The notes below the pieces were generated by a model. The model worked only from the letters and a program-made list of their open reading frames with translations, was not told the DNA's origin and did no database searches. Source: Candidatus Babeliales bacterium (GTDB lineage: Bacteria > Babelota > Babeliae > Babelales > JACPOV01). Taken from it: a stretch of DNA of 64,000 nucleotides. The position numbers and the translations under genes are program-made. This document shows positions 1 through 64,000 of the stretch, piece after piece (the first letter of the stretch is position 1; each line of letters opens with the position of its first letter). The stretch is taken from assembly GCA_049692255.1 (NCBI GenBank), contig JBAVOR010000031.1, positions 21,744 through 85,743 of the forward strand, written 5' to 3'.

Positions 1-562
1 TCATTACAATTGTTTTGGCAATAACTTGGATGGGCATACTTTTCATTTGCTGATATGCCTCACTCTGCTTCATTATAAGGTTACCAAAAATGTTGCGCTT
101 GAACTGATCTTGTACCGTTTCCATTGTTTGTGCTAACTGTTTTACTTCCTGCGGGTCATCCTCAGAAACGAAATAGGTGCCAACCGGCTTTTGCAGTACC
201 GTATTTGCATCAAGCAATTTCTGCAGTTCATTACTTTCTTTTATTAGTTTCCCTCTTCGCTTTTCCACATCTTGAGCTCTTCCAGAAAGCGCAGAGGGAT
301 CCTCTAATATCCTCTGCTTCTCCCGCTTCATCTGCTCAAGGGATCCAACATCTGGCAACAAATTCCCTTCCACAGCATATTTCTTTAATCCTTTTTTATA
401 ATCAGCATCTAATTGGTCGTGTTCTTTTTGAGAAATAATTTTTTTGCTCGTATCAATTGTGTAACTATCCTTAAAAATCTTCGGCTGGAATAACGAGAGC
501 CCGTTCAGTGAATGCTCAGAGTAGGCAGTTGCTGCAACAAGAATAAGATTCGTTAAGTTCAT
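1..562 (-). CDS. Secreted coiled-coil protein, 5' part only (gene continues past the left edge); tandem paralog of 559..2367
   Basis: Absent from the ORF track because there is no stop in the window. Manual reverse translation from ATG at 562-560 gives MNLTNLILVAATAYSEHSLNGLSLFQPKIFKDSYTIDTSKK...NELQKLLDANTVLQKPVGTYFVSEDDPQEVKQL..., open to the window edge. It matches the upstream neighbour at FQPKIFKENYSVKY and INELQKLIDANEVLQKPVGVYLMQDSDAQEVKDL. Its ATG overlaps the neighbour's TGA (ATGA). Confidence 0.6.
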   Translation of the reverse strand, partial: MNLTNLILVAATAYSEHSLNGLSLFQPKIFKDSYTIDTSKKIISQKEHDQLDADYKKGLKKYAVEGNLLPDVGSLEQMKREKQRILEDPSALSGRAQDVEKRRGKLIKESNELQKLLDANTVLQKPVGTYFVSEDDPQEVKQLAQTMETVQDQFKRNIFGNLIMKQSEAYQQMKSMPIQVIAKTIVM

Positions 563-2367
563 TTTTGCATCTTCTCTTTTTTTGGTTTCAAAATAGCATC
601 CATTTGTCTATATTCGGCCTGCAACTGCCGTTTGGTCTGTGCTAATGCAGTCTCTACTACGGGATCTATAGCATTAAAATTATTTCTTTCTATCTTTTGC
701 ATAATATCATACAGTAGCGCATATACATTCTTAAGTATTTGATATTGCTCTTCTGTTATAGCCTCTTGCGCCTTCAATGCTGCATCGAAATTGCTAATTT
801 GTGCATGCAATTTCCCATACGTTGATTCAGGATTATTGAGCGCTTCGAGTAATTCATCCTTGGTCATATTACGCATGCTCACATACAACGGCATATCATC
901 CACTACATACTCTGCACGCGGGAATAAAGACGTTAACTGCGTCTTAATAGTGTCTTCAAGCGTATTGTGCAATTGCTGCAACTCTTCAGGCGATACTTGC
1001 TTTAGTATAAGTACTTGCGGAACGGAAGTACTTGATTGCCTATTCTCTTTCTCTGCTTTTGCCTTCAGCAACGTTTCGATTGTTTCTCTTTGTGTCTTCT
1101 CAAGCGCCGTACGTACCTCAGCAACAAAGACACGCTTTTGATGTGTTGATTGTACTATTGTACTTTTTTTTAATCGTATTTCCGGAATTGCTTCTTGCAA
1201 AGGATCACGCACTGTCCGTTCAAGAAGCACAAGAATAGCATCAAGCGAACTAAATACTTGCTCAACATGCTTAATCTTGCTTTCAGTTATTACAGTATTT
1301 TGTAACTGAGCAACATATTTTTGCAAGCGTTCCAGGAATATATTGTATTTGCTTTGGAGGTTCTCCTGAAACTCTTGCTTCATCCCCTCCAAATCCACAA
1401 TTCCCAGCGTATCGTACCATGCTCCATCGAGCAACGCAGATACATCTTGAAGCCCCAATAACACGAGACTTCCTGCTAATTCCTGCAACAATGTACTTTT
1501 CTTGTCGGTCAATTCTTTAATTTTTGAAGCTTTAAATGTATCAACTTGATATTGCCGCTGCCCAATTACATGCTCTTCTTCTTTTAATCGGGTTTCTATT
1601 TCTTGATTATTTCTAAAATCCTCTTCGAGCTGCCACAATAATCGTGTTAAAATGAGGTATGTGTCAGTACGCAACTGCTCTTCTTCGGATGTCATCAAGC
1701 TTTTACGTTCTATCGATGTATCTAATGTTTGCACTTGTTGTTTTAATTTCCCATACAATGAATCTTGATTTTCCAGCATGCTCGCTGGGTCCGCTTGCAT
1801 TTCTTTATATATAGTGCTCTGCTTTATCAGCCAAACGCCATGCTTATCTTCCCTAAATGATGCTAAAACAGTATTCATGGTTGTTTTCAAATCTTTTACC
1901 TCTTGCGCATCTGAGTCTTGCATGAGATAAACACCTACCGGTTTTTGCAACACCTCGTTCGCATCAATCAGTTTTTGTAGCTCATTTATCTCTTTCCGCA
2001 TTTTCTGTTGTGGCTTATACGAATCCTCAACATTACCAGAAAAATTTTTTGCATAACTTGCCAACTCTTTTTCTTTGTTCTCTTTCAATGTAGCCAACTT
2101 TGCATGCTCATTGCTATAATGATCGCTATCAGGTAATGCAACCCCTTTCTCTTCACCCACCCGATCTGCATATTTATTAAACCCTTTTTGATAATCGATC
2201 GCTAATTTCTCATGATATTGTTGCGGCACATTTTTTTGCGAATCTGTGGTCTTATACTTTACAGAATAATTTTCTTTAAAAATCTTTGGCTGAAAAATAT
2301 CTGCTAATGCATGCAGAAAAGAAGGAGAAGAAAAGAAAACAGTTATTAACGTAATCCTAACAAACAT
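559..2367 (-). CDS. Secreted coiled-coil protein (hypothetical)
   Basis: ORF 559..2472. Best start is ATG 2367, preceded by AAGGAGATAGG. The N-terminus MFVRITLITVFFSSPSFLHALA is signal-peptide-like. The rest is Q/E/K/L-rich and heptad-like. No catalytic motif recognised. Confidence 0.7.
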   Translation of the reverse strand: MFVRITLITVFFSSPSFLHALADIFQPKIFKENYSVKYKTTDSQKNVPQQYHEKLAIDYQKGFNKYADRVGEEKGVALPDSDHYSNEHAKLATLKENKEKELASYAKNFSGNVEDSYKPQQKMRKEINELQKLIDANEVLQKPVGVYLMQDSDAQEVKDLKTTMNTVLASFREDKHGVWLIKQSTIYKEMQADPASMLENQDSLYGKLKQQVQTLDTSIERKSLMTSEEEQLRTDTYLILTRLLWQLEEDFRNNQEIETRLKEEEHVIGQRQYQVDTFKASKIKELTDKKSTLLQELAGSLVLLGLQDVSALLDGAWYDTLGIVDLEGMKQEFQENLQSKYNIFLERLQKYVAQLQNTVITESKIKHVEQVFSSLDAILVLLERTVRDPLQEAIPEIRLKKSTIVQSTHQKRVFVAEVRTALEKTQRETIETLLKAKAEKENRQSSTSVPQVLILKQVSPEELQQLHNTLEDTIKTQLTSLFPRAEYVVDDMPLYVSMRNMTKDELLEALNNPESTYGKLHAQISNFDAALKAQEAITEEQYQILKNVYALLYDIMQKIERNNFNAIDPVVETALAQTKRQLQAEYRQMDAILKPKKEKMQK

Positions 2368-2561
2368 ACCTATCTCCTTCTTGGGCACCACCCTATTTTG
2401 TTCTATGCATACGCAATCTCCATAATAAAAAGCAAGTTTTATGCGTACTACTCGATAAATATGCCCTTGCATAGCGTCATCATGGTAAAGGGACGTGAAC
2501 CATGGTATTGTATTATACGAATGCTTCGGTGCTTATATATATGAATCATGAAGGGGCGCCC

Positions 2562-3644
2562 ATGTTGGCGGAAGAACTCAAAGAACAGCTCAAACAGATG
2601 AGCAGCGATGTAGAAACTATTAAAGCGTACTGGCACAAATCACCAGTAGAAGCGCGTTACCAGCAGCTGCACGATCTTAGTGGCCAAGAAAACTTTTGGC
2701 AAAACCCCGACCAAACAACAATCTTAAAAGAGCTGCAACACCTCAAAAATGAGCGGGAGGCGTACCATGCGATTACCCATTCATATCAAGAGCTCCATGA
2801 CCTGATCGATCTTTTTAAAGATGATGAAGCAGAACTCAAGCGCTTAGCGCCAGAAATTAATGCACTCAAAAAGAAGGTCGTTCAATTTAAGATCCAGGTA
2901 CTCTTACGTGGACCAGAAGATAGCGCCAACTGTTTTTTTAGTATTAATGCAGGAGCTGGCGGCACCGAATCACAAGATTGGGCAGATATGCTGCTGCGTA
3001 TGTATATCCGTTTTTGTGAACGGGAGCAGTTTTCGTATGCAATGATAGATTACCAACCTGGTGAAGGAGCAGGCATTAAATCGGCAACCTTATTTGTTAA
3101 AGGCACCAATGCATATGGCCTGCTAAAAGCAGAAGAAGGCATTCATCGGCTTGTGCGTATTTCTCCGTTTGATGCCAATAAACGGCGCCACACCTCCTTT
3201 GCTGCGGTAAGCGCCACGCCAGAAATTGCTCAAGCAACTATTGAAATTGACCCAAAAGATTTGCGTATCGACACCTACCGTTCTGGTGGTGCTGGTGGGC
3301 AGCACGTGAACAAAACAGAGTCTGCAGTGCGCATCACTCACATTCCTACCAACACGGTGGTACAATGCCAGAACGATCGCTCTCAAATCGCTAACCGAGA
3401 AACAGCAATGAAAATGCTGTACGCAAAGCTTGCACAAAAGCAGCGGCTAGAACATGCAGCAAAATTAGCGAAAATGGATAAAAAAAATATCGAATGGGGC
3501 TCACAAATCCGTTCATATGTGTTGCACCCTTATAAAATGGTTAAAGATCACCGCACTGACTACGAATCGCCACAACCAGAGTTGGTACTCGATGGTGACC
3601 TTATGCCGTTTATCGAAGCGTACTTGGTGGCAACAGCAGGGTGA
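2562..3644 (+). CDS. prfB: Peptide chain release factor 2
   Basis: RF2-specific SPF tripeptide (RISPFDANKRRHTSF) and GGQ motif (YRSGGAGGQHVNKTESAVRITHIPT). ATG 2562 is preceded by GAAGGGG and gives about 360 aa. One continuous frame. Confidence 0.9.
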   Translation: MLAEELKEQLKQMSSDVETIKAYWHKSPVEARYQQLHDLSGQENFWQNPDQTTILKELQHLKNEREAYHAITHSYQELHDLIDLFKDDEAELKRLAPEINALKKKVVQFKIQVLLRGPEDSANCFFSINAGAGGTESQDWADMLLRMYIRFCEREQFSYAMIDYQPGEGAGIKSATLFVKGTNAYGLLKAEEGIHRLVRISPFDANKRRHTSFAAVSATPEIAQATIEIDPKDLRIDTYRSGGAGGQHVNKTESAVRITHIPTNTVVQCQNDRSQIANRETAMKMLYAKLAQKQRLEHAAKLAKMDKKNIEWGSQIRSYVLHPYKMVKDHRTDYESPQPELVLDGDLMPFIEAYLVATAG

Positions 3645-5102
3645 TTAATCTAATTCTTCAATTTCTTTTGGCACGTCTTGTTTCTCTGGAAACAACGGTG
3701 CATCAGTCAAAAGATCTTTAAATACCATCTGAGCCTTCGTTGCTTTCAAAAGCATGGTATTTAAAGTTTGAATTCTCTTAAATTCATCAATATTATATCC
3801 AACCGCTCTTTGCTCTCTCCCCGTAAACTGCGTTTGCTGTATATTTTGAGCCATCTCAATAAAATCAACCAACAACTGCTGTACCGTAATATCAGGATTT
3901 GTTTCTTTAACTGTTTCATAATAATTTCTCAATTGCTCTCCTTGTTCTGTCTTATTGATAGTGTTGCGTAAGATTTTTCCGAAGCGTTGCGGATCCATAT
4001 TTATTGATTCTTGTACTAAAACAACGCTCGTATTAAACAACGTTGGAGCAACTGGTTTAGTTGGTTGTGATTGTCGCGAAACAATTGCACCTTGTTTTCC
4101 CACTTTTTGTTCTTCAAGACTTTCTGACACTGCTGACTCTTGTTTGGGTACCCTTTGTATCTTAGGCACGGAAGGGGTCCGCTGGAATTCTGATTCTGGT
4201 AGCTCTTTCTGTTCTGGCGCGCTAAATTTATTCATAAGTCTTTCAAGTTCTTTAATCTCATTGATTTTTTCTTGTAATAAACGCTCTTGCAATTGCAATG
4301 TTTTTACCACGTTGTTATGAATGTTGGCATCGGTGTTAGTTTTTTTAGTAAGACTACTATACACACTCTCTTCGTCTTGTATCTGTTGTTGCGTATCTCT
4401 TAACTGAACATCTAAAATAAATGCATATTCCTCAGGATTAATATTTTGCTTCCGCAGTTCTTCTAGTTCTTGATTATATTTAACTACAAGTTGCTTTAAT
4501 CGCACTTCTTTTGATGATTTCTGTTGTACTACAGATGTTGACCTACCCAATTCCTCTTCTAATACAGTAAGCGGGTTATTCTCTTGATCAAGACCCAGCT
4601 TTTTCATATTCTTAATATATTGAGAGCGGCTAATTTCGTGGCTTTTCAATTGAATATTCAAATCTTCTATCTGTTTGATATAGGCATCAAATACTTGATT
4701 CTTATGAACTATAGGATATGTAATTTGAATATCTTGTGTCTTTGTTATCGCATTGCGCAAAGTGGCGAGCTCATGTTGTTCATTTGTCAGATCAATTATT
4801 TGTCGTCGCGCTTGTCGTGCTTGTTGGAGCGTTGGTTGTTCTTGTCTGACTTGTCCGGGCTCGTTGGTTGCAATAGTTTCTGTAATTGCTTGCTCATTCA
4901 AAGCATACTGTATTCCCTTAACCATTGCATTTCGCTGTCGCACTGCATAATCTATTTCCTTTTCCGGATTATCAGCCTTCAGCAACGAAGCGTATTTTTG
5001 CTTCAATTTCTTCACATCTGTCTCTGGGCCTTTAAATGGTTCCGCTGCGTCAACACGCACACCCCAGATTACTGCACACAAAACGAATAGTTTTTTTGAC
5101 AT
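3645..5102 (-). CDS. Secreted coiled-coil protein (hypothetical)
   Basis: 485-aa ORF. ATG 5102 is preceded by GGGGGAG. Signal peptide MSKKLFVLCAVIWGVRVDAAEP. Q/E/K-rich helical repeats. Stop abuts the prfB stop (convergent, no spacer). Confidence 0.7.
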   Translation of the reverse strand: MSKKLFVLCAVIWGVRVDAAEPFKGPETDVKKLKQKYASLLKADNPEKEIDYAVRQRNAMVKGIQYALNEQAITETIATNEPGQVRQEQPTLQQARQARRQIIDLTNEQHELATLRNAITKTQDIQITYPIVHKNQVFDAYIKQIEDLNIQLKSHEISRSQYIKNMKKLGLDQENNPLTVLEEELGRSTSVVQQKSSKEVRLKQLVVKYNQELEELRKQNINPEEYAFILDVQLRDTQQQIQDEESVYSSLTKKTNTDANIHNNVVKTLQLQERLLQEKINEIKELERLMNKFSAPEQKELPESEFQRTPSVPKIQRVPKQESAVSESLEEQKVGKQGAIVSRQSQPTKPVAPTLFNTSVVLVQESINMDPQRFGKILRNTINKTEQGEQLRNYYETVKETNPDITVQQLLVDFIEMAQNIQQTQFTGREQRAVGYNIDEFKRIQTLNTMLLKATKAQMVFKDLLTDAPLFPEKQDVPKEIEELD

Positions 5103-5235
5103 AGCTTCAATCTCCCCCTTTTTTATTGATCTTATGACAAGCGTATCAAACCGCTTACAGCAAAAACAAGTATTTACTCATGTGAAGACACGCGCTGGCA
5201 ACAAAAAGACTCGGACTGAAAATACATATCATCAT

Positions 5236-6714
5236 TCAGCTACGCCGCATCCAATACGCGCCACAGCTACCGAGTAGTAGCCCAACAGAGGAAGCAACTG
5301 GCATGAGCAATCCACTGAAAGCCAGCAGCACATTCACGCGCATCATATGCAAAACAATGCCCCACAAAAACCCACCCACCGCATGCACAGGCTGTAAAGC
5401 ATATGCTGGCGCCTGCACCAGTAATGCACGTGCACGTGCGCGCGATGCGTACGCGGCGATAGTATCAATACCTAAAGAGGCGGGTAATAATACACAAAGA
5501 GTGGCCATACACAGTACACTCAAGCAGAGCCCCCATACTTGATATTGTTTTACGCGCGTTGCATCAAGAGTAAGCAACTGTCCCATTTTTCTACTAATCA
5601 TCAGATCTGCGCATACGCCACCGACAATTTCAATCCACACCGCAACAAGCAGCCCTTGCACCTGCGTAAAGCTAAAAAGCAATACGGCAGGAACCATCGC
5701 AAAGGTTGCAAAACGCCCAAGTGGCGCAACGCCGGCAGCTCCTGCAATAGTTACCAAACAGTACGCAGCAATACCGGTTGCACCTACCACATATGCCGCT
5801 TGCATCAACGTACCACCAAACAGTACTGGTACGCACAATAATACCCCTAGCGCCCCGTGCATGACGTTCGCTACACATACTTTTCTTAGATAATGGACAA
5901 AGTTTAGATAGCGCACCTTTTTTATCCCACCGACCATGGTGAATAGCATCGCACCCATTGTTTGCACAGTGGCTGCAATTACCATACCTGCTCCAACGCT
6001 CATAAGCGCGCTCTCTACCCCGTTCAGCTGCATAACCAATTTCATGCTGAGGCCAACAGCTACAGGTACCAATAATAAGTGCCCGGCAACATATCCAACG
6101 GCAATAACGATCGGAAAAAGCACACCCGTTGAACGTAATGGGCTCACCTGCACACACAGTAACATACGCGTCAGTTCACCAGTAACCATCAACACGCTCC
6201 CTATAATGCCGCGCCGTATCTGCATTGGTGACCATGCGTCATGAATCATGGTTGCATGCAATTTACTCAGCGCAAAGGGTAACGTTCGCACCGCATCAGT
6301 TGATTCATACCACTGGGCACATACATATCCAATAAATGCTGCACAACCGATCAATGCAACAAGCAGACCCCACAACAACACCGGTTGCGCCATAAGCTGT
6401 GTAACAAGCGTAGGATCGTTGTAATAAAAAGCAGGCAACGAAAATGCACACGCCGTCGCTATAATGCCCCCCGCAGATGCACCTGCTACCGCGTAACCAA
6501 CAGTGGCCACCCGTGACTCATTACATCTAACGTGCCACTGCATCAGCATGCGTGCACATACAATAAGTATCGGCGCAATCCACGGCCCCACGGGAGTAAT
6601 GAGCGATACATAACTCATAATGGTCGTTGCGAGAATAGTTAAAAGAAAGGTGAGTAAAAGCGTAATGTTATGCATAAGCTCTCGTCCGCCGAACTCTGCC
6701 ATGCTGGAAAGCAT
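5236..6714 (-). CDS. Polytopic inner-membrane transporter, possibly OPT (oligopeptide transporter) family
   Basis: 492-aa ORF made almost entirely of Gly/Ala-rich hydrophobic helices (at least 12). The segment RTLPFALSKLHATMI resembles the LPFPSGTA motif of OPT transporters. Family assignment is tentative; the start could be M1, M5 or M14. Confidence 0.45.
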   Translation of the reverse strand: MLSSMAEFGGRELMHNITLLLTFLLTILATTIMSYVSLITPVGPWIAPILIVCARMLMQWHVRCNESRVATVGYAVAGASAGGIIATACAFSLPAFYYNDPTLVTQLMAQPVLLWGLLVALIGCAAFIGYVCAQWYESTDAVRTLPFALSKLHATMIHDAWSPMQIRRGIIGSVLMVTGELTRMLLCVQVSPLRSTGVLFPIVIAVGYVAGHLLLVPVAVGLSMKLVMQLNGVESALMSVGAGMVIAATVQTMGAMLFTMVGGIKKVRYLNFVHYLRKVCVANVMHGALGVLLCVPVLFGGTLMQAAYVVGATGIAAYCLVTIAGAAGVAPLGRFATFAMVPAVLLFSFTQVQGLLVAVWIEIVGGVCADLMISRKMGQLLTLDATRVKQYQVWGLCLSVLCMATLCVLLPASLGIDTIAAYASRARARALLVQAPAYALQPVHAVGGFLWGIVLHMMRVNVLLAFSGLLMPVASSVGLLLGSCGAYWMRRS

Positions 6715-6815
6715 AGATAAACGAAGGCTGGATTGACAAAAAATTGATTACTGTTAGAATAAACAGTTATATTTATAAAGCAAGTAAGATAAAATAAAAA
6801 AAGAATTGGAAGTTT

Positions 6816-7757
6816 GTGATTCAATTAATAATTCTACATGCATTGTTTGCATCCACTTTCTCACTCGGCAAAGTATTATTACAGTACGCGACCCCTATCT
6901 TTTTAGTGGGCATTCGCATGGGCATAGCAGGCTCATTGTTGCTTGCATACCATTATTTTAGTACTGGTTCGATGGGCACCATTCGGTTTAAACATTGGCG
7001 GTTGTATGCGCAGGCAGTACTATTCACCTGTTATTTGCCCTACATTTTACGCTTCTGGGGCTTGCAACACATGTCTCCTTCAAAAGCATCGTTATTGTAC
7101 ACAGCCGGGCCCTTTGTAACGTTCTTACTTTCCTATTTTCTTGCGGACGAAAAAGTAACTACTAAAAAAGTGGTCGGGCTTCTGGTTGGCTTTATTGGCT
7201 TGCTGCCGATGCTCATAAAACCGGAACCAACAGAAAATCTGCTCGGTGGCTTTGGCTTTTTTTCTATGGCAGAATTTTATGTGATCGCTTCTATTTCGTG
7301 CCTCAGCTACGGCTGGATTATAACGCACAAGTTGCTCAAAGAATATAAATATCCACCAACATTGGCGAATGGCATTAGCATGTTTGCTGGCGGCATATTG
7401 GCACTATTCACTTCTGCTATTTTTGAAACGCCACAACCTATCACCGATATGAAATCGTTTTTAATGATCTTGGCGATTGTGGTAATTGTTAGCAACCTCA
7501 TTTGCCACACCATGTATGGCATGTTGCTCAGAAAATATTCCCCTACCTTCATGTCATTTGCTGGATTTATGACCCCACTCTTTGCAGCGTTCTATGAATG
7601 GCTGTTGCTTGATGCTGCTATTTCACGGCAATTTTTTGTTTCCGTTGTTTGTGTATTCATTGGCTTAGGCATCTTCTACTACGATAGCTTTGCTCATCCA
7701 CGCAAAACATTGACCCCCAGTGAGCAAATTGATACTGCTGAAGAAATGGAATGGTAG
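6816..7757 (+). CDS. EamA/DMT-family transporter
   Basis: 313 aa, GTG start, about 10 hydrophobic helices in two similar halves. The N-terminus LHALFASTFSLGKVLLQYATPIFLVGIRMGIAG is typical of EamA domains. Confidence 0.75.
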   Translation: MIQLIILHALFASTFSLGKVLLQYATPIFLVGIRMGIAGSLLLAYHYFSTGSMGTIRFKHWRLYAQAVLFTCYLPYILRFWGLQHMSPSKASLLYTAGPFVTFLLSYFLADEKVTTKKVVGLLVGFIGLLPMLIKPEPTENLLGGFGFFSMAEFYVIASISCLSYGWIITHKLLKEYKYPPTLANGISMFAGGILALFTSAIFETPQPITDMKSFLMILAIVVIVSNLICHTMYGMLLRKYSPTFMSFAGFMTPLFAAFYEWLLLDAAISRQFFVSVVCVFIGLGIFYYDSFAHPRKTLTPSEQIDTAEEMEW

Positions 7758-7770
7758 GGGCACTCGTGAT

Positions 7771-9267
7771 TTATTGCTGTGTTGCACCGGTTTCTTGCAG
7801 TGGCACAAAGCCAGGAAGCACCTGCACACCACCCGTTTTTTTTATTTTTTGAATCTGCTCAGACTCGGTTGATTGTGACGCTCCAGCTCCACTGCTCGTT
7901 TGTTGCTGGACCTTCGGTGTTGGCAATGGTTTATTTCTACTCAGTTCAGTACTCTTGAGCTCCTGCGTAACATCACGTAATAGTGTAAGGTATTCAAGAA
8001 CAGCCGATCTTCCTTGCACTTCACTTTCGCTTATCGTATTTATAGCGGTATTTAACTTATTTAACGAATCTTCTAATGAATCGTCTGTACGCAAACTATC
8101 AATACCGGGAAACGAGCTGTATGAATTTTTTATATAGCGTAAAAGATCTATTCTGCTGTTAGTAACGCCGGTTCTATTGCCGCGCACCAGGCTCTCTATT
8201 TTATTCAGATATTGGTTATTAGCCACACTAAATACTTCACGAGCCTCTTCATCTCCACCTGTTTCTGTTGCGTGCTGCAGTCGCTGCGCAGCTTCTTGTC
8301 TGGCGTACCAAACATTTGCTAACCCACTAAAAAATGAAGTTGGGTCTTGTGTCGGGTTATCGTGTACCAATTCTAGTTTGGGCGTATTAGATCGCTGCGG
8401 TGTTATTTTTTTATTAATCCTACTCTTGAGTTGCGTATCCAATTCTGTTGTTCCATTGCCTTCATGTACATCCTGCAAATTTTTAAGCAATGTCTCTAAT
8501 TCTCTTATTTGATATTGCAATTTATAATATTCTGCATCCTCTGGCCCGTATAATCCTGTCAACTTCTTAATGTTTTCCAATATGTTATATCGTGTTCTTT
8601 TGCGATCAATTAATTTCTGAAGAACATCCTCACTCGTTGCCCACTGCAGCCCTTGTTTGCCAAAAACATCTGGTTCCGCTAGCAACGTTTTAACGTCTGC
8701 ATCAAATTTTTTAATATCGCGATCAAATAAGCGCTGATTGTCTTTTAATGGATCGCTTCCAGATTTAATAAAAGGAGATTGCCACGCATCCTGTGATAAG
8801 AGCTTAATACGTTGGAGATCACTAACTTCTTGTTCAATTTTATTTCCTTTTCTTGCATACGGCTCACGCTCACTGATCATATCATCAATCGTTTGATCAG
8901 CATTGTATGCATCTTTTAATTGTTTATTATATTTTTTGAGCAATTGATTGAGCATTTTTCTGTCGCTATCACCAATAGATGGGCCCGTCGGAGGACCTTC
9001 AAGATTCGGTTGCATTTCTTCTTCAAAAGAAGGCAGAGAGACTTCCTCCTTTCTACCAAGGGGTTCTGAGCTTGGCGTTTTCGATTCTTCAATTATTACT
9101 TCTGTCGGTTTGTTTAACCCTCCGACATGCTGAAACCCTTTCGGATCACCGATTTTCAATTGTTCCTCGCCAGGAGAAATAGAAAATGATCCCCCCTTCA
9201 TCGCTTGCAACTGAACACTCTGCAATATTATTGCAACGGATGCTAAAACAAACAAATGCCGCTTCAT
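7771..9267 (-). CDS. Secreted protein (hypothetical) with CRIB-like N-terminal motif
   Basis: 498-aa ORF. ATG 9267 is preceded by AGAGG. Signal peptide MKRHLFVLASVAIILQSVQLQA. Helical and charged. Contains IGDPKGFQHVGG at 9118..9153. Confidence 0.7.
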   Translation of the reverse strand: MKRHLFVLASVAIILQSVQLQAMKGGSFSISPGEEQLKIGDPKGFQHVGGLNKPTEVIIEESKTPSSEPLGRKEEVSLPSFEEEMQPNLEGPPTGPSIGDSDRKMLNQLLKKYNKQLKDAYNADQTIDDMISEREPYARKGNKIEQEVSDLQRIKLLSQDAWQSPFIKSGSDPLKDNQRLFDRDIKKFDADVKTLLAEPDVFGKQGLQWATSEDVLQKLIDRKRTRYNILENIKKLTGLYGPEDAEYYKLQYQIRELETLLKNLQDVHEGNGTTELDTQLKSRINKKITPQRSNTPKLELVHDNPTQDPTSFFSGLANVWYARQEAAQRLQHATETGGDEEAREVFSVANNQYLNKIESLVRGNRTGVTNSRIDLLRYIKNSYSSFPGIDSLRTDDSLEDSLNKLNTAINTISESEVQGRSAVLEYLTLLRDVTQELKSTELSRNKPLPTPKVQQQTSSGAGASQSTESEQIQKIKKTGGVQVLPGFVPLQETGATQQ

Positions 9268-9531
9268 ATGCTTACCTCTTTTTTACAAAAAATAATATCT
9301 ATGTTGGGTTTACTAAAAAATAGATATGAAAAGCAATGGTTGTGAAATGCGAAGCGCTGCCGTAATGAAATGGAGGCAAATGAGTTGCCCTACCACGCTG
9401 CTTTCTACTTCGTTGAAACTTTGTAGAACAGGTCGAAGAGCATATTTCGCTATAAAATCCTGTGTATGGCCTGCCATGCTGCTACGCTTCTTCGAGCTAT
9501 GGCAATACAGGGCCGTGGCTTGCCCAGCCGA

Positions 9532-9560
9532 AGCTTGCCAAGCCTGTAGGCATGGATAAG
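9532..9560 (+). repeat. Family-A extended hairpin, copy A1
   Basis: gcttg-cc-aagcc-tgta-ggcat-gg-a-taagc. Lies 6 nt from the 3' end of tRNA-Leu(CAG). Confidence 0.7.
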
Positions 9561-9566
9561 CGTAGG

Positions 9567-9653
9567 CTGGTGCCGGAGACCGGACTCGAACCGATACAGT
9601 GTTACCACCGCAAGCACCTGAAGCTTGTGCGTCTGCCAATTTCGCCACTCCGG
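9567..9653 (-). tRNA. tRNA-Leu (anticodon CAG), CCA encoded
   Basis: Reverse complement GCCGGAGTGGCGAAATTGGCAGACGCACAAGCTTCAGGTGCTTGCGGTGGTAACACTGTATCGGTTCGAGTCCGGTCTCCGGCACCA. 7-bp acceptor stem, anticodon loop TTCAGGT, long variable arm, TTCGAGT T-loop. Confidence 0.9.
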
Positions 9654-9786
9654 CAATTGAAAAAAATCACGAGGATACTAGTGTAAAGCCTTATTGAATC
9701 AATTGCAACTCATAATTTGGTCGGCATATGCGCTCCACCAGGCAAAGCATCGTCGATGCCTAACGGTTATGCCGGACTAAAGATTA

Positions 9787-17785: not shown

Positions 17786-19357
17786 ATGACACGTGCTCCC
17801 ATTGCTGTTGTTCGTACCCTTGCTACCCTCACCATTCTTGGTGTTTCTATTCTTGTGTTACAAGGGCCGAGCGCATCACCGCACAAGGAGGGGATCATTA
17901 GTTCACATAACGCCACACCTCAAAGAACACCTATTCACGCGCACGACAAGAGAGGGGAATCAGGAGCGCCATCAACCCAAGTTACTGCTGAGCAGAAAAA
18001 GATAGGGTATCAAACCGTTACTGTCGAGCACACCAACCATGCGTTAGCACACAACAATGCTATACCCGATTGGTTGAACGGTACCTTTTATTGCAATGGA
18101 CCGGCACGCTTCGAAGTTGGCCAACACGCATTTGATAAATGGTTTAACGGATTTGCAATGGTGCATGCAATTACTATTGCTAATAAAGAAGTAACCTATA
18201 GCAACAAATTTATTGCCGGCACCTATCACGCACAAGCAATTAAAACGGGTAAACTCCCTGCTTCTACACAAGAAAAATCATCATCATTTTTTTCAAAAAT
18301 GTCATCGTTCATGAGCACGAGACCACCATATGATAATGCAAATGTGAACGTCATAACACTCAATAAACAGATTATTGCATGTACCGAAACACCGCACGCA
18401 TTTGTGATCGATCCGCGTACCGCTGATACTCAATGTCCATTTAAATATGCAGACAGTGTCGAATCACACGTATGCACACCCCACCCCATTACAGATCCGG
18501 ACACCAAAGAACATATCAACGCGATGATAACATTCGGTAAAACGAGTAGCTACGGAGTATACACCATAGCACCAAACAGCAGCACCCGTACGGTGCTTGC
18601 AACGGTTAACACAGACACTCCTGCATACCTGCATAGCTTTGCAGCCACCAAAAAGCACATAATTCTCATTGCACAGCCACTGCGCACTACAGGCATGGAA
18701 CTCGCATTTTCAACAAAACCATTTTTACAGAACTTTAGCTGGTATAATCAAAAAGTAGAATTGATTGTGATTGATCGCGCAACCAAAAAACAGACGATTA
18801 TACCGGTCGATCCGTTTTTTTTCTTCCACACGGTCAATGCGTACGAAAATCAGGCTAATACTATTATTGACTTAATAACGTACACAGACGCAACGGTGCT
18901 TGATAATATGAAGTTGTCTTATTTACGTACGAACGTGTGCAGCAAGCCAGGGACATTATCGCGTATTACCATTGATGCTGCCAAACAAACAGCGTCAATC
19001 AAAAATCTTACTGCTCAACAGATGGAAACGCCAAAAATTAATGAGTTGTATCGCATGAAGCCGTACCAATGGCTCTACGCAGTCTCTGCTGATGACAGCA
19101 CGCTTTTAAAATATTCGGTCACCAAAAATGAGATGGTACATTGGCATGCGCACGGCTGTTTTGTCAACGAACCAACTTTTGTGCCCAAACCAAATGCAAG
19201 CCGCGAAGACGACGGAGTAGTTCTTTCAATGCTGCTCGATACCCATAAAAAACATTCTGCACTGCTCATATTAGACGGCATCACATTTAAAGAAATTACG
19301 CGCATCCCATTGCCCCATTGCGTACCGTTCGGTTTTCACAGTACATTTATAGCATAA
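17786..19357 (+). CDS. Carotenoid oxygenase (CCO/RPE65) family dioxygenase with N-terminal anchor or signal
   Basis: ORF 17696..19357. ATG 17786 is preceded by AAGGAGG. N-terminus MTRAPIAVVRTLATLTILGVSILVL. CCO-type segments NGTFYCNGPARF, FNGFAMVHAI, FFFHTVNAYE and C-terminal PFGFHSTF. Confidence 0.8.
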   Translation: MTRAPIAVVRTLATLTILGVSILVLQGPSASPHKEGIISSHNATPQRTPIHAHDKRGESGAPSTQVTAEQKKIGYQTVTVEHTNHALAHNNAIPDWLNGTFYCNGPARFEVGQHAFDKWFNGFAMVHAITIANKEVTYSNKFIAGTYHAQAIKTGKLPASTQEKSSSFFSKMSSFMSTRPPYDNANVNVITLNKQIIACTETPHAFVIDPRTADTQCPFKYADSVESHVCTPHPITDPDTKEHINAMITFGKTSSYGVYTIAPNSSTRTVLATVNTDTPAYLHSFAATKKHIILIAQPLRTTGMELAFSTKPFLQNFSWYNQKVELIVIDRATKKQTIIPVDPFFFFHTVNAYENQANTIIDLITYTDATVLDNMKLSYLRTNVCSKPGTLSRITIDAAKQTASIKNLTAQQMETPKINELYRMKPYQWLYAVSADDSTLLKYSVTKNEMVHWHAHGCFVNEPTFVPKPNASREDDGVVLSMLLDTHKKHSALLILDGITFKEITRIPLPHCVPFGFHSTFIA

Positions 19358-19393
19358 AAAAGTCTCTATTTCGCTATTGCATAGCTACAAAAA

Positions 19394-19416
19394 AAGGCCC
19401 GCTTTTAACGGGCCTT
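19394..19416. terminator. Hairpin between convergent genes (probable terminator, better for the minus-strand gene)
   Basis: aaggcccg-cttttaa-cgggcctt. On the minus strand the stem is followed by TTTTT(G); on the plus strand by cgctatttt. Confidence 0.55.
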
Positions 19417-19450
19417 CGCTATTTTCTTTAGTCCAAAAAAACTATTAGCT

Positions 19451-20149
19451 CTAGTCGTTACGCTTGTTGCCACCCAGTAAACGGAGCAAGAATAGAAACA
19501 AGTTAATAAAATCGAGATACAGGGTTAGCGCCCCGAGCAATGACGCCTTTTGTTCAATATCGCCACCGGCATAAAACGTTTGACCAATCTGTTTTAACTT
19601 TTGATTGTCATAGGCAATTAATACCGTAAATATCCCTACTCCAATGAGCGAGATAATATAATCAAGCCCGGCACTTTTCATAAAAATGTTGACGAGCATG
19701 GCAATCAAAATTCCCCAGACTGCCATTTGTGCAACTGACCCTGCAGCAGTCAGATCTGCCTTAGTAAAATACCCATACAGCGCCATTGCGGTAAACATTA
19801 CTGTCGTAATGCTAAACGCCAACACAATCGCTTCAAGGCGATACACATAAAAAATAGAAGAAAGTGTTAACCCGGTCAAAATTGCATAAGCAATAAATAT
19901 AGATACGGCAGTCGCAAAGCTCATGCGAGTAATAAGCCCTGCTAATGCAAATACGAGTAATAGTTGTGCACCCATGAGCACAAATGGAATGATTGAACCA
20001 CGAAACAAATAGTTAAATAAGCTTGGGTTGTTAAATACATACAGAGATGTCGCAGCGGTTAATGCTAGTCCAGCTGCCATCCAGCCATAGACTTTATACA
20101 TAAATTGCCGCGTTGCCTCAACTAAGTTGTATTGTGCATATTGGTTCAT
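19451..20149 (-). CDS. BAX-inhibitor-1 / YccA-family membrane protein
   Basis: ORF 19451..20212; likely start is ATG 20149 (MNQYAQYN...). 7 TM helices. FMYKVYGWMAAGLALTA N-terminus and charged C-terminal tail LLRLLGGNKRND, typical of BI-1/YbhL/YccA. Confidence 0.8.
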   Translation of the reverse strand: MNQYAQYNLVEATRQFMYKVYGWMAAGLALTAATSLYVFNNPSLFNYLFRGSIIPFVLMGAQLLLVFALAGLITRMSFATAVSIFIAYAILTGLTLSSIFYVYRLEAIVLAFSITTVMFTAMALYGYFTKADLTAAGSVAQMAVWGILIAMLVNIFMKSAGLDYIISLIGVGIFTVLIAYDNQKLKQIGQTFYAGGDIEQKASLLGALTLYLDFINLFLFLLRLLGGNKRND

Positions 20150-20346
20150 AATAACCCTTTCGAAAGTTTGAAATATGGAACCTTTTTTACTCTTTGTTTT
20201 TAAGGATAACAAAAATTAATTTTTTTTTCTATTGCTGCCATTTTAATGTATATTTTGCAAAATGAGCAAACTATTGCACATAGGAGCTTACCTCAGTAGG
20301 CTGGCTATATTAAGCGAATATTTTGCGCTCTTAAAAGGAGAAACGT

Positions 20347-20865
20347 ATGAAGCACATGTATCGCATAGTTGCAGCCATCTCTTCCCTTTGTTTGCTCAGC
20401 TTCTCTGATGGCAATCGCGCCAAAACAAAGCCGACAATAAATGTATACGGCACTATTGTTGATGCCGCAGGCAATACATACGCGGCAGAGAATATTACCA
20501 TTGCCGGTTCTTACCGCCAGATTGTAATGTATATAAAACCAGAAAAAACATCTCAATTGCCCGAACATGAAGTAAAAATCGATTTGCCCGACATACACAG
20601 CATCACTGTCATGAGTAAGCCGGATGGAAAACCAGTTAATTACCAACAAAGAACATATGTAGCTGTTTCTATTAGTTCACCGGGAGACACACATACGCAC
20701 AACACATATATCATTGAAAAAGCAAAACGGTTACGTTTTGATATACAACACGCATCAGGGCAATCTTCTCATGAAACCCCTTTAACCGAAATTACGAGTA
20801 TTACCATTGCCGGACACCGCCGCAACAATGAACCGGATACCAAAGACTTGCCTGCCCCTTTGTGA
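20347..20865 (+). CDS. Secreted protein (hypothetical)
   Basis: 172 aa. AAGGAGA RBS. Signal peptide MKHMYRIVAAISSLCLLSFS. Confidence 0.65.
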   Translation: MKHMYRIVAAISSLCLLSFSDGNRAKTKPTINVYGTIVDAAGNTYAAENITIAGSYRQIVMYIKPEKTSQLPEHEVKIDLPDIHSITVMSKPDGKPVNYQQRTYVAVSISSPGDTHTHNTYIIEKAKRLRFDIQHASGQSSHETPLTEITSITIAGHRRNNEPDTKDLPAPL

Positions 20866-20918
20866 TATACTTTTACTTGGTTACTGTTTTACCATTTTGC
20901 TAATGCAAAGGATCTGTT

Positions 20919-21242
20919 ATGCCAAAAACGATTACCAAAGATAACTTCCAAACGGAAGTGTTGAACGCAACAAAACCAGTCGTCGTTGACGTGTTTGCAC
21001 CGTGGTGTGGCCCGTGCCAGCATATGATGCCTACTTTTGAAGAAGTAGCCCAAGAAACGTCCGACAAATATATCCTTGTTAAACTGAACGTTGATGAATC
21101 GCGCGAACTGGCCATGCAATTTGGGGTTACCTCTATTCCAACACTCCTCTTTTTCAACAAAGGTACGCTCCAAGGGCGCCATACCGGCTACATGGAAAAA
21201 GAAGAGATCCTGGAAAAAATTGAATCTATTTTTGGTGCATAA
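20919..21242 (+). CDS. trxA: Thioredoxin
   Basis: 107 aa. WCGPC active site, and the FKNG-type segment TLLFFNKGTLQGRHTG. Confidence 0.9.
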   Translation: MPKTITKDNFQTEVLNATKPVVVDVFAPWCGPCQHMMPTFEEVAQETSDKYILVKLNVDESRELAMQFGVTSIPTLLFFNKGTLQGRHTGYMEKEEILEKIESIFGA

Positions 21243-21282
21243 CACAACGGTACAGCTTCATTTAAAAAAAGGAGCGGCACAT

Positions 21283-21675
21283 ATGGTTACTATTGTAGTG
21301 TATCGAACTACGCAAGGACGATTCGTACGCCAGACTGAGCATGCGCATGCGCGTGTTCTAGCTGATTTTTTAGTGCATGACATTGGCCACATGGCCGACT
21401 TTTTTCGCGCCCTGTTATCTACTCCTATTGCAGAAACGGTACTTTTAGAAAGTTGTCAGGCACATATCTCTTCAGATCTATTTATTATTGAGCCAACTGA
21501 CACGAGCAAGCCTACCCTTAATATAGACAAAAAATATGCGTACGAACTCCTTGAACTGTGGGAGCAGTATATTTTTAGTGGGCAGCGGCAATGCACCATT
21601 ACCCTCGATGAACGGCGCTTGCATAGCACCCCGCAGCTACTGCACCCTACGCTGACCGATATGCCTTATTCATAG
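21283..21675 (+). CDS. Hypothetical cytoplasmic protein
   Basis: In-frame part of ORF 21091..21675 that does not overlap trxA. ATG 21283 is preceded by AAAGGAGCGG. 130 aa, no motif recognised. Confidence 0.5.
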   Translation: MVTIVVYRTTQGRFVRQTEHAHARVLADFLVHDIGHMADFFRALLSTPIAETVLLESCQAHISSDLFIIEPTDTSKPTLNIDKKYAYELLELWEQYIFSGQRQCTITLDERRLHSTPQLLHPTLTDMPYS

Positions 21676-21898
21676 GCTATCTGCTTTAGTAGGGGCTCAC
21701 GCTGTGCGTTTTTTGCGCTCGTTCAGCCCAAAAGGCCTTCTGGCAGACTAAAAAATCCCTGCACTTACCCAGGGTTACTATTGCTTTTTTATCAATAATA
21801 TTGCATATATATCATTTTTACTGCTACCATAAAAGTGGGGGCATCGTATGAATATGTAAAATATTAATTCAAATGTTTTTAAAAATTAAGAGGTTATT

Positions 21899-23323
21899 AT
21901 GAAATTCGTATGGCGTTTTTTACTTATACTGAGTACCTGTGTATCAGGAACTCAACTGCACGCGTTAGCAACCGGGTCACGGAGCATAATGCGCGCATTA
22001 CCGAAAAATTTTGGCAGCAGAACGGCTCAACCATTCTATTGCCCCCCGCAAACAACAGCACCTTTGCTTAAAACTCTGCCACGAACATCGGCACTCGAAT
22101 CTCCTGCTATTACCGGCTCTCAAGCCCAAGCACACTCAGGTGCACGGAACTTTAGCAACAAATCAGTTACCGTGCCTACTTCTGCGTTTGAATCACAACT
22201 AATGGGAAACAAAACGATAGCTACCTCTTTACAAAAGCTCAATCTAACAACTGGGAATAGGGCATATAGCACCGATATGTTTAAATCTTTGCCTACCGCC
22301 GCTATAGAAGCTGAAAAAGATACTCTCATAAGCAAGTTGGGTAAGATTATTTCACGTAGTCCTCAAAGTTCATTTCCATACGACGTTTGCCAAACACTTA
22401 TCTTTGCACTCAGTCACAGATCAAAAGATATGAGTCGGGAACTTCTTATGATTCATGCAATTGAACAAAAGTTACAAAATATGCAATATGAGGGTAAGCA
22501 TTTAGATGATACATTATTCGCGTTCATAGCACAATCAGATGCGCTACTGAGACTACAAAACAACGCAACCTTGGAAAATATGACTAAAAAAGGATTTAAA
22601 GCTGCTGCATACACGCAGGAGATAGTGCAACTATATTATGAAACCATTGCATTAGCAACAGAGCTCAATAGCAATACTATACCACTGCGCTATCTTCTTA
22701 TAACTGATTTAGCTGATGAAATAATAAATAATACAAATAAACAAAAGGTGCTCCTTGGTGCCAATCAAGTGGTCGCGCTCTGGAACAACCTATTAAAGAC
22801 GTCGCGCACCACTCTATGGAACACCGTGTATAAGCTTGAAACGAAGCAACTTAACAAAAGACTTTCTACCGTGTCACAACTTTTCCCGAATCCAGACAAG
22901 GTTCCAAATTCAGATAAGCATGCATATGTATGCTATACCATATTATCTGAGTTACTAAGCTCAGATACAAAAGAGCCTAATCGTGAACAGCAATTGTGGG
23001 ACACGGTTGCACCTATCTATCTTAAAAACATATCTGAGCAACAGAAAAGCTATCGCGCATTGCATCCTATAATAAGTTCATTAGCCGCATTACGCTGGAC
23101 ATTCGATAGGCCTCTTTCAGTGTATAATAAAAATCTATTACTAGAATTACAAGTAAATGCAAATATTAGGATGAATATACCGCATAAGCTTGAAGGCTAT
23201 TTCTATCGCGCTCATGATCTTGAAAAGTTACAAACCAATGAAAAAAATCTGTTGTGGTATTACATTCGCATTAAAAGCATTGCCGCCGATGCATTTAAAA
23301 CAATAAGCAGTACCGCAGAGTAA
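21899..23323 (+). CDS. Secreted helical protein (hypothetical)
   Basis: 474 aa. AAGAGG RBS. Signal peptide MKFVWRFLLILSTCVSGTQLHA. Confidence 0.65.
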   Translation: MKFVWRFLLILSTCVSGTQLHALATGSRSIMRALPKNFGSRTAQPFYCPPQTTAPLLKTLPRTSALESPAITGSQAQAHSGARNFSNKSVTVPTSAFESQLMGNKTIATSLQKLNLTTGNRAYSTDMFKSLPTAAIEAEKDTLISKLGKIISRSPQSSFPYDVCQTLIFALSHRSKDMSRELLMIHAIEQKLQNMQYEGKHLDDTLFAFIAQSDALLRLQNNATLENMTKKGFKAAAYTQEIVQLYYETIALATELNSNTIPLRYLLITDLADEIINNTNKQKVLLGANQVVALWNNLLKTSRTTLWNTVYKLETKQLNKRLSTVSQLFPNPDKVPNSDKHAYVCYTILSELLSSDTKEPNREQQLWDTVAPIYLKNISEQQKSYRALHPIISSLAALRWTFDRPLSVYNKNLLLELQVNANIRMNIPHKLEGYFYRAHDLEKLQTNEKNLLWYYIRIKSIAADAFKTISSTAE

Positions 23324-23336
23324 TGTTGATATGGTG

Positions 23337-24035
23337 CTATAGCGTTGGGTACTCTTTTTGCAGTAGTTGATATATCGACATTGCATTCGTAAGGGTAACA
23401 TCTGGCGTTTGATTCGTTAATCCATTGTACAGATAATAACTACCACCGGTGAGCCACATGATTGCACTGGGGTAGTTACCCGCAGTTAAGCCTTCTTGGG
23501 TTGTTTCTGTTGTTTTGGTAACCGAATCATAGATGTTAATACCTAACTGATAACATCCAAACCCTATCATGCCAAGCCCCATACACATCAACTTTTTATT
23601 TGTATTATTGGGTACATCTTTAAGATACGCTACTTTTTGATGCACTGCTTGTGCCAGTGGTTTAATGCGAACAGCAAGTGCTTTTTCATCAACTGCCGCT
23701 TCTTGTTTAAGCTCTGTAAGCAACTGTGTTACTTTTTTAAAATTACTGCTTTCAATAGCATTCAAAAGAGTATTAATTTTTTTCTGTATTTGCGCGTCTG
23801 CGCTGACCGTTGCAACAGGAGGCACTTGATATGTTGGTACCAATTGCCCTGTTGTAGGCTGATTTAAGGCAGTAATGCTTCGTGCTGATGGGTTTTTTCG
23901 CGACAAGGTTGGCGATTTGCTTGGCGAATTATGTGGGGTATTTTGTGATACATCAAGACGCCGTTCATCATACCCTTGTTCCATTGCATATATTGGCAAT
24001 GACATGCATGTGCATAGTATAAACACCTGTTTCAT
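23337..24035 (-). CDS. Secreted/membrane protein (hypothetical)
   Basis: 232 aa. AGGGAGG RBS. Signal peptide MKQVFILCTCMSLPIYA. Gly-rich TM segment LMCMGLGMIGFGCYQLGINIY near the C-terminal third. Confidence 0.65.
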   Translation of the reverse strand: MKQVFILCTCMSLPIYAMEQGYDERRLDVSQNTPHNSPSKSPTLSRKNPSARSITALNQPTTGQLVPTYQVPPVATVSADAQIQKKINTLLNAIESSNFKKVTQLLTELKQEAAVDEKALAVRIKPLAQAVHQKVAYLKDVPNNTNKKLMCMGLGMIGFGCYQLGINIYDSVTKTTETTQEGLTAGNYPSAIMWLTGGSYYLYNGLTNQTPDVTLTNAMSIYQLLQKEYPTL

Positions 24036-24143
24036 TATGCCCTCCCTTTGATAGCTTAAACAAGAACCTCATTTCTTTTGTAAGCATAAGAGAGCACGCG
24101 AGTAATTCACAAGGGTTTTTATATGAGCGCCCTTTTTGTACTG

Positions 24144-26792
24144 TTAAAATTCGTGATACATGCCGAAATGCACTTCACTCGGCGACTCACCTTTTTTACG
24201 ATCAAGCTTAAAGCCCCAATCAATTTTAACTGGCGACGGGCGCAAGATACGCACACCAAACCCAACTGCATGCCTAAACGCAAAACTGTTATTTTTTAAA
24301 TTCTGCGGACTAATTAAATCTGAGTTAGGGGTATTCCAACCAGCCCCGCCATCATAAAAGAAAGCTCCTTTAATAGAAAAGTCACTTGCAATGGGAAAGA
24401 CGAGTTCTGTGTTAAACCAGAATGCATTTTTAGCACCGATCATATCCCGTTGATTAAATTGTGGAATGTAAAACATAGGCCCAATTTCCCCAAACAAGAA
24501 TCCGCGTACGCTGGCAGGACCACCAATATTGTACAGTTCACGAAACGGAATGCTGTGATGCTTAAATGAAGCTACTACGCCCGCGTGTCCATGCAAACAG
24601 AGTACCAAGTCACGTTCACCAATAAGTGGTGTATACCAACTGCCCTCCGCATCGAATTTAGCGTATCCAAAACTCACTCGACTCGGCGTTATAGCCAATG
24701 TTTGACCAGGACTATCTTGCGGGTTGTCTTTGAGTACCCCATGAAACGCAATCTTCAGCGTTGACGACCATTGATACCCACGACTTGGGTGCACCGGGTG
24801 GTTACGAATATCTTTAAAGCCACTCACCCCTGTCCACACATAAATACCACTGGTGAATCGACGATTAAAGATTGCTTGCAACTGATCATGTTCAGATGCT
24901 GGTATGTCGTCACGTACAACCGGTGTTTGTTTGTAGGTAATGGCATCTGCGCCAAGCTTTGCAGATATGGTACTATCATAGAGCTTGCGTGATAACGCAC
25001 CAATACCAATCGAACCACCAGTAATGCCTTCGTTAATTTCTTGTTCTTTAATAAATTTAAAATCATCATAGAACGAACGTTTAATATAAAAATCTGAAGT
25101 CGCATGAATAGGTTTGTCAAATAGCCAGGGATCAGTAAAGCTGAATACAATATTTCGTTCTTGCTTAGTTATCGATGCGTTACCATTCAACACTAACCCA
25201 CGCCCTAACAAGTTGGTTTCTGCCAATGAGACGCCAACGGTGAATGATTCAGCCGGTGATGCAATATCACGCATAGAACCACCAAAGCCCATCTGTGCTT
25301 CAAAGCGGCCCGTTTTAACTTCTTTAACGACCAGATCAAGATCAACCAGATCGGGCGCAATACGATTGATACGCCAGTTAACTCCGTCACGTGTATCAAA
25401 GTAACCAAGTGATTCTACGCGTGCTTTTGAAAAATCAAGCGCTTGTAATGTTAAACGGGCTCCTTCTTCGACCAATAACTGGCGACGAATTACTTTATCA
25501 TGCGTTTTATTATGCCCAATAATATTAATTTTATTTACTTTTACTTCTACCCCTACTTCGCTGTACAAGGTAATAGCAACAGTTTTACAAGAATCATCAG
25601 GCTGAATAGCAGGCTCTACTTCCGCATTAATACGTCCAAAGTTACCCCAGAACGTGCGCAACGTTTCCATCGCTTCTCGTACCCGTTCTTTTGAGTATAT
25701 TTGTCCAGGCCAAATAGGCAGCAATGCTAAAATCTGCTCTTCGGTTGCTAAATCATTACCCGGCGCATGAATAGTGCCGATGGTATATTGCTCCCCTTCA
25801 AAGATATAGAACGTTACCGTTGCTCCTTTAGTGACTGGGTCGATATCGATCGTTGTTTTGGTTACCTTCGCATGGTAAAAACCATTACTTTGATAATAGT
25901 TTTCAATCACATATTTATCTGCCTCTACCGCTTCTGGCTGATAGCTACCGGCGCGATCAATAAAGCCACCAATCCAATCTTCACGGGTAAACAACAAACT
26001 GCGCAACTGCTTACCACGAAAATAGGTATTGCCATGAAAGCGCACTCGCTTGATTAACGTCTGAGCACCTTCGTCAATATCGAAATGCAAGGTAACATGC
26101 CGCTCATCACCGTGCAAACGATGCGCAATGGTAACATCATGATAATCTTTTTCCTGATATAATTTTTTAAGTATTTTTATATATTTGGGAATATCGTCTG
26201 AGTCGATTGCGGGAACTTTTGCAAAATCAATTTTTTTGGTTATCTCTTTTTCAGATAAATGTTTATTGCCATGAAACTGTACCCCATCCAGCAGCTGCTT
26301 TTCTGTTACCGCAACAACCAAATCGACTTCCGTATCACTAATCGGTTCTATGTATACCTGCACATCTCTGAAATAACCGAGATTGTATACATTTTGAATA
26401 AGGCGTGTAGTGCGTTGTGCTACGAATAGCTCTTCTGTTTGAAAAGGAATAGCATGCATTATTGGTTCGATAGGGACATGCACATTCCCTTGTATGCTTA
26501 TGGTGCGTATACGCGCTTTATTGTCGTACCGCTCTGCATCATTGAGTGAGTCCGCCTCATATCTTTGATTGCCCGATGACTCATCGTTCGCATCATCATC
26601 CTCTTCATCGAATGCATCATCTTCAGCCTCTTCGACTGTTTGATGTGCTTGCCCATTACTTGGGTGTGCAGCTGATGCTTGCTGGGCCGCCCGTATCACC
26701 AAAGGTGACTGCAACAGGCCTATGAGCAGCAAAAGAAAACACCCTACGCGCATTGTTGATATCATGTACAAAGCTCCTGAATCTTGCATCAA
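24144..26792 (-). CDS. bamA: Outer-membrane protein assembly factor BamA (Omp85 family)
   Basis: 882 aa. Signal peptide (MRVGCFLLLLIGLLQSPLVIRA), repeated POTRA-like modules, GGPASVRGF motif, and a C-terminal barrel ending ...VHFGMYHEF. Start is ambiguous (M at 26792/26789/26765/26753). An acidic low-complexity insert follows the signal peptide. Confidence 0.85.
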   Translation of the reverse strand: MMQDSGALYMISTMRVGCFLLLLIGLLQSPLVIRAAQQASAAHPSNGQAHQTVEEAEDDAFDEEDDDANDESSGNQRYEADSLNDAERYDNKARIRTISIQGNVHVPIEPIMHAIPFQTEELFVAQRTTRLIQNVYNLGYFRDVQVYIEPISDTEVDLVVAVTEKQLLDGVQFHGNKHLSEKEITKKIDFAKVPAIDSDDIPKYIKILKKLYQEKDYHDVTIAHRLHGDERHVTLHFDIDEGAQTLIKRVRFHGNTYFRGKQLRSLLFTREDWIGGFIDRAGSYQPEAVEADKYVIENYYQSNGFYHAKVTKTTIDIDPVTKGATVTFYIFEGEQYTIGTIHAPGNDLATEEQILALLPIWPGQIYSKERVREAMETLRTFWGNFGRINAEVEPAIQPDDSCKTVAITLYSEVGVEVKVNKINIIGHNKTHDKVIRRQLLVEEGARLTLQALDFSKARVESLGYFDTRDGVNWRINRIAPDLVDLDLVVKEVKTGRFEAQMGFGGSMRDIASPAESFTVGVSLAETNLLGRGLVLNGNASITKQERNIVFSFTDPWLFDKPIHATSDFYIKRSFYDDFKFIKEQEINEGITGGSIGIGALSRKLYDSTISAKLGADAITYKQTPVVRDDIPASEHDQLQAIFNRRFTSGIYVWTGVSGFKDIRNHPVHPSRGYQWSSTLKIAFHGVLKDNPQDSPGQTLAITPSRVSFGYAKFDAEGSWYTPLIGERDLVLCLHGHAGVVASFKHHSIPFRELYNIGGPASVRGFLFGEIGPMFYIPQFNQRDMIGAKNAFWFNTELVFPIASDFSIKGAFFYDGGAGWNTPNSDLISPQNLKNNSFAFRHAVGFGVRILRPSPVKIDWGFKLDRKKGESPSEVHFGMYHEF

Positions 26793-26886
26793 CGGTAAAT
26801 CTTTAGTTAAATAAAGAAAAAGTTAACGTTAAAACATTATGATAGCGACTTTTTAAAAATTAACCAGAAATAGGACGCACAAGCCG

Positions 26887-28224
26887 ATGATTTTGTTAAC
26901 CAATACCATGACCGGTATAAAAGAAACGTTTGTTCCCTTGCATGATAAACAGGTGCGTATGTATGTATGCGGCATTACTCCGTACGATAAGCCACACGTA
27001 GGGCACGGGCGAGTCTATGTCACATTTGATTTGCTCATGCGTGTACTTAAAGCCAGTGGTTACGCAGTAACGTATTGCAGAAATTTTACCGACATTGATG
27101 ATAAATTAATTAATCGCGCGCGCGCCGAACTGAACGATCCTCTTAAATTTAGCACTATTGCCAATACCTACATTGCCGCGTTTCACCACGATATTGATGC
27201 TTTGAACTGTGAACGGCCAACGTTTGAACCACGTGTGACAGACCATATCCCTGAAATTATTGCATTTATTCAAACACTCGTTGCCAAACGGCATGCATAT
27301 GTAATTGATGGGGACGTCTATTTTAGCATCGATTCATTTCCCGCGTATGCGCGCCTTTCTAAACAGAAGCTTGCTGATCTACATGCGGGTGCTCGCGTAG
27401 AGACGAATGATAAAAAGGAAAACCCACTCGATTTCGCACTCTGGAAATCTGAGCAACCAGACACCTTCTGGCAAAGCCCATGGGGGTATGGCAGACCGGG
27501 GTGGCATATCGAATGCTCTGCGCTTGCGTATACATTATTAGGCAAGCAAATCGATATTCACGGTGGGGGCATGGACCTTATTTTTCCACACCATGAAAAT
27601 GAAATTGCGCAAACAGAAAGCTGCACCGATTTACCCTTTGCACAATACTGGATGCACGTAGCATTCGTGCGTATAGAAAAAGAAAAGATGTCTAAATCGC
27701 TGGGCAATTTTTATACCCTTGAACAAGTATTTCAAACCTATGATCCCACTATTATCAGGTACTATTATCTAGCACACCATTATCGCGTGCCACTCGATTT
27801 TGCATTCGCAGACATTGATGCAGTAGCAAAATCATATGCACGGTTGGTAAAACTGTTTGAACACACCCCAACAACCGATGAACCGTTGGCAACACAGCAC
27901 CCCCTCATTCGTGATATGCTTGCGTTTTTAGCTGATGATCTCAACAGCCCAGGCATGTTTGGATTACTGTTTGGTAGCATAGAAACAATACAAAGCGATG
28001 AGCCGACCCGCGTACAGGTAAAAAAACTGTTACAAACGGTGCTCGGTTTAACTCTCGCTCCATTGGCACAAAAAACGGTTACCATGACACCAGAAATTGA
28101 AAAACTGATTGCTCAGCGGCAAGAAGCGCGGGCGCAAAAAGATTTTAAAAAAGCTGATGCATTACGGGATCAACTGAAAGCATTGGGTGTTGATGTAAGT
28201 GATGATAAGATTATAAAAAAATAG
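26887..28224 (+). CDS. cysS: Cysteinyl-tRNA synthetase
   Basis: 445 aa. HIGH-type PHVGHGR, GWHIECS, KMSKS, and a C-terminal DALRDQL helix typical of CysRS. Confidence 0.9.
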   Translation: MILLTNTMTGIKETFVPLHDKQVRMYVCGITPYDKPHVGHGRVYVTFDLLMRVLKASGYAVTYCRNFTDIDDKLINRARAELNDPLKFSTIANTYIAAFHHDIDALNCERPTFEPRVTDHIPEIIAFIQTLVAKRHAYVIDGDVYFSIDSFPAYARLSKQKLADLHAGARVETNDKKENPLDFALWKSEQPDTFWQSPWGYGRPGWHIECSALAYTLLGKQIDIHGGGMDLIFPHHENEIAQTESCTDLPFAQYWMHVAFVRIEKEKMSKSLGNFYTLEQVFQTYDPTIIRYYYLAHHYRVPLDFAFADIDAVAKSYARLVKLFEHTPTTDEPLATQHPLIRDMLAFLADDLNSPGMFGLLFGSIETIQSDEPTRVQVKKLLQTVLGLTLAPLAQKTVTMTPEIEKLIAQRQEARAQKDFKKADALRDQLKALGVDVSDDKIIKK

Positions 28225-28399
28225 ATTCTGGAGTGATAAATATGGAAGAATACGAGTTCGAACAACGCGCGACATAGAAGCTGAAAACTATACACAAAAG
28301 AGGTTATCTGATGCATCTAAAAAGGTAAGCAATGCATTAAAATTAAGTGACTTATCTCACTTATATCACAAATCGCCACTTCTTGACTCTTATTTTTAT

Positions 28400-29041
28400 A
28401 TGCATTTTTCTGAACATCTTCCCCTTTTCTTGCAAAAAAAAGCAGATCCAAATGTTCAAACTAAAGAAGGCGTGCCACTAACGGTAGCAATAGATGCAGG
28501 CCACACAGCAACAATCTTGCATTTATTAGAAGCTGGGGCAAATCCCAATGCGTATGTTGATCAAAATTATAGTAAAGTTATTACTCCATTAAACGAAGCT
28601 ATACGCAAGGGTGAACTCGATATCGTAAAGTTATTGTTGCAATTTGGCGCGAACCCTAATATGGGTTACTCTTGCTTAGCAGAGACCACATCGCCTTTAC
28701 TTACAGCAGTAAGAAATAAAATTGGAATTAGAATGCGCGATAACGATAAGCCAATTGTCGCTTCATTGTTGCGGCATGGTGCATATCCCTATGAGGTCAA
28801 TGGGATCAATGTTTTGTCTGTAATGAAACAAGAATATTTCGATAAATATAGTATCCCGGAAGAAAAAAACCGCATTGCATATAAAAAAATTGCGCGCGTT
28901 TTTGTACAATACGCTGGTGTTAAGCGCGCACTATCGGGGGAATTTATAGATCAACAAAAGCGACTGCCCGCAGAAATTATTGCGATGATTATGCCATTTG
29001 TTGGAATCAACTTAGCAAGCGAGTTAGAAGCTAATACTTAG
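28400..29041 (+). CDS. Ankyrin-repeat protein, 5'-truncated paralog of 29718..30608, with F-box/PRANC-like C-terminal tail
   Basis: ANK repeats (G.TPL..A...G....V..LL..GA.PN pattern, e.g. VPLTVAIDAGHTATILHLLEAGANPN). The frame is open upstream to 28217 and still homologous to the paralog (KLSDLSHL vs KLDDLSGL), but has no start codon or signal peptide there. Tail RLPAEIIAMIMPFVGINLASELEANT. Confidence 0.65.
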   Translation: MHFSEHLPLFLQKKADPNVQTKEGVPLTVAIDAGHTATILHLLEAGANPNAYVDQNYSKVITPLNEAIRKGELDIVKLLLQFGANPNMGYSCLAETTSPLLTAVRNKIGIRMRDNDKPIVASLLRHGAYPYEVNGINVLSVMKQEYFDKYSIPEEKNRIAYKKIARVFVQYAGVKRALSGEFIDQQKRLPAEIIAMIMPFVGINLASELEANT

Positions 29042-29469
29042 TTTGCCTTCTTCTCTTTTTCTTGTTCTATATGGTGATCTTGCTGAACCTTATGCGCTAC
29101 TAGAAACATACGCTCAGCTTCATTCTTTAGTAACTCTTCACTTGCACCTTCCAGAATGGCCGGTACACTTTCTGCCGCCTCAACTATAGTTTGTAATAGC
29201 AGATCAACTGCAAGTACTGTAGCCAACTGACTTAACGAATCATTTCCGGAGTGATCTGACACTGGCGCAGCACACATCGCAAAAAGTTTTTCTATTGCAT
29301 CGCAAGCATCTTTTCGCGAATCACCATTGCAATCGCATTTTTTCCTAATTTCTGAGTCCGCCATATATCGTTCCATATATGGCCACTTTCTGGATTGCTC
29401 AGCTCCATGTATAGTTCCTGAAATCCATATGCCCGTTATTAATAGAGTAACCGAACGAAAAGTATTCAC
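29038..29469 (-). CDS. Small secreted protein (hypothetical)
   Basis: 143 aa, GTG start. Signal peptide MNTFRSVTLLITGIWISGTIHG. 4-bp convergent overlap with the ANK gene stop. Confidence 0.55.
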   Translation of the reverse strand: MNTFRSVTLLITGIWISGTIHGAEQSRKWPYMERYMADSEIRKKCDCNGDSRKDACDAIEKLFAMCAAPVSDHSGNDSLSQLATVLAVDLLLQTIVEAAESVPAILEGASEELLKNEAERMFLVAHKVQQDHHIEQEKEKKAN

Positions 29470-29717
29470 AAATAAACCTTTTATATAAATTTACACAATA
29501 TATTTCTTGCAAATAAGATTATATAACATCTTTAGAACTTAGCCAATTCACTTTCTAGATTATAGGTAACCGAAGAAGAATGCTATTGCAGCTATAAAAC
29601 TGTTAAAAAAACAGCTTGTTTATGCAAAAAAATTTCTATTAACCCAATGTGACTTTTTTTATAATGTATCTATGCTAGCACGTATAGTATTAATAGTAGC
29701 AACATTGAAAGAAATAT

Positions 29718-30608
29718 ATGACCCATAAAAAATTGTTCGTTTTACTGTTTCTGGGAGCATTTGCATCTGTAAACTGCGGAACTCCTAACAATACCACTCA
29801 GCCGCCAGAAGGTTCTGCGAATTTTGATCATCTTTTTGCGAACTGGCAGCCAATGAGCGAACCATACGGACATTATCTCGCATCCACCCACCCTTCACCT
29901 GTATACCTAGACCTAGGCTCTTGGTTTGAGGGCATACATCATACTTCTACCGCGACCGACTTCGACCACCTCTATTCCCATATTCAACGTGTGGGCAGTA
30001 AGATTGAAAATCTTCTGAAATTAGATGACTTATCAGGCCTTGAAAAAGATTCTCCGCTCCTTGATTATCAGCTTTACAACTCTTTCCCCAACAAACTTCC
30101 CCTTCTCTTGGAAAAAAAGGCGAATCCTAATGTACAAGGTTGTGTAGGAAACGTCCCACTAGCAGAGGCAATAAACGCCAATAACAGAGAAGCGGTAATA
30201 ATGTTGCTTAAAGCAGGTGCTAACCCAAACGTGGTACACAAATCCATATTTAAAACCACCACTCCTCTAATAAAGACTATCGATCTAGGTATGATTATTT
30301 TATTTAATTCCGAAAAATCCTCGCTTGTTGCAGCCTTACTACGATATGGTGCAGATCCATTGATCAACAATAGCGTAGGGCAAAATGCTCTAGCAATAAT
30401 GAAAGAAAATTACACAGATATACAACCGCAAAAGCGTCATGCTGAATATAAAAAAATTGCGCGCGTTTTTGTACAATACGCTGGTGTTAAGCGCGCACTA
30501 TCGGGGGAATTTATAGATCAACAAATGCGACTGCCCGCAGAAATTATTGCGATGATTATGCCATTTGTTGGAATCAACTTAGCAAGCGAGTTAGAAGCTA
30601 ATACTTAG
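29718..30608 (+). CDS. Secreted/lipoprotein-like ankyrin-repeat protein with F-box/PRANC-like C-terminal tail
   Basis: 296 aa. Signal peptide MTHKKLFVLLFLGAFASVNC (Cys at the cleavage region). ANK repeats (VPLAEAINANNREAVIMLLKAGANPN). The last 54 codons are nearly identical at the DNA level to 28879..29041. Confidence 0.75.
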   Translation: MTHKKLFVLLFLGAFASVNCGTPNNTTQPPEGSANFDHLFANWQPMSEPYGHYLASTHPSPVYLDLGSWFEGIHHTSTATDFDHLYSHIQRVGSKIENLLKLDDLSGLEKDSPLLDYQLYNSFPNKLPLLLEKKANPNVQGCVGNVPLAEAINANNREAVIMLLKAGANPNVVHKSIFKTTTPLIKTIDLGMIILFNSEKSSLVAALLRYGADPLINNSVGQNALAIMKENYTDIQPQKRHAEYKKIARVFVQYAGVKRALSGEFIDQQMRLPAEIIAMIMPFVGINLASELEANT

Positions 30609-30680
30609 TTTGCCTTCTTCGCTTTTTCTTGTTCCATATGTGATCTTGCTGAATTTTATGTGCTGCTGCAAACATATAGT
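30605..30680 (-). pseudogene. Degraded copy of the 3' end of gene 29038..29469
   Basis: ttagtttgccttcttcGctttttcttgttcCatatg-tgatcttgctgaaTT... aligns with 29038..29110 but has a 1-bp deletion and then decays. No ORF. Confidence 0.6.
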
Positions 30681-31068
30681 CCGTTTCAAAATGAAGCTAT
30701 TGATCATTGCTGATGCATATATCTTGCAATGTACTATTACCATGGATATTCGTGATAGTTGAGTAATTTTTAAAAGGTATTAATTGCATAGTCTTTACTT
30801 TGGATAGGAAAAAACCACGCCGTAATAAAAAATATTAGTTGTTTTTTATGCATATTTAATTGAACTCAAAATGTTGGAAATGTTAAGTGTAATACATTTT
30901 AGTGTTTTAGTTCTTATTTGCAAATATCATAAGTCTTTGGCATGAAGGTTCGGTTAAATCGGTATGCATTCACCGTTCGAAAAGAGCAGAAGAGAGAAAA
31001 AAAAACACGCGGTACCGCCTATCCTGGCAGACGTCACAGTTGGTGCTATTCCTAAATCGATCAAATAA

Positions 31069-32052
31069 TCAAGCTGTTTTCAATTTCTCAGCACGGCTTC
31101 TGAATAGCTCACAACGCTCTCTGAGTGGCATATGACCATCTTTTTTTTCCTCTTGCCACAGAGCATTTGTATAAGCACTATCAAATAGCCATAGATTAAA
31201 TTTCTCAATCGTTGTATCGGCTACGCTCACTTGCTCTTGTTGACAGGTTTTTATTGCAGCTTTACCTGCTTGATTAATCTCGTATGTACCTTCAAACCAG
31301 AAGGCGATTGCTTCAAAACATTCTGCTGCTTGTTGCGCAGGCAATCTTTTTTCGAGCAGCTCTAACGCAAACTGATCAGCATACGCTTCTTCAATTGTCA
31401 TGTAGTTTTTTTGACTGCGTAATGTACGATACATATTTAATGTGCTAACACAGCCCCCAACAAATATGCCTCCTGCATAACCAATTACTTGAGCAAGCCT
31501 CTCTCCTGATATATTTGACGCACGCATCTTATGCGATAATGCATAATACACACCGGCTACTGTACTAACAGCTGCACAGAAGGCAACAATATTCTTTGAA
31601 GCCTCTTTGTTACTAAATTGTAAAATCTCTTTGCGGTGCTCAAAATGCGCCATCTCATGTGCCAGGAGAGTCAATATCATCTCATCACTCATTGCGCCCG
31701 CTGGAATTACTTTCGCTCTGATACGTGGAAACAACGGTTCTAGAGCTGCTGCCGTAGAGGGCCAATTACCCAGACTGCGTACCGCATTAAGAGGAAGAAA
31801 TAGAGTATTGTTCACCGCATAATACAGTGGCCCATTGGCTACTCCGCCGCCTGGAAACATATCACTGACTACAATATTTGGCAGCTCCTCAAAGCCAAGT
31901 ACTTTGGTAAGCATGTACTCAACCTTTGATTTAAGCTGATCGGCGGTTATAGTGCTATTCTGTACAGTAGAATCTGGAGCAATAGCTATATTTTTTGAAA
32001 GCGTTGTAGTTATGCACAAAATGGAAAAAACTAACGAAGCAATTTTAAACAT
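31069..32052 (-). CDS. Putative membrane-associated Zn metallopeptidase (M48-like, HExxH)
   Basis: 327 aa. AGGGGA RBS. Signal/anchor MFKIASLVFSILCITTTL. HEMAH (LLAHEMAHFEH), two TM-like segments, and a downstream EEAYADQFALELL resembling the E..AD motif of M48/M56 peptidases. Confidence 0.55.
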   Translation of the reverse strand: MFKIASLVFSILCITTTLSKNIAIAPDSTVQNSTITADQLKSKVEYMLTKVLGFEELPNIVVSDMFPGGGVANGPLYYAVNNTLFLPLNAVRSLGNWPSTAAALEPLFPRIRAKVIPAGAMSDEMILTLLAHEMAHFEHRKEILQFSNKEASKNIVAFCAAVSTVAGVYYALSHKMRASNISGERLAQVIGYAGGIFVGGCVSTLNMYRTLRSQKNYMTIEEAYADQFALELLEKRLPAQQAAECFEAIAFWFEGTYEINQAGKAAIKTCQQEQVSVADTTIEKFNLWLFDSAYTNALWQEEKKDGHMPLRERCELFRSRAEKLKTA

Positions 32053-32220
32053 AAGAATCCCCTAAAAATACCGTAACTTTCATTCTTATGAATGTACCAT
32101 GTAGTAACAAGCGAGTCAAAAAGATCAGGGTTGCATGGAAAACCTATAAAAGTGGTCTTGCCCCCTGAAAATGCCGAGAAACTTCATTAAAAGCTCCAGT
32201 TGCCAGGGAAAGAGGATAGG

Positions 32221-32249
32221 TTGACTTATTTCACCCCCCATGGTAAAAT
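32221..32249 (+). promoter_or_regulatory. Sigma70-like promoter for 32298..33020
   Basis: TTGACT - 17 nt - (TGG)TAAAAT, about 50 nt upstream of the ATG. Confidence 0.5.
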
Positions 32250-32297
32250 TATATTTGTAAATTAAATACAGTCATTACTATACAGAAAGGATACATA

Positions 32298-33020
32298 ATG
32301 AAACGTCTCTTTATTTTATTCATTATTGCAAGCATACACAGTATGCCATCACAAAGTATGCAATTTCTAGTGAGCTGCGTACGCTCACAGCTCACAACAC
32401 AGGCTTTCGCACAAACATCTCCACAACCGCCTGCTGCACAAAAAAACGATGATTATAAAACTTTCTGCGGCATTATCGACATAGCAAAATTATCTGCGCA
32501 AGGCAGTGATTTGCGGCCAGAAGCGGCAGAGAAATTTAATGGTCAATTACTATGCAAAAGACTTCCAGCAAGCACATCGCCAGATGACATACGATTAGCA
32601 TGCACTTGTAACAATCAAAACATAGGAACCATGGGAATAGGATATACGGGAGTCAGCTCAGGAATACTTTCGATTAGTAGCCCTGAACCTGATGCAATAC
32701 TAAGTCGATGGGGAGGCTTGCAACCAGCATGGGGCGGCGACCGTTTTGATTCAAGAGATATGTGGCGTTATCCATTTTTCGCACAAATTAAAGGTGATCG
32801 CTTTAAAACAAATCCATTCTATGTCATGATGCGGGGGCTTAAAGTGACGTCAGTTAATGGTAATGTTATGCCAAAAACCATATTTAATGAAAATATGACC
32901 GAACAAGAGCTTGTAAAAATGTCTCGTAACTGCAACTATCAACAGCTAGAAAAAGAATGGATGACATTGATTGATCAATACAACAAACAGTTTGCTGCAA
33001 CACGAGAGCAAAAAAAATAA
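32298..33020 (+). CDS. Secreted protein (hypothetical)
   Basis: 240 aa. AAAGGA RBS. Signal peptide MKRLFILFIIASIHSMPSQS. Confidence 0.65.
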   Translation: MKRLFILFIIASIHSMPSQSMQFLVSCVRSQLTTQAFAQTSPQPPAAQKNDDYKTFCGIIDIAKLSAQGSDLRPEAAEKFNGQLLCKRLPASTSPDDIRLACTCNNQNIGTMGIGYTGVSSGILSISSPEPDAILSRWGGLQPAWGGDRFDSRDMWRYPFFAQIKGDRFKTNPFYVMMRGLKVTSVNGNVMPKTIFNENMTEQELVKMSRNCNYQQLEKEWMTLIDQYNKQFAATREQKK

Positions 33021-33090
33021 ATCTCCTTTTGCAGATAATACATTCGCAAGAACTGAAGAGCGTGGTTAATGTATTGAGATAAAGTTAAGG

Positions 33091-33131
33091 GCAGGCATGG
33101 TTTTTTATAACTAATGCCTGCTTATTTTTTT
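33091..33131 (+). terminator. Possible rho-independent terminator of 32298..33020
   Basis: 8-bp stem gcaggcat/atgcctgc with a 15-nt loop, followed by TTATTTTTTT. The T-run overlaps the 3' end of the convergent methyltransferase gene. Confidence 0.4.
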
Positions 33132-33721
33132 CTGAATTTCACGCCATACACTCGCGCTAACTGTTGCGGCACAACTCTTTCACACCATGCTAGCCATGTG
33201 GGTACATGTAAATAATATTCATGCGTAACTGAAGCACTATCTGTTTGCAACCACTGATACAGCGTATTACATGAAATAAAGGTCGCATTACGCTCGTGCA
33301 CATCAGTTAATCGTGTTAACTGCACGCTCGGGCAATAGGGGTTGTATTCTAAAATTATTAACATGCCGCCAATCGGCAACAAAGACATAAGCTCATGCAC
33401 TGTTGTCTGCTGTTCAGCTCGCGGCACGTGGTGCAGCATTAACGATGCAATAAGAATGGTGGGTGTATATGCAGTAATATCGTTCAGCTGATTAATCGCG
33501 TGAAATTGCACATCGGCATGCATGCGTTGCGCATGGGCAATAACTGCCATGTCTGTATCAACGCCAATAACGGTGTGCTCAAAAAACAGGCTTGCTAAAC
33601 ACGCAGTCAATAATCCGTCGCCACAACCAACATCAATGATGGTTGCATGTGGTGGCACATCGCCAAGTAACTCTTTAATGCGCTGCGCCTTCCATTGCGC
33701 GCTCGCCAGTTGTTCAGTCAT
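33122..33721 (-). CDS. Class I SAM-dependent methyltransferase
   Basis: ORF 33122..33760; likely start is ATG 33721 (MTEQLASAQW). Motif I IIDVGCGDGLLT, plus post-I and motif II-like segments. Confidence 0.75.
   Translation of the reverse strand: MTEQLASAQWKAQRIKELLGDVPPHATIIDVGCGDGLLTACLASLFFEHTVIGVDTDMAVIAHAQRMHADVQFHAINQLNDITAYTPTILIASLMLHHVPRAEQQTTVHELMSLLPIGGMLIILEYNPYCPSVQLTRLTDVHERNATFISCNTLYQWLQTDSASVTHEYYLHVPTWLAWCERVVPQQLARVYGVKFRKK
33693..33720. repeat. 28-bp perfect direct repeat, left copy (contains the first codons of the methyltransferase)
   Basis: cattgcgcgctcgccagttgttcagtca, identical to 34584..34611. Confidence 0.9.
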
Positions 33722-33738
33722 TATATTGCGCCTCCATC

Positions 33739-33802
33739 GCGCTCTTACCCTTCGATACACCCGTCTTCGCTTTCAGCTACGTCGGGCACTCAGGGTGAGC
33801 GC
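33739..33802. repeat. Family-B GC-rich palindromic element, copy B1 (long form)
   Basis: gcgctcttacccttcgatacacccgtcttcgctttcagctacgtcgggcactcagggtgagcgc. Confidence 0.8.
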
Positions 33803-33807
33803 ATTGT

Positions 33808-33914
33808 AGCAAACTCTTTTTATCAATTGTGCTCATCCCGCCTGCTATGCGCACTATATTTCATAGAGCGCCCCATTCCCTATAGTACGCACTACAGATT
33901 ATAAAGCGCTCATC
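33808..33914 (+). repeat. About 105-bp direct repeat, left copy (flanks GIY-YIG gene 2)
   Basis: tagcaaactctttttatcaattgtgctcatcccgcctgctatgcgcacta...cagattataaagcgctcatc. About 85-90% identical by eye to 34449..34551. Confidence 0.8.
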
Positions 33915-33977
33915 TCGACCCGTCTTTGCCAAGGCTTCGCAGCGGCAAGGTGATTGAGGTATCGCCTGTCCGCCAAA

Positions 33978-34006
33978 GCTTGCCACGCTAGAAAGCGTGG
34001 ATAAGC
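33978..34006 (+). repeat. Family-A extended hairpin, copy A4
   Basis: gcttg-cc-acgc-tagaaa-gcgt-gg-a-taagc. Lies 3 nt from the stop of GIY-YIG gene 34010..34297. Confidence 0.7.
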
Positions 34007-34009
34007 GTA

Positions 34010-34297
34010 CTAATCAAATTGTTTACGTGCGTATTCATGTAGTAATTCAAAATCCCCTCGTATCAGTGCTTCTTTTTTTTTACGACTCCATTTTTTAAGT
34101 TTACGTTCTAATTCAAATGCTTCATCACGAGTATTGCAATTATATGAAAAAACGAGCATTATCGGCAATCGGTGCGATGTATATCCACTAAATATACGTT
34201 GCTCGTGTTGAGATAGACGAATTCCGATATTATCGGTGTGTCCTACATAGTAAGAATCATCAGAACATCTGAGAATATACACAGTAAAATTATTCAT
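34010..34297 (-). CDS. Small stand-alone GIY-YIG nuclease-family protein
   Basis: 95 aa. FTVYILRCSDDSYYVGHTDNIGIRLSQHE ... NTRDEAFELERKLKKW gives the GIY/YVG, R and E core of the GIY-YIG fold. Confidence 0.8.
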   Translation of the reverse strand: MNNFTVYILRCSDDSYYVGHTDNIGIRLSQHEQRIFSGYTSHRLPIMLVFSYNCNTRDEAFELERKLKKWSRKKKEALIRGDFELLHEYARKQFD

Positions 34298-34313
34298 TAA
34301 TTACTTTTCCTGA

Positions 34314-34365
34314 GCGCTCTTACCCTTCGATACACCGCTCTTCGAGCGGCACTCAGGGTGAGCGC
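34314..34365. repeat. Family-B palindromic element, copy B2 (52-bp form)
   Basis: gcgctcttacccttcgatacaccgctcttcgagcggcactcagggtgagcgc. Confidence 0.8.
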
Positions 34366-34448
34366 AGTATAGCAAGCTATTTTTATCAATCTCTCTTATC
34401 TCGACACGGCTTCGTTAAAGCTACGTCAGGTGCTTGGGATGCATAGTT

Positions 34449-34551
34449 TAGCAAACTCTTTTTATCAATTGTGCTCATCCCGCCTGCTATGCGCACTACA
34501 ATGCACAGAGCGCCCACTATAATACGCACTTCAGATTATAAAGCGCTCATC
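34449..34551 (+). repeat. About 105-bp direct repeat, right copy
   Basis: See 33808..33914. Confidence 0.8.
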
Positions 34552-34593
34552 CCGAGTGATCGCGAAGCGATTGTATCGAGGGACATTGCGCGC
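34543..34593. repeat. Family-B palindromic element, copy B3 (inverted orientation, degenerate right end)
   Basis: gcgctcatcccgagtgatcgcgaagcgattgtatcgagggacattgcgcgc. Overlaps the right 28-bp direct repeat. Confidence 0.65.
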
Positions 34594-34611
34594 TCGCCAG
34601 TTGTTCAGTCA
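34584..34611. repeat. 28-bp perfect direct repeat, right copy (2 nt from the lysS stop)
   Basis: Identical to 33693..33720. Here it is followed by c (GTG instead of ATG on the minus strand). Confidence 0.9.
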
Positions 34612-34613
34612 CG

Positions 34614-36110
34614 CTAGTCGTGTTTTTTCTTTAACGTCGGGAATAAGATAACATCTTTAATTGATGTTGTGTTGGTGGCTAGCATTACCAAGCGATCGAT
34701 ACCAATGCCCACACCGGCGGTTGGTGGTAACGCATGTTCTAATGCCAAAATATAGTCAGCATCGTACTGATGCGCCTCTTCATCACCCGCGCGATGGGCA
34801 ACCAACTGTTGCTTAAAACGCTCTGCCTGATCGAGTGGGTCATTTAACTCATTAAAGCCATTGCTGATTTCCATGCCACCAATGAACAGTTCAAACCGTG
34901 CAGCAATAGCCGGGTTATGTGCATCCCGCTTTGCCAATGGAGAGACTTCGATGGGAAAATCGATAACAAAGGTTGGCTGAATCAATTTACTTTCTACCAA
35001 CTCTTCAAATAACGCATAAATCTTTTCTGCATGTGCTGCTTGGCTGTGTTTTGCTTTTACGCCGTGCGCACGCATGGTTGCATCGATGCTATCTGCTGTT
35101 AAGTCTGATGCTGGTATGCCCCCAATTTCAGTTACTGCGTTTACAATAGAAATACGTTTAAACGGTTGAGCAAAATCGATGGTTACTGCACCAAATGGTA
35201 CTGCCAAGTTCCCCACGCTGTCGGTGAGTACAAATCGCAATAACTCTTCTACAAAGGTCATAGCCCCCTGATATTCTTGGTATGCCATATAAAATTCAAG
35301 CATCGTAAATTCAGGGTTATGGCGCGTAGACACTCCCTCATTTCTGAAGTTACGATTAATTTCATAGACCCGTTCAAAGCCCCCTACCACTAACCGCTTT
35401 AAATATAACTCTGGAGCAATACGCAAATAAAAATCACTGCTAAGCGCATTGTGATGGGTAATAAATGGACGGGCTGCAGCACCACCAGCAATCGGGTGCA
35501 ACATGGGTGTTTCTACTTCTAAAAACTGGTGCCGATCAAGGAAAGCGCGCAACGCGCGAATAATGCGGGAACGGGTAGCAAATTTTTGCTTGCTTTCTGC
35601 ACTACTAATCAGATCAAGGTACCGTTGCCGATACCGAATTTCTGTATCAGCAAGCCCATGATATTTTTCTGGCAACGGATGCAATGACTTGCTCAGCATC
35701 TTCCACTCAGTTAACTCAAGGGTAATTTCCCCCATCTTCGTGCGGAACGGAGTGCCGGCACACCAAAGAATGTCTCCAACATCAACGAAGCGTTTAAACT
35801 GCTCGAACGACTGTTCTCCCAGCCCATCTTGACGAACATACAATTGCATGAGCGCAGTGCCGTCTTGAATGTCAGCAAAAATCGTTTTACCATGCCCTCT
35901 AATGCCCATAATACGCCCGGCAATATCATAGCGTGACGCCTGCTGATCGGTACCAAAAGCAGTTAAAATATCTTTAGCTGTATGATCTACCGGTACCATC
36001 TCTGGCCAAGGCTCTATCCCCTGGTCACGCATATCAGTTATTTTTTGCTTTCTTATGGCCAGTTCCTGCGATAAATTAGGGGTAGTTTCGTTCATTTGAT
36101 TCATGAGCAC
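34614..36110 (-). CDS. lysS: Lysyl-tRNA synthetase, class II
   Basis: 498 aa. OB-fold N-domain, class II motifs (FRNEGVSTRHNPEFTMLEFY, GGMEISNGFNELNDP, GIGIDRLVML). Start is GTG 36110 or ATG 36104/36095. Confidence 0.9.
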   Translation of the reverse strand: MLMNQMNETTPNLSQELAIRKQKITDMRDQGIEPWPEMVPVDHTAKDILTAFGTDQQASRYDIAGRIMGIRGHGKTIFADIQDGTALMQLYVRQDGLGEQSFEQFKRFVDVGDILWCAGTPFRTKMGEITLELTEWKMLSKSLHPLPEKYHGLADTEIRYRQRYLDLISSAESKQKFATRSRIIRALRAFLDRHQFLEVETPMLHPIAGGAAARPFITHHNALSSDFYLRIAPELYLKRLVVGGFERVYEINRNFRNEGVSTRHNPEFTMLEFYMAYQEYQGAMTFVEELLRFVLTDSVGNLAVPFGAVTIDFAQPFKRISIVNAVTEIGGIPASDLTADSIDATMRAHGVKAKHSQAAHAEKIYALFEELVESKLIQPTFVIDFPIEVSPLAKRDAHNPAIAARFELFIGGMEISNGFNELNDPLDQAERFKQQLVAHRAGDEEAHQYDADYILALEHALPPTAGVGIGIDRLVMLATNTTSIKDVILFPTLKKKHD

Positions 36111-36327
36111 CTAAAGTTTATTTTTAGTTAAAAATTGGTAAAAAGGCCTTAATTTATCAAAATTACAGGCAACCATCATAATTTTCTAGTTTCTGTCATT
36201 TTTATTTTTTTGGCAAATTACCCCTTGTGGCTCAGGAGAGAACCCCTTCAGTCTTATAGATTTATTGACAAACAGAAATAATGCTATAGAATAAAGAGTA
36301 AGATTCTACTTTTAAAATGGAGTAAAA

Positions 36328-37257
36328 ATGATGAAAAATATATCTAAAAAATTAATTTTGGCTCTCGCCTGCATAGGCGCGCTCCAGCCATTCACCACCC
36401 AAGCAGGGTATTTCTCAACAGAACATCTGCCTACGTGGTTGTCGTATGACAAGATATCAACAATGGCGAATGAACAGTATCAAAACATACAAACCCAGAT
36501 CGCCAATAGTGGTATTACTTGGAAAACTACCGGTATAGCTGTTGCGCTGGGGTTAGGGTACTACACATACAAAAATGCTGGTCCCTACGTTAATCTTACT
36601 AAATATACTGAAAAACCAGCATTCATGAGCTCACCAGCAATAATGATTAATGCAGGATTGGATTTTGTTGAAGGTATGGGCAAATTAATAACAGATGCAC
36701 CATCATACACCGTTGATGGCATAGCGTATCTGCATAACAAATTATATACACAGCCACGCATCGAAAAACAGATTATGGATCTCAACTGGAATAATCCATC
36801 TGGCCTGTTTGAGCATACTAGCGATCCCTTGAAACCTATATTACCTTCTATCTTAACGCAAAAACATTTTGCGTTAATAAAAGAAATGAAAGACTTATTT
36901 GTTATTATTGATAACTGCCTCCTTAAATTCTGCAGCCCAATTTCACGCTCATATCAATCAGATGGAATATTCAACACAGATAACATACAGATAAAAGCAA
37001 ATGTCACTTCAACGAATAGTACAGCGTTTGATGAAAAGACGAATCCGTTGATTAAAAGCTTACAAAAAGCTGCACCAGTCTTAAAAACATCACCGGACAC
37101 ACTCGAGTTTATACTCATTAATGAAATAAAAGGGCGAATTAAGCTCATTGAAACCGAAATAAATAAAAAATACTTGAACCATGATGTCCTTCAGGATTGC
37201 GCAAATCGCCTAAAAGCAGCTAAAAATGTGCTTGATCCCGAGATAAAGTTGCCATAA
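36328..37257 (+). CDS. Secreted/membrane-anchored protein (hypothetical)
   Basis: 309 aa. GGAG RBS. Signal peptide MMKNISKKLILALACIGALQPFTTQA. Gly-zipper TM WKTTGIAVALGLGYYTYK. Confidence 0.65.
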   Translation: MMKNISKKLILALACIGALQPFTTQAGYFSTEHLPTWLSYDKISTMANEQYQNIQTQIANSGITWKTTGIAVALGLGYYTYKNAGPYVNLTKYTEKPAFMSSPAIMINAGLDFVEGMGKLITDAPSYTVDGIAYLHNKLYTQPRIEKQIMDLNWNNPSGLFEHTSDPLKPILPSILTQKHFALIKEMKDLFVIIDNCLLKFCSPISRSYQSDGIFNTDNIQIKANVTSTNSTAFDEKTNPLIKSLQKAAPVLKTSPDTLEFILINEIKGRIKLIETEINKKYLNHDVLQDCANRLKAAKNVLDPEIKLP

Positions 37258-37338
37258 TAGCACCCTTGATTGCAACTTGAAATCAATGCGTTACAATTAA
37301 GCTATTATTAATATAAACAACTATAATTTGAGCATCTC

Positions 37339-37803
37339 ATGAATACAAAATTAATTTCTCTTCGTATCATCGCTTTCCTCTCTCTAACAGTACCCGCCCT
37401 ATGCCCCATTGCACGCGGCATGGAGCAAGGGACTGGAAACAGCATCAGCAAAGCCTTGGCACAAAAAGCATTGTACGCACCAAAGTTGATCGCAACGAAA
37501 ATGTATGAACACCCGTGGTACACCTTCTTTGGAGCATCAACCCTTCTTACAGCAGGGTATATTGGTCTATTTGTATACAGAGAAATTAAAGGGGTTCGCG
37601 CAATTGCCCGCAAAGGCCAACAACAAGAAACAATAAGTACTCCTCAAAGCAACAATGCATCAAACCTACTCAATCAACTGTTGCAGCCTTCAAAAAAGCT
37701 TATTACCCTAACCGATCTCCAAAAAGCTTTAGATCAACTGCAAGAACAAAAGATAAAAGACAGCTACAAAAAAAGAGAATTTATTAAAGCAGAAATAGCC
37801 TAA
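37339..37803 (+). CDS. Secreted/membrane-anchored protein (hypothetical)
   Basis: 154 aa. Signal peptide MNTKLISLRIIAFLSLTVPALCPIARG. TM FFGASTLLTAGYIGLFVYREIK. Helical tail. Confidence 0.6.
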   Translation: MNTKLISLRIIAFLSLTVPALCPIARGMEQGTGNSISKALAQKALYAPKLIATKMYEHPWYTFFGASTLLTAGYIGLFVYREIKGVRAIARKGQQQETISTPQSNNASNLLNQLLQPSKKLITLTDLQKALDQLQEQKIKDSYKKREFIKAEIA

Positions 37804-38209
37804 ATTTATCGATAAATTCATAATCTATTTACAATCAGAATAACAATCCGCTGCGCTAATAGATCAGAATAACCTTCCCGAAAAGCTCCTTACGTACATT
37901 ATTCAAAACGCCACAAAAGAAATAATACAATGCCTGCGGAAAGGGGATTTTGCTGCTGCAGAAAATTGGAAAAAAATGTACGTGAATGCACAAATACTCG
38001 TCAATCACCAGGAAGTTCTCTAGTAATAGCCCAAAACACATCAAAATGCCCCAAATTCCTCATTTTACCCCCCATAGAACCCCTAGATTTTAAATCTAGC
38101 CAAGGCCCCGCTAAGGGCTAAAACTCCTCATTTTATACCCTTAAAAACACCCTGAACCCGAGCGCCTGCGGCAAACCATGAAAAAAAGCCGTAAAACAAG
38201 GGGGAATCT

Positions 38210-38237
38210 TGACAAAAAAGCAAAAATCTTTACAATT
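38210..38237 (+). promoter_or_regulatory. Sigma70-like promoter for 38279..39910
   Basis: TTGACA - 16 nt - TACAAT, about 40 nt upstream of ATG 38279. Confidence 0.5.
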
Positions 38238-38278
38238 AGAATAAAGTGTATATTGAAATTATTATGGAGATCAAGATT

Positions 38279-39910
38279 ATGAATACACAATTAATGGCTA
38301 AAAAAATCACTACTATAACTGCTCTAGTTTTATTGGGTATGCACCAAGCGCAAGCCGTGCAAAACCCAAGATGGCTTGAAGGCTTAAGTCCAAGCCTTCA
38401 ACTCGAAAAAATTAAAAATTTCCCTACAGATTTCGGTCATTTTGCTGCCAAAACAACAGCCAATACCTCCTTTGAATCTGCTGGTAAATACGTTGAAAAA
38501 AATCCAGGAAAAGTTCTTGGTGTTACAGCAGCAACGGGACTAACAGGATTCGGCTTATACCGCGCGTGGTATGGCTTAAAATCATACGTTGCAGATAGAA
38601 TAGAAAAAAAGTTATCATTTATTAGAGTAACATCACCTGAAAGTTTTTATCAAGCACCCACCGCATCTACTGATTCTATAGACCATCGCTATACAGGTAG
38701 TAGCAGTAACTCAGATGAACAAGTTAACATCAACAACAATAGTGCACCTACTCATGATGTTTCACAAGCACCCATAAGCAAAAAGCGCGCAAAAAAAGCC
38801 CTAAAAGCCGTTATAGGAAATCTTTTAGCGCACATCCAGCAACTTCCGGAAAAAGAATTAGCTGAACTACTGGCGTTCGCTACAAACGCCAATGACAATA
38901 GCAACGATTCAAATAATAACACAGCGTCAATTTCAGGATCATTCAACGCGAATGACAATAGCGGTAATTACAATGTTGTAGATATGGAAGTTGATAATGG
39001 AAGTGCTGACGAACATAGGAAGCTAAAAGAAAAAAATATAATAGGATATCGTGGCACAAGAAGCAATACATCTAGACAAAAATTCTTTAACCAAAATAAT
39101 ACAGAAGAATCTAAAGAAGAAGTAGAAGAAGACTTTGTTGAGGTCGTTACAAAAGATGACATCGTTCCGTTTCCCGAGAATCAGGAAGATAAAAGACAAT
39201 CAATACTGCAAACAGGCAGAATTGTTGATAATAAGTTGAGTATCAACCATCATAACAATATTATTTCTCATCCTTTACAAGATACTGACGCAAGTTCACC
39301 ACTTAATCAGACCAAAACAGAACATAGTACTAATTCTGCAAAAGATTGGTGGAATCCGGCTGGAATTTTCACTCAGTTGCCATTGAGTACTGATTCACTA
39401 AAACTCGATAATGGGCAACTATCTTATCTTAAAAACTTGCTTGCGCGATGCGATCAAGAATTAAAGCAATACATGGATACCGCATCTGTCCCTGATAATA
39501 TGGAAAAATCTGTCACCAACAAGTTTGATTTTAAAAAAGAGCATGAAAAGAATTTTGATCCAACAAATCCCTTAGAGTTGACTTTCTTAGAGTCAGAATT
39601 TAATCAATTTAAAAACAATATCGGTGAATTTATTCTCCAGAACGCGCAAACACAAAAGTCAGCTTTGCAATTCATTGAAAAACATTGCAGAAACCGCTTG
39701 GTTACCATAGAAGCTATTAAAAATCATTTTGGAGATTCTTTAGGCAGCGCGGCTAATTCTGACGAACATAATTCAATCAACAGGCTATTGAAAATAGAAA
39801 GATCATTATCTGAACTTGCAACAAGTTGCTCAAAATTGATAAAACCACCTGTAGCGAAACAGAACTTGTTCTCTCAATTCTTGGCATTCTTTACTCGTAA
39901 CAAAAAATAG
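38279..39910 (+). CDS. Secreted/membrane-anchored N/S/D-rich protein (hypothetical)
   Basis: ORF 38246..39910. ATG 38279 is preceded by GGAGA. Signal peptide MNTQLMAKKITTITALVLLGMHQAQA. TM LGVTAATGLTGFGLYRAWY. Asn-rich low-complexity region NDNSNDSNNNTASISGSFNANDNSGNYN. Confidence 0.7.
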   Translation: MNTQLMAKKITTITALVLLGMHQAQAVQNPRWLEGLSPSLQLEKIKNFPTDFGHFAAKTTANTSFESAGKYVEKNPGKVLGVTAATGLTGFGLYRAWYGLKSYVADRIEKKLSFIRVTSPESFYQAPTASTDSIDHRYTGSSSNSDEQVNINNNSAPTHDVSQAPISKKRAKKALKAVIGNLLAHIQQLPEKELAELLAFATNANDNSNDSNNNTASISGSFNANDNSGNYNVVDMEVDNGSADEHRKLKEKNIIGYRGTRSNTSRQKFFNQNNTEESKEEVEEDFVEVVTKDDIVPFPENQEDKRQSILQTGRIVDNKLSINHHNNIISHPLQDTDASSPLNQTKTEHSTNSAKDWWNPAGIFTQLPLSTDSLKLDNGQLSYLKNLLARCDQELKQYMDTASVPDNMEKSVTNKFDFKKEHEKNFDPTNPLELTFLESEFNQFKNNIGEFILQNAQTQKSALQFIEKHCRNRLVTIEAIKNHFGDSLGSAANSDEHNSINRLLKIERSLSELATSCSKLIKPPVAKQNLFSQFLAFFTRNKK

Positions 39911-39966
39911 TGGCAATAATACAAAATAATCAATCAACGTTGTATTCATCTTGATCCAAATTACGC

Positions 39967-39999
39967 GGGATTGCTTGTAACAAGCAGTCCCGTTTTTAT
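39967..39999 (+). terminator. Rho-independent terminator
   Basis: 11-bp stem gggattgcttg / caagcagtccc (one G-U pair), 3-nt loop, followed by GTTTTTATTTT. Confidence 0.7.
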
Positions 40000-40072
40000 T
40001 TTACCTCTTCCCTTGTCTTTAACTTCCTATTTTTGATACGGTTACTAGTGTATCAAGCCATACGAGGAACGT

Positions 40073-40330
40073 ATGAAAAAACCGGTTATTGTTTTTATTG
40101 CGGTTCAAGGAATATTGCTGCTGACGCAGATTCATAAACATAGTTCTTTTGTGCAACACTCATTTGCTTTGCAAAGAACAGAAAAAGCAAAACAAGAGTT
40201 GGTGCATAAAAAAAATAAACTTTTACAAGCACTCCATGAAAAAACCAACCTAAGCACGATAGAAAAGGAAGCGCTGGCACACGGCATGCAAAAAGCGCGG
40301 CTTAAAAATATTAAGCAGGTGCACACATGA
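40073..40330 (+). CDS. FtsL-like cell-division protein (single TM plus coiled coil)
   Basis: 85 aa. TM VIVFIAVQGILLLTQI followed by a helical K/E/L-rich segment. Lies immediately upstream of ftsI with an ATGA overlap, the conserved ftsL position. Confidence 0.5.
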   Translation: MKKPVIVFIAVQGILLLTQIHKHSSFVQHSFALQRTEKAKQELVHKKNKLLQALHEKTNLSTIEKEALAHGMQKARLKNIKQVHT

Positions 40331-41976
40331 CCGACGCATACAAGTTTCGCTCTTCTCTTATTTTTGTCTGTTGCTTGCTCGCCTACAGCGCGTTGATCTG
40401 TGCACTCTATTACACGCAAATTGCACAACACGCATTTTATGTATCATTGGGCAGTCAGCAATATGATGTTAAAACCACTGCATGGCCCGAGCGTGCATCT
40501 ATTCTTGATTGTAAAGGGCGCACTGTTGCACTCAACAGCCGTGCACTGTCTGCATTTGTGGTACCCAATCAAATTAAAGATAAAAAGAAGTTACATGCCT
40601 TTTTACGTGCCCATTTTCCTGCAGCTCTCAAACGGTTACACGAACATACAAACAGTTCATTTATGTTTATTAAACGGCGATTGAATGAACAAGAACAAGC
40701 ACTCATACAAAAACAATGTAGCGAAGATATTCATCTGCTAGAAGAACCAACCCGTTACTACCCTGCTCATTCGTTGGCGTCTATAGTCGGTATTACCGAT
40801 ATAGACAATAAGGGGTTGTTTGGCATAGAAAAAATATACAATGGTCGGTTAGCCGGCTCACCGACCACCTACGCATTAGAAAGAGATGCTCGCTCCGGCC
40901 ATTTTTATTTTAACCGCTCTACTACACAGCAGGGCAAACAGCCAGAACCTATTACTCTTACCATCGACGCACAGTTGCAACATTTTGCCTTCTCGCACCT
41001 ACAACAGACGGTTCAACAATGGGAGGCAAAAGAAGGAGCCGTGCTCATCATAGACCCCAGTACAGGGGGGCTTTTAGCTATGGCACAATATCCATCGCCA
41101 GACCCGCACCATTTAAGCCTCGATGATCAACGGCATGTAAATAATAAGGCATTGACCGATGCGTATGAGTTGGGCTCGGTAATGAAAGTGTGCACTGCAT
41201 TAGCAGCACTGGATGAAAAAGTAGTCAGCTTAGAAGAACCAATCGACTGCTTAGATCAAAAAGAAGGATTTATCAACGGGTTTAAAATAAGCACTTGGCG
41301 CGCGCATGGCGTATTACCATTTAGCAAAGTCATTGAACTATCAAACAATTTTGGCATAGTTACCGTCGCTTTACGCTTGGGCACCAAACTGTATGACCAT
41401 TACCGCCGCATAGGGTTCGGCACCAAAACAGCACTCCGCTGGCCTGGCGAACAGAACGGCTTTGTTAATCCGCCTAAACTGTGGTCGCGCCGCTCGATTA
41501 TCTCTTTATCATTTGGATACGAAATCACCGCCACCCTTGCGCAACTGGCACAACTATTTGTACTGATTGCCAACAGAGGTATTGCGCGCGATTTACGCAT
41601 AATAACAGATGCAACACCATCACCAGAACGGCGACTGTACAGTACCGATACCATAGACCAGTTACGCACTATCTTAGAGCGCACGGTTTCGCAGGGCACT
41701 GCGCGCAAAGCATCGGTAGCGCAATATTCATTAACCAACGAAGTAAAAATATTGGGCAAAACAGGAACCGCTAACTTAGTAATTGATGGGGTCTATCAAC
41801 CCACCCATGACACTTACACCTTTGCCTGCAGTGTAGAAAAGGGGGACTATAAACGGGTAATTGTCACATTTATAAAAGAGGTGGCACAAACCAAAGATAT
41901 CTATGCGTCATCAGTAGCGGTGCCACTAGCAGAAAAAATAATTGAAGATATGATTCTGTACGAGAAACAATTTTAG
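40327..41976 (+). CDS. ftsI: Penicillin-binding protein 3-type transpeptidase (FtsI/PBP2 class B)
   Basis: 549 aa. N-terminal TM, then SxxK (GSVMK), SxN (LSNN) and KTG (GKTGTA) transpeptidase motifs. Confidence 0.85.
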   Translation: MTDAYKFRSSLIFVCCLLAYSALICALYYTQIAQHAFYVSLGSQQYDVKTTAWPERASILDCKGRTVALNSRALSAFVVPNQIKDKKKLHAFLRAHFPAALKRLHEHTNSSFMFIKRRLNEQEQALIQKQCSEDIHLLEEPTRYYPAHSLASIVGITDIDNKGLFGIEKIYNGRLAGSPTTYALERDARSGHFYFNRSTTQQGKQPEPITLTIDAQLQHFAFSHLQQTVQQWEAKEGAVLIIDPSTGGLLAMAQYPSPDPHHLSLDDQRHVNNKALTDAYELGSVMKVCTALAALDEKVVSLEEPIDCLDQKEGFINGFKISTWRAHGVLPFSKVIELSNNFGIVTVALRLGTKLYDHYRRIGFGTKTALRWPGEQNGFVNPPKLWSRRSIISLSFGYEITATLAQLAQLFVLIANRGIARDLRIITDATPSPERRLYSTDTIDQLRTILERTVSQGTARKASVAQYSLTNEVKILGKTGTANLVIDGVYQPTHDTYTFACSVEKGDYKRVIVTFIKEVAQTKDIYASSVAVPLAEKIIEDMILYEKQF

Positions 41977-41979
41977 GAT

Positions 41980-42043
41980 GCGCTCGACACCCTTCGATAC
42001 ACCCAACTTCGCTGTAAGCTCGTTGGGCACTCAGGGCGAGCGC
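41980..42043. repeat. Family-B palindromic element, copy B4 (long form)
   Basis: gcgctcgacacccttcgatacacccaacttcgctgtaagctcgttgggcactcagggcgagcgc. Starts 3 nt after the ftsI stop. Confidence 0.8.
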
Positions 42044-42134
42044 AGTTTACGCTATTTTGCAAATAAACTCTCATTAATCTCTTCAATTATAATCCAGCAA
42101 CTGACGCACTTCTTCTCAAACAAATTGTACATAC

Positions 42135-42186
42135 GCGCTCATCCTGAGTGCCACTCGGAGAGTGGCGTATCGAAGGACATGAGCGC
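42135..42186. repeat. Family-B palindromic element, copy B5 (52 bp, inverted orientation)
   Basis: gcgctcatcctgagtgccactcggagagtggcgtatcgaaggacatgagcgc. Confidence 0.8.
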
Positions 42187-42272
42187 CTTTCAATTGACTT
42201 AAATACGTACCAGTGCCACATTAATTATAATTAACTACACCTGGTTAGTTTCAAAAAAAGGGATAGTCTTCT

Positions 42273-43772
42273 ATGAAGAAAGTGGCACTCATTCTGCTAG
42301 TCACCGCATCTGTATTTGCCGATGAACATTATTTCCCCCTCGGTCGCCCGCTCTTTTTTGCACCAGCAAAAGATCGTCGCCAGGAAGCTACTGGTCAATC
42401 ATTTATGTTCACCCGCCCTATTCATGACAATATTGCGGCAAAATATGCATCGTTTTGGCATGAAGCATTATGGGAAAAACAGGGTTGTTGGGGCTTCAGC
42501 GTGCAGATTGTTCCTCTGTACCAAAAAAATATGGCTAACAGCAGCAATGCACGATACTTTTTTATTGATCATACTGACACCCTTACCATTCGCGGTGACG
42601 CTATTTCAGAAAACCCAAACGTGCGCATGATACGCGCTGAATGGCTCAATCTGCCCAGTAACTTTTTTGGCACCCTCCGCATTGCTCCGCATCAACACCA
42701 GTTTGGCATTTGGGTTGAAGCGAGCCAAGATATTAAAACGTTTATTAACCACCCGTTCTTAGACAATATTTGGGTAGCGGTGGCATTTCCATTTCAAACG
42801 GCAACTACTAATTTAAAGCCAAAATCGATTACATTTCAAACAGAAGAGAACGTGTTTCCTTCAACTCCAATAGAAGCGTTTAATCGGGGGAATATGATCT
42901 TTGGCAAAATCAAAGAAGATCACAGCAGCCGCTCAGGTATTTGCGAAGTCCATTTTCGTTTAGGTACCACGTTTGTGGCCCGTGATGGCTTTGTTGCGGG
43001 ACTGTATAGTTCAATTATTGCACCCACCTTTAATCCTCAACGCGCTGAATATATGTTTAGTCCGTTTTTGGGCCATAATGGGCACTGGGGCTTAGGTGCT
43101 GGCGCTTACCTTCAATTACCATTAAATATTGATACAGAAGATAAGTTGATGAGCTTCTTTTTGGAGATCGATAACCAATATCTCTTACGTAATTTTCAAT
43201 GGCGCACGTTTGATCTCGTGCAAAAACCGTTTAGCCGATATCTCCTGTTAAACAAAAATGATGGCACTACCAACATCCCTGCCGTGAACATATTTACCCA
43301 ACGAGTCAAAGTACAACCATTCAATTTTGTTGATATGGCGGTCGGTTTCCGCTTTAACTGGCACCGCTACGAAGCAGAGATTGCGTATAACTTATGGGCA
43401 CATGGCGATGAATATCTTTCACTCAAACACCATTTTGAGCCAGAATATGGCATCCAAGGTAATGGCGCTTTAATTCCTGGCACCAACATTGGTGTAACGG
43501 CGAGCCATAGTACCATTAGTACTCTTGCACCCAATGATACTGATTTTTTTGGTAATCCTATTTTTGTGCCAATTCATGAATATGATTTTGATTTTATTAC
43601 CGCAAGTGCCCGCGGTGCAGTGGCGCACCGCGCTAGCTTTGCATTTGGCTTTATTCACGACCAATGTAGCTTTGCCCTGTTTGCAGGGCTTGGTGCATTT
43701 GCAGAACTTTCGCAACGCAACACCGCATTAAATAACTGGGGAATCTGGGGCAAGGCAGGAGGAACGTTTTAA
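42273..43772 (+). CDS. Putative outer-membrane beta-barrel protein
   Basis: 499 aa. Signal peptide MKKVALILLVTASVFA. Alternating aromatic/Gly-rich strands. C-terminus ...WGKAGGTF ends in the terminal Phe typical of OMPs. Confidence 0.6.
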   Translation: MKKVALILLVTASVFADEHYFPLGRPLFFAPAKDRRQEATGQSFMFTRPIHDNIAAKYASFWHEALWEKQGCWGFSVQIVPLYQKNMANSSNARYFFIDHTDTLTIRGDAISENPNVRMIRAEWLNLPSNFFGTLRIAPHQHQFGIWVEASQDIKTFINHPFLDNIWVAVAFPFQTATTNLKPKSITFQTEENVFPSTPIEAFNRGNMIFGKIKEDHSSRSGICEVHFRLGTTFVARDGFVAGLYSSIIAPTFNPQRAEYMFSPFLGHNGHWGLGAGAYLQLPLNIDTEDKLMSFFLEIDNQYLLRNFQWRTFDLVQKPFSRYLLLNKNDGTTNIPAVNIFTQRVKVQPFNFVDMAVGFRFNWHRYEAEIAYNLWAHGDEYLSLKHHFEPEYGIQGNGALIPGTNIGVTASHSTISTLAPNDTDFFGNPIFVPIHEYDFDFITASARGAVAHRASFAFGFIHDQCSFALFAGLGAFAELSQRNTALNNWGIWGKAGGTF

Positions 43773-43820
43773 ATAACGAAAAACGCGCCACGCATTTTTC
43801 GTGAAAATGGAATACAGGCA

Positions 43821-43898
43821 GCGCTCATGCCTTTAGTGTTCGCCAAAGGCTGCGACGTGTCCCGCTATGGCATTGCAGCGGCAGAAGGACATGAGCGC
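43821..43898. repeat. Family-B-related palindromic element, copy B6 (78 bp, divergent core)
   Basis: gcgctcatgcc...ggcagaaggacatgagcgc. Shares the GCGCTCATG / CATGAGCGC termini. Confidence 0.6.
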
Positions 43899-43925
43899 AA
43901 TAATTAATAAAATTGGGAGTAACTA

Positions 43926-45212
43926 ATGAATAAGAATTTTTTGAAAATACTATCACTTGTGCTCATACAGTGCTATGGCACACAACTTGATGCATTTTCT
44001 TTTTTTAGAGGAACAACGGATTTACCAGAAGCAACAATTTCAGATGCATCAAAAAATCTTACTCGAGCACTCATTCCAAAATATCCATGGCAAAAGGTTG
44101 ATGACAATAAAGTAACCACTGCACAAACAAATTTTACCACTGCAGCACAATCCAATCCTCAACGAGCTGGTGGTGCACTTAAAGTACTTGTAGATAAATA
44201 CCAAGAAGAAGGCATCAAGAATGCCGATGATGCAGCAAAATTGAATATGTTATACGAAGTGTTATTAGATACAAAACCTAACGCGAACAGTCAAAAAACG
44301 TATCGTGAATTAATACAAAACATAATAGACGAAAAACCCTATTATTCAGAAATGGACGCAATTAATGCGCTTCTGAAGAATCCATTACATGATGCAAGTA
44401 AATCGATATCTGGCAATTACATAGATAAACCACACACCAGTGGGGACTATTTGTTGAATGCGCGGATGCTACTCGATGCGCCTGAGGTCGATTCATTGCT
44501 GGCAAAGGCCCACTATCAAAGACCGTCATGGTTTGAAGAGTACCGTGATGCAAAGCTCACAACATATGCACCAGAATCAAAAGCACAATCGCTAGCACCA
44601 AAACTATCAGTGTCTGCAGAAACAGTTCCGTTAACATCTGCGAACTTTGAACCAGCAATTGTGCAAAAAGTATCGTCATCGGACATCGATATTGAGATGT
44701 TGCCTCAGGCAGAAGAACAAGTACCGCCAGTGCCAATAGTGGCACCTCAAGAATCAGCAGTATCGCAACAAAAAACAGCTGCCATTTTTGACCCATCATT
44801 ACAATTACCCAAAGCGACAGAGCTTGCACAACAGCCTGAACGATTCGCACAGCTCAATACATTATTGAATGCAGGGCTAAAAGAATATGCAGATGAAATA
44901 GAGACTTATGAGAAAGAGCTAGAGCAAAGAGCCAAAGTAGAAGCGCAAAAAAAGAGAAAAAAAATAACACAGGATATTACGTATAATGAGATATTAAAAG
45001 AGCTGATTAGCAAAAGCGTAACAGCAGAAGGCAGGCTATTAAAAGCAATAGGTGATAAAACGAAATTGAACCAACCCACAGAAGCAGACAGAAACCAACT
45101 CAAAAAACAAGAACAAAAAACACAAGAACTAAGACGTCTTTTTCGAGTCTTAGATTTATTAGAAAGGGCATCGGATCAAAATAAGACATTGACGGTCACA
45201 ATCGATATATAA
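43926..45212 (+). CDS. Secreted helical protein (hypothetical)
   Basis: 428 aa. GGGAG RBS. Signal peptide MNKNFLKILSLVLIQCYGTQLDA. C-terminal K/E/Q-rich coiled coil. Confidence 0.65.
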   Translation: MNKNFLKILSLVLIQCYGTQLDAFSFFRGTTDLPEATISDASKNLTRALIPKYPWQKVDDNKVTTAQTNFTTAAQSNPQRAGGALKVLVDKYQEEGIKNADDAAKLNMLYEVLLDTKPNANSQKTYRELIQNIIDEKPYYSEMDAINALLKNPLHDASKSISGNYIDKPHTSGDYLLNARMLLDAPEVDSLLAKAHYQRPSWFEEYRDAKLTTYAPESKAQSLAPKLSVSAETVPLTSANFEPAIVQKVSSSDIDIEMLPQAEEQVPPVPIVAPQESAVSQQKTAAIFDPSLQLPKATELAQQPERFAQLNTLLNAGLKEYADEIETYEKELEQRAKVEAQKKRKKITQDITYNEILKELISKSVTAEGRLLKAIGDKTKLNQPTEADRNQLKKQEQKTQELRRLFRVLDLLERASDQNKTLTVTIDI

Positions 45213-45238
45213 ATATACGTAACTTCACTGTCACCACA

Positions 45239-45604
45239 ATGTACGAAGAAGCTAAAAGACAATGGCAACCAACTGAACAAGAAACGCAAGAACGAATAAA
45301 CAAATCTACTGATTGGAAATCGTATTACCTGAGAAATGTTGTTGATATCGCAGCCACCTGCGGTATTGCGTATGCTTGCTACCACAAATGGTTCAAGCGA
45401 TAGGGGATTCATAAAACATGGCTCCTCTATTACCAGCAAAATAATATCCACACCATCGATGAAATAAAAGCATGTCAATCAACCATTAGTGAGGTGCGTG
45501 CTCGTATAGGCATTGATTGGCACAATGTTATTGACGGCGTTACCGTAGGCAGCATCTTAGCAGGCGCGAGTTATTACTGTTACCATACATGGCTTGATGA
45601 CTAA
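45239..45604 (+). pseudogene. Small ORF interrupted by an in-frame TAG (54 codons + TAG + 66 codons); internally duplicated TM motif
   Basis: Manual translation gives MYEEAKRQWQPTEQETQERINKSTDWKSYYLRNVVDIAATCGIAYACYHKWFKR*GIHKTWLLYYQQNNIHTIDEIKACQSTISEVRARIGIDWHNVIDGVTVGSILAGASYYCYHTWLDD*. TAG at 45401..45403. Not in the ORF track because both halves are under 60 aa. Confidence 0.4.
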
Positions 45605-45690
45605 AATAACCCATATTATTGCTTTTTTGTCGCAAATATATACTATAAGAATATATTTGTATATTTTTTTACTATAGGTATTACCTCCAT

Positions 45691-46890
45691 ATGAACACTC
45701 ATAAAATCTATCTTTTTGCATTACTTGCTGTTCTTGCTTCTATGCCCATTATCATATTTGGTAGTGAGGAGGCTAAAGAAACAGTTCTCGTGCTCTGCGA
45801 CCAAATAACATCTGGCAACGCATTCAGTACTTGTGAAAAAAATGGCATAACAGACAATAGGCCTACCAATATACTACAACGAGATAATACAAGAATTCAG
45901 TCGATTGCCAATGAATTGCACAGGAAAGTAACCGACTATAATGATAAAATGGTCATTGATAACTGCAACGTGCAGTATCTTTGTCTCAACGAAACATCGC
46001 TTGGTCAGGCAAGTGATGTAAATCAACTCAGCACCTATATAAACACAATGGATGCACCCAAGGGCATTATTCTTGTTGCTGTGGGCGCACAGGCTAGTAC
46101 TGCAGTCAATTATTTGGCCACTGTGCCAAACTCAATTGGTAAAGATAAATTGCTTAGAGGTTTTGTTGCTATAAACCCCCTGCTAAACCCCAATGAAGCA
46201 ACATTTCATTGGATTGCTAACCTTGGTACCGCCAATCAAAAAAGAGCATCTTATATACCATTTTCGCGACTCTTTGCACCATTAATGGCTACTCGTACTA
46301 ACGGTGCTCGTTCTTATAATCCCTGGTTTGGTCTTAATCCACTCGCATCCGCAAAAAAATTGCCTAAGGATGCGTCAATAATGATTATTCAAACAACCGA
46401 TAACCCCATTACTCCCGCAAACCAAGGTTGGCAATTGTATCAAGCATTGCCCGAAGGTAATAAAAGTATCATTGAACTTAATAGCAATGTAAATGCGTTT
46501 CCTATTCAAAACCACACGTACACACAGTTAGAAAAATTTAGAATAGGCAAAGACACAGAAGAAAAAACACAAAAAGGTAGCGCCGTTAATAGAAACGAGC
46601 AAAAAAAACAATTGCAACGTTTAATTGTAGAAGAACAACAAGCATCTTATGAGGCGCTGCAAAAGTTTTTTATTGACAATGAATTACTGAACCATACAGC
46701 ACCGCAAAACTCAAATACGCAATCTTCCATTGACACGCAACCTAAATCCGATTTTACTCAAAAAAAGATTAATTTTTATCGCAGTCTTCCATGGCGCAGC
46801 AACTGGACACGTAATATTATCGACGGCGCCACTGCCTGCGGCATTCTAGCAAGCGTGAGTTATTTGATATACAAAAAAACACGCGCATAA
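45691..46890 (+). CDS. Secreted protein with C-terminal TM anchor (hypothetical)
   Basis: 399 aa. Signal peptide MNTHKIYLFALLAVLASMPIIIFG. C-terminal WTRNIIDGATACGILASVSYLIYKKTRA. Confidence 0.65.
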   Translation: MNTHKIYLFALLAVLASMPIIIFGSEEAKETVLVLCDQITSGNAFSTCEKNGITDNRPTNILQRDNTRIQSIANELHRKVTDYNDKMVIDNCNVQYLCLNETSLGQASDVNQLSTYINTMDAPKGIILVAVGAQASTAVNYLATVPNSIGKDKLLRGFVAINPLLNPNEATFHWIANLGTANQKRASYIPFSRLFAPLMATRTNGARSYNPWFGLNPLASAKKLPKDASIMIIQTTDNPITPANQGWQLYQALPEGNKSIIELNSNVNAFPIQNHTYTQLEKFRIGKDTEEKTQKGSAVNRNEQKKQLQRLIVEEQQASYEALQKFFIDNELLNHTAPQNSNTQSSIDTQPKSDFTQKKINFYRSLPWRSNWTRNIIDGATACGILASVSYLIYKKTRA

Positions 46891-46959
46891 ACTCTTGCAT
46901 ATACATGTGTGCTGTGCGTATAGTTACAGATATGTACGAACAAAAAAAGGAGTTAATAG

Positions 46960-47703
46960 ATGGCACATTGGATTATATGTGTTGCTGCTTGCGCTTGTTA
47001 CCAATACATTCCTGCCCACGCATTAGAACAAGCATTACAAAAAACAACAGAAACATTTACTGCATTAACTGATAGTTTAAAAAAGCAATCAACCCCTAGT
47101 AATACCACTACCATTGCTGATCTACGTATACCGTTGAATGGATGCACCATATACATTCAAGATGGTAATATCACAACAATTAAAGCCGATGCTATTGTTA
47201 ATGCCGCCAATCAATCATTAATGAAACACCCTGCAGGTGTTGCTGGAGCCATCTGGAACGCCGCCGGTGCCGATAAAATTAATGCAGCAATAGAACAAGG
47301 GAAAAAAAGTAAAAAGATTCCTGAAAGCCTTGAAATAGGTGAAGTAGTAGTAACTGATGCATTTGATTTAAATGCCCATGGGGTTAAACGTATTCTGCAC
47401 ACTCCAGGCCCGAATTGCACTAGTGGTCAAGATATCAACTTATTATATGCATGTTACCAAAACTGTTTATTAAAAGCAGATGAATTAATGTTAACCTCTA
47501 TCGCATTTCCCGCAATGAGTATTGGTATTTTTGGATGTGATAGAGTCAAGTGTGCAAACTTAGTTGCACAGGCTCTGTATAACACTACGGGTAGATTAAA
47601 ACACGTAAAAGATATTTATCTACTCATTAGCACCAATTTAAATGATGACAATGCAAAGCCGTATAAATATGCGTTGGTGCAGGCGCTGAAACAACGGCTC
47701 TGA
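46960..47703 (+). CDS. Macro-domain (ADP-ribose binding/hydrolase) protein with N-terminal signal peptide
   Basis: 247 aa. AAGGAG RBS. N-terminus MAHWIICVAACACYQYIPAHA. Macro motifs ADAIVNAANQSL...GVAGAIWNAAG, ILHTPGPN and SIAFPAMSIGIFG. Confidence 0.8.
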   Translation: MAHWIICVAACACYQYIPAHALEQALQKTTETFTALTDSLKKQSTPSNTTTIADLRIPLNGCTIYIQDGNITTIKADAIVNAANQSLMKHPAGVAGAIWNAAGADKINAAIEQGKKSKKIPESLEIGEVVVTDAFDLNAHGVKRILHTPGPNCTSGQDINLLYACYQNCLLKADELMLTSIAFPAMSIGIFGCDRVKCANLVAQALYNTTGRLKHVKDIYLLISTNLNDDNAKPYKYALVQALKQRL

Positions 47704-47734
47704 GGCCGTTGCGCACTTCATTTATGCACTATAG

Positions 47735-48121
47735 CTATTTATTCTTCATGGTAAAAATGGTAAGGCCGGCAAATGCAGTTCCCATTGTCACCATTGAAAC
47801 TGCTTGAACGACTCCAGGGCCAGCATAATAAATGCGTGTTGCCATATCATATTGTTTTTCCTTTTTTGGGTCATTTAATTCTGCGCGTCTTTTCGTCATC
47901 AATTCGGCGGCATCTGGATAGATTGTATATATCATTGCTCTGGGTAATAAAAAGCTACCTGCCATAAGTACTGATGATCCCAAAATCGTTGCTGTTGCCA
48001 CCTTGGGATGCGACGCAAAATAATTGATGCATGATGTAAATGGGTTATTATCGTGTCCATACACATGCATTTGAATTGCTAAAATACTCATTAGTGCGAT
48101 TCGCATAAAACATTGTTTCAT
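47735..48121 (-). CDS. Small signal-peptide + 2-TM membrane protein (family member 1)
   Basis: 128 aa. AAAGG RBS. SP, then TM (VATATILGSSVLMAGSFLL), a charged loop, then TM (GVVQAVSMVTMGTAFAGLTIF) and a KNK tail. Confidence 0.6.
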   Translation of the reverse strand: MKQCFMRIALMSILAIQMHVYGHDNNPFTSCINYFASHPKVATATILGSSVLMAGSFLLPRAMIYTIYPDAAELMTKRRAELNDPKKEKQYDMATRIYYAGPGVVQAVSMVTMGTAFAGLTIFTMKNK

Positions 48122-48173
48122 ATAATTACCTTTTATTTATTTGGTTCGACCGAAACCACTTCTTGCCCTAGTG

Positions 48174-48524
48174 TTACCGCACATTCAACCAAACGCACAG
48201 CAGCCCCAGCGCGCAACCACTCATTCCTTTAGCAGCAAATGTAGCATACTGTTCATCATGGGTAGGCTCCTTTTTTTGTACAGTTGTATTCAACAGATTC
48301 GGAAGCCGCGCTATCCTGGTTTTTGGCATTTGCAACGGTTGTACCCGCTGCTGAGCAAGTGAATCTGCCGTGCACACATTCACTACTGCTGCACCTATGA
48401 ACGTTAGTATGGCTGTACTAAATCCAAGATCTAGGATTAATGGATCATCTGTTGCACGCAACGCAAGAGGATGATGCATACTAGCAAAGCAGAGGATGAT
48501 ACATAAGCGATGATATAACTTCAA
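48174..48524 (-). CDS. Small signal-peptide + 2-TM membrane protein (family member 2)
   Basis: 116 aa. TTG start preceded by AGGAAA. Same SP-TM-loop-TM architecture. Competes with the plus-strand ORF 48141..48362. Confidence 0.45.
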   Translation of the reverse strand: MKLYHRLCIILCFASMHHPLALRATDDPLILDLGFSTAILTFIGAAVVNVCTADSLAQQRVQPLQMPKTRIARLPNLLNTTVQKKEPTHDEQYATFAAKGMSGCALGLLCVWLNVR

Positions 48525-48582
48525 CTATTTTCCTATAATCGAGCTCATGTTAAAATATGCGAGAATCGACATGATTTATTTA

Positions 48583-48891
48583 TTATTTTGGCCCGAATGC
48601 CAATGCTGCCACTGTTCCTAATGCCACAACCACAGCAACTACTACGTCTCTTGTTTTTCTATTCTCGAGATCTTGAATTGCTTCAAGAGCACGCGGTCGC
48701 ATATCTGGATTTTTCGCCTTTGCACGCGCTGTAGACCCTATAAATTCATTTGCGTCATGTATTGCATATGCCGTGCAAAGACCAACAACTGGAACGGCTA
48801 CAGCTTCATAAATATTGAAGTTTAAAGCTTTTGATGTACCATTCATGCCACAAATTGCTACTATCATCATAATCAGCGAACGTTTATTCAT
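48583..48891 (-). CDS. Small signal-peptide + 2-TM membrane protein (family member 3)
   Basis: 102 aa. AAGGA RBS. SP, TM (AVAVPVVGLCTAYAI), a basic loop, TM (VVVAVVVALGTVAALAFG) and a PK tail. Confidence 0.6.
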   Translation of the reverse strand: MNKRSLIMMIVAICGMNGTSKALNFNIYEAVAVPVVGLCTAYAIHDANEFIGSTARAKAKNPDMRPRALEAIQDLENRKTRDVVVAVVVALGTVAALAFGPK

Positions 48892-48911
48892 AGTTGTTCC
48901 TTTAAAATAGA

Positions 48912-48942
48912 AGAGGGATATGGCACGATGCCATATCCCTCT
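48912..48942 (-). terminator. Strong hairpin downstream of groEL (probable groESL terminator)
   Basis: Perfect 14-bp stem agagggatatggca / tgccatatccctct with a 3-nt loop. T-rich flanks on both strands. Confidence 0.6.
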
Positions 48943-48980
48943 CTCTTGTTTTCTATTTCACGTTACTGTGTGTGTGCGGT

Positions 48981-50941
<1,961 letters not shown>

Positions 50942-51210
50942 AGCTTCTCCTGCTAGAGTATCATACATTGATTGTTATAGTACGCCCCCTCGGGAGCGCA
51001 ATATGCCTCATTCCATAGTAACAATTTCCCCTACGAATCAAGTATATCATTCCTGACTCGCAAGTACAACCTACATCATAAGACATACAATATTTACATC
51101 AAAAGACTCAGATTTTGTCAATATATTTTTTAAATTAAGTGGGAGATGTAGTACCATAGGGGAGCACTTTGTGTTTAGTATTATAGATAAAGTCGGCTTT
51201 TTTTATGTGC

Positions 51211-51406
51211 CATCTTCTTTCTTCAAAATCTCCTTCTTTTTTCAAGTTCTTTGTAGCCCTTCCAGGGCATGGCCAAGAGGGTTCTTGCCAACCCTCTTGG
51301 ATTCCAGCCTACGTTTATCCACACCTCCTGGCTTGGCAAACTACGGCGGACAGGCTCGGGCGTTAGAAGATGTTGAAGAAAAAAAAAGATTTTAAAGAAG
51401 GAGAGC
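51211..51406. repeat. About 200-bp imperfect palindromic (MITE-like) element upstream of groES
   Basis: T/C-rich left arm (catcttctttcttcaaaatctccttcttttttcaag) and its approximate complement on the right (cgttagaagatgttgaagaaaaaaaaagattttaaagaaggagag). These flank a perfect 11-bp-stem hairpin (51273..51300, ccaagagggtt-cttgcc-aaccctcttgg) and a family-A hairpin. Open on both strands (ORFs 51171..51395 and 51223..51468). Confidence 0.5.
51313..51341 (-). repeat. Family-A extended hairpin, copy A5 (reverse orientation)
   Basis: Reverse complement gtttg-cc-aagcc-agga-ggtgt-gg-a-taaac. Confidence 0.6.
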
Positions 51407-51689
51407 ACCCTGTCCGCGCAGTGTGTTAGAAAATATTGAAAAAAGCAAAGGCACTGCATAGAACACAAAAGATTTTTGATATGCTAATAAAACTAATAAG
51501 GCACCCGCCACTTGGGCCCTCATGCGATTTTTAAGGGCAACCGCATGATGCTCGCTTCTTTTAATTTCTATTTATAAATAATACATTTTAATAATTATTT
51601 TTCTTTGTCCATGCCCGCAAGCCATTCCTTTTCGGATCAAAAAAAGGGTATGGTGAACATGCTACTTCACAATTAAAAAAGGAGTTGTT

Positions 51690-52355
51690 ATGAAACAAGA
51701 ACAAAAACCACTCATTTTCCCTTCTTTAGCCGCAGCAACCTCTATGCCTGATACGCAAACGATACATGCGTTAGAATGCATCTGTGATGGCTTTCATTTG
51801 GACCTTATGGATGGCCACTTTGTGCCGCACACCGCGCTCGGTGTTGCACAATGTAATGCAATTGCACAGCACACGCACAAACCGCTGCAATTTCATTTAA
51901 TGGTCGCCGATCCACTCCCATACATTGATCAACTCAATGCACGCAGCAAAGACACCGTTATTGTACACGCAGAGCTTGATGATGAAATAATACAGCACTC
52001 TTTTGCACAACTGGCACAGAGAAAAATAAAAAAAGGGGTTGCGATTAATCCACAAACGCCACTAGAACGGGCGTATCAGTTTATTAACATTGTTGATCTA
52101 CTTTTACTTATGGCAGTCGAACCAGGAAAATCGGGACAGCAATTTATTAAAAACACCGTTGCACGCGCACAAGCAATTAATACATATCGCACGAAACATA
52201 CGATCAACTGCTCCATTACTGTTGATGGGGGCATTAATGCACACACCATACCACTATTTCGCGATGCACACATTGATGCATATGCAGTTGGCAGTGCTAT
52301 TTTTGGCGCAACCAATCTTTTTGAAGCATTGCAAGAAATAAATGGTATTCTGTAA
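51690..52355 (+). CDS. rpe: Ribulose-phosphate 3-epimerase
   Basis: 221 aa. AAGGAG RBS. PSLAAA... and HLDLMDGHFVPHT (the H.D.MDG.FVPN motif), MAVEPGKSGQ, VDGGIN. Confidence 0.85.
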   Translation: MKQEQKPLIFPSLAAATSMPDTQTIHALECICDGFHLDLMDGHFVPHTALGVAQCNAIAQHTHKPLQFHLMVADPLPYIDQLNARSKDTVIVHAELDDEIIQHSFAQLAQRKIKKGVAINPQTPLERAYQFINIVDLLLLMAVEPGKSGQQFIKNTVARAQAINTYRTKHTINCSITVDGGINAHTIPLFRDAHIDAYAVGSAIFGATNLFEALQEINGIL

Positions 52356-52356
52356 C

Positions 52357-54063
52357 TCACCAAACAGAATTGTAAAAAGGACAAGTGAGATCAACTCTAT
52401 TATTTTTTACTGGATAATTTTTTGCAATCAAAGAGCCAATATAGGTTTTGTCGTTAGTATTTACTAAGCTGTTATAAATAGGGGCCATGGTGCTACCATA
52501 TTCGATTGATAAAGAGTTTCCGTTTCGCTCACGATTCAAACATAATAATGCTTGTGGAACCGTATTTATGGTCGGCTTTTTGACACATATTAATCCAGCA
52601 ATAAGACCTACGGCGATATAATCACCGTCGGGACTAAATGAAACACAACGAACACAATTACCCGTATAAACATCATCAGTTTCATCAAAGGTGAAGACGC
52701 ATTGCTGCGAAGAGATATCAAAAACTTTCATTATTCCATCACATGAACGAGAAGCAATAAATTGGCCATCAGGACTGAAACAGACATCGTAAGTACAATT
52801 AGCATGGCAAGCACAATTAGTATGGCCCTCATCCTTTGCATCAAATGTATAAACACATTCCCTCGATGCTATATTAAAAACTCTTATTACCCCCTCACTA
52901 GAACCAGTAGCAATATACTTGCCATCGGGGCTAAAACAAATGCACAGAGCACCTGCATCAATACCATTGGATTCATCAAGTGTATGCATACACTGCTTTG
53001 ACGCGACGTCAAAAAACTTTATTGAATTACCAAATGAGCAAGCAATAAATTTACTGTTGAGGTCGAAACAAACATCCGCAATACGGCCGATTTGATCGAA
53101 TGTATGAACGCACTGTTTCAATGCTACATCAAAAATTTTTATCGACTGATCAGAAGAACCGGAAATAATACGTTTACCATCAGGGCTAAAACAAATGCTA
53201 TTGACACGCTCCAGATGACCGTCACTTCCCCTATAAAATGTACTAATACATTCCCCAGAACCCGCATTAAAAATACTTACTGTGCCAATATTAGAGCCAT
53301 AAGCAACAAGCCTTTGGTCATCGGGACCCCAGTAGATGCACTGAACACAATCAGCAATATCAGCATTAGCCTTATAAAAGGTATACACACATTGCTCGGA
53401 CGAGATATCAAAAAAATCTATTGACCCATCGTATGAACCCACAGCAATATGTCGCCCATTAGGGCTAAAACAAATGCTTGCAGCCCGATAACAAGCATCG
53501 GGGGTAAAGACATGAGCATCAAACCAAATATCATTTCCCATTTTTCGCGCTACAACTTTTTCTTGGTCTGGGTTTAATTCAAATTCTTTTGAGATTGCAC
53601 TAGGCTTTTCTATAAATAGCTTGATAGTTTCCGGTGATTTAAGACGGCTAGCAATCTCGCCTAATACGGGATCCTCAAGCTCTTTACAATTCAAAAATGT
53701 AGCAACGTATGCAATCTTTTTGAGAGCACCATTATTATTCATTTTTATATCTGGTCTGACATCCTGTTTAAAAACCAACTTTTTAAGTAAAGGATGTATA
53801 TGTGCTTGCCAGTCTACATGCGAAAGCATTGGAGTAATAGGCAATGGTTGTTCACCAAAATCTGAACGCATTTCTTTTAAGGTTGTACACAAATCAACGA
53901 ACTCAACTGGTACCGTAACCGTACGATAACTGGTCAGCTTTGTTTGGTCATACAATTGCAAGCGAACCGGCACCGATGGTGCAATTGGTACCTCAATCTG
54001 CTCCATGCCTTTCATAAGAGTTGATGAAAATATAATTGCGATATGCAGATAAAGACATTTCAT
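52357..54063 (-). CDS. Skp1-like domain + WD40 beta-propeller fusion protein (paralog A)
   Basis: 568 aa. AGAGGA RBS. Hydrophobic N-terminus MKCLYLHIAIIFSSTLMKG. Residues about 25-175 align by eye with eukaryotic Skp1 (VEFVDLCTTLKEMRSDFG...PLPI vs VEIAKQSVTIKTMLEDLG...PLPN; ALKKIAYVATFLNCKELEDPVLGEIASRLKSPETIKLF vs [40 protein letters not shown]). Then at least 6 WD40 blades with FSPDG...GS.D..I..FD repeats. Confidence 0.7.
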   Translation of the reverse strand: MKCLYLHIAIIFSSTLMKGMEQIEVPIAPSVPVRLQLYDQTKLTSYRTVTVPVEFVDLCTTLKEMRSDFGEQPLPITPMLSHVDWQAHIHPLLKKLVFKQDVRPDIKMNNNGALKKIAYVATFLNCKELEDPVLGEIASRLKSPETIKLFIEKPSAISKEFELNPDQEKVVARKMGNDIWFDAHVFTPDACYRAASICFSPNGRHIAVGSYDGSIDFFDISSEQCVYTFYKANADIADCVQCIYWGPDDQRLVAYGSNIGTVSIFNAGSGECISTFYRGSDGHLERVNSICFSPDGKRIISGSSDQSIKIFDVALKQCVHTFDQIGRIADVCFDLNSKFIACSFGNSIKFFDVASKQCMHTLDESNGIDAGALCICFSPDGKYIATGSSEGVIRVFNIASRECVYTFDAKDEGHTNCACHANCTYDVCFSPDGQFIASRSCDGIMKVFDISSQQCVFTFDETDDVYTGNCVRCVSFSPDGDYIAVGLIAGLICVKKPTINTVPQALLCLNRERNGNSLSIEYGSTMAPIYNSLVNTNDKTYIGSLIAKNYPVKNNRVDLTCPFYNSVW

Positions 54064-54154
54064 AAAGTCCTCTTATGTCATTTATAAAAATGAGATGACT
54101 GTGCAGTTTTTACTGCAACTGATTATGTAGAAGCGTTGACTAAGTTACAAGAAA

Positions 54155-54481
54155 TTATTTCTTGCCATTCATAAAAAGATATACGCCAGTCGCTATACCA
54201 GTAAATCCAGCCACGCGAATTAACTGCGTTGATGTCCATTGTTCTCGGACTTGCAAAGGATACAAAGGGCGTTCCGGCTCTGCTCTTACAGTATTAGCCG
54301 CCATGTTATATGTATCATTACACAAACCTGCAATATGCGGTGCCCATACAAATGCAAAAGCCCCTCCAGCATACAATGCAAAAGCAGCTTTTTTATTTTC
54401 CGTGAACCCATCAAACAGACCCGCCTGTGCACTATTGGTGATCGTTACTATAGCTACTAGAGCTGATAATGTTTTAATCAT
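54155..54481 (-). CDS. Small signal-peptide + 2-TM membrane protein (family member 4; candidate immunity-like partner of the EndoU-like gene)
   Basis: 108 aa. SP MIKTLSALVAIVTITNSAQA, TM AAFALYAGGAFAFVWAPHIAG, loop, TM LIRVAGFTGIATGVYLF and a GKK tail. Lies immediately downstream of 54552..55073. Confidence 0.55.
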   Translation of the reverse strand: MIKTLSALVAIVTITNSAQAGLFDGFTENKKAAFALYAGGAFAFVWAPHIAGLCNDTYNMAANTVRAEPERPLYPLQVREQWTSTQLIRVAGFTGIATGVYLFMNGKK

Positions 54482-54551
54482 ATTTTTTTCTTACGGGTAA
54501 AAATAATTATAGTGATTAATACAGTATGAATAGATAATACCAGAAGCATGA

Positions 54552-55073
54552 TTACACAACAATAGGATACGCGGTTTTAATCTGCTGCTGATGAATAACA
54601 ATTACCGCCTGCTCTCCATTTGCCATAACACCAACCAAGCGCCAGCCATCTTGCAGAGAAACTATTTCTGTCACATGATCAAGCACATGAATAATCTGGT
54701 CAATTACTTCGTGCGCTGAAAAATTAACGGGAAAAAAAGTAGATCGCTTGCACTGATTATTATAATACCACTCTGCTTGCCAACTTTTATTATAAGAAGG
54801 TGCTTTAATAATAGCATTAATACGCTCAGGAACAATCAAGTGAGAATGCAGACCTACGAGCGCTTCTTTACCTTGTTTACCGCAGAAGATGTGTGGAATG
54901 TTTATTGATCGAGGCACTGAGATTGCATATGCCATACTACTTTTTGCTATTGCAATTTTACTTGCCAATCGAGTATGTGCATAACTTTGCAACGCATGCA
55001 ATGCCACATCAACGCTACTGCGCGCATGAGTGAGACAAGAAAAAAAGAGTAAAAAGACACCTAGTTTTTGCAT
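54552..55073 (-). CDS. Secreted bacterial EndoU-like nuclease-domain protein (tentative)
   Basis: 173 aa. Signal peptide MQKLGVFLLFFSCLTHA. HIFCGKQGKEALVGLHS, KRSTFFPVNFSAHEVIDQIIHV and C-terminal IKTAYP match my recollection of the bacterial EndoU toxin pattern (HIL.G....GGH, K..FP..WS...I...I, I.TAYP). Confidence 0.5.
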   Translation of the reverse strand: MQKLGVFLLFFSCLTHARSSVDVALHALQSYAHTRLASKIAIAKSSMAYAISVPRSINIPHIFCGKQGKEALVGLHSHLIVPERINAIIKAPSYNKSWQAEWYYNNQCKRSTFFPVNFSAHEVIDQIIHVLDHVTEIVSLQDGWRLVGVMANGEQAVIVIHQQQIKTAYPIVV

Positions 55074-55137
55074 GATTACTAAACTTATAAATTAAAATAA
55101 TTGATATTTAACTACTAATAAGTATATCAAAATATTT

Positions 55138-55255
55138 CTAATATGCCAATTCGCGAACCATGCCTATAATCGTCTCTGCATCAATACCCGCCCAATGCAG
55201 CAACTCTTCTGGTTTGCCAGACATTTGGTATCAATATTGCAATGCAGCAGCAACA
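55138..55255 (-). pseudogene. Fragment copy of the 3' end of tkt
   Basis: 55168..55223 is near-identical to 57039..57095. It would read MSGKPEELLHWAGIDAETI..., versus MSGKPEELLRWAGIDAETI in tkt. Homology continues, degraded, to a TAG at 55138 and upstream to about 55255, where a TGA interrupts. Confidence 0.75.
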
Positions 55256-55286
55256 TCACTCTAGACGTGGACACAAGAAAAAACAT

Positions 55287-56921
55287 TTAAAACAATGAAC
55301 CGATATACTCTTTAGTGTCACCATCTGAAATGCTGGTATAAACACGTGCCAGATCTGTACCACGTTTAATTTCCAGTCGCTGGCCATCTTTCTCGCGGCT
55401 CAACAGCAAAAGCGCTTGTTCAATAGTATTAGTTTCGGTTGGTTTTTTATAAAGCTCTATTGAACCATCAGCAAACCCAGATACTAAATACTGGCCATCA
55501 GGGCTGAAATTACATCCATAATTCACCGGCAGTATCTTTATCAATTGCCGCGACAATAGACCAAATATTCTCAGCGACCCATCGCGCGCGCGCGAAATAA
55601 TCTCTTTACCGTTAGGGCCAAAACGTACTTCAACGATATCTTCAATAGAACCACCATTATTTTCATCAATGGTATGAACGCATTGCTGTTTTGCAATATC
55701 AAACAGCTTTATCATTCTCTCATCTGCCGCAAGAATATATTTACCGTCAGGGCTCACACACACTGTATGAATGGTATCAAAAGAACCAACGTAGCTCGGT
55801 TTGACATACCCACCATTTCGTTGATCAAAGGTGCCCAGACGCTCTTTTGTCGAAGCATCAAATATTTCGATTGATTTATCGTTGATAGCAGAAATAAGAT
55901 ATTTGCCATCAGCACTAAAACAAATGGCGCTAATTGACTCGAGATAGCCCCCATGATTTTTTTGATCAAATATATCGTACTGTTTTTTCAACAGATCAAA
56001 ATTACGCAAGGTGCCGCTTGTACTAAAAACAAGATAGTTGCTGTCAGGGCTAAAAAAGAATGCATCTATATCATTCACTTCGGCAACTCGTTGCTTTGTC
56101 GATACATCAAAAACCTTCATTGACCCATTTAATACCTTGGCAGCAATATAGTTGTTGTTGGGGCTTATGCGAACTACCATAATTTCGTTTTCCCAAATGC
56201 GGGGAGTATTTTCGTTCAGATCAAAGGTATGAATGCAGCTTCTCGAACTCATATCAAAAAAATTTATTAACTTATCCTGTGATCCAGAAACAAGATATTT
56301 ACCATCAGCGCTAAAATTGACGCTGTAAATTGCCGCATTCTTACGACCATTGTTTTGATCAAACGTATGCGCACAAAACCAAGTATGGTTTATCATTTTT
56401 CGAGCGACGGTGCGCTCCTGAGCTACGCTTAGTCCAAATTCTTTTGAGATTACATCCGGTTTTTCTTTAAATTGCTTGATCGTGTTGGGGGATTTAAAAC
56501 GCCTGACAATATCATCTAGCACTGGATCTTCAAGACCTTTACAATTCAAAAATGTAGCAACGAGTGCAATTTTTTTAAGATCATCATTATCATGCGTTTG
56601 TATATCTTGTCTGATATCCTGCTTGCAAATAAGCTTATTGAGTAAAGGATGTATATGCTTCTGCCAGTCGGCGTATGAAAGAACCGTTGGGGTAATCGGC
56701 AATGGTTCTTCACCAAAATCTGAACGCATATCTTTTAACGTTGTACACAAATCAACGAATTCACCTGGTACCATTACCGTACGATAACCGGTGAGCTTTG
56801 TTTGATCATACAATTGCAAGCGAATCGGCACCGATGGGGCAAATGGGACCTCGATCTGCTGCATGCCATTCATAAGCATTGACGATACTGTAGCAGTCAC
56901 AAACAAATATATGCTTTTCAT
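55287..56921 (-). CDS. Skp1-like domain + WD40 beta-propeller fusion protein (paralog B)
   Basis: ORF 55287..56987. ATG 56921 is preceded by AGGGAG. The N-terminal 170 aa are highly similar to paralog A (IRLQLYDQTKLTGYRTVMVPGEFVDLCTTLKDMRSDFGEEPLPITP). WD40 blades (FSADGKYLVSGSQDKLINFFD and others). Confidence 0.7.
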   Translation of the reverse strand: MKSIYLFVTATVSSMLMNGMQQIEVPFAPSVPIRLQLYDQTKLTGYRTVMVPGEFVDLCTTLKDMRSDFGEEPLPITPTVLSYADWQKHIHPLLNKLICKQDIRQDIQTHDNDDLKKIALVATFLNCKGLEDPVLDDIVRRFKSPNTIKQFKEKPDVISKEFGLSVAQERTVARKMINHTWFCAHTFDQNNGRKNAAIYSVNFSADGKYLVSGSQDKLINFFDMSSRSCIHTFDLNENTPRIWENEIMVVRISPNNNYIAAKVLNGSMKVFDVSTKQRVAEVNDIDAFFFSPDSNYLVFSTSGTLRNFDLLKKQYDIFDQKNHGGYLESISAICFSADGKYLISAINDKSIEIFDASTKERLGTFDQRNGGYVKPSYVGSFDTIHTVCVSPDGKYILAADERMIKLFDIAKQQCVHTIDENNGGSIEDIVEVRFGPNGKEIISRARDGSLRIFGLLSRQLIKILPVNYGCNFSPDGQYLVSGFADGSIELYKKPTETNTIEQALLLLSREKDGQRLEIKRGTDLARVYTSISDGDTKEYIGSLF

Positions 56922-57005
56922 AAAGCTCCCTTGCACATCGTTGCATTGACCAACTTGCATAAAAATAGTTACGTTCACAACGAGCATTGTATATAAAACG
57001 GTACA

Positions 57006-58898
57006 TTAGTCCAAGGAAAAACCGCGCACTGCACCAACAATCGTCTCTGCATCAATACCCGCCCACCTCAAAAGCTCTTCTGGTTTGCCAGACATGGGTA
57101 TGTGCGTTACTGCTAAACAGTTGATAGCAATGTTATGATTGCGCAATGCATAGCACACCGCAGTTCCTAAACCACCATGCAAATAATGATCTTCTACCGT
57201 AATAATTTTTTTATGAGATTTCTCTGCTACTGACACGATCGTGTCAACATCAAGCGGTTTAATGCTGTAGGCGTCAATAACGGCAATAGTAATATTTTCT
57301 TTTTTGAGTATTTCATATGCTTTTAACGCTTCGTGCACGGTAATGCCCGCAGCAACAATGCATGTAGCATCGTGCGCGCTAGAGCGCAGAATGCTACAAC
57401 CACCTATGGCAAATGTTTCATCTTTGTATAATTGCGGCGTTACACCACGCGTGGTGCGCAAATAACTGATCGATGTATCATGCGCAGCCATGAGAGCGAC
57501 TAATTGTGCTGTACTGTATGCATCACACGGATACAAAATGACCGAATCAGGGATCGCGCTCATGATCGCAATATCTTCTAACGCCATCTGCGAAGGGCCG
57601 TCTTGACCGATAGATACACCGGCATGAGAACCAACTAAGCGCAACGGTAAACGTCCAATTGCACTCATGCGTATTTGATCAACAGCACGCGAAAAGAATG
57701 CGCCAAATGTTGAAACGAAAGGAACAAAACCCATCGCCGCAAAACCGGCAGCCATGCTTACCATGTTTTGTTCTGCTATAAAACATTGCACAAAACGTTC
57801 TGGATGCGCATGTTCAAAAATTTCTGCGAATGTGGAATTTTTTACTTCTGCGTCAAGTGACACAATTTTTTTATTTTCAGCACCCAATGCAGCTAATGCG
57901 ATGCCATACGCTTTGCGCGTTGCAAGTGGCCCTGTATCAAATGATATTGATATGTTCGCCCCGCGCTCGGCATCCTTTCCGCCGTCGCACATGCTATGGC
58001 GGACGCGCGATACTTCGTTCGGCACCGTTATAATATTCGTTAATTTTGGATTACCGCGATACTGAGCGGCATCAGAAAATCGTTGTTGCAGCTCATTTTC
58101 CAGCGCAGCAAGCAGTTCTGGTTTAAATGCAACCCCATGGAATCCTTCTTTGTCTTGCACAGATTCAAGGCCATACCCTTTGAACGTATGTGCAACAATC
58201 ACCGTTGGCTTGTCTGTATTTGCACGCGCTGCATTGATTGCATCAACCAGTTGCTGCATATTGTGCCCATCGACCGCTATTGCGTGCCAGCCGAACGCTT
58301 GTGCTTTGATAACAAACTCATGCGTGTCATGCGCTTCCATTACCTGCGTCGTTTGCCCAAGCCTATTAGCATCGATAATCGCAATCAAATGATTCAGCTC
58401 ATAAAACGCTGCTACTTCAAAAGCTTCCCACACAGAGCCTTCCGCCATTTCACTGTCACCCAGCAAACAAAATGTGTAAGAAAGAATATGCGCTATGCGC
58501 TTGGCATACGCAATACCAGCAGCAATAGAGAGCCCTTGCCCCAGTGAACCGGTTGCTGCTAATGCACCACTAAAGCGTGGAGTAGGGTGCCCTTCAAGTA
58601 TTGATTGGAATTGACGATAGGTCATTAATTGATCATCGGTGATAACGCCTAGCTGTTTGTATGCTGCGTATAACAGCGGCGCTGCATGTCCTTTTGATAG
58701 AATAAAGTGATCATTAGCTATTGGCCGCGGATTATGCGGATCGAAATGGATGCCATAAAAAAAAAGTGCCGCCGTAATATCGGCAGCAGATAAACAGGAG
58801 GTAATATGACCAGAACCAGCGTGTGTTGTCATGCGTAAACAATCACGCCGTAATTGATATGCGCAGTGCGCAAGAAATTCTTTATAATTTTTATCCAC
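57006..58898 (-). CDS. tkt: Transketolase
   Basis: 630 aa, GTG start. TPP-binding LLGDSEMAEGSVWEA, SGH N-terminal motif, Pyr-domain FIAEQNMVSMAAG and GSHAGVSIGQDGPSQ. Confidence 0.85.
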   Translation of the reverse strand: MDKNYKEFLAHCAYQLRRDCLRMTTHAGSGHITSCLSAADITAALFFYGIHFDPHNPRPIANDHFILSKGHAAPLLYAAYKQLGVITDDQLMTYRQFQSILEGHPTPRFSGALAATGSLGQGLSIAAGIAYAKRIAHILSYTFCLLGDSEMAEGSVWEAFEVAAFYELNHLIAIIDANRLGQTTQVMEAHDTHEFVIKAQAFGWHAIAVDGHNMQQLVDAINAARANTDKPTVIVAHTFKGYGLESVQDKEGFHGVAFKPELLAALENELQQRFSDAAQYRGNPKLTNIITVPNEVSRVRHSMCDGGKDAERGANISISFDTGPLATRKAYGIALAALGAENKKIVSLDAEVKNSTFAEIFEHAHPERFVQCFIAEQNMVSMAAGFAAMGFVPFVSTFGAFFSRAVDQIRMSAIGRLPLRLVGSHAGVSIGQDGPSQMALEDIAIMSAIPDSVILYPCDAYSTAQLVALMAAHDTSISYLRTTRGVTPQLYKDETFAIGGCSILRSSAHDATCIVAAGITVHEALKAYEILKKENITIAVIDAYSIKPLDVDTIVSVAEKSHKKIITVEDHYLHGGLGTAVCYALRNHNIAINCLAVTHIPMSGKPEELLRWAGIDAETIVGAVRGFSLD

Positions 58899-58917
58899 AA
58901 CATTCTCTCTTTTAAAT

Positions 58918-58983
58918 GCGCTCAGATACCCCTTCGATACACCCGACTACGCTAAAGCTACGTCGTGCACTCAGGGCGAGCGC
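58918..58983. repeat. Family-B palindromic element, copy B7 (long form)
   Basis: gcgctcagataccccttcgatacacccgactacgctaaagctacgtcgtgcactcagggcgagcgc. Lies 20 nt upstream of the tkt start. Confidence 0.8.
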
Positions 58984-59014
58984 TCTTAAACCTTACTAAA
59001 AAAAAGAAATTATG

Positions 59015-59500
59015 TTAATCGCATCTCACCGCATCAACGCCCTCGGTGGGATCATGATGACAGGTATTAATATATTGATAAATATCGTTATATTCGAGTC
59101 TCTGGATAAGATTGAATGCTTTTTGTTGATCGCGATCATACACCATATTAACGAGCATATTATATACCACTTCAGGTGAAAGACTTTTATAGTTGGGTGC
59201 AATAAGTTCAAGCACTATATTTACTTTTTCCTCAACGCGCAACCCAACACGCTCATGCAATCTTTCAATAATATGCACAATTTTCTTTTCCCATGCATCA
59301 CCCTGCAACTCTTTAGTTTCTTTTTGGTACAGCTCAATTGCTTTCCACTGATACCCAGTTGGCCCACCATAAATAAGCCCATGCGCTTGAGCAACCTCTG
59401 ATAAAGGAGCTAAATTCTGCGGAATGGCGCGCAAAAAGCTATTAGGTAATGCGCTTATTATGCATGCTATCACAAACATTTTGCTAATACGCATAATCAT
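59015..59500 (-). CDS. Secreted protein (hypothetical)
   Basis: 161 aa. Signal peptide MIMRISKMFVIACIISALPNSFLRA. ATGA overlap with the upstream gene. Confidence 0.6.
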   Translation of the reverse strand: MIMRISKMFVIACIISALPNSFLRAIPQNLAPLSEVAQAHGLIYGGPTGYQWKAIELYQKETKELQGDAWEKKIVHIIERLHERVGLRVEEKVNIVLELIAPNYKSLSPEVVYNMLVNMVYDRDQQKAFNLIQRLEYNDIYQYINTCHHDPTEGVDAVRCD

Positions 59501-60081
59501 AACCTGACCCCTTCTGGTAAAGCGTAGTTTTGATCTACATTATCATTCTTTTTATCTTGCTCTTCATGCTCTTCTTCTTTTGGTGCTGGAATGGAAGAAG
59601 GAGTTACACGCATCTGTATCGGCTTTAAAGTGCTCACATCGATAGAAAGATTCTTTGTTGGTGGCTGCCCTATGCCAGTAAACCCCATCTTAATTGAAAC
59701 AGTCAATGTAATACTATCTGCATCACTGTATGCATCAAATGTTTGTTGCACGGAACTATTATTCGCCGTCAATTGCACACGCGCAGGCAGCGCGCTAAAA
59801 GTAAAATCTTGTTTGTCACCATATGCAATTGGCTTAGTGATAGTTTGTATTATCCCATTCTGGTCATCAAAAAAAGTGCCTGTACTAATATCGTAATAGG
59901 TGGTTGGTAGCACAGTAATAGCAGTCGAAGTAGCTCTGCCTCCTGTATGAGTGTTTGTCTTCACCACTGGTGATACATCTTTTACTTTATTAATAATAGT
60001 AATGGTAACACCCTGGAGCTGATGAGCCAGCGCAAACATGGCTATAGACCAGACACGCAACAGGATTAATTTTTTTTCCAT
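59497..60081 (-). CDS. Secreted beta-rich protein with acidic tail (hypothetical)
   Basis: ORF 59497..60090; ATG 60081 (MEKKLILLRVWSIAMFALAHQLQG). T/I/V-rich strands and a C-terminal EEEHEEQDKKNDN. Confidence 0.6.
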   Translation of the reverse strand: MEKKLILLRVWSIAMFALAHQLQGVTITIINKVKDVSPVVKTNTHTGGRATSTAITVLPTTYYDISTGTFFDDQNGIIQTITKPIAYGDKQDFTFSALPARVQLTANNSSVQQTFDAYSDADSITLTVSIKMGFTGIGQPPTKNLSIDVSTLKPIQMRVTPSSIPAPKEEEHEEQDKKNDNVDQNYALPEGVRL

Positions 60082-60150
60082 AGCTTTCAACTCACTTTTA
60101 TTAAAAAAAATGCTGCACGCATTGTCCTGCGCGCAGCACTCATCTTTTTA

Positions 60151-60426
60151 TTACGCTTCTTTTTCCACATCTTCAGTATTTTGGATTGTCATCTCATCAC
60201 CATTGTTTGGTCGAATCGTTGATGTTGGATCATTTTCATCTTGCAGCATCTCTGAATGCATTGTCGGCTCTTCAGTTTCTACTGCAGCTGCTGGTTGTGG
60301 ACTCTCTATCGCCTTTTCTACTGCATGACTAGGGCTAAAACTTGGCACATCGCTCAGTTCACTTGCTTGTAAGCAATTGACTGTTGCTAGTGCACCGATT
60401 ATAAGCGCTATTACTTGTTTGTTCAT
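60151..60426 (-). CDS. Small secreted acidic protein (hypothetical)
   Basis: 91 aa. GAGGAG RBS. Signal peptide MNKQVIALIIGALATVNCLQA. Confidence 0.55.
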   Translation of the reverse strand: MNKQVIALIIGALATVNCLQASELSDVPSFSPSHAVEKAIESPQPAAAVETEEPTMHSEMLQDENDPTSTIRPNNGDEMTIQNTEDVEKEA

Positions 60427-60466
60427 ATGAAACTCCTCAATAACAAAACAGATTCACTTTTCTATT

Positions 60467-61072
60467 TTATGATGAAGCGGTAGTTGTTTTTGCTACACTA
60501 CTCTGTTTTCCTTTGTAACCCGCTTGAACCTTATGGCCTTTTTTATGTTTCTTAAGGAAACCATTATCTTTCAACCATTTAACAAATACATGTCTCTTCA
60601 AGAACAACGCTGTATGGAAGTACCCTTCATCTTTACCATATTGGGTACGAACCAATGAAGCAAATGCCCACGTTTGTTCTTTTAATGTACGCACAAATGG
60701 GTGAATATCTTTCACGTCCTTTAATTTTTTGTCTGTAACTAAAGAAGCGGTATGAGCGATGGCCACTAACTGACCATTTAATGCAGGGTTCTTCGTATCA
60801 ACTTTTTTCAACTCTGCAAGTTGCTTGAAAACGGTATCATAGTCTTTATGCCTTGCAGCATCAACTGTCTTCTCTACGATAGATTTAAATGTATCATACC
60901 CATCAATCGCTGAACCCCATTTTTTATGGTGGCCCATCTTTGGGTGTTGTTGTATTTTCGATTCTTGGGTATCTCCTGCTGTTGATTCAGTTTTTTCACC
61001 TGACATCAAAGCAGCGTCCCCTAAAAATAAACTTAGTACTAATATAGGTAATAACTTTTTATATGTACTCAT
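60467..61072 (-). CDS. Secreted basic protein (hypothetical)
   Basis: 201 aa. AGGGAG RBS. Signal peptide MSTYKKLLPILVLSLFLGDAALMS. K/H-rich. Confidence 0.6.
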   Translation of the reverse strand: MSTYKKLLPILVLSLFLGDAALMSGEKTESTAGDTQESKIQQHPKMGHHKKWGSAIDGYDTFKSIVEKTVDAARHKDYDTVFKQLAELKKVDTKNPALNGQLVAIAHTASLVTDKKLKDVKDIHPFVRTLKEQTWAFASLVRTQYGKDEGYFHTALFLKRHVFVKWLKDNGFLKKHKKGHKVQAGYKGKQSSVAKTTTASS

Positions 61073-61211
61073 GAAAACTCCCTTTTTATGTTAACTATGT
61101 AAGTTTTAAAGACACCGCGTCTTAATTCTAACTATAACTGAATTAATAGACAAAAATCAATGGTTTTACTCTTTATTTTTAACTTATCACACGCTGTACA
61201 GGAGCATATAG

Positions 61212-62264
61212 TTGGGATACAGTGAGTTAAAAGGGGCTATAGATACGTTCACGATTATATGGCATACCATGGCAATACGCACCCGACTCCTCTGGCATAT
61301 ACGCGGTTTTTATTATCACACCTTTCGTTCATTAAGAACGCAAATGATCGTAAGCCTTTGCACATTACCAGTGCTCGCTGCATGGGGGCTCCCCTTTTCT
61401 ATTCTTACACCACTGGGTAACATTATTTTTTCACCTTTTTTGTTTATCATTCTGCTTTTTTCTTCTTTACTTTTTTTTACCGAACTGCTGCACATTCCTA
61501 ACAGTTGGCTTGTCTATTTGCTTGAATGGGCTATGCATGCGTATCAGTATTGCCTTTCATGGTCCGGTTCGTTTGGCATGATACCGCTCAAGCGCCCTTC
61601 TGTGTTATTACTCTGCCTATCGCTGGTAGCAGTTGCTGCTTTGGTGCATCACCAAAAAACGTGGCTGCATCGCTATAGCCTACTGGTATACACATGTGCA
61701 TGCGCACTCTTGTTGTTCCTGTTGCATACGGTGCCAACGAATCATCTCGCCGTGTATCAACTCCCTTGCAAAAGATCACCCGTAACTCTTTTGTCTGACT
61801 CTCACGCACTCATTATCATCGACAACGGCGCACTCGGCAGCATACCAAACGGCCCATCATTTGTAGAATATACATTGCTACCAGCAATGCGTTCGCGATA
61901 TGGTACGCATCAGATCGATCATTACATTGTTTTACAATACAATACGTGGACCATGCAGGCACTCGAACAGGTGTGTTCACTGACAACGGTTAAAAATATA
62001 TATATACCGACTTGGCGCGGCTATCTGCCTCGCAGCTGTTATACCGCGTACCAACAGTTTATTGCTACGGCACATGCACGCAAAACGCGGGTGCATTATC
62101 TACATAAAAAACAGGTAGAAATCTCCTTAAGAAATGGCACCTGTACCTTAGAGCGCATCGAGCAAGCAATTGAATATCGCAGCGCCACCATTCGCGGATT
62201 CTGCGTACAATATCGCATCGAAGGCCAAGAAGGAGCTATCTATCCTAAATTTGTCAAAAAATAA
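61212..62264 (+). CDS. ComEC/Rec2-related membrane protein (short form, degenerate metallo-beta-lactamase-like C-terminal domain)
   Basis: 350 aa. TTG start preceded by AGGAG. N-terminal TM region LCTLPVLAAWGLPFSILTPLGNIIFSPFLFIILL resembles the ComEC competence domain. C-terminal ALIIIDNGALGS...YTLLPAMRSRYGTHQIDHYIVLQYNTWTMQALEQV parallels the ComEC MBL domain but lacks HxHxDH. Confidence 0.4.
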   Translation: MGYSELKGAIDTFTIIWHTMAIRTRLLWHIRGFYYHTFRSLRTQMIVSLCTLPVLAAWGLPFSILTPLGNIIFSPFLFIILLFSSLLFFTELLHIPNSWLVYLLEWAMHAYQYCLSWSGSFGMIPLKRPSVLLLCLSLVAVAALVHHQKTWLHRYSLLVYTCACALLLFLLHTVPTNHLAVYQLPCKRSPVTLLSDSHALIIIDNGALGSIPNGPSFVEYTLLPAMRSRYGTHQIDHYIVLQYNTWTMQALEQVCSLTTVKNIYIPTWRGYLPRSCYTAYQQFIATAHARKTRVHYLHKKQVEISLRNGTCTLERIEQAIEYRSATIRGFCVQYRIEGQEGAIYPKFVKK

Positions 62265-62295
62265 GATCTAGTGGAGCACGTCACAACACGCCCAT

Positions 62296-62916
62296 TTAGC
62301 TCACCAAAATCGCTCGAGCAGGCGCACCATCAAGCCCCGGCAAAGCCAACGGCAAACAGTACAGCTGATACACGCCTGGTTTCACGTGCGCAAGACGCAA
62401 CCCTTCAATAATTACCACGTTACGCGACAGCAATATCTTATGGGTTGGATGATCTGGTTGATTAAACTCGATACCCAAATAATCGATCCCTATCGCTTTA
62501 ATGCCTTGCTCAACACAATAGCGCGCTGCATCTTCGCTCACATACACAAACTGATGGTCGAAAGGCTCATCTACTTTACGCGCACTGTTACGCGTTTTGC
62601 AGAGAACAATTTCATCTTTTTGTAACTGATGCGCCGCTAAATCTTCGCGCGTAATACAGTTATTTGCCGTGGTGCAGTCGATTACCCGCGCCGTACCACA
62701 CAGTTGCGTTAGAGGCACTTGATCAATAGCAGCACCATCAGCCAAAAAATGTGCTGGCGCGTCGATGTGTGTGCCGGTATGAGTATTAAATAAAACGATT
62801 GTTTCACGGGCGCCGTTCTGTTCAATGGTTTTAAAAGCAGTTGTTTTAAACTGTGCGCGATCTTTATATTCCGTTACGCCAGCCGCAAGGGGCCAGCTAA
62901 TATCTATAATTTTCAT
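62296..62916 (-). CDS. Cyclase-family protein (kynurenine formamidase-like)
   Basis: 206 aa. GGAGA RBS. HTGTHIDAPAHF motif (H.GTH.D.P.H) typical of the putative cyclase/arylformamidase family. Confidence 0.8.
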   Translation of the reverse strand: MKIIDISWPLAAGVTEYKDRAQFKTTAFKTIEQNGARETIVLFNTHTGTHIDAPAHFLADGAAIDQVPLTQLCGTARVIDCTTANNCITREDLAAHQLQKDEIVLCKTRNSARKVDEPFDHQFVYVSEDAARYCVEQGIKAIGIDYLGIEFNQPDHPTHKILLSRNVVIIEGLRLAHVKPGVYQLYCLPLALPGLDGAPARAILVS

Positions 62917-62928
62917 ACATTATCTCCG

Positions 62929-62980
62929 GCGCTCATGTCCTTCGATACACCGCTCTTCGAGCGGCACTCAGGATGAGCGC
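62929..62980. repeat. Family-B palindromic element, copy B8 (52-bp form)
   Basis: gcgctcatgtccttcgatacaccgctcttcgagcggcactcaggatgagcgc. Lies 13 nt upstream of the cyclase start. Confidence 0.8.
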
Positions 62981-63111
62981 TTTTTAAGCTTATGTGCTAT
63001 GGACTAGTTAAATTTTATACAATCAAACTAATAGATTATCAATCGCTCTTTTAAAGATCCTTAATAGTCTATGGCTCACCGGGACCGGATAAAGTTTTGC
63101 TTGCTTTTTTT

Positions 63112-63162
63112 GCGCTCATCCTGAGTGTTCGACAAAGTCGAATGTATCGAAGGGTCAAGCGC
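63112..63162. repeat. Family-B palindromic element, copy B9 (inverted orientation)
   Basis: gcgctcatcctgagtgttcgacaaagtcgaatgtatcgaagggtcaagcgc. Confidence 0.75.
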
Positions 63163-63216
63163 TCATATGGTTCGATACGATTTTTCGCTACGCTCAAAAT
63201 CACTCACCATGAGCGC
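63159..63216. repeat. Family-B palindromic element, copy B10 (shares a terminus with B9; right end forms the last codons of gnd)
   Basis: gcgctcatatggttcgatacgatttttcgctacgctcaaaatcactcaccatgagcgc. The minus-strand reading of its right end gives ...PSAHGE-stop of the gnd-like gene. Confidence 0.6.
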
Positions 63217-64000
63217 TGGGATTATCTTTTTTTGGTGCGATCCGTTCAATAGCATGTCCGCCAAATTTGTGACGCAAAAGAGACACGAGTTGCGTAGCAA
63301 AAGTACCGCCCGTATGCTGCGATTCATGGCGAATGGCCAAAGAACGTTCGATTAAATCAACGGGTATATTGTGCGCATGCGCTTCTTCCACTGTCCATGC
63401 ACCCATGCCACTTTCTGCAACACGACCAGAAATCGTTTCTACACTATCATGCGTTAGCCCATCAGCAAGCAGTTCCAAAATCCAAGAACGAATTACCGAA
63501 CCGTGGCACCACACCTGTGCTACTTTGTCTAAATGCAACTGAGGAAACGAACCTTCATGCAACAGCTGAAACCCTTCTGCATATGCTTGCAACAAAGCGT
63601 ATTCAATGCCGTTGTGCACCATTTTTACGTAATGGCCTGCGCCCGATGCCCCCATGTATGCATAGCCGTGTGGAATAGCTAATACGGCAAACAATGGCTC
63701 TACGTGTTTAAACACATCATGGGAACCACCGATCATTAAGCAGTAACCTATCTCTTTGCCCTTGAGACCACCTGATGTGCCACAATCAAGAAATGCAATG
63801 CCATGTGCAGCGCAATGCGCTGCACGACGAATTGAATCTGAAAATTTACTGTTCCCCCCATCAACCACTATTACATTTTGTTTGCCTGACGCAATAATAA
63901 CGTCGAGCATTGCATCAACCGGTTTACCCGCAGGTACCATCAACCACAACAGATCTGCAAAAGCAACTAATGCTTCAACCGTATCGACCGTTTTTATTGC
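63200..64000 (-). CDS. gnd: 6-phosphogluconate dehydrogenase (decarboxylating)-like protein, 3' part (gene continues past the right edge)
   Basis: VVDGGNS, CGTSGG, and GAGHYVKMVHNGIEYALLQAYAEGF are classic 6PGDH motifs. The frame stays open from 63949 to 64000 (AIKTVDTVEALVAFADL...), so the N-terminal NAD-binding part lies outside the window. Confidence 0.8.
   Translation of the reverse strand, partial: AIKTVDTVEALVAFADLLWLMVPAGKPVDAMLDVIIASGKQNVIVVDGGNSKFSDSIRRAAHCAAHGIAFLDCGTSGGLKGKEIGYCLMIGGSHDVFKHVEPLFAVLAIPHGYAYMGASGAGHYVKMVHNGIEYALLQAYAEGFQLLHEGSFPQLHLDKVAQVWCHGSVIRSWILELLADGLTHDSVETISGRVAESGMGAWTVEEAHAHNIPVDLIERSLAIRHESQHTGGTFATQLVSLLRHKFGGHAIERIAPKKDNPSAHGE

Follow-up and report, generated by a model that had tools for sequence, protein, structure and literature searches.

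A hairpin-flanked GIY-YIG nuclease cassette of the Ssn type between lysS and a methyltransferase gene of a Babeliales genome, probably inserted with duplication of 28 bp

The spacer between the lysyl-tRNA synthetase gene lysS and a SAM-dependent methyltransferase gene in a Babeliales (Dependentiae) genome is, by its architecture as read from the sequence, an Ssn-type cassette, whose nuclease has its nearest solved structures among the UPF0213 proteins. We consider it probable (roughly 60%) that the whole block of about 863 bp was inserted into a tight lysS-methyltransferase junction, duplicating 28 bp of the target. The block lies in a 64-kb stretch of DNA (the window), whose relevant features are collected in Table 1. 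An original prediction for this DNA had proposed an insertion of this kind and regarded the element as belonging to an undescribed class of mobile elements. The novelty of the class has not survived, since the Ssn/NTS(SRM) architecture was already published: the Ssn family consists of nucleases that act specifically on hairpins in single-stranded DNA and whose genes are flanked by NTS/SRM repeats (Chenal et al. 2025, Nat Commun 16:2388, PMC11893778).

The 28-mer bounding the block (CATTGCGCGCTCGCCAGTTGTTCAGTCA) occurs exactly twice in the 64 kb, at the two predicted positions, and is locus-specific on that scale, as no further copy was found at up to 3 mismatches (nor any in 100 shuffles). On the minus strand the left copy comprises the TG of the ATG and codons 2-10 of the methyltransferase ORF. 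The methyltransferase is lineage-specific, with one homologue (P0122, 39% identity) among 5.8 billion proteins; because its N-terminus aligns with this homologue from residue 1, the left copy is native coding sequence, as had been claimed. The right copy follows the lysS stop codon (TAG, 34614-34616) after 2 nt (CG), is preceded by G and opens a dead-end frame of 21 codons, which also agrees with the earlier description. The most suitable reading is that it is left over from a lysS-methyltransferase junction that was once tight and received the insert of about 863 bp.

The last ~12 nt of the right copy stand where the 5' outer arm of hairpin B4 belongs, and at the left junction methyltransferase codons 7-10 (GAGCGCGCAATG) resemble the outer arm of B hairpins (GGCGCTCATG). 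Since the outer arm of B4 is replaced by the end of the right 28-mer, the duplication is not cleanly separate from the B family. The 28-mer as a whole was nevertheless rejected as a B-family repeat, the methyltransferase N-terminus that it encodes being native; such an assignment holds for the last ~12 nt only.

Table 1. Features of the lysS-methyltransferase locus and further B hairpins in the 64-kb window
Feature	Position	Strand	Remarks
Class I SAM-dependent methyltransferase, 199 aa	33122..33721	-	Pfam Methyltransf_25/23/11
Left 28-bp direct repeat copy	33693..33720	-	native methyltransferase codons
Right block end	33721..33738	-	supplies GGAGG (33731-33735) and A of the methyltransferase ATG (33721); read from sequence
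B1, intact 65-nt hairpin	33739..33803	-	'rv'; closes right doublet B5-C1-B1; DNA fold z = -4.0
C1, spacer of right doublet	33804..33918	-	direct repeat of C3
B5, degenerate B-type hairpin	33909..33962	-	'fw'; downstream partner of B2, first hairpin of right doublet
A-family hairpin (second hairpin family)	33967..34009	-	z = -3.9; truncated at nuclease stop codon
ssnA-like gene, 95-aa single-domain GIY-YIG nuclease	34010..34297	-	Pfam PF01541 2.7e-16
B2, intact 52-nt hairpin	34314..34365	-	DNA fold -15.4 kcal/mol, z = -5.0
C2', partial third copy of C-segment end	34366..34403	-	
B3, degenerate B-type hairpin	34395..34447	-	'rv' relative to genes; closes left doublet B4-C3-B3
C3, ~105-nt spacer of left hairpin doublet	34449..34555	-	direct repeat of C1
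B4, degenerate long-form hairpin (TCCCTCGATAC..CACTCGGGATGAGCGC)	34545..34583	-	'fw' relative to genes; left terminal hairpin of block
Right 28-bp direct repeat copy	34584..34611	-	pseudo 5' end of methyltransferase gene
lysS, class II lysyl-tRNA synthetase	34614..36104	-	Pfam tRNA-synt_2 6.5e-92 and OB fold
Gene-less B-hairpin doublet	41980..42186		fw 41980-42043, rv 42135-42186
Solitary B hairpin	58918..58983		
Gene-less B-hairpin doublet with variant copy	62929..63216		fw 62929-62980, rv 63112-63165, variant 63166-63216

Read in the direction of the genes, the block consists of the doublet B4-C3-B3, the partial repeat C2', hairpin B2, the nuclease gene, the A-family hairpin and the doublet B5-C1-B1. 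Three B palindromes had been counted originally; there are five, with B1 and B2 intact and B3, B4 and B5 degenerate. Their consensus is CCTGAG...TCGAAGG, and a long form carries a variable inner stem. Between the outer stem and the inner stem-loop of B2 there is a conserved internal loop (CCTGAGTG / GTATCGAAGG). With 16 nt separating it from the nuclease ATG downstream, B2 represents the canonical upstream 'rv' hairpin, its position and orientation being those seen in 39-41 related loci. The DNA fold of B4 is no better than that of shuffles, and this hairpin was assigned by alignment. The A-family hairpin, formerly placed 3 nt from the nuclease stop, in fact abuts the stop codon. The window as a whole holds seven intact and four degenerate B hairpins in five places, a count that covers this contig only.

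The predicted direct repeats of about 105 bp on either side of the nuclease gene are real (33807-33873 versus 34449-34515, 94%; 33880-33918 versus 34517-34555, 92%) and extend to ~160 nt at 81% identity (33759-33918 versus 34404-34555). The end of C1 reads TTGATA-N12-TGCTACAAT, which is extended -10-like by eye only and absent from the promoter-scan list; promoter and terminator scans gave no signal above shuffles. Defence-system libraries produced weak partial matches only, and an Rfam search of 33500-34800 returned no structured RNA, even at E = 5. This result, together with a GIY-YIG frame as the sole ORF, bears out the earlier remark that neither an intron-like RNA core nor a transposase or integrase is visible.

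Independent support for both outer junctions of the block comes from two Logan contigs of run SRR28002569, one of which (L130, with the 496-aa lysS product on record) reads lysS-CG-28mer-B4-C3, and the other (L001) C1-B1-RBS-ATG-28mer-methyltransferase. Both contigs end within the C repeat, and the internal order given here is that of the window assembly. A repeat-driven mis-join, the true locus being shorter, with a single C copy and no nuclease gene, nonetheless appears very improbable. The Logan contigs do stop in C, where C1 and C3 share a stretch of ~47 identical nt, so that a shorter path through the k-mer graph would be compatible, and the gene collection has no record of the nuclease protein; but both 28-mer junctions are independently confirmed, which makes the duplication itself real, and the same doublet-gene-doublet architecture is present in a related locus (L010) on a 1.2-Mb contig.

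The only real ORF between the two 28-mer copies encodes a 95-aa GIY-YIG protein, as predicted, with the Pfam domain covering residues 4-75. Residues Y7, Y17, R27, H31 and E64 are invariant across 21 aligned relatives, and the protein is modelled as one compact domain (pLDDT 91). Its nearest solved structures are the UPF0213 proteins BH0048 and EF2693 (sequence match 2e-11), the next fold being that of the Slx1 nuclease domain. The GC content of the gene is 0.34, versus 0.44-0.49 in the flanking genes. The window contains one copy of it and a 36%-identical paralogue, and with the nearest protein among 5.8 billion at 69% identity, nothing points to recent proliferation. A second GIY-YIG protein is encoded at 14473-14715. 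Plasmids hardly ever carry the family (1 of 72,556 records, a degenerate copy on a Sphingomonas megaplasmid), and no phage homologues were found.

A GIY-YIG protein between two conserved genes, with a deviant base composition, might bring to mind a free-standing homing endonuclease whose gene reached the lysS-methyltransferase spacer by intronless homing. This can scarcely be credited: the 95-aa protein is without a DNA-binding domain, phage homologues and intron RNA were not found, homing leaves no duplication, and inverted hairpins on both sides are not characteristic of homing endonuclease genes.

The rest of the spacer had been described as nested repeats; the B palindromes among them are not incidental and form the signature hairpins of the nuclease family. 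Among 80 metagenome loci encoding relatives of 50-61% identity, the motif CCTGAG..TCGAAGG occurs 4.6 times per kb within 150 nt of the gene versus 0.10 times per kb elsewhere, i.e. a 45-fold enrichment. Its orientation is 'rv' in 41 cases and 'fw' in 4 upstream of the gene, versus 31-43 'fw' and 9-12 'rv' downstream. A canonical inverted pair is present in 30 of the 76 loci with both flanks and at least one copy in 53; among the other 23, most of the 20 loci whose flanks were inspected have variant inverted hairpins with CCGTTCG../..CGAACGG as their ends. The two flanks share exact inverted repeats of up to 120 nt. The strand with CCTGAG..TCGAAGG folds better in 78 of 138 hairpins, versus 54 for the other strand (p = 0.001), and does so in all 7 window copies, which gives at most an indirect hint of the strand-specific binding and cleavage that mark Ssn enzymes. 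Several of the nuclease ORFs run into the downstream hairpin, which gives them HPSTSSG tails. Hairpin inner stems are swapped between the otherwise identical loci L072 and L076, which indicates frequent recombination among copies.

These figures bear on the idea that the hairpins are ordinary REP-like terminators or mRNA stabilisers, the GIY-YIG protein an unrelated housekeeping nuclease and the 28-mer a chance slip. Such a reading is already disfavoured, and we regard it as most improbable. It would suit the many other genes and tRNAs that B and A hairpins adjoin in the window and the absence of any Rfam family and of canonical terminators. It is opposed by the 45-fold enrichment and strict orientation of the motif around relatives of the gene, in metagenome contigs whose named relatives belong to several phyla, and by the rarity of the motif at Babeliales lysS loci (found only in L011 among roughly 16-20 fetched, about 220 kb, and so absent from most). 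Moreover, published biochemistry ties such hairpins to such nucleases (PMC11893778).

Four loci with flanking duplications and near-identical cassettes in unrelated flanks suggest, on sequence evidence, that such cassettes insert as mobile blocks. The gene pairs L096/L103, L086/L123 and L052/L053 are 88-91% identical in DNA, with flanks that have no similarity even by tblastx; the unit common to L096 and L103 measures ~500 bp and has terminal inverted repeats of ~48 nt. Flanking direct repeats, 28 nt long in the window (0 mismatches), 21 nt in L010 (2 mismatches), 32 nt in L089 (3 mismatches) and ~24 nt in L123, duplicate in each case the end of a neighbouring gene at a tight junction and enclose a hairpin-gene-hairpin block of 511-863 nt. 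The first repeat copy is directly followed by T(A)TCC(C/T)TCGATAC in both the window and L010, and the block ends of L089 and L123 carry 40-65 nt of non-hairpin DNA. With repeats of variable length (21-32 nt) and donor ends that lack uniformity, recombination fits better than a precise transposase. A universal target duplication was rejected, as non-hairpin flanking repeats occur in only 4 of 83 loci and the candidates in L121 and L054 proved to be chance matches inside coding regions.

Insertion of a whole block has to be weighed against a local patch duplication, in which the hairpin cluster and nuclease gene were already in place and ~28 nt of the methyltransferase 5' end were copied, primed on GCGCGCAATG / GCGCTCATG microhomology, to mend a break at B4's outer edge, so that only the 28-mer was inserted. 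This would suit the right copy, whose final ~12 nt align with the 5' outer arm of other B hairpins; most related loci are without any flanking duplication, and Ssn enzymes cut just outside their hairpin (PMC11893778). We nevertheless judge the patch unlikely. It would need to begin precisely with the second base of the start codon and to occupy the entire interval from the lysS stop to B4; L010 and L089 likewise have nothing but the repeat copy between the end of the neighbouring gene and the first hairpin (L123 differs, the copy being contained in the final part of the upstream ORF and separated from the first hairpin by ~40 nt); and the patch model does not predict what L010 and L123 show, namely duplication of the upstream gene's 3' end.

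Recombination might also have imported the cluster with no role for the nuclease, from a donor strain carrying the same methyltransferase allele behind it, by homology-facilitated illegitimate recombination, with a single homologous crossover within the methyltransferase gene and a single illegitimate joint formed at microhomology. Microhomology does exist at the left joint, the donor ends are imprecise in L089 and L123, and the inner-stem swaps of L072 and L076 show that copies recombine frequently. This route is rather improbable, however, as it needs a donor with an identical methyltransferase 5' end, although the gene was found in no other organism, and leaves unexplained the narrow range of duplication lengths (21-32 nt) at four unrelated loci.

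Comparison of the lysS-methyltransferase junction among relatives had been proposed as a way to reveal an empty site; none was found in any collection searched, because no close relative of the genome is available. In a lysS-based scan of 185,579 species genomes, Babeliales lysS sequences were at most 70% identical and without common neighbours, the 28-mer was absent from JGI metagenome contigs, and exact-protein look-up returned only two Logan contigs of one run, both in the filled state. The locus-specific repeat, the native left copy and three similar loci partly support the predicted insertion with duplication; an empty site, a second identical copy and a fixed duplication length have not come to light.

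Insertion of the whole cassette may be pictured as follows. By analogy with the characterised SsnA, the nuclease would bind the hairpin only as single-stranded DNA and cut that strand a few nt away. The block would have entered immediately behind nucleotide 29 of the methyltransferase gene; before that, at the ancestral empty site, the lysS stop would have been joined directly to ATGACTGAAC...GCAATGGAAGG. From the right block end (B1, GGAGG and A) the methyltransferase gene would now take both its ribosome-binding site and the initial base of its start codon. We infer that the cassette transposed; the nuclease, which is the only ORF in the block and a plausible agent, as the original prediction held, may itself have driven the insertion, with strand and cut site as just supposed.

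The description of the Ssn family left open whether the hairpin-gene-hairpin unit is or was mobile, and how its repeats multiply (PMC11893778). Tentatively, and at less than even odds, hairpin-ssnA-hairpin cassettes may be autonomous mobile elements, whose nuclease cuts beside inverted hairpins on opposite strands and moves a block of 0.5-0.9 kb with an unusually long target duplication of 21-32 bp, often at tight gene junctions. If this were true, they would represent a mode of transposition without a described counterpart, and their autonomous movement would explain the spread of the associated hairpin repeats. The window and the three unrelated loci provide the first concrete footprints, in the form of long duplications of neighbour-gene ends around whole cassettes, which make the question of cassette mobility testable (e.g. 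with a marked cassette or by comparative genomics). Our analysis also defines a second, very widespread hairpin class (CCGTTCGTCCTGAGCTTGTCGAAGGATGAACGG and the long form with a nested variable stem), which the published pattern misses. This is useful for annotation, as the class generates spurious peptides such as PSTSSG, and in choosing new enzyme/site pairs for single-stranded-DNA tools.

The cassette differs from classical insertion sequences in that it encodes no DDE, HUH, serine or tyrosine transposase, the only ORF being the GIY-YIG gene; nor does the window hold several near-identical copies, but one copy and the 36% paralogue. In contrast to an integrative element with an att duplication, there is no tyrosine or serine recombinase ORF between or beside the repeats. 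With the IS200/IS605 'peel and paste' single-strand transposons it shares small size and hairpin ends, which would be recognised here as single-stranded DNA as they are there. The latter elements depend on an HUH transposase, carry their two hairpins on one strand and, to our knowledge, make no target duplication.

GIY-YIG homing endonucleases (I-TevI, the T4 Seg proteins) have the same type of catalytic domain, and their genes can likewise sit between conserved genes. These enzymes reach 200-250 aa in total through an added C-terminal DNA-binding domain, have double-stranded DNA as their substrate and occur in phages, introns and organelles; we know of no flanking duplication or hairpins left by them. 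Closest in sequence (2e-11) and fold are the UPF0213 proteins (BH0048, EF2693) and the Slx1 nuclease domain, which are also single GIY-YIG domains. We know of no hairpin association for UPF0213 proteins, which include E. coli YhbQ; Slx1 depends on Slx4 and on a RING domain, and its substrate is branched double-stranded DNA.

REP/BIME elements with RAYT (TnpA-REP) genes, the 'REPtrons' reportedly treated by Nunvar in 2010, Ton-Hoang in 2012, and Bertels and Rainey in 2011, resemble the cassette in having, on either side of a nuclease gene, inverted copies of the palindromic repeat native to the genome, in the gene-less inverted doublets (REPIN-like) and in being chromosomal and rare on plasmids. 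Only the layout is analogous, since the enzyme here is a GIY-YIG nuclease and not an HUH Y1 transposase. RAYTs are mostly vertically inherited, whereas the cassettes described here are ~90% identical in unrelated contexts.

The Ssn family remains the nearest known system (PMC11893778), and literature on GIY-YIG proteins combined with YhbQ, UPF0213, RAYT, Dependentiae or the motif sequences yielded nothing relevant. Membership is defined there by assignment to cd10448 or a blastp E < 1e-10 to SsnA (CAX49033.1), with repeats of 20-50 nt; the authors found Ssn-type repeats to be abundant in symbiont genomes and had themselves remarked on an IS-like appearance and drawn the comparison with REP/BIME (PMC11893778). 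The present cassette differs in its nearest solved relatives, which are UPF0213 proteins, and in its hairpins of the form CCTGAG-loop-TCGAAGG, which contain either a conserved, large loop or a variable stem nested within and fall outside the published SRM pattern, HGTCWYN(0-2)YYVSBRHN(0-5)WNVSBRGN(0-2)RNCYNB (PMC11893778). In our search, for which NTS was found as a positive control, that pattern matched no B hairpin and gave 1 match within 500 nt of the gene across the 80 loci, which equals background. A further difference lies in the 21-32-nt target duplications and the near-identical cassettes in unrelated flanks, which are not reported in that study (PMC11893778). The likeness consists in a single GIY-YIG domain of nearly the same length (95 aa here, ~94 aa in Ssn) with the catalytic Tyr/Tyr/Glu at the same positions, mutation of which inactivates SsnA of Neisseria meningitidis (Y6A, Y17A and E64A; PMC11893778), in the placement of the gene between inverted hairpins (here the intact B2 and the degenerate B5), and in copies of these hairpins scattered, singly and in clusters, through intergenic DNA.

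The 28-mer that the original prediction took for a duplication of the 5' end of the methyltransferase gene occurs exactly twice in the window; a search for near-copies there found none, and shuffled sequences likewise lacked the 28-mer. Both junctions are also present in two independent Logan contigs of run SRR28002569, and the duplication is therefore real. Each of these contigs ends inside a C repeat (a spacer repeat segment), so the interior order of the 863-nt block separating the copies is that of the window assembly alone. Since the alignment of the methyltransferase with its sole homologue (39% identity, among 5.8 billion proteins) begins at residue 1, the left copy is native, which makes the right one a relic.

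Features of the window
Feature	Position	Strand	Details
28-mer, left copy	33693-33720		TG of methyltransferase ATG plus codons 2-10
28-mer, right copy	34584-34611		starts 2 nt past lysS stop
lysS	34614-36104	minus	
GIY-YIG ORF (nuclease)	34010-34297	minus	95 aa
Methyltransferase	33122-33721	minus	class I SAM, 199 aa
Other B copies	41980-42186; 58918-58983; 62929-63216		solitary or gene-less inverted doublets
A-family hairpins	6684-6732; 9527-9570; 11163-11204; 14405-14453; 33967-34009; 51310-51358		33967-34009 truncated by nuclease gene stop codon
Second small GIY-YIG gene	14473-14715	plus	80 aa; Pfam 7e-19
tRNA-Ser genes (GCT, TGA)	13960-14179; 14795-15016		~130-nt trailers differing at one base
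WD40 beta-propeller genes	52357-54063; 55287-56987		paralogous
Ankyrin-repeat genes	28400-29041; 29718-30608		paralogous; common 3' segment, 198 nt, 98% identical

Read in gene direction, the block has the order B4 - C3 - B3 - C2' - B2 - nuclease gene - A hairpin - B5 - C1 - B1 - GGAGG - A. Each B element combines an outer stem (GCGCTCA.. / ..TGAGCGC) with an internal loop that is conserved (CCTGAGTG / GTATCGAAGG) and an inner stem-loop that varies. As DNA hairpins, B1 and B2 are strong (fold z-scores of -4 and -5, respectively); the copies B3, B4 and B5 have decayed. A hairpin doublet stands on either side of the nuclease gene, B4-C3-B3 on one and B5-C1-B1 on the other; these doublets are what had been described as direct repeats of ~105 bp. 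A hairpin, GGAGG and A make up the right end of the block, an end that looks similar to the hairpin-RBS-ATG module usually located 5' of the nuclease gene and that, on the most economical reading, has come to serve the methyltransferase. An exact match to the nuclease protein is missing from a collection of 15 billion proteins that does contain the methyltransferase of the same contig; apparently the gene was not called there, perhaps because of its low GC content (0.34).

Relatives of the nuclease gene in two other Dependentiae-like contigs are adjoined by the same kind of hairpin, and the HPSTSSG C-termini of several relatives from other phyla are translated CCTTCGACAAGCTCAGG. Among 80 metagenome loci encoding relatives 50-61% identical to the nuclease, the density of the hairpin consensus CCTGAG..TCGAAGG was 4.6 per kb at distances of up to 150 nt from the gene versus 0.10 per kb elsewhere. 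The motif reads in this direction upstream of the gene in 41 cases (4 opposite) and in reverse downstream in 31-43 cases (versus 9-12), the canonical short form being CCGTTCGTCCT-GAGCTTGTCGA-AGGATGAACGG upstream and the complementary sequence downstream. Of the 23 loci devoid of the exact motif, 20 had their flanks inspected, and most of these have variant inverted hairpins with the same ends. Exact inverted repeats between upstream and downstream flanks reach 120 nt, and nearest-neighbour proteins have a common hairpin class in 52/83 cases, against a chance expectation of 30%. The CCTGAG..TCGAAGG strand folds slightly better than its complement (78 vs 54 hairpins, p = 0.001), as it does in all seven B copies of the window. 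In one locus (L109), seven short-form hairpins are arrayed downstream of the nuclease gene, beginning 10 nt and ending ~520 nt past it and mostly spaced 99 nt start to start. In two others the gene is placed between direct repeats of entire hairpin doublets (113 nt with 98% identity in L061, about 170 nt in L051), resembling the C/B repeats of the window.

When the surroundings of all 83 cassettes (hairpin-gene-hairpin blocks) were searched for non-hairpin direct repeats, three cases emerged besides the window. In the window itself, a 28-nt repeat without mismatches duplicates bases 2-29 of the methyltransferase gene. In L089 a 32-nt repeat (3 mismatches; block of 511 nt) duplicates positions -16 to +16 of the downstream gene; in L123 a repeat of ~24 nt (2 mismatches and a 2-nt indel; 708 nt) duplicates the 3' end of the upstream ORF, immediately 5' of an hsdR-like start; and in L010 a 21-nt repeat (2 mismatches; 752 nt) duplicates the upstream ORF's 3' end, stop included, which directly adjoins the stop of a convergent dnaA. 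All four repeats lie at tight gene junctions and enclose a hairpin-gene-hairpin block of 511-863 nt. Only the repeat copy and a few bases separate the end of the neighbouring gene from the first hairpin in the window, L010 and L089, while in L123 the copy lies within the upstream ORF end, about 40 nt 5' of that hairpin. L010 also has the doublet-gene-doublet layout of the window. Directly after the first repeat copy, both this locus and the window read T(A)TCC(C/T)TCGATAC, a terminal hairpin without its outer arm; in the window this arm is mimicked by methyltransferase codons 7-10. No such flanking repeat was found at the remaining 79 of the 83 loci; two weaker candidates proved to be chance matches.

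The most economical explanation is that lysS and the methyltransferase gene formed a tight junction into which the ~863-nt block was inserted, duplicating 28 bp. The nuclease itself might perform the insertion, possibly by cutting opposite strands next to inverted hairpins, a mechanism that would leave long staggered ends. The varying repeat length among loci and the imprecise ends of the L089 and L123 blocks would also allow recombination-based routes, and the main rival to insertion is the copying of a local patch at a nuclease cut site. The duplications around cassettes are footprints suggesting that such cassettes move.

Three pairs of loci (L096/L103, L086/L123 and L052/L053) have gene DNA 88-91% identical but flanks without similarity even at the protein level; orthologous pairs, by contrast, share their flanks. 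The common unit of L096/L103 is about 500 bp long and has inverted repeats of ~48 nt at its termini, and the homology between L052 and L053 begins at the outer end of the upstream hairpin, ending in L053 within the downstream one. Over the cassette and about 170 nt past it, L072 and L076 differ only by the swapped inner stem of the downstream hairpin (about 60-110 nt past the gene), and their flanks diverge further downstream; this suggests that hairpin copies exchange inner stems in a cassette-like manner. Plasmid and phage searches found the nuclease family nearly absent from plasmids and lacking in phages. On an 850-kb plasmid of Sphingomonas paeninsulae (L129), a decayed nuclease gene copy (1501-1740), inserted between rnc and era, has an in-frame stop within the YVGHT motif.

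The closest relative of the nuclease (69% identical) is from Candidatus Babeliales, and the nearest lysS genes (57-70%) are likewise from Babeliales/Dependentiae. Because the genomes carrying those lysS genes share no lysS neighbours with the window, the methyltransferase is nearly an orphan and the 28-mer was not found in JGI metagenomes, no empty site was found. The original observation was confirmed, and its interpretation was partly supported. The methyltransferase also gave a partial match (1e-12) to the PADLOC model mad2 of a methylation-associated defence system, which probably reflects only the common SAM fold.

The second GIY-YIG protein is 36% identical to the first; its gene sits between tRNA-Arg and tRNA-Ser, with an intact A-family hairpin 21 nt upstream of the ATG, and the genome may contain two nuclease/hairpin pairs. 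A-family hairpins are built like those of the B family (outer stem, conserved internal loop GAAGCTTGCC / GGATAAGCG, variable inner stem), and two of them directly adjoin tRNA-Leu genes at the 3' end. The tRNA-Ser trailers form direct repeats enclosing tRNA-Arg, the A hairpin and the second GIY-YIG gene, an arrangement resembling the doublet-gene-doublet block. Eukaryote-like repeat proteins such as the WD40 and ankyrin proteins encoded in the window are typical of amoeba-associated bacteria.

The nearest solved structures to the nuclease are UPF0213 proteins, followed by Slx1. SsnA of Neisseria meningitidis, a 94-aa single-domain GIY-YIG protein (CDD cd10448), binds the NTS hairpin solely as single-stranded DNA, cuts the bound strand a few nucleotides upstream, is inactive on double-stranded DNA, RNA and the opposite strand, and reduces transformation by DNA containing NTS (PMC11893778). 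Its homologues have a related motif (SRM) nearby in 71% of cases, and on both sides in 42%; Chenal et al. (2025) likened NTS-ssnA-NTS to an insertion sequence, drew comparisons with REP/BIME and RAYT, and suggested domestication (PMC11893778). The window cassette has this same gene-between-hairpins architecture, so the kind of system is already known, contrary to the earlier statement that it is not a described mobile-element class. The published SRM pattern had no matches among the hairpins of this study. The window element probably either belongs to the published Ssn/hairpin system or is its sister, and its hairpins form a distinct class.

Follow-up and report, generated by a model that had tools for sequence, protein, structure and literature searches.

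Two paralogous Dependentiae proteins with a divergent Skp1-like module fused to a WD40 propeller

Two paralogous genes, A and B, were found in a 64,000-nucleotide stretch (the window) from the Dependentiae-like genome of an uncultured, intracellular bacterium. From N- to C-terminus, their proteins carry a hydrophobic leader, a ~167-aa Skp1-like N-terminal module (N-module), a seven-blade WD40 propeller and a conserved ~50-aa tail. We tentatively read them as exported, one-piece SCF-type substrate receptors of a Dependentiae bacterium. The direct fusion of a Skp1-like module with a WD40 propeller is an extremely rare design. When 1.84 billion proteins were searched exhaustively, one further family member was found, P0007 (E=2e-5), with the same leader, Skp1-like, WD40 and tail architecture and located on an unrelated bacterial contig. 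The family thus counts three proteins among 1.84 billion cluster representatives and is limited to two bacterial contigs, and the gene A protein formed a singleton cluster in a 15-billion-protein collection. We found no published description of a Skp1-WD40 fusion in the literature, in agreement with the rarity and novelty assigned to it by the initial annotation. The P0007 contig had a gene content of the kind found in reduced genomes.

Both open reading frames proposed earlier were recovered on the minus strand (Table 1). RBS-like motifs were present 5–6 nt upstream of the ATG codons at 54063 (gene A) and 56921 (gene B). Because of this RBS spacing, 56921 is a better start for gene B than the longer reading frame reaching 56987, which agrees with the start and the leader originally assigned to this gene. 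Since the RBS fix the start codons, the hydrophobic leaders are part of both proteins. The suspected paralogy was confirmed by BLASTP (E=3e-141, 40% identity over the whole protein). The identity was 72% in the N-module, 37% in the propeller and 48% in the tail. The dN/dS was about 0.3 in each domain (0.28 in the tail), showing purifying selection on all domains of A and B.

Table 1 Features of the window discussed in the text.
Feature	Position	Strand	Length or residues	Remarks
Gene A (P0001)	52357..54063	-	568 aa	ORF confirmed; RBS AAGAGGA
Gene A leader	54007..54063	-	aa 1-19	MKCLYLHIAIIFSSTLMKG; Sec signal or signal anchor (putative); residues 3-17 with a mean Kyte-Doolittle hydropathy of 1.81
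Gene A Skp1-like N-module	53506..54006	-	aa 20-186	HMMER vs PDB (3-sequence profile), hhalign
Gene A WD40 propeller	52588..53496	-	aa ~190-492	seven blades; PF00400 E=4.8e-39
Gene A conserved C-terminal tail	52360..52587	-	aa 493-568	kept in A, B and P0007
Gene B (P0002)	55287..56921	-	544 aa	ORF confirmed; RBS AAGGGAG; gene A paralog
Gene B leader	56865..56921	-	aa 1-19	MKSIYLFVTATVSSMLMNG; mean hydropathy 1.59; start-codon context
Gene B Skp1-like N-module	56361..56864	-	aa 20-187	same profiles as for A
Gene B WD40 propeller	55458..56354	-		seven blades; PF00400 E=2.5e-30
Gene B conserved C-terminal tail	55290..55457	-	aa 489-544
Hydrophobic protein between A and B	54155..54481	-	108 aa	no family match
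Protein with bacterial EndoU nuclease domain	54552..55073	-	173 aa	signal-like N-terminus; PF14436 E=2.5e-8, above cut-off
Ankyrin-repeat protein 1	28400..29041	+	213 aa	end ...RLPAEIIAMIMPFVGINLASELEANT; Ank Pfam matches
Ankyrin-repeat protein 2	29718..30608	+	296 aa	signal-like N-terminus; tail of ankyrin protein 1; Ank Pfam matches

The N-module is a very divergent copy of Skp1, and the window proteins by themselves match Skp1 weakly. With one window sequence against the PDB, Skp1 was the best match, yet with E=0.8. With a two-sequence profile (A and B), Skp1 was present in 9 of 9 matches (best E=0.023), and with a three-sequence HMMER profile including P0007 in 22 of 23 (best E=3e-4). When the three family sequences were compared by hhalign with 16 database-derived Skp1 sequences, the probability was 87% (P=4.1e-6, score 41.3), above the 50% that the initial annotation had taken as threshold for a Skp1 profile match. 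This score was ~15 standard deviations above those of 60 column shuffles (12.7 ± 1.9, maximum 19.1); the reversed alignment scored 13.5. With the two window paralogs alone, the hhalign probability was 4.9%. As judged from these profiles, the resemblance to Skp1 is more than chance only with the third family member added.

The hhalign alignment ran end to end, with positions 11–165 of the N-module against 1–163 of Skp1, collinear over 137 columns and with ~27% identity. At the profile level, the N-module is homologous to Skp1 over both of its halves (PF03931 and PF01466), spanning the BTB/POZ half and the helices H5–H8. The Skp1 signature TIKxMxxDxG was kept in register, and the N-module also retains the PLP strand, the A-x-[FY]-L helix H5 and the PE-x-I-[KR]-x-x-F motif. 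A C-terminal Trp, found in both A and B, was aligned to Skp1 W159. The matches in the PDB profile search and the fold libraries were specifically to Skp1, rather than to BTB domains in general, Elongin C or T1 domains. Unlike Skp1, the N-module has neither of the two acidic loops, its first hairpin is longer by 6 inserted residues, and there is an additional short helix.

A multi-blade WD40 propeller had been annotated in both proteins, and PF00400 detected it with 131.6 and 104 bits, respectively, well above the curated cut-off of 27. Six repeats were found by the HMM, and seven FSPDG-type blades could be counted directly in each protein. Strong PDB matches of the propeller were 2ymu, WDR5, Apaf-1 and Fbw7, the top match being a Nostoc WD40 protein. 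Gene B also had a PD40-type repeat match in Pfam. The C-terminal tail of A, B and P0007 gave no PDB or Pfam match. Within the F-box/PRANC group (PF00646, PF12937, PF09372), Pfam showed no F-box family in it at E≤10, and no F-box protein was among the PDB matches of the tail profile.

The taxonomic placement comes from transketolases, whose nearest relatives were from Dependentiae/TM6/Babeliales, with 51–58% identity. Many of the reading frames near A and B were orphans with signal-like N-termini. The EndoU gene sits between A and B. Neither a further SCF component nor a further ubiquitin-system domain was detected in the window.

Two ankyrin-repeat proteins, encoded 22 kb from A and B and without operon link, had been described as carrying an F-box-like tail. 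The 3′ 235 nt of their genes were 95% identical, and both proteins end in RLPAEIIAMIMPFV... Pfam matched Ank families alone in them, with no F-box or PRANC, and the C-terminal tail by itself was negative in Pfam and in the PDB. What stands is a motif resemblance: the tail shares with the truncated poxvirus F-box only an LPxEI motif and the C-terminal position, in a layout with viral and Orientia precedents. Poxvirus ANK/PRANC proteins have a C-terminal F-box without helix 3 (PMC2842262), Orientia Anks bind SKP1 (PMC5957444), and A039L, the viral Skp1 of chlorovirus PBCV-1, binds viral Anks via their C-terminal motif (PMC7019647). The window ankyrin proteins have in common with all of these the ankyrin repeats and a short C-terminal motif, and ankyrin protein 1 may be a partner for the Skp1-like modules.

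These precedents, together with the two ankyrin tails, favor an alternative in which the N-module has retained the helices that hold an F-box, and its partners are F-box proteins, not cullin. If these were F-box proteins of the host, their sequestration would block SCF activity. Alternatively, the ankyrin proteins of the bacterium itself could be bound via their LPxEI tails, in a two-receptor Ank and WD40 complex that resembles the vSkp1-Ank pairs of chloroviruses. The alignment does take in Skp1 H5–H8, the F-box site. However, these C-terminal helices are its least confident stretch, with an 8-residue register ambiguity, and most of the motifs that are invariant in A, B and P0007 and match Skp1 fall within the BTB half (TIKxMxxDxG) and helix H5 (TFL versus NYL in Skp1). 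The missing F-box/PRANC match of the ankyrin tails and the distance of their genes also speak against it, and we consider it, with both variants taken jointly, unlikely.

The N-terminal hydrophobic leader was common to all three family members; in P0007 it was reached from a GTG start further upstream, with a well-placed RBS. In the putative leaders of A and B, the -3/-1 positions of the predicted cleavage sites were non-canonical. A Sec-type leader directs a protein to the periplasm, and BTB/POZ folds are general oligomerisation modules. Both points fit a second alternative, in which A and B stay periplasmic or at the surface, the Skp1/BTB-like fold serving only for the oligomerisation or docking of a WD40 scaffold, with no role in ubiquitination. 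WD40 proteins are common in bacteria, and the Nostoc top match of the propeller and the PD40-type repeat match of gene B point in the same direction. Against this stands the specificity of the match for Skp1, with the C-terminal extension covered as well, over a generic BTB, Elongin C or T1 domain. In addition, the family is confined to the Dependentiae-like window genome and a contig with gene content of the reduced-genome type, and the putative host-directed proteins of Dependentiae typically have signal peptides (PMC6561590). Of the CDS of C. destructans, 44% have signal peptides, putative Ank effectors among them (PMC6561590). A purely envelope-bound role is rather improbable, and somewhat more so than the binding of F-box proteins.

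The earlier proposal of a Skp1-like region over both Skp1 halves held at the profile level, while the Pfam match expected for it was missing: Skp1, Skp1_POZ and BTB gave no match in the window N-modules at E≤10. The best Pfam match of the P0007 N-domain was Skp1_POZ (E=0.0054), its 17.3 bits being below the cut-off of 21.9, and none of A, B and P0007 reached the curated Skp1 cut-offs (PF03931, PF01466). In the reciprocal search with a Skp1 HMM, gene B ranked second of 428 sequences in the correct register (E=1.1), and the E values of the two window proteins (1.1 and 5.5) were not significant. No Skp1 was retrieved at E≤0.001 in the search of the 1.84 billion proteins. The AF2 model of the window N-module was of low confidence (pLDDT 42.6), that of P0007 of moderate confidence (pLDDT 64.4, pTM 0.55). 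With these models, Foldseek placed Skp1/ASK1 at ranks 1–11 in the PDB and Skp1 proteins at ranks 1–2 in the viral library BFVD; over both libraries, the matches were not significant (E at least 0.36, TM 0.34–0.45). A new alpha/beta domain that has no relation to Skp1, resembling it by chance or convergence, would fit the missing Pfam, database and reciprocal HMM matches and the Foldseek TM below 0.5, but is the least probable alternative, because independent methods converge on Skp1 and nothing else, the hhalign score is far above the column shuffles, and the signature motifs are in register in a long collinear alignment.

Compared with Skp1, which is free-standing and about 160 aa long, the N-module lies behind a hydrophobic leader and is covalently joined to the propeller. 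The F-box/WD40 receptors on Skp1 (beta-TrCP, Fbw7, Cdc4) similarly place a Skp1 fold beside a seven- or eight-blade WD40 propeller, which in A and B, too, may present substrates to cullin. In those complexes two proteins are joined by an F-box and a helical linker, whereas A and B have no detectable F-box and are one chain, with the propeller attached at the Skp1 C-terminus. The BTB-BACK-Kelch adaptors of Cul3 combine a cullin-docking Skp1/BTB-fold module with a beta-propeller as substrate receptor within a single chain. Their likeness to A and B, including that of poxvirus BTB-Kelch proteins, is in architecture and logic only: the module of A and B matches Skp1, not a Cul3-type BTB, the propeller is WD40, not Kelch, and no BTB (PF00651), BACK or Kelch was found by Pfam in A and B. 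Viral Skp1 proteins (PBCV-1 A039L and those of other giant viruses) are also Skp1 homologs of protist intracellular parasites whose ankyrin proteins carry a short motif at the C-terminus (PMC7019647). They are stand-alone and near cellular Skp1, whereas the bacterial module is far more divergent, WD40-fused and leader-bearing. Legionella AnkB and the Orientia Ank F-box proteins are eukaryote-like effectors of intracellular bacteria, which hijack host cullin-RING ligases (PMC2790608, PMC5957444). Such bacterial F-box/U-box effectors imitate the F-box receptor and depend on the Skp1 of the host, whereas the A/B family would mimic and replace Skp1.

Dependentiae are a phylum of protist parasites, with many proteins exported through Sec signals. 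WD40, F-box and Ank proteins and a conserved T2SS are known from them (PMC4776705). In the one-piece receptor reading, which we prefer while holding it as tentative, what would be a complete, highly diverged Skp1-like module is joined about 15 residues upstream of the seven-blade propeller. A and B would be exported in a Sec-dependent manner and then delivered to the protist host, where they would reach the cytosol. The Skp1-like module would dock on a host cullin, most likely Cul1, and the propeller would recruit a host protein, leading to its ubiquitination. Because the module would dock the cullin and the propeller recruit the target, a single polypeptide would cover the job of Skp1 and of an F-box/WD40 receptor, a logic with precedent in the BTB-Kelch proteins with Cul3. 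The ~50-aa tail would emerge close to the N-terminal junction of the propeller, and may pack against the Skp1-like helices as a stand-in for the F-box. Since the docking module was kept and the propellers diverged (72% versus 37% identity), the sequences suggest different targets for A and B. If this is true, an exported bacterial protein would plug host proteins straight into the host cullin ubiquitin ligase.

The initial annotation placed two genes for Skp1-like/WD40 proteins on the minus strand, and at both positions we found ORFs with starts backed by Shine-Dalgarno sequences; the mechanical ORF of gene B extends further, to 56987. The placement of these sequences before both ATGs confirms the start coordinates and makes the hydrophobic leaders MKCLYLHIAIIFSSTLMKG and MKSIYLFVTATVSSMLMNG part of the translated proteins. 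The products, P0001 (gene A) and P0002 (gene B), are clear paralogs (BLASTP E = 3e-141) with the same four parts: a leader (aa 1–19), a Skp1-like N-module (~167 aa), a WD40 propeller and a tail (~50 aa). Identity between them was 72% in the N-module, 37% in the propeller and 48% in the tail. The propeller, also part of the initial annotation, was confirmed: the WD40 repeats scored far over the curated Pfam cut-off (PF00400, 131.6 bits in A and 104 bits in B), and seven FSPDG-type blades could be counted in each protein. Its nearest solved structures in a PDB search were a Nostoc WD40 protein (2ymu), WDR5, Apaf-1, PkwA and Fbw7. A third copy was sought within the window and none was found. Two small proteins are encoded between the genes, which could be a secreted nuclease (EndoU) and its partner or immunity protein.

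Positions and properties of the features discussed in the text
Feature	Position	Strand	Remarks
tRNA genes, cluster of five	9568..14887		Leu-CAG, Leu-CAA, Ser-GCT, Arg-ACG, Ser-TGA; short ORFs between
Small ORF, 80 aa	14473..14715	+	GIY-YIG-like start, by eye
Carotenoid oxygenase, RPE65 family	17696..19357	+	E = 1.5e-97; adjoins Bax inhibitor-1 gene
Bax inhibitor-1 family membrane protein	19451..20212	-	E = 1.2e-50
Ankyrin-repeat protein	28400..29041	+	ends in ...RLPAEIIAMIMPFVGINLASELEANT
Ankyrin-repeat protein	29718..30608	+	ends in ...RLPAEIIAMIMPFVGINLASELEANT; signal-like N-terminus
Small ORF, 95 aa	34010..34297	-	GIY-YIG-like start, by eye
Orphan ORFs, first block	36328..39910		150–550 aa; signal-like N-termini; no Pfam match
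Orphan ORFs, second block	42273..46890		150–550 aa; signal-like N-termini; no Pfam match
Macro-domain protein (ADP-ribose-binding or -hydrolase)	46960..47703	+	PF01661, E = 7e-25; hydrophobic N-terminus
GroEL	48981..50630	-	unusual GHGHGH stretch ahead of usual GGM repeats
Gene A	52357..54063	-	568 aa; AAGAGGA Shine-Dalgarno 5–6 nt before ATG at 54063
Hydrophobic protein, 108 aa	54155..54481	-	between A and B; no family match
EndoU-domain protein, 173 aa	54552..55073	-	between A and B; signal-like N-terminus; bacterial EndoU PF14436, E = 2.5e-8
Gene B	55287..56921	-	544 aa; AAGGGAG Shine-Dalgarno 5–6 nt before ATG at 56921

Taken by themselves, the window sequences carry a Skp1 signal that is specific but weak. 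Pfam gave no Skp1, Skp1_POZ or BTB match for either window N-module. When a single window sequence was compared with all PDB sequences by phmmer, Skp1 came out on top at E = 0.8 only, and with a two-paralog profile all nine matches were Skp1 (best E = 0.023). The signal became significant when the profile was extended by P0007, a third family member from another bacterial contig: 22 of 23 PDB matches were then Skp1, with a best E of 3e-4. Skp1_POZ was also the best Pfam family for the N-module of P0007 (E = 0.0054), its 17.3 bits lying under the cut-off of 21.9. As the Pfam threshold was not reached, these proteins do not count as true members of curated Skp1.

For profile–profile comparison, a Skp1 alignment was built solely from database-returned sequences, with human SKP1 (100% identical to database entries) as the query. 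The three-member family alignment matched it in hhalign with 87% probability (P = 4.1e-6, score 41.3, 117 columns), compared with the limit of about 50% that the initial annotation had set for its proposal of a Skp1-like domain; the two window paralogs without P0007 reached 4.9% only. With shuffled columns of the family alignment (n = 60), the scores were 12.7 ± 1.9 with a maximum of 19.1, and the reversed alignment scored 13.5. At a permissive alignment threshold, positions 11–165 of the N-module were matched end to end with Skp1 1–163. In the reciprocal direction, a narrow, metazoan-only Skp1 HMM was run on P0007 together with 427 stop-to-stop segments of the window. It matched every family member in the right register: P0007 at rank 1 (E = 0.002), gene B at rank 2 (E = 1.1) and gene A at rank 5 (E = 5.5), the matches of genes A and B being not significant.

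Several Skp1 features were found in register. The signature TIKTMLEDLG corresponds to T[LI]K[ED]M.[ST]D[FL]G in the family and AANYL of helix H5 to [AS]TFL; the PLP strand and the TPEEIRKTF motif are also aligned, and the C-terminal Trp of Skp1 is kept in the two window proteins. Unlike Skp1, the N-module is missing both acidic loops, which is why loop-deleted crystallisation constructs score best. It also has six residues inserted in the first hairpin and one extra short helix. Because of this helix, H7 can be placed in more than one register, and HMMER and hhalign pick different copies of a PE.I..F-like motif. Together, homology of the N-module to Skp1 is supported at the profile level, on a three-sequence profile.

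Predicted structures were calculated from alignments of family members, without Skp1 padding, which would be circular. For the window N-module, the AF2 model made from the two paralogs could not be used (pLDDT 42.6); its order of elements (two strands, a helix, a loop with PLPITP, a run of helices) was compatible with Skp1. From the three-sequence alignment, the model of the P0007 N-module was of moderate quality (pLDDT 64.4, pTM 0.55, core blocks 70–81). Foldseek gave no significant fold match for it (best E = 0.36, TM 0.34–0.45). Ranks 1–11 among 350,542 PDB chains, all at non-significant E ≥ 0.36, were Skp1 or ASK1, and ranks 1–2 in a viral fold library, likewise not significant, were the Skp1 proteins of Aureococcus anophagefferens virus and Fadolivirus. 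The predicted fold, without a significant match, thus points in the same direction as the Skp1 sequence signal.

The family is rare. Word-indexed homolog searches with the N-module, alone or as the three-sequence alignment, returned nothing, and an exhaustive HMMER search was therefore undertaken with the two-paralog profile against 1.84 billion cluster representatives. Besides the queries, only P0006 and P0007 were returned. P0006 (993 aa, E = 2.9e-7) was rejected as a member, its score being the sum of seven repeat matches and its hhalign probability 4%. P0007 (548 aa, E = 2e-5) has an N-module (32% identity to the window, tblastn E = 3e-12), seven WD40 repeats and a like tail. It lies on an 11 kb bacterial contig (L002) from a different sequencing run, with an FtsH-like AAA protein, RpiB, FtsX and PGK as neighbours. 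The protein probably begins earlier than called: in the region upstream of it (6144..6170 of L002), a GTG in frame and behind GGAAGG would add the nine residues MIKKLCIAL, and the N-terminus then reads MIKKLCIALMLTFAANNYA, a typical Sec signal peptide. Nothing was found by N-module alignment scans of genome representatives, viral contigs and metagenome contigs, nor by tblastn against 80 Dependentiae transketolase loci. In a collection of about 15 billion proteins, the products of genes A and B were singletons, as were three of four neighbouring proteins that were checked. The family counts three members from two organisms among these. The exact sequence of the window GroEL was absent from the protein collection, its neighbours being present. 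Our literature search turned up neither a bacterial Skp1 homolog nor a Skp1-WD40 fusion or effector.

Divergence between genes A and B was estimated per domain (Nei-Gojobori). The dN/dS ratio was about 0.3 in every domain, which places both genes under purifying selection. The dS was 0.59 in the N-module (53506..54006 vs 56361..56864), about one third of the values for the propeller (1.9) and the tail (1.7). The two genes are similar at the DNA level (80% over 519 nt) from ~36 nt after the start up to the module boundary. The lower dS and this boundary suggest that the docking module was homogenised, or re-used with another propeller, after the propellers had diverged. Such an event was apparently not very recent. 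Recent gene conversion found no support, the longest exact shared run being 26 nt (over the VATFLNCK motif) in an N-module of 80% identical DNA. Such a pattern is compatible with an N-module that keeps one constant partner while each propeller binds a ligand of its own.

Skp1 binds Cul1 by its BTB/POZ half, and its C-terminal helices hold the F-box of the substrate receptor, often an F-box/WD40 protein. In our proteins the first propeller blade begins ~15 residues past the H8 equivalent, and in the Skp1-beta-TrCP and Skp1-Cdc4 complexes the linker and propeller of the F-box protein occupy the position of the fused propeller. The BTB-Kelch adaptors of Cul3 follow a like logic, with adaptor and receptor in one piece. 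As the most economical reading, we tentatively favour one in which the one-piece adaptor and receptor would dock on a host cullin, with the fused propeller presenting a host protein for ubiquitination, the host steps being inferred. As the ends of a closed propeller are adjacent, the conserved tail would exit beside the N-terminal junction of the propeller, and, being about F-box size, it could occupy the F-box groove, which would otherwise lie exposed. Neither Pfam nor PDB supported the tail as a cryptic F-box, and with no profile behind that label the filling role is conjectural.

A more specific version is possible but doubtful: the proteins would be the first bacterial Skp1 mimics, secreted single-chain SCF substrate receptors that dock directly on host Cul1 by a diverged Skp1 module and present host targets on the fused propeller without need of an F-box, their own tail standing in for it and locking the propeller in place. 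The two paralogs would then redirect the host ligase to two different substrates, and they might recruit the LPxEI-tailed ankyrin proteins of the window. The 3' 235 nt of the two ankyrin genes are 95% identical, so both encode the same ~50-aa tail. The copy at 28400 is without the signal-like N-terminus of the other and may have lost part of its 5' end. The F-box-like character that the initial annotation had seen in this tail was not upheld: it matched neither the F-box and PRANC models of Pfam nor solved F-box proteins in the PDB. The layout of the ankyrin proteins mirrors known systems. The C-terminal F-box of poxvirus ANK/PRANC proteins is short and without helix 3 (PMC2842262), Orientia Anks bind SKP1 (PMC5957444), and chlorovirus Anks bind the virus's own Skp1, A039L (PMC7019647). 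By analogy with these precedents, a combined Skp1-WD40 and ankyrin toolkit would be a reasonable lead.

It is unlikely that the module instead acts as an F-box trap or bridge, binding F-box proteins of the host or the ankyrin tails of the bacterium itself; the Orientia and chlorovirus Anks offer a parallel for such binding, and the ankyrin tails here gave the negative profile searches just described. An envelope-resident role outside the ubiquitin system is distinctly unlikely; the leaders would agree with it, but a eukaryote-like protein with a Sec-type leader is the typical candidate host-directed form in Dependentiae (PMC6561590). That the Skp1 similarity does not reflect homology, as the lack of significant Pfam and Foldseek matches might suggest, is less likely still beside the shuffled controls.

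The genome context is Dependentiae-like. The closest relatives of a fused transketolase near the genes (51–58% identity) were almost entirely Dependentiae/TM6/Babeliales MAGs, and the window also encodes groES/groEL, rpe, tkt, a T2SS F-type protein, BamA and aminoacyl-tRNA synthetases. Members of TM6/Dependentiae live on protists as obligate parasites or symbionts, and they have WD40, F-box, LRR, TPR and ankyrin proteins together with a type II secretion system that is conserved (PMC4776705). Signal peptides are present on 44% of the CDS of Chromulinavorax destructans, many putative ankyrin effectors included (PMC6561590). Many orphan ORFs of the window likewise have signal-like N-termini and no Pfam match; some in the two blocks have Asn/Ser-rich low-complexity stretches, and the 36–40 kb block has the lowest G + C of the window (0.37 vs about 0.42). 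The Macro-domain protein is a further candidate for a host-directed exported protein. The carotenoid oxygenase and the Bax inhibitor-1 protein are both unexpected in a genome so reduced. The GIY-YIG-like starts of the two small ORFs read YVYIIRS...YVGHT and YILRCSDDSYYVGHT.

Intracellular bacteria and viruses hijack cullin-RING ligases through receptor mimicry, with F-box, U-box, BTB-Kelch and ANK/PRANC proteins. To our knowledge, mimicry of the adaptor Skp1 has been described for giant viruses only, there as a stand-alone protein. The family is best placed with the cases in which intracellular parasites mimic components of cullin-RING ligases. It is extremely rare, with three proteins among about 15 billion, and divergent from every cellular Skp1, which raises the question of its origin. 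The Skp1-WD40 architecture would surprise specialists and is directly testable. If true, a direct Skp1-like/WD40 fusion would wire the SCF ligase in a new way, showing that the F-box step can be bypassed, and would offer a compact natural scaffold of the type wanted in the engineering of targeted degradation. For the Dependentiae, a widespread, almost uncharacterised phylum of protist parasites, it would also supply a concrete, testable mechanism of host manipulation.
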